DNA from: an uncultured Pseudomonadales bacterium
GTDB lineage: Bacteria > Pseudomonadota > Gammaproteobacteria > Pseudomonadales > Azotimanducaceae
Reading direction: 5' to 3'
Length of the DNA stretch: 32,000 bases
Assembly (NCBI GenBank): GCA_958296165.1
Contig: OY282447.1
Coordinates: forward strand, 3,601,154-3,633,153
How positions within the stretch are numbered: the first letter of the stretch is position 1; each line of letters opens with the position of its first letter. The translations under genes were made by a program, and so were the position numbers. Positions 1-32,000 of this stretch are shown one piece after another. The notes below the pieces were generated by a model. That model was not told the origin of the DNA. It did no database searches and saw nothing but the letters and a program-made list of their open reading frames with translations.

Positions 1-1
1 C

Positions 2-988
2 ACTAAGACGTTCCTCGAATCGCTACAGCCCTACAACTCTACGGGCAAACTCAAGAACTTCCGGCAAGATGTGGCGGACGTAACGGCGCATCGCGTTGGC
101 TTCGATGCGCTGGCGACAATCCGTTCGGTGGCCGCCCTGTGCGCCGACCTTGGCCCGGTGGCGTCCTACCTTTCCACCGCCGAAGCGGGGCTGCCGGATG
201 GCGGCGAGTGGGCAGCGTGGACCGCGAAAGTACGAGCGGCTCGAGACGACATCCTCGCTCAGCTCGGCGATTCGCAGGCGCGGACGAAAGCCACATTTCG
301 GCAGCGCACTATGCGCCGTCTGGCCGAACTCAAAGCCGAGTATGTGCGCGACTATTTGGCGCGGCACACCAACGCGCGGCTGGGGGTGGACGGGGACAGG
401 CGCAAGGCAAAGCTCTTGGGCGATCAGCGCTTGACTGCTCTGAAGCGTCTGACGGCCATCGACTTGATGCCCCGGCAGCATCTTGAGAACAGTATGCGTC
501 GCATCGTTGACGTTGCGAGCTGTTTCGCGCTGACCGAGCAGGAAATGCGAGCAGCGCCACTATGCACCCACTGCGGCTTCAAGCCGGGCGCCACATCTGG
601 CGCGTCCGCGGACGCTGTATTGCATGCCTTCGACGACGAGTTGGACACCTTGACAGACACATGGACGCAAACGTTGCTGGCGAACTTGGAGGATTCAACC
701 GCCAAGGAAAGCGTGGAGTTGCTGGAACCGGAAGCCGCCAAGTTGGTGGCGGAGTTCACTCGTGCCGGCGAACTGCCGAATCAAGTACAAGACGATTTCG
801 TGCAGGCGTTGAAGGACGCCCTCTCTGGCTTGGAGAAGGTGCTGGTGACTGCCGATGCGCTCCGCGACGCGCTGCTCGCCGGCGGCACCGCCGCCACGCC
901 GGAAGAATTGAAGCTGCGGTTCGGGCGATTCGTAGACGATTTGGCGAAGGGTGCGCCACCTGGCCGGGCGCGGCTGGTGGTGGAGTGA
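2..988 (+). CDS. 3' part of a large protein in the BREX BrxC/PglY position (DUF6079-like); 5' end lies outside the window
   Basis: The frame is open from nt 2 ([20 protein letters not shown] precedes the GTG at 71 used by the ORF track). Contains a CTHCGFKPG Cys motif and a helical acidic tail; stop TGA 986-988. Sits directly upstream of the methyltransferase and PglZ genes. Family assignment is from memory of BREX-3 loci. Confidence 0.55.
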
Positions 989-992
989 CGGC

Positions 993-2996
993 GTGACACG
1001 GGAAGAACTGACGGCGCTGCTGAAGTCACACGAGTGGCGCGACGTGGAGTTCAAGGAAGCACAGAGGGCGGTGCCGAGCAGAGCTTACGAGACAGTGTCC
1101 GCGTTCGCCAACACCGAAGGCGGCCATCTCGTGTTCGGCGTTCGGCAGAACGGGCAAGACATCGAGATCGTTGGCGTTCTGGATGTAGATAAGGTGCAGA
1201 ACGAGTTCCTTAGTGCTTTGCGGCAGAAGGACAAGATCAGCCTAGTGATGGAGGTTGGGGAAGAACTGCATAACCTTCAGGGCGCGGACCTGCTCATTTT
1301 CCATGTGCCGGAAGTTCACCGTTCGGATAAGCCCGTCTATCTGAATCGCGACATTCGCCGCTCATTCGTTCGTAGCGGCGGCAGCAACGTGCGCTGCTCC
1401 GAGAGTGAGCGCAATCGGTTTCTGATGGACGCCGCCATCGAGCGCTATGACGGGCAGGCATTGGAACTCAATCTGCAAACGGCTTTCGATGCGGAGAGCA
1501 TCAAGTGGTATCGGGCCATGTATGAAGGCCAACCGGGGAATCGTTCCTACGCCTCACTCTCCGATGAGGACTTTCTTGAGCAGATGGGTCTGTTGGTGGA
1601 GTATGCCGGTGATCGGCTGCCCACTCGGGCGGCGATTCTCCTGTTTGGCACCAACCCAAAGTTCCGGCAATTGTTGTCGCGCCCCGTGGTGGACTGCCAA
1701 CGATACCGTTCCCGCAGAGAGATGGCTGATACCGGCGAGCGCTGGTTTGATCGTTTGGTGCTCGAGGAGAACCTGATCCGCACTTGGCGCGCCTTGATGG
1801 ACGATTGGTACAGCAAGGTCGCCGAGCACCCCTTCGGCGTGGATGCGGCGACACTACAACGCAATGACACGCCACCTGACAACCTCGCATACCGCGAAGC
1901 GACGGTAAACATGGTGGTGCATCAGGACTACGCCGAGCAGGGACGTAAAGCCGTGATTCGCCACTATCCCGATCAGACGGTGTTCTGGAATCCCGGCGAT
2001 GCGTTTGCTACGGACATTGATCTTCTGGAGCCCGGCGAGAAGGAGGTACGCAATCCAAAGCTTGCCTTGGCGTTTCGTCGCATCGGCCTCAGCGAGAACG
2101 CCGGCTGGGGCCTGCGAGACGTGTTTCGCAACTGGCAGCAGTTGGGGAACGTGCCGCCGAGCATAGCTAATGACAAGCAAAGCAAGAGCTTCGAGCTTGC
2201 CTTGGTGAAGGAGGAGCTGGTTTCCGAGCAGCAGCTTGCACGTCAAGCCAGCATGGGCTTGCGGCTGACGGATGCGCAAACCCGAGCCTTTGCTTTCGCG
2301 TGCCGCGAGCGAGAAGTGGGGCTTGTGCAGATCAAAGTGGTGACCGACTTGCCCCGGCCGGAAGCCGTAGCGGTGGCGACTGAACTTGTGGAGCAGGCGT
2401 TGCTTGAGGAGGCCCGCCCTGGCTACTACAGGCTCGCCGCCCACTTACGGGAACAGCTTGCAGCGACTGACCAAGTAGCACCGGCAATGCCTGACTTAGT
2501 CACTGATCCAACAGGCCGGCCTAAAGCGGACTTGGTCACTGACGGAGGTGACCAAGTGGACATCGGCAACATGTCCACTGCACAAGTAGCGCAGAGGCCG
2601 GACCTCATGTCCACTGAACATGTCCAGGCCGGCATAGACACTGACCAAGTAACACCAGCAAAACCGGACTTGACCACTGACCAAGTAAGCCGGCCTAAGA
2701 CCGACTTAGCCACTGACCAAGTTTTCGAGTTAAGTGACCAACAGCGCCGGATCATGGCTGCGTGCGACACGTCCAAGAGTTTAACTGAATTGATGGCCTT
2801 GACAGGCCTGAAGCACCGCTCGTTCTTCCGCAGCCGCCACCTGAAGCCCTTGTTGGCTGCCAACATCGTCCGCATGACCAATCCCAACCACCCCAACGCG
2901 GCCAACCAGCGCTACATTCTTACTGAGGCCGGGCTCAAGCTAAGGGCGATGCACTTGGAAACGAGGCCAGAAGAAGGACAGCATGGCCAAGGCTGA
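993..2996 (+). CDS. AlbA_2/Schlafen-like divergent-AAA protein with C-terminal winged-helix tail (putative regulator or sensor)
   Basis: N-terminus HEWRDVEFKEAQRAVPSRAYETVSAFANTEGGHLVFGV matches the AlbA_2 (PF04326) motif. C-terminus LTELMALTGLKHRSFFRSRHLKPLL..MTNPNHPNAANQRYILTEAGL is the wHTH tail typical of this family, preceded by degenerate TDQV linker repeats. The likely start is GTG 993 (GGAG at 982-985, just after the upstream stop) rather than ATG 951 of the ORF track. Confidence 0.75.
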   Translation: MTREELTALLKSHEWRDVEFKEAQRAVPSRAYETVSAFANTEGGHLVFGVRQNGQDIEIVGVLDVDKVQNEFLSALRQKDKISLVMEVGEELHNLQGADLLIFHVPEVHRSDKPVYLNRDIRRSFVRSGGSNVRCSESERNRFLMDAAIERYDGQALELNLQTAFDAESIKWYRAMYEGQPGNRSYASLSDEDFLEQMGLLVEYAGDRLPTRAAILLFGTNPKFRQLLSRPVVDCQRYRSRREMADTGERWFDRLVLEENLIRTWRALMDDWYSKVAEHPFGVDAATLQRNDTPPDNLAYREATVNMVVHQDYAEQGRKAVIRHYPDQTVFWNPGDAFATDIDLLEPGEKEVRNPKLALAFRRIGLSENAGWGLRDVFRNWQQLGNVPPSIANDKQSKSFELALVKEELVSEQQLARQASMGLRLTDAQTRAFAFACREREVGLVQIKVVTDLPRPEAVAVATELVEQALLEEARPGYYRLAAHLREQLAATDQVAPAMPDLVTDPTGRPKADLVTDGGDQVDIGNMSTAQVAQRPDLMSTEHVQAGIDTDQVTPAKPDLTTDQVSRPKTDLATDQVFELSDQQRRIMAACDTSKSLTELMALTGLKHRSFFRSRHLKPLLAANIVRMTNPNHPNAANQRYILTEAGLKLRAMHLETRPEEGQHGQG

Positions 2997-5760
2997 CCCG
3001 AACGCCGACTTGATGCCCAACACCGCCGAGACTGGTGATGCCGGACCCGTCGAATGTTTGGGCATGAAGTTCGAATCCGACGACGCCCGCCGAGACCACT
3101 TCCTCGCTCGCCTCAAGGAGCTGCTCCCAGAACTGCGGCAGCGCCACGACTTCCCCATCGGCGAGGACGAGGACATCCTGCGCCTCTCCGACCCACCGTA
3201 CTACACGGCCTGCCCCAACCCGTTTCTGGCCGAGTTCGTACAACACCACGGCAAGCCCTACGACCCCAACGAGCCGTACCACCGAGAACCCTTCGCCGTG
3301 GACGTGAGCGTGGGCAAGACCGACCCGCTCTACAAAGCGCACGGCTATCACACCAAGGTGCCCCACAAGGCCATCGTGCCTTCCATCCTGCACTACACCG
3401 AGCCGGGCGACATCGTGCTCGATGGCTTCTGCGGTTCCGGCATGACCGGCGTCGCCGCGCAATGGTGCGGCACCGCTCCGACAGCGTACCGCTTGGAGCT
3501 TGAGCAGCAATGGGCGAAGGAAGGGCGCGATCCGCCGAAGTGGGGAGCGCGTAGGGCGATCCTAGGCGACCTCTCGCCGGCTGCCACCTTCATCGCTGCC
3601 AACTACAACATCCCGTTCGACGTGGAGGCCTTCACGGAGGCTGCGCAGAAGCTTCTAGACGACGTAGAGGAAGAGATCGGCTGGATGTACGAGACGCTGC
3701 ATACCGATGGGAAGACGAAGGGGCGGATTAACTACACCGTGTGGAGCGAGGTATTTACGTGTCCGGAGTGTGCAGGCGAGATTGTTTTCTTCGACGAAGC
3801 CTTCAGCCGCACAGACAAGAAAATCTCGTCTACTATCACATGTCCGCTTTGTGACGCCATTTCTGTGAAGGAGAAACTAATTCTTCAAATCACATCTATC
3901 TACGATGAAGTAACAGCTAGCGTAGTCCAGATACCACGCCGCGTGCCGTCAATGGTCGACTACACCGTAAACAACGTTAAGCACCAAAAGAATCCAGATG
4001 TATATGATCTGGACATGCTGTCGAAAATAGGCAACTTGGACATCCCGGCAACCGTCCCTCGGTCAGCGTTGCCAGACTGCCAAATGACCAGAGTAGGTCG
4101 TATGCGGACAACTAGTACTTCCTTTGTACACCAGATGTTCCTGCCAAGGGCGGCACACGCAATGTCTGCGTTGTGGCGTGGAGCTCTGCGTGAGAGGAGT
4201 AGTCGTAGGAGAAACGCATTGCTCTTCTTTGTGGAACAGGGGATCGCTGGCATGTCTATCCTAAACCGGTACGGCCCGTCCCACTACTCACAGGTCAATC
4301 GGCAGCTATCTGGAGTGTACTACGTCAGCTCGTTGGTGTCGGAGTGTTCTCCGCGGTACAACTTAGGAGGCCGACTATCTCGGCTACCGAAAGCGTTTAT
4401 GTCAATGGACTCTGCCCAAAAAACATCCACCATCTCTACGATGGAGTGTGGACAACTGGCCGTCCCAGCGCATTCCATTGACTATATCTTTACAGATCCA
4501 CCATTCGGCGAGAACATCTATTATGCGGACCTAAACTACCTCGTCGAGTCGTGGCACAAGGTACATGGCCAAGCTGATTTGGAATCAATTGTCGACAGAG
4601 TCAGAGGGAAGGATATAGCCGCGTACAGTTCCTCAATGGAACTTGGCTTCCGCGAATACTGCCGCGTATTGAAGCCTGGAAGGTGGATGACCGTCGTCTT
4701 TCACAACTCAAGGAACGCAATCTGGAACGCAATTCAGGAGGCTGTTCTCAGGGCGGGATTCGTCGTCGCTGACGTCCGCATGCTGGATAAAGGGCAAGGG
4801 TCCTTTAAGCAAGTGACCAGCAACGCCGTCAAGCGCGATCTAGTTATCTCAGCCTACAAACCTAACGGCGGCCTAGAAGATCGATTCGGCTTGGCTGCCG
4901 GAACAACAGCCGGGGTCTGGGATTTCGTTCGGTCTCATCTGCTTCGACTACCAGTGATTGTTACGAAGGCTGGCGTCGTCGAGCCGGTCGCAGAGCGGCG
5001 AGATCATCTCCTGTTTGACCGCATGGTCGCATTCCACGTTCTACGAGGTGCCACAGTTCCGTTTTCTGCGGCTGAGTTCTACGAGAGCCTCGCCCAACGC
5101 TTCCCCGAACGCGACCGCATGTATTTCCTCCCCGAGCAAGTCGTAGAGTACGACCGCGGTCGCGCAGCCGCGGGCCAGGTGGTCCAGCTAGAACTCTTCG
5201 TCAAGGACGAGGAAAGCGCCATCCAGTGGCTCCGTCAACAGCTAGACGCCAAACCACAGACCTACCAAGACATCCACCCGCACTACATCAAGGAGCTCGC
5301 CGGCTGGGCCAAGCACGAAAAGATGCTGGAACTGGCGACTCTCCTAAGAGAAAACTTCCTCCACTACAACGGCCGGGGCGAAGTCCCGTCCCAGCTGCAC
5401 GCCTACCTCTCAACCAACTACAAGGACCTCCGCAAGCTCCCCAAGGACGCCCCAACCCTCCGCGCCAAGGCGAAGGACCGCTGGTACGTCCCAGACCCCC
5501 ACAAAGCCGGCGACCTAGAGAAGCTCCGCGAACGCACCCTCCTCCGCGAGTTCAAGGAATACCAAGACGCCGAACACCGCCGCCTCAAGCTCTTCCGCCT
5601 AGAAGCCATCCGCGCCGGCTTCCGCCGCGCGTGGCAAGCAAGCGACTACGCTACAATTGTCGAGGTTGCCGCCAGAATCCCCGACAACGTCCTGCAGGAA
5701 GACCCAAAGCTGCTGATGTGGTTTGATCAAGCACAAATGCGCACTGGGGGTCGGCCTTGA
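2983..5760 (+). CDS. pglXI: Site-specific DNA methyltransferase, PF01555-like (N6A/N4C class), PglXI-like by context
   Basis: 925-aa ORF with AAGGA 4 nt upstream of ATG 2983. AdoMet motif VLDGFCGSGMTGVAA and catalytic TDPPFGENIYY, with a Zn-ribbon CPECAGE...CPLCD between them. Basic tail RWYVPDPHKAGDLEKLRE. Lies between the BrxC-like and PglZ genes, as PglXI does in type 3 BREX. Confidence 0.8.
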   Translation: MAKADPNADLMPNTAETGDAGPVECLGMKFESDDARRDHFLARLKELLPELRQRHDFPIGEDEDILRLSDPPYYTACPNPFLAEFVQHHGKPYDPNEPYHREPFAVDVSVGKTDPLYKAHGYHTKVPHKAIVPSILHYTEPGDIVLDGFCGSGMTGVAAQWCGTAPTAYRLELEQQWAKEGRDPPKWGARRAILGDLSPAATFIAANYNIPFDVEAFTEAAQKLLDDVEEEIGWMYETLHTDGKTKGRINYTVWSEVFTCPECAGEIVFFDEAFSRTDKKISSTITCPLCDAISVKEKLILQITSIYDEVTASVVQIPRRVPSMVDYTVNNVKHQKNPDVYDLDMLSKIGNLDIPATVPRSALPDCQMTRVGRMRTTSTSFVHQMFLPRAAHAMSALWRGALRERSSRRRNALLFFVEQGIAGMSILNRYGPSHYSQVNRQLSGVYYVSSLVSECSPRYNLGGRLSRLPKAFMSMDSAQKTSTISTMECGQLAVPAHSIDYIFTDPPFGENIYYADLNYLVESWHKVHGQADLESIVDRVRGKDIAAYSSSMELGFREYCRVLKPGRWMTVVFHNSRNAIWNAIQEAVLRAGFVVADVRMLDKGQGSFKQVTSNAVKRDLVISAYKPNGGLEDRFGLAAGTTAGVWDFVRSHLLRLPVIVTKAGVVEPVAERRDHLLFDRMVAFHVLRGATVPFSAAEFYESLAQRFPERDRMYFLPEQVVEYDRGRAAAGQVVQLELFVKDEESAIQWLRQQLDAKPQTYQDIHPHYIKELAGWAKHEKMLELATLLRENFLHYNGRGEVPSQLHAYLSTNYKDLRKLPKDAPTLRAKAKDRWYVPDPHKAGDLEKLRERTLLREFKEYQDAEHRRLKLFRLEAIRAGFRRAWQASDYATIVEVAARIPDNVLQEDPKLLMWFDQAQMRTGGRP

Positions 5761-7106
5761 ATCGGAAGCACAAGCACATCGTCCGAGCGGGACCATACGA
5801 GGCCTCATTCCCACAAGAACCTGAGGTAGATGATCTCTGTGATCACATCGAGCCGTGGCTATCGGCACTGTTTCAAGCGGAACACCTGAATCTACTGGTA
5901 GGAACCGGGCTAACGACAGCGATTGCGGGCGTCGCCGGAGCAAAGGCCCCGGAGATGGCGCCAACCATTATCAAGGATGTGGAGTACGCAAGGTCCGTGA
6001 CCAAGGTCGCCGCAGAGAGCGCACGCCGACTAGGGCGAGGTGAACCCAACTTGGAGGACCAGCTAAGAGCAATTGGACAGCTAACTGAAGGCTTGAACGT
6101 ACTGGCAAGTGATCCCGAAGCGGATGAGGATCATACCTTCCGCCAGTTGTACGAAAAATGGAAAACCAAACAGGAGCATGTGCTGCGATCACTCCTAGCC
6201 AGCGTGCTTTCGACCGAGCGCGAGATCGATCAAGCGCTAGCAGAGGATGACGCCACAGGTAAAGCTGATCGGGTTAGGAGGTGTCTCGGTGGATTTCTGT
6301 TGCCGTTTGCTAGTCGCGTCGCTACGAGGGAGCGGCTGCATATCTTCACGACGAACTATGACCGATTAATAGAGTTCAGTTGTGATCTATTGGGGCTACG
6401 GACTATCGATAGGTTCGTTGGCAGTTTGTTTCCCGTCTTCCGTGCGACTCGATTGGACTTCGATATGCACTACAATCCCCCAGGAATTCGTGGTGAACCT
6501 CGGTACCTCGAGGGCGTAGTGAGACTCACCAAACTGCATGGCTCACTGGATTGGCGAGTGAGCGATGAACACTCTGGTTATACGGAAGTGTGGCGGTGTG
6601 GCCTTCCTTTCGGAGCGCCAGACGACCACCCAGTCGCTGAGAAGCCTCTCAACCGTGAACTACTCGTCTATCCGAATTCGGCGAAGGACGTCGAGACGTT
6701 AGAGTATCCATATGCTGAGCTCTTCCGCGATTTCGCCGCAGCAACTTGCCAGCCCAATACCGTAGTCGTTACCTACGGATATGGTTTTGGCGACGACCAC
6801 CTAAACCGCATCTTGCTTGATATGCTGAGCATTCCGTCTACCCATCTTGCGGTGATATCCTACGATGACGCTGACGGCCGCTTGTGGTCGTTTTGCGACC
6901 GTGCTGCACGCGATACTCAAATCACTCTGCTTGTTGGAGACCACTTCGGAGACCTTTCTACGCTAACAAATCACTACCTACCTAGGCCGGCAATCGACAG
7001 GACCACGTGGCGTATGGTGGATCTGCAAAATAGGCGCGGTAGAACGGCTCAAGATATGCCTAGTGCGGCCGAGAGCGGTGGCCCTACGGAAGAAGACTTC
7101 GAATGA
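5757..7106 (+). CDS. SIR2-like (SIR2_2/PF13289-type) protein, partner of HerA
   Basis: Motifs LNLLVGTGLTTAIAG, LHIFTTNYDRLIEF, LTKLHGSLDWRV and GYGFGDDHLNRIL match the defence-type SIR2_2 pattern. TTG 5757 is the only in-frame start before the first motif and overlaps the pglXI stop (TTGA). GGGGG lies at 5746-5750. Confidence 0.75.
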   Translation: MNRKHKHIVRAGPYEASFPQEPEVDDLCDHIEPWLSALFQAEHLNLLVGTGLTTAIAGVAGAKAPEMAPTIIKDVEYARSVTKVAAESARRLGRGEPNLEDQLRAIGQLTEGLNVLASDPEADEDHTFRQLYEKWKTKQEHVLRSLLASVLSTEREIDQALAEDDATGKADRVRRCLGGFLLPFASRVATRERLHIFTTNYDRLIEFSCDLLGLRTIDRFVGSLFPVFRATRLDFDMHYNPPGIRGEPRYLEGVVRLTKLHGSLDWRVSDEHSGYTEVWRCGLPFGAPDDHPVAEKPLNRELLVYPNSAKDVETLEYPYAELFRDFAAATCQPNTVVVTYGYGFGDDHLNRILLDMLSIPSTHLAVISYDDADGRLWSFCDRAARDTQITLLVGDHFGDLSTLTNHYLPRPAIDRTTWRMVDLQNRRGRTAQDMPSAAESGGPTEEDFE

Positions 7107-9204
7107 CCTCATTGATCGAGGCACTCGGTGGCCGGGCCATAGGGAGAGTTGACTATGTGTCCGCTGAACGAATCGTGGTACTTCTCGAGTCTGACGCGCC
7201 CCAAGCGGTCGCGCTCAACACTGGAACCCCAGTCGGATTCCCACGCATCAATACCTACGCACTAATTCGCAGTGAGAATGGCTATATCGCCTGTATCATT
7301 TCTTCCGTGCGCACGGCACGACTACCTTACGCTAAGAGGGGAGCCACACACCAGGACTTTGACATAGTCGATCTACCATTTCCGTCCCGGCTGATGGAAC
7401 TAGTGCCCATTGGCACCTTGAAATCTACGTCGATGGATGGAGATATCGCATTTCGAATTCAACGTGGTGTCGATACTTTCCCTTCGGTCGGAGATGCTGT
7501 CGTGCTTCCCAACGCCAATCAACGAAGGGCGCTGGTGGCTGGAGATGCCGGAAATCAAGGTGGACGTGTTCTTATTGGTCGCTGCCCGACGGCGGAGATG
7601 GCGCCCGTGTACGCGGATCCGGACAAGCTGTTTGGTCGACATCTCGCTATCCTAGGCAACACTGGATCTGGCAAATCGTGCTCGGTGGCAGGTCTTATAC
7701 GATGGTCCCTCGAAAGTGCTAGGCGTCATCGGGAGAAGAAACGTCGCGATCCAATGCCTAATGCCCGATTCATCGTACTTGACCCGAACGGAGAGTACAG
7801 TGCGACGTTCAAGGATCAGGAAGCCCGTATTTTTCGGGTGGAACCTGACGTGGGCGAAAGGCATCTGCAAGTGCCAGCATGGTTGTGGAATGGTGAAGAG
7901 TGGACGGCTTTTACGGGTGCCGCACCCGGGGTACAGCGTCCGGTCCTATTGCAAGCAATTAGGCGACTACGCAACACAGAAGGACCTCCAGATGCATTTG
8001 AGACGAAGGTCAGGGTACGAGTAAAGCAATATAGGGATCAGTTAGATGTGGCTATACAAAGCGGTGACCATCAGCGCCGAGGATACCGTGAGGGAGTCGC
8101 AGCAGTTCTTCTGAATATCAAGGCTGATTTTGAAGGTTTGAACGACGATAGGAGCTGTGGTGATGAGAGCCTCCGGGGGATTCTCTCCGACGTTTCTAAC
8201 TCTGCCGGTCGAATTGAGATGGACGCACGCCAGCAGTCAAATCCTGGGTATCATGATCCGTTCTCCCACATGGCTATAGAAGAGGTAATTCATTGCCTTG
8301 AAAAGGTTGGGGATGCTGTTGGAATAGCCGATAGACAGGGCCAGCTGAGTGAAGATACTCCCTACGAATTTATGGTGGAGCAGCTTCCAGCATACGTCGA
8401 AGCTCTCGCCGCCGCGCAGGCCGGCCGTGACATGGCGCCGTTTATCGACTCGATGAATCTTCGTATCAAGGGAATCTTGGCGGATGGTCGGCTCTCATCA
8501 ATACTTCGGCCTGCTACCTCGCCTCCCATTTCATTAGGTGGATGGTTGAAGGAGTATGTTGGTGGTGACCAGGCGGCGAATGGCCCGATAGCTGTGTTGG
8601 ATCTTTCACTCGTGCCGTCAGAGGTCATTCATGTGGTTGTGAGCGTCTTAGCAAGGATGATCTTTGAGGCAGCTCAGAGGTACCGCCGGAAGGAAGGCCA
8701 CAATCTGCCAACCACATTGGTTCTGGAAGAGGCGCACACATTTGTGCATCGTGACTTGTCCACCGAATCGGCGACTCCCGCAGGACGAGCTTGTGCGAGG
8801 ATTTTTGAGAAAATTGCGAGAGAGGGCGTAAATTCGGTCTCGGGTTAGTCTTGGCGTCACAAAGACCGTCAGAGATGGCACCTACAGTGCTCTCGCAGTG
8901 CAATACCTTTCTATTACACCGCTTGGTCAACGACCGTGACCAAGAGCTAGTTAGACGCCTTGTTCCTGATGGCTTGGCGTCTCTGTTACGTGAACTACCT
9001 AGCCTCCCAACCCGACGCGCAATGCTACTAGGTTGGGCGGCTCCGGCACCGACTCTTGTGGAGATTCGACGGGTCTCAGAGGAACATAGGCCCCGATCTC
9101 CAGACCCTGACTTTTGGGACGTCTGGACGGGAGAGAAGGAGCGTTCAATAGATTGGGTCAAAATCGCTCAAGAGTGGCAAGCGCCGAGAGAGCCGTGGTC
9201 GTGA
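7103..9204 (+). pseudogene. herA: HerA/DUF87-type ATPase split by a 1-nt frameshift near 8827 (ORFs 7103-8848 and 8851-9204)
   Basis: ATG 7103 overlaps the SIR2 stop (ATGA). Walker A is LAILGNTGSGKSCS and Walker B is TLVLEEAHTF. Frame 1 ends ...FEKIAREG-VNSVSG-stop. Frame 2, open from 8809, continues RKFGLGLVLASQRPSEMAPTVLSQCNTFLLHRLVNDRDQE, the canonical HerA continuation. Confidence 0.8.
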
Positions 9205-9325
9205 GTGAGGGGCGCGTGGGGATAGCAGAGATGGTTTCATCGATCTACGGTACTCGGACTAGCTGGTTTTAGAGAGCGTTTAGTTGACATGTTGATATCC
9301 CCCCGTGGGTGGTAGAGTCTTAGCG

Positions 9326-9643
9326 ATGCGTGCGGTAGAGGATGTGCAATTGAGCCGGTTTAAGAAGCCCTCGGTGGCGGTTCCAGACCGTGATGGTGAG
9401 AGCGACAACGAGGGCGTAGCAACAGCGTTGGCGAGGTCTGTGACAGACATTGATTCGGATTGGCGCGAGCGGATAGAACTCGCGAAACGCGCTTACGAAG
9501 ACGGCAAGGAGTTGCGCGAAGGCAAGCCAATCACCTTCCGAGTGGCCCGGCCCTTGATTCTCGGCGATGGATCGAACGCCTACGTCGGGAATGTCCCGCC
9601 TGCTGCGGCACTGCGAACGCCATGCCGGAAGTACCAGTCTTGA
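9326..9643 (+). CDS. Hypothetical small protein (uncertain)
   Basis: 105 aa from ATG 9326 (MRAVEDVQLSRFKK...RERIELAKRAYEDGKELREGKPITFRV). The composition looks protein-like, but there is no recognisable motif and it overlaps the tail of the opposite-strand fragment. Confidence 0.3.
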   Translation: MRAVEDVQLSRFKKPSVAVPDRDGESDNEGVATALARSVTDIDSDWRERIELAKRAYEDGKELREGKPITFRVARPLILGDGSNAYVGNVPPAAALRTPCRKYQS

Positions 9644-9687
9644 GCGTCCGCATAATGCTGTCGGCCTTGCAAGTCGTCGGCTGCCAT

Positions 9688-10014
9688 CTACTCGTCAAGG
9701 GCGCGATTGCACGCGATCGCCGCCGGGGCTGGGCAAGGATCGGGCCAAGGAAAGCGCTCCTCGTGCAGCAACGCCGCCCAGTTGGTCGCGAGCCAGTCCA
9801 AGAATGGCGCTAGATACCAGCCGACAAAGGGCTGTTGCTGTTCACCTAGCCTAGTCGCCGTGACGTTTACGCCTGCCACATGCATCGTCAACTGTCCCAT
9901 AGACCAGCCGTAGGCGGCTGGTCGCCGCTCGGGCGGCTCGCAATCATCAACCCAGCGAATGCCAATCTGCACGGTCGCAGGGTCACCGAAGCGCATCCAA
10001 TCGGGCATCGCCAC
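9688..10014 (-). CDS. Hypothetical protein, probably the decayed 5' part of a larger gene
   Basis: 108-aa ORF (MAMPDWMRFGDPATVQIGIRWVDD...GWYLAPFLDWLATNWAALLHEERFPWP). The reading continues plausibly past an in-frame TAG (9690-9688) as MAADDLQGRQHYADAQDWYFRHGVRSAAAGGTFPT, up to a second TAG at 9582-9580. Confidence 0.4.
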   Translation of the reverse strand: MAMPDWMRFGDPATVQIGIRWVDDCEPPERRPAAYGWSMGQLTMHVAGVNVTATRLGEQQQPFVGWYLAPFLDWLATNWAALLHEERFPWPDPCPAPAAIACNRALDE

Positions 10015-10330
10015 TTCCTATCGCCCACCAACGTCGTCCGTGTTTATCGCTCGTCGTGTCTTGCGCGGCGTCACGTAGCCTCCTCGAGCAAGAACATAGC
10101 GGACGGTCGCAACATATCGTCTAAGGCGTAGGATACCAGTGCGAGGTGCCTCCTTATTCGAGGCTCGGGGCTCCGCACCCGATCGCGTTGGCAAGTAAAT
10201 GTCCTCTAACCGTAGTGCTAGGTGCTCCGAGTGGGAAGAGTAAATGTCCGTTGGCTCGTACAGTAGGGCGTCTGCGCCCGGTCACGAGCGTTGGGCACCG
10301 TAGCACCAATGCTGCATTCAGGGCTCCTTG

Positions 10331-12307
10331 ATGCCTGCCGCTAGTTGGCAAGACGCCATCCTCAGCGAGTTCACGCCCGGCGTCTCGCCGCTCACCGTAG
10401 TGGCAGACCCGGATGGCCTGCTGCAAGATGACGAAATCCTTGCCACTCTACAGAAACGCGGGTTCTCCCTCCTCCGGTTCGAGGACCCCATCGCCTTCCG
10501 CTATGCCTACGAGTCGCGCTACCGCCGGCGTGAAGCACAGGCGGATGCGGAGGGCCTTGTCGTCTTGGTGCCGGCACCACCAGCCGAACTGGACAACCTG
10601 CCCCACGACATCCTCACCCGCAGCCGGCGCCTAGCGTTCAGCCTTGCCGAGCTGTTCCCCAGCCTGAACCAAGCCGTGGTGTCGGCGCTGGAACCGGCGG
10701 ATCGTGCCGCGCTCTACGAGGCGGCGTCCCTCCAGCAGCCAGCGGCCTTGGGGGAGAAGGCCAGCAAGGATTTCGTGCTGCATCACGTCTTCGGCGTCGT
10801 CCCGGACCTGTTGCGAACGCCGGCTGCGCTGCTGTCCGTGCTTCTTCGCCGGCACTATGCCGGTCGGCGCGTTCCACCGGCGTTGGATGCGCGGTTCATC
10901 GAAGCGATCAAGGAGCGTTTCCAACATTGGCCGCTTGGCCGCATCGTGCCGGATCGGGAAGCGTTCTTCGATTTTCTGCAGCAGCGTTGGCGGATGTTTC
11001 TGGATGCGAGAGCGGAAGGCACAGGGGCCGTTAGGGAGGGCACCGATGCCCTCGCTAGCGTGCTGCCTTTCGATCATAAGGATGTGCGCGTTTACATAGA
11101 CAACCTGTTCGCGGAAGGTCTTCTGCACCCCATCTCCCACTGGCAGGCGGCCACGCTGAGCAAAACGTGGCTTGGCGTCGGCGTTCAGTGGGATGCTCGG
11201 CAAGATGCCGCCGCCCGGCTGGATCGGCTGCTCGCCATCGCTGCGGAGTCGCTGCCGGAACAGGAAGCCCGGCATCAGGATTGGTTTCGATTCGCCAAAG
11301 TGTGGGCTAGGGTCGCAGCACTCACGCAAGAGCCCGACGGCAAGCCAAACGAGAAACAACAGCAAGCAGTAGACGGCTTGCGAACGCGCATGGACGCAGC
11401 GTTCAACCGCTGGGTGGCAAGCCGCTACGCGAGCCTCGCCAGCTTGCCGCCGAACCCGCCGGTGATGCTGCACCACGTCCCGCGCTTCCTCGCACGGGAG
11501 ATCGGCGACGACACAACGACGAAAGCCGCACTGGTGGTTGTGGACGGGCTGGCTCTGGATCAATGGGCTGTCATGCGGCAGCAACTCGCCCAACAGCGCC
11601 CCGGCTGGCGGTTTCGGGAAGACGCCGCGTTCGCTTGGGTGCCCACGATCACGTCCGTTTCCCGCCAAGCCATCTTCGCCGGCAGCCCGCCGTTCTACTT
11701 TCCGAACAGCATCCACGCCACGCACAAAGAGGACATGCTGTGGCGAAGGTTCTGGACGGATCAGGGAATACAAGGCGCCGTCTACGCGAGAAGCCTCGGC
11801 GATGGCCCTTTCGAGGACGTGGCCGCGCTCGTTGACCAGCCCAACGTTCGTGTGGCCGGCTTGGTGGTAGACAAGGTGGATCGCATCATGCACGGCATGA
11901 CGCTTGGCACAGCAGGCATGCACAATCAAGTGCGGCAATGGGCGTCGCAAGGGCATTTCGCGGCACTGCTAGACCTGCTGTTCGCGCATGGGTTCCGCGT
12001 CTACATCACGTCGGACCACGGCAACGTTGAGGCCGCAGGTTGTGGACGGCCAAACGAAGGTGCGGTGGCGGACGTGCGCGGCGAACGGGTGCGCGTGTAC
12101 TCCGAAGAAGGCTTGCGCCGCAGCGTTGCCGATCGCTTCGCCGGTGCGTGGTCGTGGCCGGCGGAAGGTTTGCCAGCAGGCCATCTGCCCCTGCTCGCGC
12201 CCGGCCGCAAGGCATTCGTGCGCGAAGGTGAAAGGGTGGTGGCGCATGGGGGCGTGTGCATTGAGGAACTCATCGTGCCGTTCGTGCAGGTGGTTGCGGG
12301 CATATGA
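10331..12307 (+). CDS. pglZ: PglZ-domain alkaline-phosphatase-superfamily protein (BREX)
   Basis: ALVVVDGLALDQW, VPTITSVSRQAIFAGSPP and ITSDHGNVEA are PglZ/alkaline-phosphatase core motifs. About 658 aa. ATG 10331 is preferred over the TTG at 10328. Confidence 0.85.
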   Translation: MPAASWQDAILSEFTPGVSPLTVVADPDGLLQDDEILATLQKRGFSLLRFEDPIAFRYAYESRYRRREAQADAEGLVVLVPAPPAELDNLPHDILTRSRRLAFSLAELFPSLNQAVVSALEPADRAALYEAASLQQPAALGEKASKDFVLHHVFGVVPDLLRTPAALLSVLLRRHYAGRRVPPALDARFIEAIKERFQHWPLGRIVPDREAFFDFLQQRWRMFLDARAEGTGAVREGTDALASVLPFDHKDVRVYIDNLFAEGLLHPISHWQAATLSKTWLGVGVQWDARQDAAARLDRLLAIAAESLPEQEARHQDWFRFAKVWARVAALTQEPDGKPNEKQQQAVDGLRTRMDAAFNRWVASRYASLASLPPNPPVMLHHVPRFLAREIGDDTTTKAALVVVDGLALDQWAVMRQQLAQQRPGWRFREDAAFAWVPTITSVSRQAIFAGSPPFYFPNSIHATHKEDMLWRRFWTDQGIQGAVYARSLGDGPFEDVAALVDQPNVRVAGLVVDKVDRIMHGMTLGTAGMHNQVRQWASQGHFAALLDLLFAHGFRVYITSDHGNVEAAGCGRPNEGAVADVRGERVRVYSEEGLRRSVADRFAGAWSWPAEGLPAGHLPLLAPGRKAFVREGERVVAHGGVCIEELIVPFVQVVAGI

Positions 12308-13053
12308 ACGAGAGAGCCAGCCAAGTCGGCGTCAGCCAGCGCCTCCGCTTGGAGTGGCTGGAAGCCACCGCCAACCTGATGCTGGCTGGCAATGACGTCG
12401 CCGTCATTCGAGACGCTCTGGACGACATGCTGGCAAGCAAGCTTTCCGTCGGGAGCGGCAGCGAGCGAGGCAGCCGGCAGAAGACGATCACCATCTTGAC
12501 GAAGATTTGGCGCAACGTGCCGCCGGACGTTAAACCGTTGCGCAACGATGCGTTGCAGATGCTGCCGGCGTTGAACCTGAACCATCGCCACGCCGTTCAT
12601 TGGGGCATGACGCTGGCCGTCTACCCGTTCTGGGGCATGGTGGCCGCTCACACTGGCGGATTGCTGCGCTTGCAGGGCACCGCTGCCGCAGCCCAGGTTC
12701 AGCGCCGCATCCGAGAACAATACGGCGAGCGGCAGACGGTCTCCCGAGCCGCAGCGCGCGTCTTGCGATCGTTCATCGACTGGGGCGTGTTGGCGGACGC
12801 GGACGGGAAGGGGCTCTATGTACGAGGGAGGCAACGTGAACTGGGAGATGCGAGAGTTGCTGCTTGGTTGGCGGAGGCCATGCTGCGCTCGGGGCCGCTA
12901 GTGCGCGGCTCAGCCAGCCCCCTACGCCACCCCACGTTGTTCCCGTATCGCCTGCCGCACTTGGCCGCCTCGCAGTTGGCCACGCACTCTTGCCGCCTTG
13001 ATGTGCTGCGCCAAGGGCTGGACGAAGAAGTGCTGATGTTGCGGCGCAAATAG
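12304..13053 (+). CDS. Small BREX accessory protein in the BrxA position (BrxA/BrxE-like, name uncertain)
   Basis: 249-aa ORF. Its ATG 12304 overlaps the pglZ stop (ATGA), so it is translationally coupled. The terminal position matches brxA of type 3 BREX. No motif I can verify by eye. Confidence 0.55.
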   Translation: MNERASQVGVSQRLRLEWLEATANLMLAGNDVAVIRDALDDMLASKLSVGSGSERGSRQKTITILTKIWRNVPPDVKPLRNDALQMLPALNLNHRHAVHWGMTLAVYPFWGMVAAHTGGLLRLQGTAAAAQVQRRIREQYGERQTVSRAAARVLRSFIDWGVLADADGKGLYVRGRQRELGDARVAAWLAEAMLRSGPLVRGSASPLRHPTLFPYRLPHLAASQLATHSCRLDVLRQGLDEEVLMLRRK

Positions 13054-13313
13054 CCCGTTGCCTGATCTGCGCGTTCACCGACGTGCATGAACGGGAAGGC
13101 GGAAGCTCGGTACTCGAACAGCGGTTTCCGCAGCCGCTACGGTTAGTCGTCCGCCGGCGGCAGATGAACGTGGAGCAATCACAGGCCGTGACTTACCACA
13201 AGGAGTACCGATGGTCCCACTGTCGTCTTGATGGGATGGTCCGCCCCGCTTCATTCGCGCGGGCCTCGGAGGCCAGAATAACGTGGGTTTCCCATCAACC
13301 AACGGAGCGAACC

Positions 13314-13531
13314 ATGAACGAGATTAAACGGATCGGCATGGATCTGGGCAAGCGGGTCTTCCACGTCACGGCGGCGGACGCGAAGGGCAGGATCGTCGAG
13401 CGCAAGCGGCTGCGGCGCGCGGGGCTGCAGTCCTATCTGGCGAAGCTGCCGGTGGGCTGCGAGGTGGCGATGGAGGCGTGCGGGAGCGCGCATCAACGGT
13501 GCCGCCTAGCGTCGCGGCTGGGCACGAAGTA
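13314..13531 (+). mobile_element. IS110-family transposase gene, N-terminal fragment only
   Basis: GGAG at 13304-13307, then MNEIKRIGMDLGKRVFHVTAADAKGRIVERKRLRRAGLQSYLAKLPVGCEVAMEACGSAH..RLASRLG. HEV follows after a 1-nt frameshift (ctgggcacgaagta would need one extra c). IS110-like sequence ends at 13531. Confidence 0.75.
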
Positions 13532-13693
13532 GGCGAGCTTGCCTGTCGGCGCTATCCCGGTGGGCATTTGATCGCGCACGATGACGAGCATCAGCAGGAG
13601 GCGCTGGAAGAGACCCGGCAGGTCATCGATGCGGGCACCGAAGTCGACGTCGCGGGCTACCGCGACAAAGTACACCCGCTGCAAGCGCCGTAG
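13532..13693 (+). pseudogene. Fragment resembling the N-terminal region of a DUF2779 (Cas4-like PD-(D/E)XK) protein
   Basis: GELACRRYPGGHLIAHDDEHQQEALEETRQVIDAGTEV resembles the remembered DUF2779 pattern VGELAxxxFPGGxxI...EEALxxTxxLL. It lacks its own start and decays after about 55 codons. Confidence 0.3.
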
Positions 13694-14296
13694 CCCGTGC
13701 CCGCCATCCCGCCATCGCCAAGCGAGTTCGGGTTGAACCCGGCTGCGCCGTGCAACTCGATGCGCTGCCGACGCTGCCCGAACTCGCCGCCTTGCGGCGC
13801 CGCAAACTGCGCGACCTGCTGACGCGGCGTGCCCGATGGCGCGGTCGAGCCGGGCATCGTCCCATTCCAACCCGGCGAAGCGGACGATCGCAACCGCCCG
13901 CCAGCGTCGCACTTCCTCATCCGGTCAATCCCCTCTTCCTGGTTGTTTGTCAGGGTCTGTTTTCGTGTCGCATGGGGGTCAGTTTTGCATGTCGCCTAAC
14001 AAAGCGGCGCCGAAACTCGCCGGTGATGCGTCCGTCGACGTCGTGCCTGACGCCGGTCATCCGCCGCATCTTCGGCGCCCGGCTCGTGACGGGACCGACA
14101 GCGACCGAACAGTTCGATTGGGTACTACCACGCAAAAAATCAGCCGGCGCGATCTGGCCGAGATAGACCTATGCCCAACACGATGACAGCTATCGGCGCG
14201 TGGAGGTCGCACACAGTGTGACGGTCGCCGGAGCGGCAACTATGATAGGTTAGTCATCAAGGTAGGGGATGCGGTCCACGAGGATCGTGAGCGAGC

Positions 14297-16600
14297 ATGC
14301 TGGACAGGCTTGTCCATTCGATTAGGCGCATCGTGTGTCGGCTGTGGCATACGGTGAAGCCCTCAGCTCCGGCACCTACCGCTTCCGTGTCCCTTACGCC
14401 GCGATCTGACATGCCGGCGACCACCGCGGCTACCGAAGTCACGACAGACAGTGACGAGGCGACCCCACCGGCCCGAACCCAACCAGATCAAGGAAACGCC
14501 CTGCGTGAAACGCATGAGCAACCCGACCATGTCCGGCCGGCTGCGATTTCGGGTGGGGGCGCGCTCCTATTGGCAGAAGACGCACTTGGGACGTCGGATT
14601 CGCATCCCGCCAGTCCCGTCCAAGCTCCCCCGGGCCATACTAGTCACGTCGATAGCTTATCACGGCCGACCCCCGCTGACCGGGCGAAGAATCTTGAACC
14701 TGTCCAGAACGACATCTCGGACGAGCGGTCTGAACGCTCGCACGGACAACCGAAGCGGCGACTCAAACCCGTTGAGATGGGAGGTCAGCGGGCAGAGAGA
14801 ACGGACGGCCAAGCACCAACTCGGCGAGAACCGCAGGCCGCCCGCGCGGAGCTAACTTGCCGCAAGAACGCCGAGCTCCACCAATGGGAGCTCGTTCTAT
14901 CTGTTGGTGGTGAAAGCAGCGTTAAGGACGTACAGCACGATGGGAGGACGTTGGACTTGGCGACCGGAGAACACGCCCTCTCATCTTTCTGCAGCAATGT
15001 CACGGTCGTTTTCGCCAGCGGCGAGCGGAAGGAGATTACGTTAGAGGACAAAGGCGAACCACTCGTTTTCAAGCTGAAGAATTGGAAAGGAGACGGTCGA
15101 AAAGTCAAAGGTATCGGTGTGGGGCACTATATCGTCATCGCACCAAGGGCTTACAAGCGCACCGGGCGTGTGCCTGTCGAACAAGAGGCTTGCACAGATC
15201 CAAACTTCACCGCCCACTACTTCCTCAGCGACGGAAAGTCGCCGCACGAAATCGGTGGCTTTCGAGAGCGTGACGTGCCATCGACGCAGTCCGTCATTGA
15301 ACTGACGGGCAAGATCGCGTTCGATGACTCAGAACACGGCGATCTGTTTGTCGGTGATGCTCCAAGCCTGATGCACTCGAACGGCATTGTCTGGGCGCGG
15401 GTTGGCGAGGAGGGCGGTTGGAGGGGCGAGAGCTTCAAGACGAACAAGCGCGATGTCGGCACGGTTCTGGGTAGCCGCCAAGGACGGTTTTTTGTCCGTG
15501 TATACGATGCTGACATGGAACTGCTGGACAGCGACCAGTTCAGATATCTGCGTGATCTCGAGGAGATTCTCGTGAATGGAAAGCCATACTCCGAAGACCT
15601 ATTGCTCGTTCCTACAACTGCTGGACATCTGCCGACCGAGGTGCGATTCATCGGTGTCGACGGTGCCAACGTTCATCCAGTATTGTCGCCTGAAGCCAAA
15701 CGAACGAACGTTAGAGGTACGAGTGTTCTGGCCGATCCCCATCCGGATGCCGATCGCATATCATGTAAAATAGAGGCCGACACGGGTAGCGTCGACGTTG
15801 TATTGGCTCTACCACGCGTTTGGTGGCACATTGCACAAGAAGACATGGATGCCTTCGAGTGGAGCGATGTGCCGACTGTCATGACGCGCCAGGAGTTCTG
15901 CAATCGCGGTTACGACGGCGTAGCCATGCGACTGCGAGCTCCACGCCGAATCAAGTCGGTACGCGTCGGCTTCGACGACCAACATGATCGCAGCTATCCC
16001 TTGAAACTCGGGGAGATAAACGGTCTGATTCCACTGCTCGACTTTGTCAACTACCCGCAGATCGATCAACGTCTGAGTGAGGATGCATCACTCGACATTG
16101 AGTGCGATGGAGTCACAGCGACCGTCATCCGCATTGCCGCCGACCCTATACCTGCTATCACTTCCTTCGTGTGCGAACCCGCAAAGACCGTCGCTGGGGA
16201 GCCAACCACATTGCGTTGGGAGGCCCGTAACGCCAGTGAGGCCAGAGTTGTCATCAACCGCAGTCCCCAAGTCGGTACTCTTGAATCGAACGGGAGCCTA
16301 GAAGTTCGACCGTTGAAGACCACGACCTACACGCTGGCACTCATCGTGCCCGGCGTCCCCGACGTGACGAAGGCCGTCACGGCGACGGTGTTGTCTTTGG
16401 TCGAGACCGAGAGCCGATACGCTCGCGTAAAGTGCCTCGGTGGATGGAGGCGCGGCAAAGGATTCAGCCGCCGCGAACTTGAGGCAGCTGGCTTGACGAC
16501 CGCCGATGCCAACCGTCGGTCGATCTTCATTGACGGACGGCGTAGAAGCATGCATCGGGAAAATGTCGAGACCATCGGGAGGAGGTCGGTCAATGGCTGA
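14297..16600 (+). CDS. Unknown 767-aa partner of the DUF1998 helicase (disordered N-terminus, beta-rich core, Ig-like module, eL13-like basic tail)
   Basis: Single long ORF whose stop overlaps the helicase start (ATGGCTGA). The first ~190 aa are Pro/Thr/Asp/Arg-rich, and an alternative start exists at ATG 14777. The Ig-like stretch is ITSFVCEPAKTVAGEPTTLRWEARNASEARVV..TTTYTLALI. The tail is GKGFSRRELEAAGL..IFIDGRRRSMHRENVETI. Confidence 0.7.
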   Translation: MLDRLVHSIRRIVCRLWHTVKPSAPAPTASVSLTPRSDMPATTAATEVTTDSDEATPPARTQPDQGNALRETHEQPDHVRPAAISGGGALLLAEDALGTSDSHPASPVQAPPGHTSHVDSLSRPTPADRAKNLEPVQNDISDERSERSHGQPKRRLKPVEMGGQRAERTDGQAPTRREPQAARAELTCRKNAELHQWELVLSVGGESSVKDVQHDGRTLDLATGEHALSSFCSNVTVVFASGERKEITLEDKGEPLVFKLKNWKGDGRKVKGIGVGHYIVIAPRAYKRTGRVPVEQEACTDPNFTAHYFLSDGKSPHEIGGFRERDVPSTQSVIELTGKIAFDDSEHGDLFVGDAPSLMHSNGIVWARVGEEGGWRGESFKTNKRDVGTVLGSRQGRFFVRVYDADMELLDSDQFRYLRDLEEILVNGKPYSEDLLLVPTTAGHLPTEVRFIGVDGANVHPVLSPEAKRTNVRGTSVLADPHPDADRISCKIEADTGSVDVVLALPRVWWHIAQEDMDAFEWSDVPTVMTRQEFCNRGYDGVAMRLRAPRRIKSVRVGFDDQHDRSYPLKLGEINGLIPLLDFVNYPQIDQRLSEDASLDIECDGVTATVIRIAADPIPAITSFVCEPAKTVAGEPTTLRWEARNASEARVVINRSPQVGTLESNGSLEVRPLKTTTYTLALIVPGVPDVTKAVTATVLSLVETESRYARVKCLGGWRRGKGFSRRELEAAGLTTADANRRSIFIDGRRRSMHRENVETIGRRSVNG
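16577..16585 (+). promoter_or_regulatory. Shine-Dalgarno sequence for the helicase gene
   Basis: GGGAGGAGG lies 7 nt upstream of ATG 16593, inside the 3' end of the upstream ORF. Confidence 0.6.
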
Positions 16601-19600
16601 CACGGAAGACATATGGCGTTGGCCGGAAATGGTTCGTCAACGCTACGAGAACTATCTGAGAACTTCGTTCTTCTTTAGGGACCCGCAGCTAAGGGCGTCT
16701 TTTCAGACGGCACTACAAGAAGACGGTAGCCTTCTCAAGGGGCCGTTTACTGAAGTGTCCGGAGGCTTCGAGACTGGCACAGATACGCGGGCGTTGGCCG
16801 AAGAATGCTTTCCATGCAAGAGCGCGAGTCTTGTTCCGGCGCTGATTAGTGGCCCGCTATATGTGCATCAAGAACGAGCCGTGCGCTCGACATATATCGA
16901 CGAACAGAACATTGTCGTCGCGACCGGCACTGCTAGCGGTAAGACGGAGAGTTTCCTCTATCCAATCCTGTACGAGTTGTATCGCGAGCACCTCGCAGGA
17001 GAACTCGATGAACCGGGTGTGCGGGCAATGATCTTGTACCCGATGAACGCGCTGGCGAACGATCAGAGGGAGCGCCTAGGCGAGATATGCGGCGAGTTGC
17101 GCGCCGCTGGATCGGGATTCAAGCCGACGTTCGGCCAATATATCGGACAGACGCCCTATAACGCTAAGGACAGCTGGCGTAACGCCGCAGCACGAGAGGA
17201 AGAACGCTTAGCCGGAGAACTCGTCTTCCGGGACGAGATGCGAAATGCACCTCCTCACATCTTGATGACGAATTATTCGATGCTGGAGTACCTCCTCATC
17301 CGCCCAGACGACAGCCCTCTGTTCGACGGTAGTCGAGGTGCCCGGTGGAAGTTCATCGTGCTTGACGAGGCGCACCAGTATCGCGGTGCCAAAGGCATGG
17401 AAATGGGCATGCTGATTAGGCGGCTAAAGCAGCGGCTCCGAGACGGCGGCCGGCGCGAACCGTTCCGCTGCATCGCGACCAGCGCAACCCTCTCCTCCGG
17501 CGAAAGCGAGAAGGACAAGCAAGTCGTAGCCGAGTTTGCGAACGAGCTCTTCGGAGAGTCATTTTCGGCATCGGGCGTCATTTTCGGCAAGCCACAGCGG
17601 ACAGTGGCCGATGGACGTCCGCGCCGCTACCATGCCTTCCTGCGTGCCTTGGAGGGGGCGTTTCTCGTCCACAGAGGAGGCGTAGATGCCGTCGTGCTCA
17701 ACCGTCGAGGCGGAAGCGACGAAGGGTCCGGAGACCCGTTGGAGGTCGCACTCTGCCGCGAATGCGGCCAGCACTACTACGTTGGCCGAGAGCGGGGCGG
17801 AAAGCTAAAGGAGGCCGTTCGAGATCCCAGCCAGCCTGACTTCGGCGTGACCTATTACCTACCTACGGAGGAGGGCGGCGAGCAGCTATGCAGGTGCTGC
17901 GGCGCGCTGTCGAAGTCTAAACCCGGCTGCGACTGCGGAGCGACGGTTCGCGTGAAGAAATGCCAGTCCCGAGATGGTCAACCCGATCAGTTGAAGCAAT
18001 GCGAAGCGTGTGGCTATCAACGTGGCGGCATCGGCGACCCGGTGCAGGAGATAGTGCATGGTTCGGACGGACCCAATAGCGTCATTGCGACGGCGCTGCA
18101 CGAACTGTTGCCGGAAGGCAGGCGCAAAGTGCTGGCGTTTGCCGACAGCCGTCAAGAGGCCGCGTTCTTCGCATGGTATGCCGAGGACTCGTACGAGAAG
18201 CTGCGTGACCGAAATCTCATGCTGCGCGCCATCAGATCTGAAGAGGTCGATCCTGAAGGCCTGTCCGTAGATGACCTCAGAAACCGGCTGCGTAAGCAGT
18301 GGCAGGAGGCCGGCCTGTTTAGCGGCGCTGACACCGGTGAACAGCAGAACCGAAAGGTGATGACGTCGATCCTTCGAGAGGCGCTGACTGAAGAAAAGAG
18401 ACTCTCCTTGAGCGGTGTGGGCTTGATCAAGTGGTCCGTGCGGATCCCAGCACATTTGAGCTTGCCGGAGACGATGCGACAGCCGCCATGGAACTTCACG
18501 GATGGTGAGGCGCGCCGCCTTGCTGAATATCTCCTCGACGAGTTGCGGCCCCGCCGGGCAATGAGCCTTCCTAGCGACGCAGGAACACCCAGTTGGGACG
18601 ACATAGCCGCACGGCCTCAGCAGGCGTGCAGTGTCGGCGCGCCAAAGGGCGTTCGGAAGGTCTTCCAGTGGGGAGCCCCCCAATCGGCGGTCGTGAAGCA
18701 TTTTCTACGCCGATTGCTCGCGGACACGGATCTGCCGGATAAACAGAAGCAGGAGATGTCGACGAAACTCATGAAGGATGTTTGGCGCATGTTGACTAGT
18801 GCCGAAGAGCCGATCCTCAAGCGTGTAACTGCGAGCACATTTCGACTCGATCCGCGCTGGCTGCGGATTGAACTTGCCGCACACGACGAGATCTGGGAGT
18901 GCGACACCTGCGCGACTTTGAGCAACCACAACATCCGTGGCGTCTGCCCTCGGTATCGGTGCCCAGGAACCTTGTCAGCCGCGGGTCAGGCGCATCTCAA
19001 TACGAACCACTATCGAATCCTCTACGAGAGCGCTAAGCTGCCGCCTGAGCTGCGTGCGGAAGAACACACGGCACAGATCGAAAGCGACGAAGCACGCCAA
19101 AGACAGGACAGGTTCAAGACAGGACGCGTCCACCTTCTGAGCTCCTCCACTACGTTCGAGGTCGGCGTCGATCTCGGTAATCTGGAAGCTGTGTTTCTCC
19201 GCAACGTACCACCCGAGCCGTTCAACTACGCGCAGCGAGTTGGGCGAGCGGGTCGACGAGGGACTCCGGGGTTGGCGCTGACCTATTGTCGCCGCAACCC
19301 GCATGATCTCTATCATTACGAGGATCCGGTCGACCGCGTGATTGGAGGCGCGGTGCATCCTCCGCGCCTGCGGATGACTAACGATAAGATCATTCTACGG
19401 CACATGGTTGCCACCACTTTGGCGATGTTCTTCCGGGAGAATGGCGAACGCTTTAACAACGTGGAGAACTTCGTCGGAGACTGGTCAACTCCCCACGCGG
19501 CAGACGACGTCAGGACGTTCTGCCAAGGCAATAGATCGTTGGCGGACTCGTTTCGCCAGACCGTTCCCGAGAATATGCATCGCCGGGTGGGCCTCGGGAA

Positions 19601-20822
19601 TGACGCTTGGATTGACAACGTAGCGGGGCCGCAAAGCCGTTTCGGGCAAGTAGAAGCGGAGGTGTGCGCCGACTATCGGCATATGAAGACGCTGAGGGAA
19701 CAGCTCTTCGAACAAGGCGAGGACGGTCGTATGAGCCGCATTGGGAGTCGCATGAGAACGATCGCCAAGGAACGAACCTTGAACTTCCTCTCCCGCAAGG
19801 CCGTCATCCCAAAGTATGGATTTCCCGTAGATGTTGTCGAACTCGACACGCGGCCGGCAGACGGCAATCCGACTGGCGTCGTACTCCAGCGAGACCTATC
19901 TCAGGCCATCGCCGAGTACGCCCCCGGAGGCAAAGTGGTGGCCAATAAGCTGGAATGGGAGTCCTACGGCGTGAAGGCCGTGACCGGCAAGGCGTGGCCA
20001 GTGCGCTTTTACCAATATAGTGACGCACGCGACTTCGAGCAATGGGACGATGGTGATCCGTCCATCCCGCCCAACGGGCGAAAGTACCTCATTCCAGAGT
20101 TCGGTTTCGTAACGCCGCTGTTCGAAAGAGCCAAAGAGCCTCACGGGCGAGTTCGGCGGCTCTATACAACGCGGCCTTTTTTCCGCGGCTTCGAACCGGG
20201 TGCCCATCCAGAAACGGAAATCGTCCATGGCGTCCAAGTGACGAAGGCGGTACCGGGAACTCTGGTCATCCTTTGCGAAGGCAAGAACAGGAAGGGGTTC
20301 TATATCTGCACTTCCTGCGGCGCGCACATGACGGGCGCGAAGGGAAAGCACCGGTCGCCGTGGGGTTCCGATTGCGGAGGCACGCTTAGGAACTTCTCGC
20401 TTGGTCATGAATTGGTCACAGATATCGTTCGCCTGCAGTTTCCGCGACTCGGCGGCGAGTGGGACGCCTACTCCGTCGCCTACGCCCTTCTACTCGGTGC
20501 GGCGACAGCACTGGACGTGCCGGATACTGATCTGAACGTGACGATTGCTCGCGGGGACCATTCGAAAGAGTCCGCAATCGTGCTGTACGACGACGTTCCC
20601 GGCGGCGCAGGGCTGGTGGTGCAACTGGAACGGGAGAGCGTCTTCGACGAGGTGCTGAGCAACGCTAGAGAGCGGGTCCAAGGCAATTGCGGCTGCGACT
20701 CAAGCTGCTACGGCTGCCTACGCAGCTACCGTAACCAGTTTGCGCACCCGTATCTTGACCGAAAGGCGGCGCTGGCGACCTTGAGCTTCGACGACACGAC
20801 ACCGCGCACAAGGATGGCCTAG
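16593..20822 (+). CDS. DEAH-box SF2 helicase with multiple Cys clusters and a C-terminal DUF1998 domain (DruE-like, or a DrmA-DrmB-fusion-like protein)
   Basis: Helicase motifs ATGTASGKTESF, FIVLDEAHQYRG, ATSATL and QRVGRAGRRG. Cys clusters CRECG..CRCCG..CDCG, CEACG, CDTC..CPRYRC and CTSCG..DCGG. DUF1998 signature VPGGAGLV...GCDSSCYGCLRSYRNQFAHPYLDR. The start is taken at ATG 16593 (strong SD) rather than 16506 of the ORF track. Confidence 0.88.
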   Translation: MADTEDIWRWPEMVRQRYENYLRTSFFFRDPQLRASFQTALQEDGSLLKGPFTEVSGGFETGTDTRALAEECFPCKSASLVPALISGPLYVHQERAVRSTYIDEQNIVVATGTASGKTESFLYPILYELYREHLAGELDEPGVRAMILYPMNALANDQRERLGEICGELRAAGSGFKPTFGQYIGQTPYNAKDSWRNAAAREEERLAGELVFRDEMRNAPPHILMTNYSMLEYLLIRPDDSPLFDGSRGARWKFIVLDEAHQYRGAKGMEMGMLIRRLKQRLRDGGRREPFRCIATSATLSSGESEKDKQVVAEFANELFGESFSASGVIFGKPQRTVADGRPRRYHAFLRALEGAFLVHRGGVDAVVLNRRGGSDEGSGDPLEVALCRECGQHYYVGRERGGKLKEAVRDPSQPDFGVTYYLPTEEGGEQLCRCCGALSKSKPGCDCGATVRVKKCQSRDGQPDQLKQCEACGYQRGGIGDPVQEIVHGSDGPNSVIATALHELLPEGRRKVLAFADSRQEAAFFAWYAEDSYEKLRDRNLMLRAIRSEEVDPEGLSVDDLRNRLRKQWQEAGLFSGADTGEQQNRKVMTSILREALTEEKRLSLSGVGLIKWSVRIPAHLSLPETMRQPPWNFTDGEARRLAEYLLDELRPRRAMSLPSDAGTPSWDDIAARPQQACSVGAPKGVRKVFQWGAPQSAVVKHFLRRLLADTDLPDKQKQEMSTKLMKDVWRMLTSAEEPILKRVTASTFRLDPRWLRIELAAHDEIWECDTCATLSNHNIRGVCPRYRCPGTLSAAGQAHLNTNHYRILYESAKLPPELRAEEHTAQIESDEARQRQDRFKTGRVHLLSSSTTFEVGVDLGNLEAVFLRNVPPEPFNYAQRVGRAGRRGTPGLALTYCRRNPHDLYHYEDPVDRVIGGAVHPPRLRMTNDKIILRHMVATTLAMFFRENGERFNNVENFVGDWSTPHAADDVRTFCQGNRSLADSFRQTVPENMHRRVGLGNDAWIDNVAGPQSRFGQVEAEVCADYRHMKTLREQLFEQGEDGRMSRIGSRMRTIAKERTLNFLSRKAVIPKYGFPVDVVELDTRPADGNPTGVVLQRDLSQAIAEYAPGGKVVANKLEWESYGVKAVTGKAWPVRFYQYSDARDFEQWDDGDPSIPPNGRKYLIPEFGFVTPLFERAKEPHGRVRRLYTTRPFFRGFEPGAHPETEIVHGVQVTKAVPGTLVILCEGKNRKGFYICTSCGAHMTGAKGKHRSPWGSDCGGTLRNFSLGHELVTDIVRLQFPRLGGEWDAYSVAYALLLGAATALDVPDTDLNVTIARGDHSKESAIVLYDDVPGGAGLVVQLERESVFDEVLSNARERVQGNCGCDSSCYGCLRSYRNQFAHPYLDRKAALATLSFDDTTPRTRMA

Positions 20823-21352
20823 GCACCGCCATCCTCCGCTGTACAACCGGTGCAGGATCGGGTCGGCGCGTGTTGGCGCAAACGCGGCGTCAATTGGTGA
20901 GCCGCTATCCCACCACACCGAGCTCGAGAGCCAGTGTTGAAGGTGCAAAGGCGAGGCACCGGCCCCGCCGGCGTAGCAAATGCGCTCCCCGAAGAGACGC
21001 TACGACCACGAACGCCCTACGGCCGACTCGACAGCCATGAGATTCAAGCGCTCACGGATGACATCGAGCACGAACTGCGCCGGCGCGTCCTCGCTGACAC
21101 CCGCGACAGAGCCATGCTCCGCAACGCCGTAGCGTAGCGCGCGCATCGGCTCAGTCCGCGTCGCTGGCGCAGGTGCGACTCACGAGCCGCCGCCGACCGG
21201 TCGAAAGGCCAGCGGGCGATCCGCCCTCGGACTGCTACTGCATGGACCGCCGCCGCGGCTTAGCGGACTTCGCGGCCGAAGAACCGCCGTTTGCGCTTCG
21301 GTCGGGCCTTCCGTGCCAGTGCGTCGCGCTCCTCACGCTCTTGACGCTTGCG

Positions 21353-21469
21353 CTTCACGCCCACGAAGCGCATCGTCGGCCGGCACACCTCCGCGATGCC
21401 GTCCGCGTCGTTGGCGTCGTTCTTGTTCGACTTGACGTACGGCGACACGAACTGCGGACTCGTCAGCAG
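21353..21469 (-). mobile_element. IS110-family transposase gene, internal fragment in inverted orientation
   Basis: LLTSPQFVSPYVKSNKNDANDADGIAEVCRPTMRFVGVK is the IS110 segment that normally follows ...GHEV directly. Similarity is lost after VGVK. Confidence 0.7.
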
Positions 21470-21731
21470 CGCCCTGCTGCACATAGTCTCTGACTTGCTG
21501 AACAGCCCAGCCATCCGTGGATGTTTTTGGATCATGGAACTTCGCTTGAACATAGATAGTCAGTCTGGCTCTGTCGAACGAGGCGCGGATGTCGACGTCG
21601 CCGTCGTCCCTGTTCTTTTGTGGAGTGCAGACGTCGCTTGCGCCAATTCGCCGGAAGTACCACTTCAACAGCGACTCGAACTTTCCCGGACTTAACTCGT
21701 TGTAAATGAGGCACAAGAGCTGTTCTGCCAA
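21470..21731 (-). pseudogene. Mrr_cat-type (PD-(D/E)XK) restriction endonuclease N-terminal fragment, truncated at the IS110 piece
   Basis: MAEQLLCLIYNELSPGKFESLLKWYFRRIGASDVCTPQKNRDDGDVDIRA...LTIYVQAKFHDPKTSTDGWAVQQVRDY fits the Mrr catalytic pattern (FE..L...G, DxGxD, QxK). The ORF then runs into IS-derived sequence. Confidence 0.55.
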
Positions 21732-22210
21732 TTCGGGGGTACGCGAGCGTAGCGCTATCGGTCCAGGGCGATTGCATTTTGGGAATTCTTAGTGAATTAC
21801 GTGGCCAAGTAGGCCCCTGCCGGGTCTGATTTTTCGCCTCCAAACGCCCCGAATGGGCCTGACAGACAGTTTGAGAGGTCGTTTGCCGCTGTTCGACGGT
21901 CCGTTTAGGCCACGAGACGACATTTTATGTCCAAATGCAATCGCCCTGACGGAACAGTCTCGCGGCGTCGGAGCCGGTCTGCGACTGGTGCCTGATGACC
22001 AGCAACGCCGGCGTGCGCGCCGACGCAACGCGGGACTTGCTCACATGAGCGCCGTGGTCATCGCCAGCGTCAGCGGCATCTCGGGCGGCTGCGCCACCCT
22101 GACCCTGGCCCGGGCCGCGACCTCCCGATCCCGCTGGCCAACCGCCTTCTCGCGGACCTCGGCCTTCTTCATGATCCGGGCGGCGCGACGTTCGATGAGC
22201 GACGCCTCCT

Positions 22211-22879
22211 TCACCCGGGCCTTGGCGCTTCGCCCTGGGACACCGCGACGTGCCGGCGCTTCGATCCCTTCACGCCGCGCTCCAGTCCGAACGGTTCGCC
22301 GACATGCGCGAAAACATCGTCCTGCATCCGCGAGACCGCCGCGCCGACGACCGCCCGGCTCATCGACGCGCGCTTGCGCCCGGACAGCTCGGCGTCCATC
22401 GCCCGGCGCACCGCCGACATGCCCCATTGCAGTTTGCCGTCCTCGACGGCGGCGGGGATCGTCGTGACGTGGACGTGCCATTGGGTCTCGTCGAGGTGCA
22501 GCGCGGCGTCCGTGATCCACGAGTCCGGCATCCGCAGCTCGCACCACGCCAGGCAGGCCTTGCCCCACTCGCGGGCCTTGTCGACGGACCAGCCCTCGCC
22601 GATCCGCTTCGCCCCGACGAACAGGAACTCGGCGTGGGGTTTGGGCTTCGTACCCCGGCGTCTCGCCAGGTCCTTCTTCCTGCGGGCCATGATGTTCGCC
22701 AGCTCGTCGTCGGGTAGAGTCGGCGCCAGGGACTCCACCGAGAGCGTCTCGCCGGCGGGGGATTGCATCTTCGGAAAGGCGTCGGTGACGGGGGAGCGGA
22801 CCTCTCCGCGCACGTGCATCCGGCGACGTGTCGAAGCGGAGGCGGAGACGCGCTCGAACCGGTGCAGCAGAGTGGGCAT
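22211..22879 (-). CDS. MobV/Pre-type relaxase (plasmid recombination enzyme family), possibly frameshifted at its 3' end
   Basis: AALHLDETQWHVHVTTIP carries the HxDExxxHxH motif, and FGLERGVKGSKRRH matches the conserved l.RG..gS...H motif. A coiled-coil-like continuation (KARVKEASLIERRAARIMKKAEVREKAV) sits in another frame at 22041-22230. Confidence 0.65.
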   Translation of the reverse strand: MPTLLHRFERVSASASTRRRMHVRGEVRSPVTDAFPKMQSPAGETLSVESLAPTLPDDELANIMARRKKDLARRRGTKPKPHAEFLFVGAKRIGEGWSVDKAREWGKACLAWCELRMPDSWITDAALHLDETQWHVHVTTIPAAVEDGKLQWGMSAVRRAMDAELSGRKRASMSRAVVGAAVSRMQDDVFAHVGEPFGLERGVKGSKRRHVAVSQGEAPRPG

Positions 22880-22912
22880 GCGCCCACTCTACCACCCGGA
22901 TTCGGCGGGGGG
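22864..22912. repeat. 49-bp repeat copy 1, containing a 9-4-9 hairpin over the mob start codon (oriT/RSA-like candidate)
   Basis: GCAGCAGAGTGGGCATGCGCCCACTCTACCACCCGGATTCGGCGGGGGG. The inverted repeat AGAGTGGGC-ATGC-GCCCACTCT lies at 22869-22890. 47/49 identical to 28254-28302. Confidence 0.8.
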
Positions 22913-22967
22913 ACGGCAAGCCATTGGTTTTGCAAGCACAAACACGTGCGCGAAGTCACGCTACACG

Positions 22968-25547
22968 CTAGAAGACATCTCCAATCAGCTTGCCGATCGC
23001 TTGGGCGTCAAGGCCCCCTCTGCGGTCGTCTGATGTCTTGATCAGCATGCGTTCAGCGTCTTTGCCTTCGCTCCAAGGCACTATTCCATCCTCCAGATAT
23101 TCCTCGCGTTTGCGCTCCCACCGTGCGTGATAGGCCGGATCATCCAACAACCCCAAGTGTTCCCAATAGTAGGTTGTCCCGCTTGCGTCGTCCTCGACCG
23201 TGAAGTCAGGGTAGCGAGTACGTCCTCCAGAGAGTACGAGGGGTTGCTCATATGCGTAGTCAACGCCGGCCGCATGCAGTTTGTCGGCGATGACGAGCTC
23301 GGACTTGGAACGCACAAGATCGCCTCTCTCGGTGCGATGGATGAGATCCTCCTCAAGGAACCTACTGGTGCCTACGTTGCGCACTTCCGTCGGAGCGGGC
23401 GGAGCGAACAGATTGGTCATACGGCGTGCGATCTCGGAGTACTCGTCGCCGACGTATCTCCGATAGTCTTCTATTGGTCCCTGATGAAGGACGACAAGCC
23501 TGTCCTGATGCCGTGTGAGTGCGGTGTAGAGCAACTCGCGAGAGAGCAGCGCGCACGGGTTCGTCAGCACTACAAAGGTCGTTTTGAATTCACTGCCTTG
23601 CGTCTTGTGTACTGTCAGGCAATAGGCGAGTTCGAGTGTGGGCTGTTGATCCTCGCCGAACTCATGCTCCAAAAAGCTGTACCTGCGGCCAAGTTGTCCC
23701 GCGAACTCAACCTCGGTCTTCCAAGGCGGCTTCCTGTATGGTGCTTTCTTTCCCTTGTATTGCCCGACGACAATCCCAATGTCGCCGTTGGCAATGTAGG
23801 ACTCGCCGTCACTTGGGTACACGTCCTTCTTTTTTCTTCTCTGATTACGAACATTGATTATCTTGTCGCCGTAGAGAATGCCTTGGGTACCCAAAGGCTT
23901 CGGAACTTTTCTATATCTTGCTTCTGTGAGCTTCCTCGCCTCCTTGCGAAACCGGGCCTGTATGGCTCGATTCAGCGCGTCCACACCGGTCATGCCGGCC
24001 CTACGCGGCGTTAGTACTTGCCAGCTCTCGACCTTGCTCGCGGCACCAGGGGAATGCTTGGACTCAGGATGGAAGAACGCGTGCGGCGCGTTACGATACC
24101 GAGAGCCGCCTATCGACTCCTCGAAGCCGAGCTCGTCTTCAGGGCTAGACAAGCCCAAGCTATGTACAAGCTCGTCCATGAGCCGTTGCTCTAGCTCTGC
24201 GCTGTGGTCCCACCGCACTAGGCGCAGCCTCTCGTCGGAGCGACCGAGGCTGCTGAGGGCGGAATCCGCCTCTGGGTCGAGCGGCTGGCCATTGAAGTGC
24301 GAAGCGAGCAAAACGTCAGGCCGTGCCGTACCCTGTTGTCGTCTCGGTACAGTTAGTTCGGCGTAACCGATCGAACAGCGAGGGAACTGACTCTCTACGC
24401 CATCAGGCCGGAGCTTCCGAACGATGTCTACGAAGGGGCGCCCGGCGCCGATTGGCGGAAGCTGGCGTGGATCGCCGACGAGCACGAGACGTTCTACGCC
24501 GGCGAGCGCGTCGAGCAAGGCAGCCAGTTGCTCTTCCGTAAGCATGGAACACTCGTCCACGACGACTGTGCGATAGTCTCGGCAAGGGGCTGCCTGTGGG
24601 TTAGGGAAATACCGCCCAGTTGTGCTGTCGTAGCGGTTCAGGCCGATGAGGAACTGCGCCAGAGTTTTGCCGTGGCCGCGTAGGCCAGTCCGTTCCTCTA
24701 GGCGTACGCGAGCTTTGCCGGTGGGTGCTAGCAGCAAGATTCCCTCGTCGGCAACCCCGCTGATCTCGCAGAGCATACGAATCAGTGTCGTCTTGCCGGT
24801 GCCGGCAGGGCCGATGAGGACAGAGAGGCGCGAAGAGAACACAACCTCCAATGCGGCGGCCTTCTCTTTCCTGCCTCGTCTCTCTGTATCTCGTTCAGCA
24901 TCATCTGCTGGTAGCGGGCCTAGGGTGTTCTCTATCAGCGCAGGCCATTCGTGCTCGGCCGCATGTTTGCGTCCGCGCACTCGCTTGTTCACCTCTTTGC
25001 CGATGATTGATCTGCAATTCGTTAGCCGATCGACTTGGTAGGCCGTTTCGCCTGCGGCCGTTGTCGTACATCGGACGACGGTATCGAAAGTGGCCTGCAT
25101 AGCGTCGAGTACGTTGTCGCCCAACGGACAAGGCGGTTGAAGCACGCGCTCTCTGGCACGCCGTATGACCCAACTCTTCGGTAGCAGTGTATGGCCCTCT
25201 AGGGCGGCATCCTCAAGAAGGTCTACAACTAGGGATCGCACTCTACGGCCGTCCGTAGGATCATCGACGCGAGACGGTTCGGTCATGGGAAACTGTTGAC
25301 GTAGAGCGTCGTCGGGGAAAACTCCTCGATCCACGGTGGCGAAGGCGATGGGATTTTCGGCAGTGCGGTCCTGTTCAAACAGGAGGAAGGGGTTTTTCAG
25401 AAGCTCGCGGTCCGCCGCTTCTACCCCAGCATCCTCACGCTTCTGCGGGTCGTAGAAGCGAAGTGCCTGATCTTCGCTCAGTGCACATCGGCTCAGGAGA
25501 TTGAGAAGTGCTCGACGATTCGGGCGAGATGCTGCCAGCCATTGCAC
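22968..25547 (-). CDS. RecD/TraA-like SF1 helicase (AAA_30 and UvrD_C_2 type) with a C-terminal PD-(D/E)XK-like nuclease domain
   Basis: Helicase motifs LIGPAGTGKTTL, VVVDECSML, LVLVGDPRQLPPIGAG and CLTVHKTQGSEF. The C-terminus VRSKSELVIADKLHAAGVDYAYEQPL...RYPDFTVED..YYWEHLG looks nuclease-like. It has a GTG start with no SD and overlaps the upstream ORF by 55 nt. Confidence 0.8.
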   Translation of the reverse strand: MQWLAASRPNRRALLNLLSRCALSEDQALRFYDPQKREDAGVEAADRELLKNPFLLFEQDRTAENPIAFATVDRGVFPDDALRQQFPMTEPSRVDDPTDGRRVRSLVVDLLEDAALEGHTLLPKSWVIRRARERVLQPPCPLGDNVLDAMQATFDTVVRCTTTAAGETAYQVDRLTNCRSIIGKEVNKRVRGRKHAAEHEWPALIENTLGPLPADDAERDTERRGRKEKAAALEVVFSSRLSVLIGPAGTGKTTLIRMLCEISGVADEGILLLAPTGKARVRLEERTGLRGHGKTLAQFLIGLNRYDSTTGRYFPNPQAAPCRDYRTVVVDECSMLTEEQLAALLDALAGVERLVLVGDPRQLPPIGAGRPFVDIVRKLRPDGVESQFPRCSIGYAELTVPRRQQGTARPDVLLASHFNGQPLDPEADSALSSLGRSDERLRLVRWDHSAELEQRLMDELVHSLGLSSPEDELGFEESIGGSRYRNAPHAFFHPESKHSPGAASKVESWQVLTPRRAGMTGVDALNRAIQARFRKEARKLTEARYRKVPKPLGTQGILYGDKIINVRNQRRKKKDVYPSDGESYIANGDIGIVVGQYKGKKAPYRKPPWKTEVEFAGQLGRRYSFLEHEFGEDQQPTLELAYCLTVHKTQGSEFKTTFVVLTNPCALLSRELLYTALTRHQDRLVVLHQGPIEDYRRYVGDEYSEIARRMTNLFAPPAPTEVRNVGTSRFLEEDLIHRTERGDLVRSKSELVIADKLHAAGVDYAYEQPLVLSGGRTRYPDFTVEDDASGTTYYWEHLGLLDDPAYHARWERKREEYLEDGIVPWSEGKDAERMLIKTSDDRRGGLDAQAIGKLIGDVF

Positions 25548-26761
25548 AGGTTGGGCTTCAGGAGTCGAGCCGTGGGCTGCGGCAGCGAAGTCGGGCTCGC
25601 CATCACGTCGTCGAGCAGCTTCCAGTGGTCGGACTCACCTTTACGCTCACCTAGTAGCTGGATGTCGTAGGCGATCAAGCTGCCATGTTGAAGGCCCCAC
25701 TCATAGCCGAAGGCAGAGAGCGCGGAGCCAAGACCAGGAAATGGGCCGCGGGCCTGCCACAAGTTGTTGAGCTCTGTGTTGACCCACGCCAGCGCTTTGT
25801 CCCATGGTCCTTCGACCTTGTCGCGGATACGCTGGAGAACGGCGGCGCAACGTATGAGGGAAGCCACTGCACCATCGTCGGTGAGCAATTCAGAGCCGTA
25901 GGAGTAGCTCTCGAACAACTCATTCGGCGCAAAGGCAACGAACTCCTCGGGATCAAGACCGTCTCGCTCCGCGAGTTTGGCTATCTCCTGATATGGGAAG
26001 ATGAATCCGTCTAGTTGGCCGGCCGGCGTCCTCAAAGAGTGACCGATGTTTCGTTCCCACAGTACGCTGCGAAGCGGAGGCTCGGCGGTGCTATAGCGGT
26101 ATTCGGTACTCCTACCCACGGACGTGACGCGCCCTACGCCCACGATGGTCCGCCCAGACTGCTCGGAGAGCGGCGTCTGCTTGGCGTAGAAGAAGCACAG
26201 CGACCCTTGCGGGCGGATTGCGCTGAAGAACGTGTCGAGCAACGCCAGCTGATTGTCCTTGTCCTGTATCCAAGCGGTGCGGAAGCCGAGGTTTGGTTCA
26301 CGGTCGGGCGCGTATCCAAGCTTCAGCTGCTCAGCTAGACCGGCATCCTGCCTTCGGTCGTTTCCCTCAACGTCCTCGCGCAGCATCCAGCGAAAAGGAA
26401 CGCAAGCGGCTGTGTATGGTGGTTGCACGAAGCGCGTGGACGCGAAATGACTATGCGTGTCCGATGTATGCACATACGGATGATCCACCGTGCGGACGAT
26501 CTCGAAGGGCGCCATGAACGAGGCCCGTTCCTTGATGCATGGCGGCATGTCCTTCTCGGTCAGCTGATCGACGCGCTTGCCAGCGCAGCTTGTCTCAATG
26601 TCGTCTCGACGACCGTCGGCGATTCGTCCAAGCACCAGACAACTGGTGTTGTTCAAAGGCATTGAGCACACCGTGCCGGCCCAGCCACTATCGTGCCAAG
26701 GCACCCGTATCGTGATGTGATGTCGTGGAAGCTGCCGTGCGCCCGCTGCGAGGTCGACCAA
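25493..26761 (-). CDS. Unknown 422-aa protein coupled to, or originally fused with, the helicase-nuclease
   Basis: TTG start 26761 is preceded by GAGGAG 7 nt upstream. N-terminal motif ITIRVPWHDSGWAGTVCSMPLNNTSCLVLGRI, with a central SLCFFYAKQ...RTIVGVGRVTSVG beta-rich core. Confidence 0.7.
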   Translation of the reverse strand: MVDLAAGARQLPRHHITIRVPWHDSGWAGTVCSMPLNNTSCLVLGRIADGRRDDIETSCAGKRVDQLTEKDMPPCIKERASFMAPFEIVRTVDHPYVHTSDTHSHFASTRFVQPPYTAACVPFRWMLREDVEGNDRRQDAGLAEQLKLGYAPDREPNLGFRTAWIQDKDNQLALLDTFFSAIRPQGSLCFFYAKQTPLSEQSGRTIVGVGRVTSVGRSTEYRYSTAEPPLRSVLWERNIGHSLRTPAGQLDGFIFPYQEIAKLAERDGLDPEEFVAFAPNELFESYSYGSELLTDDGAVASLIRCAAVLQRIRDKVEGPWDKALAWVNTELNNLWQARGPFPGLGSALSAFGYEWGLQHGSLIAYDIQLLGERKGESDHWKLLDDVMASPTSLPQPTARLLKPNLCNGWQHLARIVEHFSIS

Positions 26762-26900
26762 TGTCTCTCTCCTCTATTGACGTACCTGCTGAGCATACAC
26801 GATGGCTAGTAACGTCCAATGAGCATCCGTCTAACGAGAAGCGAATCTAATGAGGCAAGTTCAAGGGGGGCGATTTGGGATCACGAGGATGATCGTGACA

Positions 26901-26993
26901 ACGAAGGGTTTTAGGGCACCAATATCGTGCAAGTCCGACTTCAAGACTTAGCGGCTCCGCCAGCGTTTTACCGCAGTGCGACGCGGCGGCGTA
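26901..26993. repeat. 93-bp repeat, copy A
   Basis: ACGAAGGGTTTTAGGGCACCAATATCGTGCAAGTCCGACTTCAAGACTTAGCGGCTCCGCCAGCGTTTTACCGCAGTGCGACGCGGCGGCGTA. Near-identical to 30881-30973, with unrelated flanks. Confidence 0.85.
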
Positions 26994-27555
26994 CAGCCAA
27001 GGCCGCACGCGGTCGAGCGTCAGATGGTTCGTCGGGTGTCGATGAACAGCGACACGGGTTCGGGCGGCGGCGCGACGAGCCTGTACAGCGCGATCAGCGC
27101 TCGCTCGCCGTGCGATAGCGAGATCGCGTCCACGTCGAACGCGGTCGAACCACGCCGACAGAGACGGCAACGCCGCTTCCAGCAGGTCGGGGCGTCGGCC
27201 GTCCGGCACGACTACGCAGCGCCCGAGCGTTCGCTTGAACGCCGCCAGCCTTCGCGGACCGCGGCGTCCCCGAAGGATCGTCGTGGTCGATGGCGACCGT
27301 GTAGCGCATGTCCCCTTCGGCCGTCGACGCCGCGTTCGGGCGCCGCGCCAGCCCCGGGTCGTCGACGCGGTACTGCCGGCGGCCAGGTCCTCCTTCAGCG
27401 CATCCGGCGGCTGCCTCTTAACATCACGCGGATGCATCCCGACCAGCGATCCGTTCGCCGCAAGTTTCCTGAACGCCATTCTTGCGGTCGCCTCAGCATT
27501 GCAGTCGTGTAAGGTCTGCCACCCGGTTGGAGAGAAGACAGCAAAGGAGGACCAT

Positions 27556-28068
27556 ATGAGCGACCAACACGAACTCAGCACATTGATAGACGCAGCCTCA
27601 CAGCTCTTGAGTACCAATATAGAGAACGGCGAGTACGATGACATCGGACCAACCAGACTCGGCGTCGAGATCGATTTACGCGGCAAAATCAGAGCGTTAG
27701 CTCAACAGTCTTTTGGCAGGTGGTCCTTGCCCGCCTCAGCCGATGCATGCATATTCGTGTGTGCGTATCTGCTAGCCGATAAAGTCGTTTCGCGCCAACG
27801 CCGCCAAGAGGTGGTGAAACGCGACGAAGCCGCCAAGGCACCCCATGAGAGCGAAGAACTCGTCGAACTGACAAGCCGTCTGCTACTTGCCCTTTGCTTA
27901 TGGAATGAAGAGATGGGCATATCGCTCTTCGCTTTGGAGCGCATCGAGGGCCTTCGACCGTTGATCGAGTACATGCGGGACGAGAGGGAGAGCCACGGTT
28001 CGTCGCAAGAACTGCGGCGCTCCATGCAGCGATCCGAGGCCGGCGACGGCCCGGCAATCGAGTCTTGA
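27556..28068 (+). CDS. Hypothetical 170-aa protein
   Basis: AAGGAGG at 27544-27550, 5 nt before ATG 27556. MSDQHELSTLIDAASQLL...; lower GC than its surroundings. The upstream part of ORF-track entry 27235-28068 is probably not translated. Confidence 0.6.
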   Translation: MSDQHELSTLIDAASQLLSTNIENGEYDDIGPTRLGVEIDLRGKIRALAQQSFGRWSLPASADACIFVCAYLLADKVVSRQRRQEVVKRDEAAKAPHESEELVELTSRLLLALCLWNEEMGISLFALERIEGLRPLIEYMRDERESHGSSQELRRSMQRSEAGDGPAIES

Positions 28069-28253
28069 CCGTGCCGACGATGGCCAGCGGTCCAGCGCCG
28101 GCGCCGTCGCCACCGACTCGTCCGACGACGCGCGCCAGCGCAGGCCGCCGGGACCGCCGTCGCCTAGGCGGGTCAGCGGCGCCTCCGCCGTCAGTTCGTT
28201 CGCCGTTCGGCTCGTGTTGCAACGCGAAAACTGGTGTTGCAACGCGAACCTCT

Positions 28254-28302
28254 GCGGCAGAGTGGGCATGCGCTCACTCTACCACCCGGATTCGGCGGGG
28301 GG
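28254..28302. repeat. 49-bp repeat copy 2 (orphan mob 5' end and hairpin)
   Basis: GCGGCAGAGTGGGCATGCGCTCACTCTACCACCCGGATTCGGCGGGGGG. On the minus strand it is followed only by MPTLPQRF (compare MPTLLHRF of mob). It is preceded by two 15-bp direct repeats GTGTTGCAACGCGAA at 28214-28228 and 28234-28248. Confidence 0.8.
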
Positions 28303-28639
28303 GGCAGCGGGAGACGCCGTCGCCGACGGCGACGGCGTCTCCCAAGGGGTGCGCAGCACCGGGCGGGCGGGGCGGTCAGAATTAACCGGTCAGCTCGAAA
28401 ACAAGCCAACCAACGACACTATTACGGGCGATGGATCGGTGCCACGCTCGGCTTGCCTAGGGAGTCCGCCAGCAGTTCGTCATCAAGCGATTCGAGCGTA
28501 GCGCCGCGCTCATCTAGCCGGCCCTGCAAGCGCCGTAGGTGGCTTGCGTAGCAGGAGGCACTGCGTGACGAGATTGTGGCGTAGATTAGCGAGAGTGAGT
28601 TCAGCGCGGGCACGGCGCGACAGGAATTCTAGGGTTAGG

Positions 28640-29178
28640 CGGAACGCACGCGCCAATATGCCTTGACGGGAGCGCGGTTCGCCAAGGAGCCTCTCGCGTT
28701 CCTTGCGGCCACCTCCGCCAGACGGCGAATCCGCCCTGTCGAGCGGCTACGAGAAGCTGAACCCGCAGACCGAGCAGCTGGGCTTGCAGGTGCCGTCGCA
28801 ACACGATCGCGGCGCCACGAGACGGGGCCTGGGGTCGCTGACGCTTCGGTCGATCGAGTCGGTCGCCGTCGTGCGGGGTTGTCCACGCTTTGTCCACGGC
28901 TCCGTCCCGATTGAACTGGAGCGGGACTTCGCAGACTAATGGCCTGCCGAGAACGAGCGTACGGGAACTGGTATCGGGGTGCGCGTCGGTGCCGATAGTG
29001 CCTTCGGCGGGTACAAGGTGGGCATGGCCGTGGGAAGCCCGCGAAGTGTCCCGCTCACGGGGGACGACCGTTCGCAATTGCGTACGACGTGCTGGACCTC
29101 ACGCTGCCCGTGCGACCTCGATCCCCTTCCCTGCCTGCACAACGACTCGATCCGCGCCCATTGCGCGTCGCTCGGCAT
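28640..29178 (-). mobile_element. Decayed IS5-family (DUF4096-type N-terminus) transposase pseudogene
   Basis: MPSDAQWARIESL..GRGSRSHGQREVQHVV..LRGLP resembles the remembered IS5-group N-terminus (MxDxQWxxIEPLLP..GRPR......WRxLP). The remainder is spread over several frames. Confidence 0.4.
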
Positions 29179-29263
29179 CCAACGGTCAGCCCGCATCGCC
29201 ATCTTTTGCCTCCTTGCGTCTTCCGCTCCCTCCATGGGCACTTTTCGACCCGAATTGTCGCGC

Positions 29264-29791
29264 CTAGTACTTTGGTTTCCCTGCTAGTTGAAGTGCCGCC
29301 TCCAACAGTTTTCGATAATATTCGTCAGCGTTAGATGTACCTAAATGACCTAAATGCTGGAACTTTACACTTGTCATTTCCTGCTGATACCACTCCTTAC
29401 GGTCGTGTGCACCACTTCCGTGATACCGGAAGCGATGCATGATGGACGCCCCTGTTTCTCCAACATACAGTAAACAATCGTTGGCATCGTACGCAGCATA
29501 TACATAGGAACCTTCGTTACTTATTGGGGTTTTTTGCGCCCTGTTAGGCTCCCTCTCAATGTCGTCCTTCGTTACCGTGCTAGCGGTCCCCATAAAGTTA
29601 CGAAGGACACGTTCGGCGAATTGACAGGCTTCTTTGTACAAGCCGTCCGCCGACGATGACGGCGATTCCCTCGCCGGGACAGGCTGAAAATGCGACTCCG
29701 TCGCCGGGACAGGCTGAAAATGCGACTCCGTCGCCGGGACAGGCTGAAAATGCGACTCCGTCGCCGGGACAGGCCGAAATGTCCTGCTCAT
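29264..29791 (-). CDS. GIY-YIG nuclease family protein with an N-terminal decapeptide repeat
   Basis: SYVYAAYDANDCLLYVGETGASIMHRFRYH...YYRKLLEAAL...KPKY fits the GIY-(10)-YVG..R..H..E pattern. GAGGA lies 9 nt upstream of the ATG. Its N-terminus is FRPVPATESH, then FQPVPATESH three times, then FQPVPARESP. It sits in a low-GC cassette. Confidence 0.7.
   Translation of the reverse strand: MSRTFRPVPATESHFQPVPATESHFQPVPATESHFQPVPARESPSSSADGLYKEACQFAERVLRNFMGTASTVTKDDIEREPNRAQKTPISNEGSYVYAAYDANDCLLYVGETGASIMHRFRYHGSGAHDRKEWYQQEMTSVKFQHLGHLGTSNADEYYRKLLEAALQLAGKPKY
29661..29776. repeat. 30-bp tandem repeat (3 perfect units at 29671-29760 plus partial units on each side)
   Basis: The unit CGCCGGGACAGGCTGAAAATGCGACTCCGT is repeated head to tail, in frame within the 5' end of the GIY-YIG gene. 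Confidence 0.95.
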
Positions 29792-29948
29792 GGATATAGT
29801 CCTCGTGTTTGTTGGGCATATGAATATACATGCAGGTGCCTCTGCCGGCCAGCGTCAAATCTATCTGGGGTGTGCGACGTTCTGTGTGCCAGCCGTCAGG
29901 CGGCAATTGGCGGCGGCTTGTGCCGATGGCGCCATAGGTCGTCGTTAA

Positions 29949-30620
29949 CGTTCGCTGCGGACGCAGGAACGCAAGGCCATGACGTCGTTGGCACCGGCCT
30001 TGCTCCAGCGCATACCGGCGTGCATTCATGCGCCGGCCGACCGGCTGTTCGCCGTGGAAGGCAACGCCACGGAAACCTTGGACGACCGCACCACCTACTA
30101 GCTCCTGCACCGCAACGACTTCGGCATGGGCGCGGCACCTGCCGGTGCCTGCATCCTCTACGCCCTGTCCTGCAACGTCTCGGACGCCGACCTCGCCGGC
30201 CGCTTCGACCTGCTCGTGCGCGGCAACAAGGGCGAACCCGCCAGCACCGAGGACGAAGACGGCGAGCAATCGGCGCAGCCTTCCGCCACATCCGGCAGCG
30301 AAACACGCCTCAAGCCCTGGCACCGACGCACGGCGAAAGACCTCGGCGAAGCCACCGCCGACGGCAGCCCGCCAGCGCTTATCGACTGCGTCCACCGCCT
30401 GATGCGCCTGTGGAAGACCGGCGAGCAGAGCCGCGTTGACGCCTATCTTGAAGCCCAGGGCCTATGGCGCAACGAACTCTGCCGGCCGGTGGTGCAGGCC
30501 ATCCTGGAACTTGCTAGGCCGGGCACAGACGAGCGTGCTACGCTTGAATACATCCAAAATCACTTGGCGACCCACGGCGGAACGCCCATGCCGCGGCAGC
30601 GAACCCTGTTGGACGAATAG
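29949..30620 (+). pseudogene. C-terminal fragment of a large defence-type protein (tail resembles DUF1156-class methyltransferases, tentative), with an in-frame TAG
   Basis: The frame is open from 29949: ...ADRLFAVEGNATETLDDRTTY-TAG(30099-30101)-LLHRNDFGMGAAPAGACILYALSCNVSD...ALIDCVHRLMRLWKTGEQSRVDAYLEAQGLWRNEL...PGTDERATLEYIQNHL. It has no N-terminal part, and the upstream sequence is replaced by the GIY-YIG cassette. Confidence 0.35.
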
Positions 30621-30880
30621 GATTCATGTCGATCCCCACGACCTTTCGGCTACCACGGCGTCGGTGGGGACGAAGGTCTGGCGGCTCATGTGCATGTAGC
30701 CAAGGTACTCGCCAACACTCGAAACTGGCGCTTGCAGTTATTCATCAGAATTTCTGAAGTGAAGACGTTGGCGGTGGTGGATCGAGTGCTTACCGATACA
30801 ACCGGCAATGCGTTGTTGCGGCAACAAATGGACATAGCGGCCAGTTGGAACGCTTGATTGTTTCTCGCTGGTTACACGCG

Positions 30881-30973
30881 ACGAAGGGTTTTAGGGCACC
30901 AATATCGTGCAAGTCCGAACTTCAAGACTTAGCGGCTCCGCCAGCGTTTGCCGCAGTGCGACGCGGCGGCGTA
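30881..30973. repeat. 93-bp repeat, copy B
   Basis: Same sequence as 26901-26993 apart from two compensating 1-nt indels and one substitution. Same orientation. Confidence 0.85.
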
Positions 30974-31020
30974 GTCGCCGGGTTCGCGGACAGGACGCTG
31001 ATCCTCGGCGCGGCGCTGGC

Positions 31021-31506
31021 GATCTGCGCGGCGCGTTCCGGGACCCGGATGGCGACGCGCTGACGTACTGGGCGCGGTCGCTGAATCCGTCGGCGGTCGA
31101 GGCGACGGTGTTGGTGCCGAACTGCGGCTTCGGGCAGCGGGCATCGGGCCGGCCACCGTGTACGTGTACGCGAGGGATCCCGGCGGCCTGGTGGGGTCGC
31201 AGACGCTACGGACGAGGGTGGTGGACCGCGCGGCGCTGTCGGCGGACGACGCGCAGGCCCCGGAGGGCGGCGCGGCTGACGGTGCGGCTGTCGCCGGCGC
31301 GTTCGACGTCGACGCGGATCGTGTGGTCGCTGGCGCTCGACGCGGACGCGGCGACGGCGGACGCGGACGACCTGGCCGAGACGTCCGGCGAGGTTACGAT
31401 CCCGGCCGGGGTTGCGCAGGCGGAGATCGCGATCGAGATCGCCGACGACATGGACATCGAGCCGGCGCGGGAGTGGTTCGAGGTGTCGCTGTCGGCGCCG
31501 GACGGC
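31021..31506 (+). pseudogene. Cadherin-like/Calx-beta repeat surface-protein fragment with several frameshifts
   Basis: FRDPDGDALTYWARSLNPSAVEATV (frame a), VYVYARDPGGLVGSQTLRTRVV (frame b) and ADDLAETSGEVTIPAGVAQAEIAIEIADDMDIEPAREWFEVSLSAPDG (frame c). These are classic cadherin-like and Calx-beta motifs split over three frames. Confidence 0.55.
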
Positions 31507-32000
31507 TGCTGCGGGCCGGCGGCGCGGGCGCGGGTGACGGCGAACTGTCGCTGGAGGACAACCCCGGCGCGCCGTTCGCGCTGGCGGTCGAGAACCATGC
31601 TCACGCCGTAGCTCTCCACTTCATCCACGAGAGCCTCGATATCACGCCGGCGATGGAAGCTGGCATTCAAACTGAGCTACTACCCCTGGGGAACCGGTTG
31701 GCCAAGATGGTAGTCGACATCGCCACAGGCCAAGTGGGGATGGACCGCCCGAACCAGCGGACAGAGCGATCGGCGGTCATGCGCGAGCACGAAGCCTGAG
31801 CGGCGAGATCGCGGCCAAGGCCAGGGCTGGCCCGGTGGGCGGCGAAGGCAAGTCGAACTCGAACGCCGAAGGGCGCAAGCGGTGCGCCGTGGTACCGGAT
31901 CGTGTGGTAGGGTAGGCATATGAAAGACGAACGTACTGCTCCACGCCTCGTGATAAACGAGATGCCGAAGAAGAGCGTTGCACCATCTCAACCACCACCA

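Follow-up and report, generated by a model that had tools for sequence, protein, structure and literature searches.

A SIR2-HerA pair in the helicase position of a type 3 BREX operon is probably embedded defence cargo

The DNA analysed here, a window of 32,000 nucleotides (32 kb), carries a type 3 BREX-like operon in which a SIR2-HerA pair occupies the position expected for the helicase BrxHII, raising the question of whether the pair has taken over the helicase's role in a hybrid BREX or is a second defence system nested within the operon. Type 3 BREX was reportedly described by Goldfarb et al. (2015), and SIR2-HerA systems reportedly work alone as anti-phage defence (Gao et al. 2020; Garb et al. 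2022). In characterised SIR2-HerA systems, HerA assembles the SIR2 NADase and activates it upon infection. The gene order and coordinates proposed in a first-pass annotation are confirmed by the open reading frames and by very strong HMM matches, including those for PglZ, PglXI and BrxC. Along the plus strand the order is the BrxC C-terminus, a Schlafen/AlbA_2 protein, PglXI, SIR2, HerA, a remainder of ~1.1 kb, PglZ and BrxA. The features are as follows, with labels such as L160 denoting related loci.

1-988, plus strand: brxC, C-terminal 328 codons, the 5' part lying outside the window (Pfam DUF6079, 8e-83, model positions 918-1238 of 1238; PADLOC BrxC, 3.7e-95)
951-2996, plus strand: accessory gene between brxC and pglXI, with SLFN_AlbA_2, HATPase_c_4 and wHTH (Fic-like_C) domains (Pfam)
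2983-5760, plus strand: pglXI (BrxXI), the N6-adenine methyltransferase of type 3 BREX (PADLOC PglXI, E=0, model positions 5-918 of 919; PF01555)
3786-4644, plus strand: low-G+C central segment of pglXI, a putative target-recognition domain (G+C content; blastn gap)
5733-9586, plus strand: lineage-specific cargo segment, not shared with the sister backbones L160, L163 and L164 (blastn)
5757-7106, plus strand: SIR2 gene, NADase type (PADLOC PDLC04079, 2.9e-165; PF13289)
7103-9204, plus strand: herA, frameshifted, with a deposited ORF at 7103-8848 (PADLOC PDLC04098, 8e-178; PF01935)
9205-9586, no strand assigned: spacer of mixed origin, in which 9376-9544 resembles the region of a 77-aa ORF upstream of pglZ in L164
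9587-10014, minus strand: pseudogene that retains ~140 N-terminal codons of a gene for a 225-244-aa protein (89% identity to the protein P0001)
10328-12307, plus strand: pglZ (PADLOC PglZ, 3.3e-259; PF08665; 94-96% nucleotide identity to L163 and L164)
12304-13053, plus strand: brxA, a 249-aa ORF that begins 4 nt within the end of pglZ (PADLOC BrxA, 2.6e-88, full length)

The backbone has the type 3 features of a DUF6079-type BrxC (here its C-terminal 328 aa, with 90% amino acid identity to that of L160), a PF01555-type PglXI, and PglZ followed by BrxA. The window begins inside brxC, and brxF (3.5e-50) and a full-length BrxC were seen only in the SIR2-bearing sister locus L014. A homologue of the Schlafen/AlbA_2 gene stands at the equivalent position between brxC and pglXI in ~30 related loci, and the linkage of its Schlafen/AlbA_2 - HATPase - wHTH architecture to BREX has been described (PMC12839542). 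Within pglXI, the segment 3786-4644 has a G+C content of 50%, against 59-63% in the remainder of the gene, and blastn against the closest relatives L160 and L163 leaves a gap there with no nucleotide match. The target-recognition domain is nested within the core of BrxXI (PMC12839542), and we infer that this segment is probably a swapped domain of that kind. Megablast against PLSDB gave no match that would point to a plasmid origin.

The helicase is a different matter. The first-pass annotation had seen none between pglXI and pglZ, the place of the Swi2/Snf2 helicase BrxHII in type 3 BREX, and this absence extends to the entire 32-kb window, in which neither tblastn with 28 BrxHII proteins nor an HMM built from them found a BrxHII/SNF2 match. 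The SIR2-bearing locus L014 also lacks brxHII. However, among 52 related loci brxHII is missing in 22, independently of the cargo carried (Fisher p=0.71), and across type 3 systems BrxHII has been found in 77% and missing in 23% (PMC12839542). L160, L163, L164 and L001 have neither brxHII nor SIR2-herA, and in four relatives pglXI is followed directly by pglZ. Conversely, the order pglXI-SIR2-herA-brxHII is found in L021, L082 and L088, which are the three loci readable past herA that still have the helicase; the pair has therefore been added to the helicase there and does not substitute for it. BrxHII appears dispensable throughout one type 3 BREX sub-lineage.

In relatives, what lies between pglXI and pglZ is a variable slot for cargo. 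Its length ranges from 6 bp to 8.9 kb among the 52 related loci, and the genes housed there include, besides BrxHII, Gabija, Ppl, HEC-01, an Nsn-like ATPase, a reverse transcriptase, additional copies of PglXI and AlbA_2 genes. A search for further pglXI-SIR2-herA arrangements, as the first-pass annotation had suggested, found the pair in the equivalent slot of eight other loci (L014, L021, L080, L082, L085, L088, L094 and L107), while L160, L163, L164 and most of L001-L079 are BREX loci without it. The closest backbones to that of the window are 84-96% identical in nucleotide sequence in matched stretches (L160, 84-91% in matched stretches; L163, 95-96% over pglZ-brxA; L164, 94%), and as a set they carry a PD-Lambda-5-like gene, a C5 methylase, PDC-M11 and a Drt8 reverse transcriptase. 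Against each of these backbones, blastn homology runs up to 5732, a shared left breakpoint 28 nt short of the pglXI stop, and it restarts at 9587 in L160 and L163. Near-identical BREX backbones in one community are seen with differing cargo in this slot, which is filled by SIR2-HerA, by a PD-Lambda-5-like gene together with a C5 methylase, or by PDC-M11 together with Drt8.

The junctions of the pair are tight. The sequence TTGA at 5757-5760 joins the pglXI stop to the SIR2 start, and ATGA at 7103-7106 joins the SIR2 stop to the herA start. As first noted, TTG 5757 is the only possible SIR2 start, since the frame offers no other start codon from its upstream stop to the conserved SIR2 N-terminus, and it lines up with the ATG of the SIR2 homologues in L014 and L021. 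The overlap between pglXI and SIR2 is kept in all nine BREX-embedded copies, across phyla. However, genes of any kind that come next after pglXI commonly overlap its stop by 4 nt (17 of 61 cases), and such an overlap is a general trait of the position. At sequence level, the embedding with overlapping stop and start codons stands, but the overlap is no argument for a functional fusion. The first-pass annotation had also named a pattern that would speak against it, in which the pair is inserted only sporadically and has a promoter to itself. The pair is indeed sporadic at strain level, but there is no intergenic space upstream of SIR2-herA for a promoter of its own. A consensus scan for a separate promoter of SIR2 or pglZ gave no more sites than shuffled sequence, with none at the relevant positions.

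The SIR2 motifs TTNYD, HGS and GFGDxH align with those of the solved SIR2-HerA structure 8j4u, and the catalytic motifs are conserved. The partner gene lies next to it and shows homology from end to end, but the reading frame is broken. Rather than being simply truncated, as it had first appeared, herA has lost 1 nt at ~8825-8827, in the Gly codon at 8825-8826, within a run of G or C, and the shifted frame runs on to 9204. The deposited ORF covers positions 1-566 of 686 in the HerA model, and with the frame repaired the 700-aa product covers 1-684 of 686 (E=8e-252); a 581-aa herA product is found in the public record. Because the frameshift lies in the ATPase core, this copy has probably lost its activity, provided that the deletion is not an assembly error. 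PDC-S68 is a second split defence gene within the window.

The DNA between herA and pglZ (9205-10327) had been described as a 1.1-kb scar. Leftover DNA it is, but it is not blank, being instead a mosaic that includes the truncated minus-strand pseudogene at 9587-10014. This pseudogene has an in-frame stop and a 3' truncation, and its intact counterpart in L160 and L163 is paired with a C5 DNA methylase (PF00145). Ahead of it, 9376-9544 resembles, at 76% over 169 nt in blastn, a stretch that precedes pglZ in L164; protein family and Rfam searches with 9205-9586 gave no match, and for structured RNA Rfam gave 0 matches in the 32 kb at gathering thresholds. Two other identities for the interval were considered and rejected: a decayed brxHII (neither tblastn with the 153 slot proteins nor the HMM of 28 BrxHII proteins gave a match in 9100-10400) and an IS or MITE (inverted repeats are absent, and a weak tblastx match to the L024 transposase region was not confirmed by protein alignment).

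Taken as a whole, we conclude that the pair is probably a second-line system embedded in a type 3 BREX lineage without BrxHII, in a slot whose cargo turns over fast, a reading to which we assign a probability of roughly 0.8. The operon plan is (brxF)-brxC-Schlafen accessory-pglXI-[cargo]-pglZ-brxA, in a sub-lineage that would have lost the BrxHII helicase and in which the pglXI-pglZ interval would turn over rapidly. SIR2-HerA, here an autonomous abortive-infection cassette, would have arrived by cassette exchange at a constant boundary slightly within the 3' end of pglXI, displacing older cargo and leaving the truncated pseudogene and mosaic spacer before pglZ. Since the pair shares the orientation of pglXI and has a start codon that overlaps the stop of that gene, it would most likely be expressed from the BREX operon transcript. 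Its role would be that of an independent second defence line rather than of a BREX subunit. It is accordingly the nested alternative of the first-pass annotation that is borne out, by the variability of the slot, by the occurrence of the pair both free-standing and in other restriction-like operons, and by its lower G+C content (54% for SIR2-herA, against 64% for pglZ and brxA).

The relatives of the pair suggest a variation on this theme, in which the SIR2-HerA lineage would be a specialised passenger of methylation and restriction operons, nested but not independent, with its dosage or activation tied to the host system, and would fire when phage anti-restriction disables that system. Its hosts would be type 3 BREX, type IIG/DrmMI-plus-SNF2, type III RM and Hma operons, and it would typically be joined by a 4-nt stop-start overlap to the methylase or restriction gene before it and be expressed in step with the methylase. 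Members of the same SIR2 clade overlap the stops of two unrelated methyltransferases, PglXI in nine loci and a type IIG/DrmMI-like enzyme in six (L090, L092, L096, L097, L099 and L105, three of which have an SNF2 helicase next), and further members of the subfamily lie behind type III REase or HmaA helicase genes. Payne et al. propose such logic for embedded PARIS and Gabija (bioRxiv 10.1101/2024.01.29.577857). In a crude NJ tree the BREX-embedded SIR2 copies are limited to one half, which, together with the overlap kept in the nine embedded copies, would be compatible with a longer-standing and possibly functional association. However, many members are free-standing (L161, L162, L083, L089 and L103 carry such pairs), including the two closest SIR2 relatives of the window copy (67% and 65%), and the tight junctions are generic for the slot. 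SIR2-HerA systems are, moreover, reported to work alone. We therefore consider dependence on the host operon unlikely.

It is equally unlikely that the entire locus is a non-functional remnant. The missing brxHII, the herA frameshift, the truncated pseudogene before pglZ, the split PDC-S68 and the weak TTG start of SIR2 would all fit with decay, but no interruption is seen in brxC (in its visible part), pglXI, SIR2, pglZ or brxA, all of which match their models at full length, and the sister loci to which pglZ-brxA is 94-96% identical have intact ORFs. BrxHII is in any case lacking from 23% of type 3 BREX (PMC12839542), and the frameshifts in herA and PDC-S68 could be homopolymer errors of a long-read assembly, as the source assembly is a single 5.07-Mb contig.

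Least probable by far is the hybrid of the first-pass annotation, one integrated machine with HerA as translocase in the BrxHII role and SIR2 as a new effector, which appears largely refuted by the comparative data, since the position of the pair, the lack of brxHII here and in L014, the tight overlaps and the precedent of HerA/FtsK in the BREX-related capture (BRC) composite (PMC12839542) are outweighed by loci with both pair and helicase, closest backbones with neither, pglXI running directly into pglZ, helicase loss unrelated to cargo, an overlap generic to the slot, free-standing closest SIR2 relatives and a frameshifted herA. A tempting reading, of a new BREX hybrid with a NADase in the helicase's place, is thereby removed. 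As nested cargo, the locus would instead offer a clean natural example of a defence island built from within, with a fixed left boundary and scraps of older cargo, and the 3' end of pglXI gives a practical starting point from which to look for new defence cassettes.

Compared with type 3 BREX as re-analysed in PMC12839542, the operon has DUF6079-type BrxC, PglXI (BrxXI), PglZ and BrxA in canonical order and orientation, but the window is without BrxHII and has the extra Schlafen/AlbA_2 accessory and the SIR2-HerA cargo. The pair resembles other SIR2-HerA systems in having SIR2 before HerA with an ATGA overlap, matches to full-length PADLOC models (for HerA once repaired) and conserved catalytic motifs; it differs in lying inside a BREX operon with no upstream intergenic space and in its frameshifted herA. 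To the solved SIR2-HerA complexes 8j4u and 8su9 the window proteins show low identity, and just the C-terminal core aligns. In the BRC system, too, a HerA/FtsK ATPase goes together with proteins of the DUF6079/BrxC-like, PglZ and BrxA-like kinds; the system is defined by a DndH-like HerA/FtsK with PglZ, DUF6079, STAND and DUF4007, lacks a methyltransferase and often adds GNAT or TGT (PMC12839542). In contrast, the window has PglXI and SIR2, its ORFs as scanned gave no GNAT or TGT match, and its HerA belongs to the SIR2-HerA family, whose models are its best matches (DndH, just 1.7e-06 across a short stretch); the locus is thus not a BRC.

The closest parallel is with the embedded systems of Payne et al. 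(bioRxiv 10.1101/2024.01.29.577857), who document defence systems within BREX, DISARM, type I RM and Hma, those in BREX being nearly always co-oriented with their host. BrxU in the pEFER BREX is one such case (Picton et al. 2021, as cited in bioRxiv 10.1101/2024.01.29.577857). The text and supplements examined of that work and of PMC12839542 make no mention of SIR2-HerA inside BREX. The window cargo likewise lies between the core genes pglXI and pglZ on the same strand and has non-embedded homologues elsewhere, just as BREX occurs without the pair, and HEC-01 and PDC-M11, found in the slot of relatives, are models named from that work. Defence cargo embedded in BREX is thus a known phenomenon, of which this locus is a new example, and one that differs in showing strain-level breakpoints and the leftovers of older cargo.

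The operon genes are listed below. Pfam and PADLOC profile HMMs supported all of the BrxC, PglXI, PglZ, SIR2 and HerA calls, and this support is unambiguous for the plus-strand gene list that the first-pass annotation gave for 1-13053.

Features of the operon, with HMM support
2-988, plus strand: BrxC C-terminus (DUF6079, 8e-83; PADLOC BrxC, 3.7e-95)
951-2996, plus strand: SLFN_AlbA_2 / HATPase_c_4 / Fic-like_C protein (HMM matches)
2983-5760, plus strand: PglXI (PADLOC E=0, positions 5-918 of 919)
5757-7106, plus strand: SIR2 (HMM 2.9e-165)
7103-8848, plus strand: HerA, ORF as deposited (HMM 8e-178)
9587-10014, minus strand: truncated pseudogene that retains the N-terminal ~140 codons of a gene from a 225-244-aa protein family
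10328-12307, plus strand: PglZ (HMM 3e-259)
12304-13053, plus strand: BrxA (HMM 2.6e-88)

As the annotation had stated, no SF2 helicase lies between pglXI and pglZ, and a BrxHII-like helicase was found nowhere in the 32 kb of the window. The reading we favour, with a probability of about 0.8, is that this BREX system is active without BrxHII and that SIR2-HerA is co-expressed, independent cargo. BREX would then methylate and restrict by way of BrxC, PglXI, PglZ and BrxA, and the co-expressed pair, when intact, would respond to infection by depleting NAD+, a second line of defence independent of BREX; it is knowledge of the family that suggests the co-transcription, independence and NADase activity of SIR2-HerA.

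For a survey of the pglXI-pglZ interval we retrieved 79 genome loci, each encoding a relative of PglXI (48-70% identity); 52 of them include both genes. In these 52 the interval measures between 6 bp and 8.9 kb. The ~930-1000-aa protein encoded just ahead of pglZ was identified as BrxHII (PADLOC E=0); it is present in 30 of the 52 loci and absent from 22, and the published frequency for type 3 systems is 77% (PMC12839542). The space that separates pglXI from brxHII, or from pglZ, holds many different cassettes: Gabija, Ppl, HEC-01, an Nsn-like ATPase and a reverse transcriptase, as well as second PglXI copies and AlbA_2 proteins. Loci with brxHII and loci without it have cargo longer than 800 bp equally often (26/30 and 18/22; Fisher p=0.71), and pglXI runs almost directly into pglZ in four loci.

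The two stop-start overlaps described in the window are real (TTGA at 5757-5760 for pglXI and SIR2, ATGA at 7103-7106 for SIR2 and herA), and TTG 5757 is indeed the sole possible SIR2 start, as no other start codon follows the upstream in-frame stop; it aligns with the ATG of SIR2 homologues. SIR2 starts -4 to +5 nt from the pglXI stop in all nine BREX-embedded copies. Such a junction might be taken to mean that SIR2-HerA is a guard functionally linked to BREX. Tight junctions are general to the slot, though: among 61 relatives whose next gene runs in the same direction, that gene starts no more than 20 nt from the pglXI stop in 46, a count inflated by choosing the nearest start codon, and overlaps it by exactly 4 nt in 17, a count not so inflated, irrespective of which gene follows. 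Thus the overlap supports operon expression and is uninformative on functional fusion, and we regard a linked guard as unlikely.

Protein searches recovered three near-identical BREX backbones (L160, L163 and L164) from one metagenome (ERZ19489113), with nucleotide identities to the window of 84-91% in matched stretches (L160), 95-96% over 9587-13059 (L163) and 94% over pglZ-brxA (L164). Neither brxHII nor SIR2-HerA is present in any of them. The cargo of L160 and L163 comprises a 381-aa gene resembling PD-Lambda-5_A, a 314-aa gene and, on the opposite strand, a C5 DNA methylase and the intact 239-244-aa gene; L164 carries PDC-M11A/B, with a Drt8 reverse transcriptase and two more genes opposite. 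The match of each of the three to the window ends at 5732, 28 nt before the pglXI stop and just past a conserved ...DPKLLMWFDQA motif, and resumes at 9587 (L160, L163) or 10330 (L164). G+C content is 54% in SIR2-herA versus 64% in pglZ and brxA. These observations are most simply read as an exchange of cassettes whose left boundary is fixed, in which SIR2-HerA would have overwritten some of the cargo present before it; which cassette replaced which is our inference. Separately, a central pglXI segment (3786-4644, plus strand; G+C 50%) cannot be matched to L160 or L163 at the nucleotide level, and the flanking parts of the gene are 82-95% identical to them. The segment resembles a swapped target-recognition domain, and such a swap would alter the methylated motif between close strains.

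The 1.1-kb spacer before pglZ (9205-10327), previously termed a scar, is a mosaic rather than a blank. Its pseudogene, from the 225-244-aa family, is 89% identical to P0001 and has an in-frame stop and a cut-off 3' end. The stretch 9376-9544 is similar to sequence that precedes pglZ in L164; the remainder gave no match explaining its origin. BrxHII searches ruled out a decayed brxHII here. In L163, 14755-15248 is a second copy of the N-terminal part of the 239-244-aa family (84% nucleotide identity to window 9587-10079, opposite orientation). It overlaps the beginning of a gene for a 499-aa Peptidase_M78 protein (ImmA/IrrE, CapP-like), with which the family seems to have an N-terminal domain in common. 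The useful points of the locus are its fixed breakpoint, the visible remnants of earlier cargo and the BrxHII-less type 3 lineage.

The HerA family assignment at 7103-8848 stands, but the gene end does not: one base is missing from a Gly codon at 8825-8826 (...GAG GG- CGT AAA TTC...), within a short run of G or C, and the shifted frame continues to 9204. Repaired HerA (700 aa) fits model positions 1-684 of 686 (E=8e-252), and the break falls inside the ATPase core, the stretch best conserved relative to solved HerA structures. The public record holds a 581-aa product, on a 5.07-Mb contig. The frameshift may be a real mutation or a homopolymer assembly error, and the window's SIR2-HerA is probably disabled by it. 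A second defence gene, PDC-S68, is split like herA. That the whole island is decaying, as two split genes might suggest, seems improbable to us beside the unambiguous HMM support for the BREX genes.

The PDC-S68 candidate (22968-26761, minus strand) consists of two overlapping ORFs:
25493-26761, minus strand: PDC-S68 part 1, model positions 5-389
22968-25547, minus strand: PDC-S68 part 2, model positions 387-1218 of 1221

Intact PDC-S68 directly follows SIR2-HerA in two related loci (L093, L095). In L014, a sister locus carrying SIR2-herA, the SIR2 gene has TAG at 14104-14106 versus TGG in the window, 32 codons before the ancestral stop overlapping herA; since codons past the TAG are still conserved, this is a nonsense mutation of recent date, in a BREX-embedded copy other than the window's. 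Elsewhere in the island, 14297-20822 (plus strand) encodes a 1438-aa DruE-like DEAD/Helicase_C/MrfA-Zn helicase (PADLOC DruE 1e-159), preceded by a 767-aa ORF with no DruH or other defence match and a weak C-terminal Ribosomal_L13e match. These may form an atypical Druantia-like pair, whose adjacency to BREX is not kept in sister loci. A Mob_Pre (plasmid recombination enzyme) fragment (22211-22879, minus strand, 1.3e-10) and a 134-nt piece at 29106-29239, which shares 87% identity with an IS-related region in L164, are mobile-element traces. Three to four tandem 30-nt repeats lie at ~29690-29800, with ORF translations MRLRRRDRLK on one strand and ACPGDGVAFS on the other.

The pglXI-SIR2-herA arrangement recurs in eight relatives, with SIR2-herA immediately after pglXI. 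The genome scan gave two of them, L014 and L021; the other six, L080, L082, L085, L088, L094 and L107, come from a set of 80 metagenomic relatives of SIR2. In all three loci that keep the helicase and are readable past herA (L021, L082, L088), brxHII follows herA, giving pglXI-SIR2-herA-brxHII-pglZ-brxA. Among SIR2-herA-bearing loci, brxHII is absent only from the window and L014 (which has BrxF and full BrxC upstream), and the backbone clade to which both belong, along with L001 and L160, is without brxHII whether SIR2-HerA is present or not. The gene order thus argues that the pair was added at the pglXI/brxHII junction and is no helicase substitute. A true BREX/SIR2-HerA hybrid, proposed earlier with the pair replacing BrxHII, would suit the BrxHII-less window and is rendered highly improbable by this coexistence.

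The two closest relatives of the window SIR2 (67% and 65%) belong to free-standing pairs in unrelated neighbourhoods. In a neighbour-joining tree, BREX-embedded copies all fall in one half of the subfamily, intermixed with free copies. Other copies in that half lie directly behind 1345-1848-aa type IIG/DrmMI-like methyltransferases (L090, L092, L096, L097, L099 and L105, with ATGA or GTGA stop-start overlaps in these six, plus L093, L095 and L101). An HKD-SNF2 helicase follows SIR2-HerA in L092, L096 and L097, an order that parallels the methylase-SIR2-HerA-helicase order of type 3 BREX. Copies in the other half follow type III restriction enzymes, HmaA helicases, a PLD-helicase or OLD-like ATPases. 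From the neighbours of both halves, the subfamily is therefore a habitual passenger of restriction-like operons, in keeping with the "embedded defence" pattern described by Payne et al. (bioRxiv 10.1101/2024.01.29.577857), in which 96.7% of embedded genes are co-oriented.

The literature searched gave no description of SIR2-HerA inside type 3 BREX. The window's AlbA_2 protein matches the Schlafen-histidine-kinase-wHTH accessory linked to BREX in at least 1017 taxa (PMC12839542). The BRC system of the same paper, like the window locus, joins HerA/FtsK to BREX-like proteins; unlike it, BRC has neither methyltransferase nor SIR2, and its HerA is DndH-like. It is already established that defence systems can be nested within BREX, and the window locus thus adds one example to that kind.

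Follow-up and report, generated by a model that had tools for sequence, protein, structure and literature searches.

The systems closest to the locus described here are those of Druantia type III, where the helicase DruE is accompanied by a single partner protein. In the canonical systems the partner is DruH, an array of six Ig-like domains flanked by terminal domains, and the published mechanisms for it disagree, as DruH has been described as an ssDNA binder inhibited by ATP, as a 3'-5' exonuclease or as a sensor of phage proteins. It has also been proposed that the mode of DruE activation depends on the partner protein. Preprints from 2025-2026 use the name 'Druantia III-B' for a compact, nuclease-less DruE with one partner; according to the preprint of Bell et al. 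(2025), the III-B DruE is compact and usually lacks a nuclease domain, with GIH50614.1 as the representative protein. A compact DruH-DruE pair of M. smegmatis (MSMEG_1253/1254) protects against phage and blocks both circularisation and replication of phage DNA. The accessible papers on III-B and on the M. smegmatis pair do not describe eL13-like modules, other ribosomal modules or modules derived from RNA polymerase subunits.

The cassette that we analysed, located in a 32,000-nucleotide stretch of DNA (the window), is classed on sequence grounds as a new, III-B-like variant of Druantia type III. Its layout has precedents, since a nuclease-less compact DruE with one partner is what has already been named 'Druantia III-B'; the novelty lies in the family of the partner and in its swappable end modules. 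An earlier note on this DNA had suggested a divergent Druantia-III-like or novel DUF1998-helicase pair, and this suggestion is supported by the scores of the helicase with DruE profiles, by a partner that is not DruH and by the conservation of the two genes as neighbours. The features of the cassette are as follows.

14096 to 14296, + strand: upstream leader that travels with both genes; the 98.4% nucleotide identity with contig L087 starts exactly at 14096
14297 to 16600, + strand: gene of the partner (767 aa), which belongs to a large family not described before and is not DruH/YjiT
14300 to 14347, + strand: semi-conserved N-terminal amphipathic helix of the partner, aa 2-17, MLDRLVHSIRRIVCRLW (predicted helix, pLDDT about 80)
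14354 to 14815, + strand: disordered, compositionally biased linker, aa 20-173, ending in a conserved basic motif (pLDDT below 50)
14843 to 16396, + strand: all-beta core, conserved in the family, aa 183-700, made up of about six Ig-like/beta-sandwich domains (pLDDT above 90, DSSP strands)
16412 to 16597, + strand: eL13-like C-terminal module, aa 706-767, beta-hairpin and three short helices (Pfam, NCBIfam, profile against PDB)
16577 to 16600, + strand: translational-coupling junction, with RBS GGGAGGAGG at 16577-16585, DruE ATG at 16593 and partner stop TGA at 16598-16600
16593 to 20822, + strand: compact DruE helicase, 1409 aa, YprA-like SF2 with Zn modules and MZB/DUF1998, nuclease domain absent
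16866 to 17495, + strand: RecA1/DEAD domain, aa 92-301, P-loop K117, DEAH 258-261 (Pfam, alignment, motif search)
19041 to 19262, + strand: RecA2/Helicase_C, aa 817-890, motif VI at 881 (Pfam, motif search)
20478 to 20720, + strand: MZB (MrfA Zn-binding, DUF1998), aa 1296-1376 (Pfam PF09369, E 6e-13)
20823 to 20849, + strand: short 3' tail of the transferred unit; identity with L087 stops at 20849

Profile matches firmly identify the helicase as DruE. The PADLOC DruE profiles score with E values of 8.7e-160 (DruE1), 5e-145 (DruE3), 3e-123 (DruE2) and 1e-115 (DruE4), comparison with the DruE in PDB entry 9tu7 gives E 1e-77, and Pfam recognises the DEAD, Helicase_C and MZB/DUF1998 domains. All catalytic motifs are intact. 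The SF2 motifs, at least four CxxC clusters and DUF1998 signature that had been read from the letters are indeed present, in the form of the P-loop GTASGKT (K117), the DEAH box, motif VI, seven CxxC motifs and the sequence GCDSSCYGCLRSYRNQFAHPYLDR at aa 1367; the protein ends 33 aa past the MZB domain. Its alignment with E. coli DruE halts at residue 1713 of 2104, and the PLD region of the E. coli protein has no counterpart in it. The cassette as a whole contains neither a PLD nuclease nor a methylase according to Pfam, PADLOC and the alignment to E. coli DruE, as the earlier note had stated.

Both open reading frames are confirmed. That of the helicase admits a longer form (16506-20822, 1438 aa), but the start at ATG 16593 is supported by a gene call of 1409 aa on a 98%-identical contig; the RBS GGGAGGAGG is placed 7 nt 5' of it, and the overlap of partner stop and DruE start reads ATGGCTGA. 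Among 78 related loci, 61 likewise have a start codon that overlaps the stop of the partner gene, and 37 of these show the 8-nt ATGNNTGA form, which bears out the tight coupling proposed for the pair. The description of the flanking DNA as degraded or non-coding holds only in part: no open reading frame with a Pfam match was found in the flanks at 13053-14296 and 20823-21852, whereas degradation is unsupported and about 200 nt upstream (14096-14296) belong to the transferred unit. This leader carries a sigma70-like site at 14218-14246 (GTGACG-17-TATGAT), of which only the position is suggestive, since such sites are no more frequent than in shuffled sequence.

The pair moved recently as a 6.76-kb unit, which contains only the partner and DruE genes and, with its limits exactly at 14096 and 20849, matches a contig of different context (L087) at 98.4% nucleotide identity. 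Of 80 loci, 78 have the partner directly upstream of DruE, and the other two are a contig cut short and a copy decayed by IS elements; the pair is thus kept in all 78 informative loci, as well as in four of four further look-ups, so that loss of adjacency across genomes, which the earlier note had named as a refutation, does not apply. The 78 informative loci all come from MAGs, many of them named as sponge or coral symbionts, and span more than 12 phyla, across which DruE is 50-77% identical. Copies of the pair disrupted by IS elements also exist. No gene recurs as a neighbour of the related loci in more than 2 of 104 cases. The window also holds BREX, SIR2-HerA and PDC-S68 systems; the upstream neighbours of the cassette are PglZ and BrxA of the BREX locus, and the open reading frames downstream are without matches. 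Related loci adjoin TIR, McrBC, AbiEii, RM, PARIS, Mokosh or Hhe genes, although known defence genes make up only a minority of the flanking open reading frames and many flanking genes are metabolic.

The partner belongs to a large, unannotated family, of which the top 150 clusters all match below E 1e-183. The architecture outlined in the earlier note, with a biased N-terminus, a beta-rich core, an Ig-like module and a basic eL13-like tail, is upheld by AlphaFold pLDDT, Pfam and NCBIfam. N-termini resembling the predicted helix of the window partner are seen in the distant homologues P0004, P0012 and P0107. The linker of about 150 aa that follows is rich in P, A, T, S, D and R and closes with a basic motif whose family consensus is PRxIGGRR; its length and sequence differ among homologues, which have a median of 193 aa ahead of the core. 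The most conserved stretch lies within the core and includes the invariant residues G338, G370, E372, G396, R401 and R416. Foldseek matches the predicted model to tandem-Ig chains with probability 1.0 at low TM-score.

By profile evidence this protein is not a bona fide DruH. None of 64 sequences (the window partner and 63 relatives) matches a PADLOC DruH model, and no other PADLOC model matches either, while the real E. coli DruH, used as a positive control, matches 10 PADLOC DruH3 models. The Pfam domains YjiT_N and YjiT_2nd, found on every DruH homologue, are absent from all 120 partner relatives, and profile-profile comparison of the partner family with DruH (hhalign) returns a probability of 1%. 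The view that the partner cannot be recognised as any described defence protein thus agrees with the profile searches and hhalign, which give no DruH identity. A rival reading takes the partner for a genuine DruH that has been trimmed and has diverged to an extreme degree, so that it inherited the Ig array, lost both alpha-helical end domains and works as DruH does, making the cassette an ordinary Druantia III. Gene position and coupling are alike in the two cases, canonical DruH has its six Ig-like domains, and in the predicted models the beta-array measures about 570 aa in DruH and about 520 aa in the window partner; both models also share tandem-Ig structure matches (5oj6_B, 8opr_A, 4oia_A, 6grs_B, 8dgg_A). 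These matches, however, are generic, with TM-scores of only 0.1-0.2, and the partner lacks the helical N- and C-terminal domains in which the exonuclease site and the ssDNA/ATP pocket of DruH have been reported. Together with the negative profile results, this makes the reading as an ordinary Druantia III unlikely.

The variable part of the partner family is its ends, the core and DruE being constant. The window partner ends in a basic tail (24% K+R) whose best match is archaeal eL13. Pfam Ribosomal_L13e scores 24.9 bits, exactly the gathering score, with aa 716-760 matching model positions 62-103 of 180; the NCBIfam archaeal L13e model gives E 4e-13 at 48.7 bits, below its cut-off of 96; and the profile of the partner family matches eL13 in the PDB with E 8e-9. 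The last 60 or so residues share with archaeal and eukaryotic eL13 the core motif G(K/R)GFS..EL..AG(L/I)...A...I.(I/V)D.RRR. Whereas eL13 is a free ribosomal protein, the module is here attached to the C-terminus of a bacterial protein of 767 aa; as judged from these matches it is a domain-level relative of eL13, not a ribosomal protein. An eL13-like tail occurs in 261 of 326 family sequences (about 80%). In other members its place is taken by a complete uS2, uS5, uS17 or RNA polymerase ω, always in frame between the partner core and the DruE start, and in five loci the partner carries an N-terminal σ70 (Sigma70 r2+r3+r4). The scores include 216/216 positions and 312 bits for Ribosomal_S2, matches to both the N and C parts of S5, 68/68 positions for S17 and a score above gathering for Rpb6/omega. 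Identity among the S5 tails of different lineages amounts to only 28-54%, which indicates old, retained fusions; uS2, uS17 and omega tails were found at one locus each, and several other tails have no assignable fold. End modules that copy ribosomal proteins and RNA polymerase subunits hint at a new way of sensing infection.

The stretch 14096-20849 probably represents a two-gene defence module of the Druantia III kind, compact and nuclease-less, that is autonomous and moves horizontally and in which the partner serves as sensor or adaptor for DruE. By homology with characterised DruE proteins, DruE would load where replicating phage DNA exposes ssDNA or ss-ds junctions, and would unwind it in the 3'->5' direction using ATP. 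The partner, with its rigid array of Ig-like domains, fills the position of DruH, translationally coupled to DruE and yet of a different family; as it has no detectable sequence relationship to DruH, the role of DruH is transferred to it by position and architecture only. As the sensor/adaptor specific to its subtype, it may set the time and place of DruE action, and recognition would be the task of the small exchangeable terminal module, which in this case would most simply bind nucleic acid. The helicase would protect the cell by disrupting the replication or maturation of phage DNA; host nucleases might assist, since none is recognisable in the two proteins themselves. Against this reading stands the killing step, as the searches revealed neither a nuclease nor another effector domain in the partner or in DruE.

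The terminal modules can also be read as near-native copies of host transcription and translation parts (eL13-like, uS2, uS5, uS17, RNA polymerase omega, sigma70), which would bait phage factors for host takeover that bind or modify these parts, or dock the partner and DruE on RNA polymerase or ribosomes, so that infection would be sensed at the gene-expression machinery and not at DNA. Each of these modules amounts to a whole protein and scores as genuine ones typically do, they are in frame ahead of DruE, the S5 fusions are old, the folds of uS2 and omega do more than simply bind nucleic acid, and canonical DruH has been proposed to recognise phage proteins. However, the commonest module, which is also that of the window, is eL13-like, and no eL13 is known from bacteria that such a module could mimic or replace; moreover, most modules bind nucleic acid, so that generic binding would explain them as well, S2, S17 and omega occur at one locus each, and several tails lack an assignable fold. 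Such a decoy or tether is therefore deemed improbable. A role outside defence, either as a housekeeping or DNA-repair helicase of the MrfA/YprA type with an accessory or as an Ig-rich 'eukaryote-like' symbiont surface protein merely beside a helicase, would accord with the helicase-MZB core common to MrfA/YprA (E 8e-20), with the Ig-like arrays typical of adhesins, with hosts that mostly look like sponge or coral symbionts and with the often metabolic flanking genes, but is very hard to maintain, as DruE models score at least 10^100-fold better than repair-helicase models, the patchy spread over phyla (50-77% identity), recent 6.76-kb transfer and IS-decayed copies are what accessory defence genes show, the window lies in a defence island, strict translational coupling speaks against mere adjacency, and the partner N-terminus is charged, without a signal-peptide-like hydrophobic stretch.

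Compared with known systems, the two-gene module shares its SF2 helicase and MZB/DUF1998 core with MrfA/YprA-MrfB and DISARM DrmA/DrmB, but these match the window helicase weakly (E 1e-15 to 1e-20), and its region with the BrxA-like and Zn-module insert aligns with DruE and not with MrfA or DISARM. The unit has no MrfB exonuclease, DrmC or methylase. Membership of DISARM was ruled out, as DrmA reaches only E 1e-15, no PLD or methylase is present in the unit, and helicase and DUF1998, which in DISARM are the separate proteins DrmA and DrmB, are fused. Druantia I and II have DruA-D or DruM/F/G beside druE, none of which occurs in the unit or its neighbours. The best plasmid relative of the window DruE, which aligns with 85% of the query at about 30% identity, belongs to an unannotated pair on Clostridium butyricum pNPD4_2 (WP_071981758 and WP_071981757), consisting of a compact DruE of 1559 aa and an overlapping upstream gene of unassigned function; its 1069-aa partner matches neither the window partner family nor DruH and is thus a third partner type. 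The layout is that of Druantia type III, with one partner gene immediately 5' of druE and nothing else conserved. In Druantia III-A (DruH-DruE of E. coli and P. aeruginosa), likewise a two-gene operon with the partner 5' of DruE, the homology of the helicase to that of the window starts at the N-terminus and continues across RecA1, the Zn modules and RecA2 to MZB, and DruH (YjiT family) has an Ig-like domain array as the window partner does. The III-A DruE (YjiV-type), however, measures about 2000-2100 aa and carries tandem PLD and YjiV_N, both missing from the 1409-aa window DruE; YjiV_N is absent from the compact DruEs paired with the window partner family and present in those paired with true DruH. 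Unlike III-A DruH (about 1120 aa), the 767-aa partner has no YjiT domains, no helical N- and C-domains and no detectable sequence homology to it; the sites mapped in the DruH papers fall in those helical domains. The M. smegmatis DruE (1667 aa) is nuclease-less like that of the window, whereas its partner, at 1132 aa, is DruH-sized. With Druantia III-B (Bell et al. 2025), compared by its published description, the cassette shares the compact nuclease-less DruE and the single partner.

According to our analysis, the two open reading frames (ORFs) that an earlier note had claimed for this cassette are present, together with the proposed ribosome-binding site and the overlap of start and stop codons, which reads ATGGCTGA. 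The elements of the pair are as follows.

14297-16600, plus strand: partner gene, encoding a 767-aa protein; its TGA stop lies at 16598-16600
16577-16585, plus strand: ribosome-binding site GGGAGGAGG, 7 nt 5' of the helicase ATG
16506/16593-20822, plus strand: helicase gene, encoding a 1409-aa protein from the ATG at 16593

A contig of 98% identity has a gene call of 1409 aa, which backs the start at 16593, and a start codon overlaps the partner stop in 61 of 78 related loci, in the 8-nt form ATGNNTGA in 37 of them. As to the flanks, described earlier as degraded or noncoding DNA, neither 13053-14296 nor 20823-21852 contains an ORF with a Pfam match; they may or may not be degraded genes. Promoter and terminator scans returned sites no more common than in shuffled sequence.

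The helicase is identified, by its domains and alignments, as a DruE in compact, nuclease-less form. The superfamily 2 motifs ascribed to it were found (P-loop GTASGKT with K117, DEAH at 258-261, and motif VI at 881), as were seven CxxC motifs, where at least four such clusters had been claimed, and the DUF1998 (MZB) signature, located at residue 1367; its Pfam domains are DEAD, Helicase_C, and MZB/DUF1998. The best PADLOC models are DruE1 (E 8.7e-160) and DruE3 (E 5e-145), with DpdJ, SngC, BrxH, and DrmA matching far more weakly (E 1e-23 or weaker), and in the PDB the sequence matches the DruE structure 9tu7 at E 1e-77 and YprA/MrfA only at E 8e-20. When aligned with the 2104-aa III-A DruE of Escherichia coli, the N terminus through RecA1 and RecA2 through MZB correspond, and the alignment ends at residue 1713 of the E. 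coli protein, whose PLD region of approximately 390 aa has no counterpart; the window helicase stops 33 aa past MZB. The compact DruEs adjoining partner-family genes likewise carry only DEAD, Helicase_C, and MZB in Pfam; true DruH homologues, the most divergent included, pair with DruEs of approximately 2060 to 2095 aa bearing YjiV_N.

That the partner is a DruH, which would make the pair an ordinary Druantia III, was rejected on the basis of PADLOC, Pfam, and hhalign, the latter run against a single DruH sequence as well as profile to profile. As a positive control, the DruH of an E. coli plasmid (NZ_CP092976.1), annotated as "STY4851/ECs_5259 family" and encoded next to Zorya II, matches 10 PADLOC DruH3 models, while the window partner has no PADLOC match at E <= 0.1 and 64 diverse members of its family have none among 5,027 PADLOC models. 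The Pfam domains YjiT_N and YjiT_2nd occur on every DruH homologue and, in precomputed Pfam annotation, on none of 120 relatives of the partner. Comparison of the partner family (121 sequences) with a DruH alignment (33 sequences, with identities as low as 17%) by hhalign gave a probability of 1% and E 0.06. The partner, called unrecognisable in the earlier note, thus has no DruH match by PADLOC or hhalign.

Instead, the partner belongs to a large, unnamed family, with 125 matches at 31 to 96% identity. An exhaustive profile search retrieved 1,503 clusters (50% identity level) at E <= 1e-30, a count that takes in some false positives in the form of unrelated Ig-repeat giants; the best 150 are all below 1e-183. 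The AlphaFold2 model (mean pLDDT 78.7, core above 90) predicts the organization listed here.

Predicted organization of the partner protein (AlphaFold2 model)
aa 2-17: N-terminal helix
aa 20-173: disordered linker
aa 183-700: all-beta region of about six sandwich domains
aa 706-767: small tail, a hairpin plus three helices

Distant homologues also have the N-terminal helix, as well as a basic PRxIGGRR motif where the linker ends. Foldseek searches of the PDB and BFVD returned tandem-Ig chains, among them neurofascin, contactin, titin, ICAM-5, and phage virion Ig proteins, at probability 1.0 and TM-scores of 0.1 to 0.2; since these matches are generic and low in TM-score, they assign an architecture class and not a specific relative. 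In these two databases, neither a specific relative nor a baseplate J-like signal such as has been reported for DruH came up. The residues invariant in the family (G338, G370, E372, G396, R401, and R416) all fall in the second and third beta domains, and the same stretch (aa 338 to 416, window 15308-15544) holds several near-invariant acidic residues, D343 and D411 among them, and the motifs FDDSE, VWARVGEE, and GRQGRFFVRVYD. Such conservation exceeds the needs of a pure scaffold, so that this stretch may be a candidate binding or catalytic site. Two proteins are built differently: P0121 (1173 aa) has the partner core twice in tandem, and in the giant P0122 (4314 aa) the last Ig-like module (profile positions 635 to 715) is present 47 times, so that this module is also found outside the partner family.

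The tail of the partner, noted earlier as eL13-like, reaches 24.9 bits against Pfam L13e (at the gathering score) and E 4e-13 against the NCBIfam archaeal L13e; the family profile finds archaeal eL13 in the PDB at E 8e-9, with the aligned motif GKGFS..EL..AGL...A..RSI.ID.RRRS. As judged from these profile matches, the tail is a genuine relative of the eL13 core. It occurs in 261 of 326 family sequences and in 62 of the 78 loci; in other members, different modules follow the Ig core in frame and precede the DruE start.

C-terminal modules other than the eL13-like tail (L, related loci, with ORFs bounded stop to stop; P, partner-family proteins; S2, S17, and omega fusions are one observation each)
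Complete ribosomal protein S2: L051; Pfam 216/216 positions, E 2e-93
S5, N and C domains: L059, L063, L065, L066, L080, P0110, P0113; Pfam E about 1e-28
S17: L036; Pfam 68/68 positions, E 1e-28
RNA polymerase omega/Rpb6: L025; Pfam E 3e-9, above gathering score
HhH domain: one member; Pfam E 3e-4
Beta-propeller: one member; Pfam E 2e-9
Four small tail types: several members; without Pfam assignment

By-eye identities of tails as bS6, uL29, and HARE-HTH were dropped for want of Pfam support. The S5 tails are only 28 to 54% identical between lineages and are therefore old, retained fusions and not assembly accidents. At the other end, the partner ORF of five loci (L052, L061, L077, L078, and L084) begins with a sigma-70 whose regions 2, 3, and 4 each exceed the gathering score; the linker, the core, and the eL13-like tail come after it. 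Behind region 4, these partners show a fragment of Sigma70 region 1.2 (e.g., L077 aa 551 to 577), so that the sigma part is either permuted or a second sigma begins there. The literature searched gave no report of ribosomal-protein, omega, or sigma70 modules in anti-phage proteins and nothing relevant linking L13e, ribosomal-protein fusions, or integrated decoys to such proteins. As far as searched, the family and its modular ends are undescribed, and the family, a large one, is absent from PADLOC v2 and thus probably missed by current defence annotation.

The gene pair is a conserved, mobile unit. All four homologues looked up lie directly 5' of a 1405- to 1416-aa DEAD/Helicase_C/MZB gene, in unrelated contexts, and a scan of GTDB species genomes with the window DruE gave 80 loci at 50 to 77% identity, all from metagenome-assembled genomes. 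The adjacency on which the earlier note had made its proposal depend was seen in 78 of the 80, where a partner-family ORF on the same strand ends at the DruE start; of the remaining two, L040 is a truncated contig and L058 a copy with a frameshift and IS invasion. The loci are spread over Acidobacteriota, Latescibacterota, Binatia, Alpha- and Gammaproteobacteria, Gemmatimonadota, Chloroflexota, Spirochaetia, Dadabacteria, Nitrospinales, Thermodesulfobacteriota, Actinomycetota, and others. Judged by names alone (Poriferihabitaceae, Spongiisociaceae, SAR202, "Plut_"), the hosts point to sponge or coral symbionts; a literature search on Druantia in sponge symbionts gave no relevant result. The window and a contig of another organism are 98.4% identical in nucleotides over exactly 14096-20849 and not beyond; in the other organism, this span is flanked by Nramp and a giant protein instead of BREX. 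The borders of this 6.76-kb unit show no terminal repeats, tRNA, or Rfam element. Two loci hold decayed cassettes: in L088 (12300-17855) druE is broken by an ISAzo13-type transposase, and L058 (5908-9989) has a frameshift in druE and IS elements upstream and has lost the partner. Accessory defence genes typically show such a pattern of gain and loss.

The window is a defence island, with BrxC, a Schlafen/AlbA_2 ATPase, PglX(I), SIR2, HerA, PglZ, and BrxA upstream of the cassette and PDC-S68 downstream.

71-13050: BREX in type-3-like order, namely, BrxC C terminus, PglX (best PADLOC model PglXI), PglZ, and BrxA
951-2993: 681-aa protein with Schlafen/AlbA_2, HATPase_c_4, and Fic-like_C, between BrxC and PglX; its ORF overlaps both, and its best PADLOC matches are pAgo-associated models
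5757-8845: SIR2-HerA pair, nested between PglX and PglZ, the usual place of BrxHII
8848-10328: 1.5 kb after SIR2-HerA with no ORF longer than 117 aa
21813-21950: 142-nt stretch, 85% identical to 1109-1248 of the unrelated locus L088
21764-21779 and 21933-21948: perfect 16-nt inverted repeat bracketing that stretch
22971-26761, minus strand: PDC-S68 (model length 1221) in two overlapping ORFs, 25496-26761 (model 5-389) and 22971-25547 (model 387-1218)

The split of PDC-S68 suggests a frameshift or pseudogene, and 21764-21950 may be a small repeat or MITE-like element. Elsewhere, the cassette neighbours TIR and McrBC, AbiEii, or toxin-antitoxin genes and methylases, in separate loci. Among 104 flanking ORFs from 55 loci, no family was seen more than twice, and type I and II restriction-modification, PARIS AriA, Mokosh MkoA, Hhe, DpdF, DrmB, and PDC candidates are represented. 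Since the flanks are varied and without a recurrent family, the cassette is deemed autonomous and often, not always, island associated.

We consider that the cassette is probably a Druantia-type defence pair. In published work on homologues, dimeric DruE loads onto exposed single-stranded DNA (ssDNA) or 3'-tailed junctions and unwinds 3' to 5'; the PLD domains were dispensable in one study, a nuclease-less Mycobacterium smegmatis pair blocks circularisation and replication of phage DNA, and activation of the DruE core is proposed to be set by partner proteins. For canonical DruH, three different activities have been reported: ssDNA binding that is inhibited by ATP, at a site between Ig5 and the CTD; 3'-5' exonuclease activity, with its site in the N-domain; and sensing of late phage proteins. 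The four 2026 mechanistic studies of Druantia III all concern YjiT-type DruH and are mutually discordant on the role of DruH. From this literature, the intact nuclease-less DruE, the strictly coupled partner, and the constant core with variable ends, we propose that the partner would act as a sensor/adaptor, with its terminal module as the recognition element, which in the window would be the eL13-like module, most simply a nucleic-acid binder. Unwinding by DruE would then disrupt replication or maturation of phage DNA, which might be handed on to host nucleases. The specific sensing step is put forward with much lower confidence than the assignment to defence.

A more far-reaching and rather doubtful version makes the partner a modular infection sensor whose ends are copies of parts of the cell's gene-expression machinery, serving as baits for phage factors or as docks for DruE. 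The parts conceivably so used are sigma70, RNA polymerase omega, uS2, uS5, uS17, and the archaeal-type eL13 core; the baits would catch phage host-takeover factors, and the docks would bring the nuclease-less DruE to RNA polymerase or ribosomes. If true, this would amount to a bacterial counterpart of the "integrated decoy" of plant NLRs, horizontally spread through sponge and coral microbiomes.

The end modules (whole ribosomal proteins, RNA polymerase omega, and sigma70) offer a directly testable hypothesis on what is sensed. The family also shows that a putative defence module has been exchanged intensely across phyla, apparently among the symbionts of sponges and corals. Protection against phage by the pair, if it occurs, would define the minimal requirements of the Druantia mechanism and would mean that nonhomologous proteins can occupy the "DruH slot".

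Compared with known systems, the same helicase core is found here with an unrelated, smaller partner instead of a YjiT-type DruH. On a Clostridium butyricum plasmid (NZ_CP013238.1; L005, 3759-11644), the gene of a compact 1559-aa DruE overlaps the one upstream of it, whose product, a hypothetical protein of 1069 aa, has no match to DruH or to the partner family of the window and thus represents a third partner type for nuclease-less DruE; not being recognisable as DruH either, this protein was unusable as a sensitivity control for hhalign. In III-A-type DruH, the Ig-like array lies between two helical domains, to which the reported activities have been mapped. Both are absent from the window partner, which has a small variable module in place of the CTD of canonical DruH and keeps the logic of the Ig array alone.

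Follow-up and report, generated by a model that had tools for sequence, protein, structure and literature searches.

An eL13-type ribosomal protein core in an exchangeable C-terminal slot of a helicase-coupled protein from a bacterial defence island

A bacterial protein of 767 amino acids (aa), encoded directly upstream of a YprA/DruE-type helicase, ends in a genuine eL13 (L13e) core, as established by both homology and fold. The two genes were found in a 32,000-nucleotide stretch from an uncultured Pseudomonadales bacterium (the whole of which is called the window here). This window is a defence island that also encodes BREX-3 BrxC, PglXI, PglZ and BrxA, SIR2-HerA and PDC-S68. To our knowledge, eL13 is restricted to eukaryotes and some archaea, and bacteria normally lack it. 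The 767-aa protein (hereafter the partner) is a member of a previously undescribed family in which the contents of the C-terminal slot are exchanged. The features of the two genes are as follows, in window coordinates:

14297-16600, + strand: gene for the 767-aa partner (helix, disordered linker, beta-sandwich chain, eL13 tail)
14297-14356, + strand: N-terminal amphipathic helix, aa 2-19 (predicted structure; hydrophobic moment)
14360-14812, + strand: disordered variable linker, aa 22-172 (pLDDT<50; approximately 18% column conservation)
14846-16147, + strand: conserved beta-sandwich (Ig-like) core, aa 184-617, net acidic (model, alignment)
16154-16396, + strand: last Ig-like domain, aa 620-700, optional across the family
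16409-16597, + strand: eL13 (L13e) core domain, aa 705-767 (pI 11.75, net charge +10)
16577-16600, + strand: helicase SD (16577-16585) and ATG-NN-TGA start/stop overlap, within the last codons of the tail
16593-20822, + strand: 1409-aa YprA/DruE-type SF2 helicase (Walker A, DEAH and motif VI intact; zinc clusters; MZB/DUF1998)

Identity and origin of the C-terminal domain

The first-pass annotation of this DNA had reported an eL13-like motif at the C-terminus of the partner, behind an Ig-like domain, and both observations are borne out. The tail matches Pfam PF01294 with 30.3 bits (cut-off 24.9; E = 4.7e-7), and a profile comparison with the eL13 of P. calidifontis gives an E value of 2.6e-16. 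The predicted structure of the partner (pLDDT 80 overall) places the Ig-like domain ahead of the tail, and the tail model superposes on residues 1-71 of 155 in eL13 with the core fold kept whole: a hairpin, two short helices, a strand and a long helix. Compared to ribosomal eL13, the tail lacks the C-terminal extension and falls below the NF008914 equivalog cut-off for the stand-alone, full-length protein (54.7 versus 96 bits); its gene lies outside a ribosomal operon, in a bacterium with no other L13e. PF01294 has this one match in the source genome and none in 14 control genomes. Whereas the eL13 of P. calidifontis (9e6q_AH) is an archaeal short form, here the domain is fused at the rear of a 767-aa bacterial protein.

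Chance resemblance of a basic region is ruled out by the Pfam and profile scores, the fold superposition and the selection described below. An assembly chimera or eukaryotic contamination is also ruled out: the genome has a completeness of 98% and a contamination of 1.8%, the junction is spanned by an independent contig, and the eL13 fusion recurs in many assemblies.

In an alignment of homologues, the tail columns are conserved on a par with the best block of the core. The top-conserved residues are GKGFS..E (76-89%) and D-x-RRR-x-x-H-x-x-N (82-86%), and the conserved arginines suggest an acidic ligand. Estimates of dN/dS, which are rough as synonymous sites are near saturation, are approximately 0.25 for the tail, 0.19-0.39 for the core and 0.54 for the linker, with 0.24 for aa 709-735 of the tail, outside the helicase overlap. 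By this measure, the tail is under purifying selection. A strain variant lacks 3 nt at window 16578-16580, inside the SD-bearing end of the tail, and matches the one-residue-shorter ends of two homologues (P0002 and P0003).

The closest kin of the tail are archaeal eL13 proteins. Beyond the family, the matches to the tail profile are short, unfused L13e proteins, 33-43% identical to the partner tail; several are labelled L13e by their sources, and one that was checked lies among archaeal-type genes. A short-protein search with the tail sequence returned no match, a limit of its sensitivity given that the other search found short L13e proteins. In an unrooted tree of 65 columns, these unfused proteins and the bacterial tails fall into separate groups (96/88), except that one family member lies with the unfused proteins. 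An archaeal source of the tail is likely from these comparisons; so short a tree, lacking a root, does not point to a particular donor lineage.

The helicase and its coupling to the partner

Pfam identifies DEAD, Helicase_C and MZB domains in the helicase, which ends approximately 30 aa past MZB, and neither a PLD nor another nuclease domain was found. Its best PADLOC models are DruE1 (E = 8.7e-160) and DruE3 (E = 5.3e-145), and its catalytic motifs are invariant in 61 relatives. These helicases form a tight clade of their own, with 59-78% identity within the clade versus 25-41% to DruE of types I and III-A. In a tree that carries a long-branch warning and holds no named III-B reference, the clade joins a Clostridium helicase of 1559 aa that has no PLD (99/97).

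The coupling of partner and helicase is fixed: the helicase lies directly 3' of the partner in 37 of 40 loci, and the remaining three reach contig edges. As noticed in the first-pass annotation, the SD and start codon of the helicase are embedded in the tail-coding sequence, and the resulting 8-nt overlap is common to most of the loci compared. A complex prediction using partner residues 326-767 and helicase residues 340-895 scored 0.27, against a mark of 0.32, and counts neither for nor against a contact.

Comparison with Druantia

The cassette resembles Druantia type III in having two coupled genes with the partner first, an SF2 helicase with zinc modules and MZB/DUF1998, a partner built on an Ig-like chain, and a defence-island setting. 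A DruE-type helicase without PLD is a likeness to III-B or 'type III-like' Druantia, a branch that mostly lacks a nuclease and has a compact DruE (Bell et al., 10.1101/2025.09.15.676423). In contrast to the III-A references, which are about 2100 aa in length, the 1409-aa helicase has no C-terminal PLD domains. The partner differs from DruH at both ends: it has a linker and eL13 in place of the N-terminal globular helical domain and the C-terminal helical domain, and its family is 490-950 aa in length versus about 1100 aa.

Identity with DruH was rejected, as no HMM or profile similarity was detected. PADLOC gave no match for the 767-aa partner; at an E value of 0.1, it had no match for any of 18 family members, while a true DruH matched 11 models. 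HHalign of the partner against one DruH, a comparison of low power with a single sequence on one side, gave 0.2%, and HHalign against three other helicase partners gave no match. PDB sequence, Foldseek, VIA and Atlas searches likewise found no DruH homology, and Atlas feature searches returned no match. The beta-sandwich chain modelled in the partner (aa 184-700) is composed of domains that resemble Ig-like folds generically, with no closer match, and the structure libraries searched returned no DruH structure. IcmE/DotG was also rejected as an identity, because the similarity consisted of summed weak repeat matches with no single significant stretch. The analogy to DruH is thus one of layout and Ig chain. 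We classify the cassette as a Druantia III-like system with an undescribed partner family, which would work like Druantia III and is not a member of it when membership is defined by DruH.

Two further properties of the partner are of note. The N-terminal helix has a hydrophobic moment of 0.92 and is amphipathic across the family (median 0.68 versus 0.39 in a linker control), making it a possible membrane or partner anchor. The charge of the protein is split between an acidic core and a strongly basic tail.

Distribution and mobility of the family

A total of 125 homologues were identified at E<=0.001 (33-96% identity). The tail is widely kept, with its motif within the last 90 residues in 96 of 120 homologues and, with an insertion, in two more. 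As 30 members retain the tail while lacking the last Ig domain, the tail is an independent module. The 40 genome loci are from Acidobacteriota, Dadabacteria, Verrucomicrobiota, Latescibacterota, Rhodothermales, Pseudomonadota, Binatia, Bdellovibrionota, Gemmatimonadota, Chloroflexota and Spirochaetota; the tail motif was one of the two search patterns behind this set, which biases tail frequency upward there. Judging from the record names, most are presumably from marine sponge symbionts. In this family, which spans at least 11 groups of phylum rank, the eL13 core is part of a bacterial protein of defence type and is maintained by selection.

Within the host genus, a member was found in only 2 of 31 other genomes, and mapping the phylum labels onto the partner tree takes 13 changes; the partner has therefore moved horizontally, and the spread of the cassette across phyla is patchy. 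No relative was found on viral contigs or plasmids. Four partner copies among the 40 loci are broken. In P0245, the whole core and Ig domain are duplicated in tandem ahead of one eL13 tail, and in P0244, L13e is fused to a helix-hairpin-helix domain.

Exchange of the C-terminal slot

About 80% of members carry eL13 in the slot. On an unrooted core tree of 78 rows, eL13 presence changes about 11 times, with other states scattered among eL13 members; the parsimonious reading of this tree is that eL13 is the ancestral as well as the commonest tail. A Dehalococcoidia chromosome encodes a uS17 tail (E = 2.7e-27), and mis-assembly is excluded as the host's own uS17, retained in the S10 operon, is only about 51% identical with no DNA-level match. 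A diverged, two-domain uS5 tail with a remodelled basic loop is present in two independent assemblies, with the helicase downstream. In two proteins, an inserted NusB separates the Ig domain from eL13 (E = 1e-20 and 2e-24), and one member has a MacB periplasmic domain. HTH-like and SH3-like tails have no firm family, and the HTH-like and basic helical tails have weak or no Pfam matches. No stand-alone source of the HTH-like, SH3-like or inserted modules was found in 3-5 genomes each. A Binatia genome also encodes the basic helical module by itself, in a small ORF (L066 1465-1770, - strand, 5' of an aminopeptidase-like gene) whose product is 41% identical to one alternative tail.

Additions are also found elsewhere in the protein. 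Two Acidobacteria members (L039 6424-10575 and L041 6319-10590) have sigma70 at the N-terminus, and a third (L050 3547-7572) looks alike: the domain is an RpoD-like sigma70 that is nearly complete, with regions 2-4 followed by a 1.2-like piece, and the eL13 tail is degenerate in all three. L040 (5935-10359) has a SNF2 helicase fused ahead of the family core, and its contig ends before the tail. L030 (8173-10755), P0098 and P0109, in a clade with Gemmatimonadota members, have a beta-rich insertion of approximately 50-70 aa inside eL13, the source of which was not found in 3-5 genomes.

If the tail were a relic kept for the start signals of the helicase, with other tails the products of neutral recombination, the SD and ATG within its last codons in most loci would fit, as would its loss in some of the tree changes and the decay of neighbouring defence genes. 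This is highly improbable, given that conserved motifs and a low dN/dS extend 30-140 nt upstream of the SD, that L025 replaced eL13 yet kept the junction with the helicase, that the tail outlasts the Ig domain preceding it, and that replacements are strongly biased to nucleic-acid-binding proteins.

Two of the captured domains, NusB and sigma70, are most like proteins of the host lineage. The NusB copies score 114 and 76 bits against two Gemmatimonadota versus 31-50 elsewhere, and P0185 groups with Gemmatimonadota members on the partner tree; the sigma70 copies are 62-63% identical to those of Acidobacteria versus 55% or less elsewhere. Sigma70 hosts, like the uS17 host, keep normal copies. 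Phage proteins act on both sigma70 (T4 AsiA) and NusB (the lambda N complex). The partner ends could be integrated baits, displaying copies of host expression proteins (uS5, uS17, NusB, sigma70) that phage proteins bind or modify, thereby triggering the helicase, which would account for the preference for expression proteins and for the host-like NusB and sigma70; eL13 would then have been inherited from an archaeal ancestor and still catch something in bacteria. DruH has been proposed to sense phage proteins (PMC13192584; PMC13316683). We nevertheless consider the bait reading, including its eL13 version, unlikely: the most common occupant, eL13, has no counterpart in bacterial hosts yet is under purifying selection, and bait should track the host, but the uS17 copy shows no host-lineage preference in five genomes. 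In plant integrated-decoy NLR receptors, a conserved immune scaffold has a variable slot holding copies of host proteins. The likeness to the partner family is an analogy only: there is no NLR/STAND module here, the most frequent insert does not stem from the host, and the bait role is putative. The tail series offers a way to ask whether integrated baits of the plant NLR kind also occur in bacteria.

Derived forms of the family

A derived group has lost the Ig core and retains a basic segment at the N-terminus, followed by an acidic linker that leads into the eL13 tail; no adjacent helicase was seen in the loci examined. These acidic, disordered proteins of 300-480 aa (L053 3988-5016; P0180, P0181, P0184, P0186, P0188, P0191, P0194, P0201, P0207 and P0217) are nested among the tails of the family. 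One, in a Rhodospirillaceae MAG, is annotated 'ribosomal protein L13e'. The eL13 fusion explains such stray labels on bacterial proteins.

The architecture of this group would suit a tail that binds rRNA, ribosomes or rrn antitermination complexes, so that the cassette is parked there and senses stalling or takeover. The eL13 core fold is kept whole, and the targets of uS5, uS17 and NusB are all rRNA or rrn transcripts. We regard such a tether as quite improbable, however, since the eL13 C-terminal extension is absent, fused uS5 or uS17 would compete with the native proteins, and YprA-family helicases act on DNA; in addition, no eL13 site is known on the bacterial 50S subunit. Tentatively, the cassette may be an immune sensor whose exchangeable slot serves for baiting or for targeting and repeatedly captured such pieces, eL13 from archaea and then uS5, uS17, NusB and sigma70 from its hosts; in this scenario, which we hold to be possible but doubtful, the captured pieces would detect phage takeover of expression or find the ribosome, firing the YprA helicase.

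Proposed role of the tail

The reading that we put forward, at approximately even confidence, is that the tail is a borrowed nucleic-acid clamp in a mobile anti-phage cassette that consists of two genes and resembles Druantia type III. In it, the helicase would be the effector, and the partner would stand in for DruH, serving as a scaffold of chained Ig domains without catalytic activity; its C-terminal slot would be occupied by a small, basic module that binds nucleic acid and was taken over from the gene-expression machinery. This module would grip exposed single-stranded or structured nucleic acid, be it replication intermediates of the phage or RNA where transcription and translation take place. 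The partner would then load or unlock the 3'-5' helicase at the gripped site, as proposed for DruH-DruE. We infer a defence role from the neighbourhood and the patchy distribution of the cassette; the ligand and the activation of the helicase are likewise proposals. Four properties favour a tail that binds nucleic acid: the tail is basic, its arginine motif is kept, the identified replacements are mostly nucleic-acid binders (uS17, uS5, NusB, HTH-like and basic helical tails), and its position corresponds to the ssDNA site of E. coli DruH, between Ig5 and the C-terminal domain (10.64898/2026.05.12.722862). Against the clamp, the remodelled basic loop of the fused uS5 and the MacB domain misfit simple nucleic-acid binding, the bias to ribosomal and transcription proteins over any basic domain is left unexplained, and the partner has no detectable DruH homology. 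A helicase without a nuclease also does not account for the killing step, though PLD-less DruE still defends (10.64898/2026.05.13.724758).

Two functions had been suggested in the first-pass annotation. RNA/DNA binding is the better supported; ribosome mimicry sits badly with the eL13 form, since bacteria lack this protein, but may apply to relatives with host-type uS5, uS17, NusB or sigma70. The role of the partner in Druantia itself is disputed in 2026 papers, which describe it as an ssDNA binder, exonuclease, scaffold or phage-protein sensor. Ribosomal proteins and exchangeable ribosomal-protein tails are not mentioned in the Druantia/YprA papers examined, and no paper linking L13e to Druantia, helicase or DUF1998 systems was found in a search that covered subscription journals thinly. 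The tail exchange suggests that a mobile defence cassette contains a swappable module not described before, and one scaffold with different tails is a natural series for testing whether the partner end sets specificity.

The surrounding defence island

The neighbouring defence genes of this island are decaying. A BREX type 3-like cluster (BrxC end, PglXI, PglZ and BrxA) occupies window 71-13053 and is interrupted by an AlbA_2/HATPase/Fic-like gene (951-2996) and the SIR2-HerA pair. HerA is split by a frameshift (7103-8848 and 8851-9204; overall 7103-9204), and no intact BrxHII ORF was seen between 9200 and 10300. By eye, 13083-13532 resembles a decayed start of an IS110-type transposase, with no Pfam match. 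The PDC-S68 RecD-like helicase (22968-26761, - strand) is broken into two ORFs of 422 aa and 859 aa, matching model positions 5-389 and 387-1218. The neighbours of the relatives include type I RM, McrBC, AbiEii, methylases and transposases.

Follow-up and report, generated by a model that had tools for sequence, protein, structure and literature searches.

Organization of the locus

We analysed a 32,000-nucleotide stretch of DNA from an uncultured Pseudomonadales bacterium, referred to here as the window. Its minus strand carries two long open reading frames, ORF1 (25493..26761, 422 aa, TTG start) and ORF2 (22968..25547, 859 aa, GTG start), which overlap by 55 nt (25493-25547). A Shine-Dalgarno-like GAGGAG (26769..26774, minus strand) is found 7 nt 5' of the TTG codon (26759-26761), and an intact orthologue (P0244) shares this start, opening with MVDLAAGARQ. 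No Shine-Dalgarno-like signal precedes the GTG codon of ORF2, where the upstream sequence is CGGCTCGACTCCTGAAGCCCAACCT; the ORF2 frame is already open from 25634, 87 nt upstream of the GTG, following a TGA stop at 25635-25637. A first-pass annotation, made from the letters of the DNA, had listed these ORFs, their overlap and the start signals, and all of them are present. Directly past the stop codon lies a weak terminator-like hairpin (22944..22961, minus strand, from a consensus scan), which is only suggestive because terminator-like sites are no more numerous than expected from shuffling. Direct repeats of 58 nt that flank the gene gave no match as tRNA or Rfam elements. Homology to a close copy stops at the gene borders (22910-26807), as is expected of a mobile single-gene cassette.

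Both ORFs match the PADLOC profile PDLC05065 (1221 positions) of the family PDC-S68, represented by models PDLC05064-05066, end to end. Residues 13-413 of ORF1 align with profile positions 5-389 (445.6 bits, E = 9.5e-134), and residues 6-858 of ORF2 with positions 387-1218 (1063.7 bits, E = 0). Guilt-by-embedding was the criterion that defined the PDC families, with BREX, DISARM and type I R-M as the surrounding systems, and the candidates are described as untested (Payne et al., bioRxiv 10.1101/2024.01.29.577857); another paper calls PDC systems unvalidated. The name 'PDC-S68' did not occur in the literature that we searched, and no characterisation of the family turned up when the literature was searched by protein accession and by keywords for the architecture.

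A single gene split by one lost base

The first-pass annotation had offered two readings of this pair: two strictly coupled genes, or one gene of about 1260 aa with a frameshift somewhere in 25493-25634. The evidence points to the second. At a CCC run (25524..25526, minus strand), which falls inside this predicted interval, DNA alignment shows GCCCG in the window versus GCCCCG in a 93%-identical copy (L001). Because of this 1-nt deletion, the sequence downstream of it is read in the -1 frame, and inserting the missing C yields a reconstructed frame of 1264 aa, with the whole gene at 22968..26761 (minus strand, about 1264 codons). No break occurs here in the sister copies of 92-93% identity, and those that are intact carry four C, one of them (L084) reading GCATCTCGCCCCGGATCG, and the 1262-aa orthologue P0244 carries the predicted junction GWQHLAPNRRALL. 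The junction sequence with either three or four C had no match among the JGI metagenome contigs. A protein search with ORF2 brought up many intact full-length orthologues, 1255-1275 aa in size. At the DNA level, residues 1-1264 of the reconstruction align in one frame at about 70 of 80 species-level GTDB genome loci. Judged from these alignments, ORF1 and ORF2 are the halves of one PDC-S68 gene, encoding a single polypeptide of about 1264 aa and split by one lost C. Since so many loci hold a single uninterrupted frame, the split represents neither a two-gene arrangement conserved in the family nor programmed frameshifting.

The opposite reading, namely a regulatory design with a separate 422-aa sensor and 859-aa helicase-nuclease, produced by translational coupling or -1 ribosomal slippage, is in our judgement highly improbable. 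It could draw on the 55-nt overlap, on the helicase frame being open for 87 nt upstream of its start and on a few database fragments that also end near GWKRL. Against it stand the continuous frames at most loci and in the closest copies, the lack of a Shine-Dalgarno-like signal before the GTG, and the other disrupted copies, which are broken at positions differing from that of the window. Moreover, neither a slippery heptamer (XXXYYYZ) nor a homopolymer of four or more is found within 25480-25640; programmed -1 frameshifting and transcriptional slippage were rejected on this ground and because the shift is not conserved. A conserved split or frameshift hotspot was briefly suggested by the fragments ending near GWKRL. 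All proteins retrieved with the 422-aa ORF as query were fragments of at most 736 aa, and this search seems biased to matches near the query length. The hotspot was ruled out by the 80-locus DNA analysis and by the search with ORF2, which returned mostly intact genes of about 1260 aa.

The window copy retains 264 of the 269 family-conserved residues, with dN/dS values of 0.246 for the part ahead of the shift and 0.232 for the part behind it. Frameshift aside, the copy thus appears undecayed, so the frameshift is either a recent inactivation or an assembly error. The relatives are single ORFs, and the window holds a PDC-S68 member that is disrupted by a 1-nt deletion or carries an error at this site. 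That the C was lost through an error in sequencing or assembly, the true genome having an intact and functional 1264-codon gene, is a possibility that we take seriously but do not favour. Only one base is affected, and it lies in a short homopolymer; all other features of the gene are intact, as are the sister copies at this site, and several other disrupted copies derive from long-read metagenome assemblies. However, no interruption is seen in the window's other long defence ORFs (305-1438 aa), so the local error rate looks low. Also at odds with an error are the public record of the source genome, which likewise annotates two products (422 aa and 627 aa), the real debris in the surrounding island (Mrr, IS110 and Mob_Pre fragments) and a separate, independent frameshift in a HiFi-assembled relative. 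The sequenced allele would yield a 422-aa sensor fragment and, at best, an additional and poorly initiated helicase-nuclease fragment; thus, if the loss of the C is genuine and no assembly artefact, the gene as sequenced is probably inactive. For annotation, we suggest joining the 422-aa 'hypothetical' to the 'AAA family ATPase' as a single gene and marking it as frameshifted.

Helicase core

The RecD-like helicase motifs noticed in the first-pass annotation are confirmed by Pfam, which finds AAA_30 (3.6e-27), AAA_19 (3.1e-24), UvrD_C_2 (3.3e-11; 23490-23630, minus strand) and an SH3_13 insert (4.2e-4; 23760-23975, minus strand). According to the Pfam and PDB sequence matches, residues 226-690 of ORF2 (23478..24872, minus strand) form an SF1B, RecD2-like helicase core. 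All the features of this class are present: a Walker A motif GPAGTGKTT (24786-24812, minus strand), a Walker B motif DECS (24546-24557, minus strand), the later helicase motifs and the RecD-type SH3 insert. The Walker A motif and DECSM are invariant in the family. The core is preceded by a family-specific linker and a RecD2-like N-terminal region (ORF2 residues 6-225; 24873..25532, minus strand), within which the alignment to Deinococcus radiodurans RecD2 (3e1s) begins at residue 166. The closest solved sequences are RecD2 (3e1s, 4.4e-25), Escherichia coli RecD and T4 Dda, from which the polarity and substrate of the putative motor are extrapolated.

The named sequence models were matched far below their curated cut-offs. 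The RecD2 equivalog TIGR01448 scores 211.6 bits against a cut-off of 500, its best stretch being confined to model positions 200-461 and ORF2 residues 97-377, and TIGR01447 (RecD of RecBCD) scores 149.6 bits against 310. TraA_Ti (89.7 versus 590.45) and TraI (20.9 versus 2212) match only in the P-loop region, and Pfam finds no relaxase domain in either ORF.

Predicted C-terminal nuclease domain

A nuclease-like block near the C-terminus, also proposed in the first-pass annotation, is present at ORF2 residues 746-798 as SKSE..YE..YPDF..WEHLG and is nearly invariant in the family. It lies within a domain of about 125 residues (ORF2 residues ~735-859; 22971..23345, minus strand) whose AlphaFold2 core has a pLDDT above 90, with an RSKSE motif at 23298-23312, a YPDFT motif at 23199-23213 and a WEHL motif at 23154-23165 (all minus strand). 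The S, K, E, D, W, H and G of these motifs are invariant across 61 sequences. The C-terminal 170 aa had no Pfam or PDB match by sequence, and the fold search alone was informative. In Foldseek, the top PDB matches are all PD-(D/E)xK nucleases, the best being the R2 RLE (9dou, E = 2.9e-3, probability 1.0), followed by Bax1, DrdV, TT1808, cap-snatching endonucleases, AbaSI/PvuRts1I, Can2 and Hjc; by E-value these matches are borderline (all E ≥ 2.9e-3). The D of YPDF and the E of WEH are invariant; the WEHLG strand lacks the canonical (D/E)xK lysine, and an invariant lysine is located in the SKSE helix instead. We regard the C-terminus as a predicted, borderline case of a PD-(D/E)xK-fold nuclease domain.

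N-terminal module

Structure prediction of ORF1 gave a confident AlphaFold2 model (pLDDT 91.6, pTM 0.83) with two parts. Residues 14-255 (25997..26722, minus strand) form a beta-rich core, which contains the VPWHDxGWxGxVC motif (VPWHDSGWAGTVC at residues 20-32), three invariant cysteines (C32, C41 and C75) and many invariant polar residues; the module as a whole has more than 20 of the latter. Residues ~257-413 (25523..25993, minus strand; helices 257-416 in DSSP) form a helical bundle that ends at the frameshift and has W320, W326, W335, R338, G339, P342 and G345 as conserved residues. No relative of the module was found in Pfam, even at E ≤ 10 with five sub-fragments, in a PDB profile search or in BFVD, and the best PDB fold match in Foldseek (E = 0.13) is not significant. 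An EVE/PUA-like reader of modified bases was considered and rejected: PH1033 (2hd9) and MJECL36 (2p5d) are matched at E = 0.13 and 0.25 with a TM-score of at most 0.28 and an rmsd of about 10-12 Å, the Pfam search is empty at E ≤ 10, and no significant sequence or fold match links the module to EVE, ASCH or YTH domains. Thus, by profile and model comparison, this module of about 415-420 aa appears to be an orphan domain with no recognisable relative in Pfam, PDB or BFVD. Among the relatives it is always fused to the PDC-S68 helicase. The beta-rich core is presumed to be a sensor or regulator.

Distribution and defence context

The PDC-S68 gene lies in a defence island. BrxC, PglXI, SIR2, HerA, a BREX-3 PglZ and DruE are encoded in the window, and BREX-3, SIR2-HerA and DruE lie within 20 kb, all on one side of the gene. 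The relatives are found next to or inside DISARM, DRT1, type IIG R-M and NACHT loci. Their upstream neighbours include Drt1a (10 of 76), type IIG R-M (4 of 76) and DrmMI (3 of 76), and DrmD is the downstream neighbour in 9 of 69. In at least nine distant genomes, the DRT1 and PDC-S68 genes are tightly paired; on Bacillus cereus plasmids the PDC-S68 gene stands directly upstream of drmA, and in Rhizobium it adjoins a NACHT protein gene. The family comprises 1352 clusters at 50% identity; it is scattered patchily across phyla, and the flanks of its members are unrelated. At species level, the nearest relative of the gene is in a Ca. Azotimanducaceae MAG (75-76% identity).

We consider it quite unlikely that the protein is a housekeeping or conjugative helicase of the RecD2 or TraA type, or a mobile-element maintenance protein, with no immune role. 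Such a function would fit the best named sequence models (RecD2, RecD and TraA), the Mob_Pre-like fragment adjoining the gene and the occurrence of homologues on large plasmids. However, the model scores are far under the cut-offs, a relaxase domain is lacking, and the N-terminal module and the predicted nuclease domain are invariably present. Furthermore, the neighbours are defence genes, the patchy distribution with unrelated flanks does not suit such a function, and 22 of the 24 plasmids carrying a homologue are typed as non-mobilizable. A defence role for PDC-S68 and its mechanism are what we infer.

Proposed mechanism

Overall, the explanation that we favour, with some but not strong confidence, is one PDC-S68 gene split by a lost C and encoding a candidate helicase-nuclease defence effector that is probably inactive as sequenced, assembly error aside. 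The intact protein would be a one-gene anti-phage or anti-plasmid effector. Its RecD2-type motor may load on single-stranded or 5'-tailed invader DNA, translocate 5' to 3' and feed the DNA into the C-terminal nuclease for cleavage, and the cysteine-bearing N-terminal module may recognise the target or keep the enzyme off on host DNA. More speculatively, and on balance we think it somewhat unlikely, the module could represent a novel type of domain, either sensory or enzymatic, and control the activity of the RecD2-type helicase-nuclease, for instance by reading a phage-specific protein or nucleic-acid feature in a metal-dependent way. In that case, PDC-S68 would be a widespread immune system built on a new principle of recognition, maybe cooperating with DRT1 reverse transcriptases.

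PDC-S68 is one of 145 catalogued, untested phage-defence candidates, and now has a defined three-part architecture with candidate catalytic residues (K657, D736/E737, K1153, E1155, D1186 and E1201/H1202) in addition to C32, C41 and C75. Tractable sources are the B. cereus and Rhizobium plasmids and Pseudomonas aeruginosa. Should the family prove active, it would constitute a large and phylogenetically broad helicase-nuclease immune family with a structurally orphan sensor domain.

Comparison with known systems

The window gene resembles PDC-S68 in its full-length, collinear match to PDLC05065 and in being a single-gene cassette in defence contexts. It differs in that a 1-nt deletion interrupts the reading frame of this copy; the family is itself a computational candidate. 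With the SF1B 5'-to-3' helicases RecD2 (3e1s/3gp8), E. coli RecD and T4 Dda, the protein shares the helicase core with its RecD-type SH3 insert, as well as a portion of the RecD2 N-terminal region. Unlike RecD2 and RecD, it stays below the equivalog cut-offs, has about 415 additional N-terminal residues and an additional, predicted nuclease domain at the C-terminus, and lies in no recBCD context. PD-(D/E)xK nucleases mounted on motors or sensors (R2 RLE, Bax1-XPB, DrdV, AbaSI/PvuRts1I and Can2) share the predicted fold of the C-terminal ~125 residues and conserved acidic residues in the SKSE, PD and WE motifs. In contrast to these, PDC-S68 lacks a sequence-level Pfam or PDB match in this region, its strand after PD reads E-H-L and not (D/E)-x-K, and its invariant lysine is in the SKSE helix.

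The first-pass annotation had proposed a helicase-nuclease defence module with an uncharacterised N-terminal region, which agrees with the PDC-S68 match, the predicted nuclease fold and the orphan N-terminal module. Neither outcome that it had named as speaking against this proposal was seen: the TraA and RecD models score far below their cut-offs and the neighbours are defence genes, and the N-terminal part is always fused to this helicase. The resemblance to Nhi, Hna and Hhe, which it had cited as single-gene helicase-nuclease systems, reduces to an architectural likeness. Neither ORF matched a PADLOC model so named at E ≤ 1e-3, no relation of the N-terminal module to anything in these systems was detected, and Nhi, Hna and Hhe use Upf1-like SF1 or SF2 motors with nucleases placed differently from that of PDC-S68. 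However, in each of them one polypeptide combines a helicase motor with a nuclease in a single defence gene, presumably degrading invader DNA, and this design principle is common to PDC-S68.

A predicted helicase–nuclease gene split by one missing base

Two minus-strand ORFs, ORF1 (25493..26761, 422 aa, TTG start) and ORF2 (22968..25547, 859 aa, GTG start), overlap by 55 nt. ORF1 carries the distinctive N-terminal sequence VPWHDSGWAGTVC (residues 20–32), and a Shine–Dalgarno-like GAGGAG lies 7 nt upstream of its TTG. The sequence upstream of the ORF2 GTG has no Shine–Dalgarno-like match, and the helicase frame is already open upstream as far as 25634. ORF2 contains both helicase motifs and a C-terminal SKSE..YPDF..WEHLG block. 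This layout, together with the RecD-like motifs and the nuclease-like block, had been described in the first-pass annotation and was confirmed from the sequence in every point. The annotation proposed one frameshifted gene of ~1260 aa or, alternatively, two strictly coupled genes.

In PADLOC, both ORFs match PDLC05065, a 1221-position profile of the phage-defence candidate family PDC-S68: ORF1 aa 13–413 correspond to positions 5–389 (E 9.5e-134) and ORF2 aa 6–858 to positions 387–1218 (1063.7 bits). Because the ORFs cover adjoining parts of one profile, the junction can be placed at about 25523–25535. An ENA metagenome contig (L001) with a 93% identical copy aligns solely with window 22910–26807. 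In the DNA alignment, it reads CTCGCCCCGG at the junction, where the window reads CTCGCCCGA; the window lacks one C of a four-C run at 25524–25526. Restoring this C gives a stop-free ORF of 1264 aa with the junction GWQHLAPNRRALL. Exactly the same junction is found in an intact orthologue of 1262 aa (P0244) and in L084, a sister copy with 92% identity that is also intact and has GCCCCG.

A tblastn search with this reconstruction over 80 loci, taken from species-representative genomes of many phyla, found a continuous frame over residues 1–1264 in about 70, and the few disrupted copies are broken at other positions than the window copy. Full-length homologues of 1255–1275 aa predominate in a search with the ORF2 protein. 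No slippery heptamer or homopolymer of at least four bases was found in the junction region. Thus, the split is neither a conserved two-gene design nor programmed recoding; strict coupling falls away, and the main reading of the annotation, one frameshifted gene, is right.

Recent mutation or assembly artefact

Of the 269 columns with at least 97% conservation in an alignment of 70 intact orthologues, the reconstruction keeps 264. Its five departures are conservative changes, and intact members depart at 0–8 of the same columns. Relative to L001, the gene has a dN/dS of 0.246 on the upstream side of the shift and 0.232 on the downstream side, and all catalytic motifs are intact. Thus, the lesion either arose very recently or was introduced by assembly. 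An artefact, leaving the gene truly intact, would account for a single-base loss within a homopolymer when the gene is pristine in every other respect. However, the seven other long defence ORFs in the window are uninterrupted, the public record of the source genome calls the same 422-aa product, the neighbourhood contains true gene debris, and a different 1-nt deletion is present in a HiFi-assembled relative. We therefore favour a real mutation and regard an artefact as the less probable explanation. As sequenced, the ORF1 product would be the N-terminal module alone with nine out-of-frame residues at its end, and expression of the downstream part should be weak at best because its GTG has no Shine–Dalgarno sequence. 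The window copy is therefore probably non-functional.

Domains of the PDC-S68 protein

The N-terminal module (aa 1 to ~415 of the reconstruction) has a confident AF2 model (pLDDT 91.6, pTM 0.83), with a β-rich core (aa 14–255) followed by a helical bundle (aa 257–416). We found no Pfam family for it, even at E<=10 on sub-fragments, no NCBIfam match and no match in a PDB profile search. Foldseek gave no PDB match below E 0.1 and no BFVD match. Its top two PDB matches, 2hd9 and 2p5d (TM <= 0.28), are EVE/PUA-like proteins, and such a relation of the modelled fold is only a lead. Three cysteines (C32, C41 and C75) are invariant, as are many polar residues: H15, R19, H23, D24, N38, D53, E56, E78, H94, E155, Q166, N170, Q171, K194, R204, E220, H241, S242, R244, E291, D296 and R338. 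This pattern suggests a putative metal site and a pocket that is catalytic or binds a ligand or nucleic acid. The family defined by this module comprises 1352 clusters at 50% identity (E<=1e-3), and nearly all full-length members are ~1240–1270 aa long with the module at the N-terminus.

Profile and PDB sequence matches assign aa ~415–640 to a linker and RecD2-like N-terminal region. The SF1B helicase core (aa ~640–1095; motifs, Pfam and PDB sequence matches) contains Walker A (G651–T659), Walker B (D736–E737), a RecD-type SH3 insert and UvrD_C_2. Among solved structures, it is closest in sequence to D. radiodurans RecD2, E. coli RecD and T4 Dda, all of them 5'→3' ssDNA motors. The C-terminal domain (aa ~1140–1264) has no Pfam or PDB sequence match. 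Its modelled core has pLDDT above 90, and its Foldseek matches are PD-(D/E)xK nucleases throughout (best E 2.9e-3, probability up to 1.0): R2 RLE, Bax1, DrdV, TT1808, bunyaviral cap-snatching endonucleases, AbaSI/PvuRts1I, McrC, Can2/Cdn1 and Hjc. K1153, E1155, D1186, E1201 and H1202 are conserved in this domain.

With this domain composition and these conserved motifs, the PDC-S68 protein may be a single-polypeptide helicase–nuclease effector. The RecD2-like motor would engage invader ssDNA or 5'-tailed DNA and translocate 5'→3'; candidate substrates are replication intermediates, injected ends, and rolling-circle and conjugative ssDNA. The predicted PD-(D/E)xK domain would cleave the invader DNA, and the N-terminal module might provide non-self recognition or autoinhibition.

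Surroundings in the window

The window is a defence island. Profile matches identified a BrxC C-terminus, PglXI, a SIR2–HerA pair, a BREX-3 PglZ and a DruE-type helicase. After DruE come fragments of Mrr, IS110 and Mob_Pre, then the PDC-S68 gene. This debris spans 21260–22879 (minus strand) and consists of an Mrr_cat restriction endonuclease fragment (21333–21731), an IS110-like transposase fragment recognised by eye that has no Pfam match (21260–21553), and a Mob_Pre-like fragment (22211–22879).

The SIR2–HerA pair (5757–8848; PADLOC E 2.9e-165 and 8.2e-178, respectively) sits within the BREX type 3 locus, with PglXI (2983–5760) on one side and PglZ (10328–12307) on the other, a textbook nesting of one defence system in another. 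Between the BrxC end and PglXI, a 681-aa protein (951–2996, plus strand) combines Schlafen AlbA_2, HATPase_c_4 and Fic-like_C; its PADLOC matches are weak and only to pAgo and Aga. A 767-aa ORF (14297–16600, plus strand), directly upstream of and overlapping the DruE-type helicase gene (16506–20822), has no PADLOC match and an odd short ribosomal protein L13e match at aa 716–760. This ORF could encode a DruH-like partner that has gone unrecognised. Three tandem 30-nt repeats (29662–29779) encode PVPATESHFQ three times near the N-terminus of a 175-aa ORF (29264–29791, minus strand) with a weak GIY-YIG match.

A 58-nt direct repeat, 93% identical between its copies (22855–22912 and 28245–28302), contains the palindrome AGAGTGGGC-ATGC-GCCCACTCT. 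The repeats flank a 5.4-kb segment with the PDC-S68 gene plus a small, divergent, uncharacterised ORF (~27556–28068, plus strand). The L001 homology ends at 22910, just where the left repeat has its inner boundary. We found no tRNA or Rfam match for the repeat, which may mark the border of a cassette or be an att-like site or REP-like element.

Relatives, mobility and DRT1 pairing

Immediate upstream neighbours of PDC-S68 genes (76 loci) include DRT1-type RT–nitrilase (10/76), type IIG R-M (4/76) and DrmMI (3/76); DrmD is the neighbour downstream in 9 of 69 loci. In B. cereus plasmids, the gene is directly upstream of drmA and a DUF1998 gene, and in a Rhizobium plasmid it adjoins a NACHT protein. 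Intact homologues include B. cereus WP_074585669.1, Rhizobium WP_237358103.1 and one in P. aeruginosa. In at least nine genomes of different phyla, a DRT1-type reverse transcriptase–nitrilase lies directly upstream on the same strand (L005, L007, L015, L016, L023, L027, L030, L031 and L032, upstream of the match at ~10001 or equivalent), with gaps of -4 to +83 nt. The paired copies are ~1245 aa long with 72–82% mutual identity. In these genomes, DRT1–PDC-S68 is a conserved, operon-like two-gene cassette, and we found no description of it in the literature searched.

In the sister copies (92–93% identical), a gene for a 1491–1500-aa SACS-like/DEAD/ResIII helicase (L001 11637–16139; L084/L085 13644–18119; L086 13844–18325) is oriented convergently to the PDC-S68 gene; with the BrnT toxin gene that follows, they make up a small island surrounded by housekeeping genes. 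The close copies in ERZ19489113 lie among housekeeping genes with a 1491-aa SACS/DEAD helicase and BrnT. The L001 copy has independently acquired a 1-nt deletion, at its position 10074. Homology between the window and close copies stops at the gene borders, indicating that the gene moves on its own as a single-gene cassette. Phage genomes essentially lack it.

Comparison with known systems

A housekeeping TraA/RecD helicase, which the annotation had considered, does not fit: in the profile search, scores for RecD2, RecD and TraA are all far below curated cut-offs, and relatives adjoin defence genes. The suggested resemblance to Nhi, Hna and Hhe is confined to design, and no model so named is among the PADLOC matches. 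The window gene is instead a disrupted copy belonging to PADLOC PDC-S68. Guilt-by-embedding was the basis on which the PDC systems were defined; they are described as untested (bioRxiv 10.1101/2024.01.29.577857) and as unvalidated (bioRxiv 10.1101/2025.01.08.631726); the name PDC-S68 was not found in the literature searched. Thus, the window gene is a broken member of an already catalogued candidate family, whose residual interest lies in its large size and structurally orphan N-terminal module, and further in how unexpectedly closely it is paired with DRT1 in other genomes.
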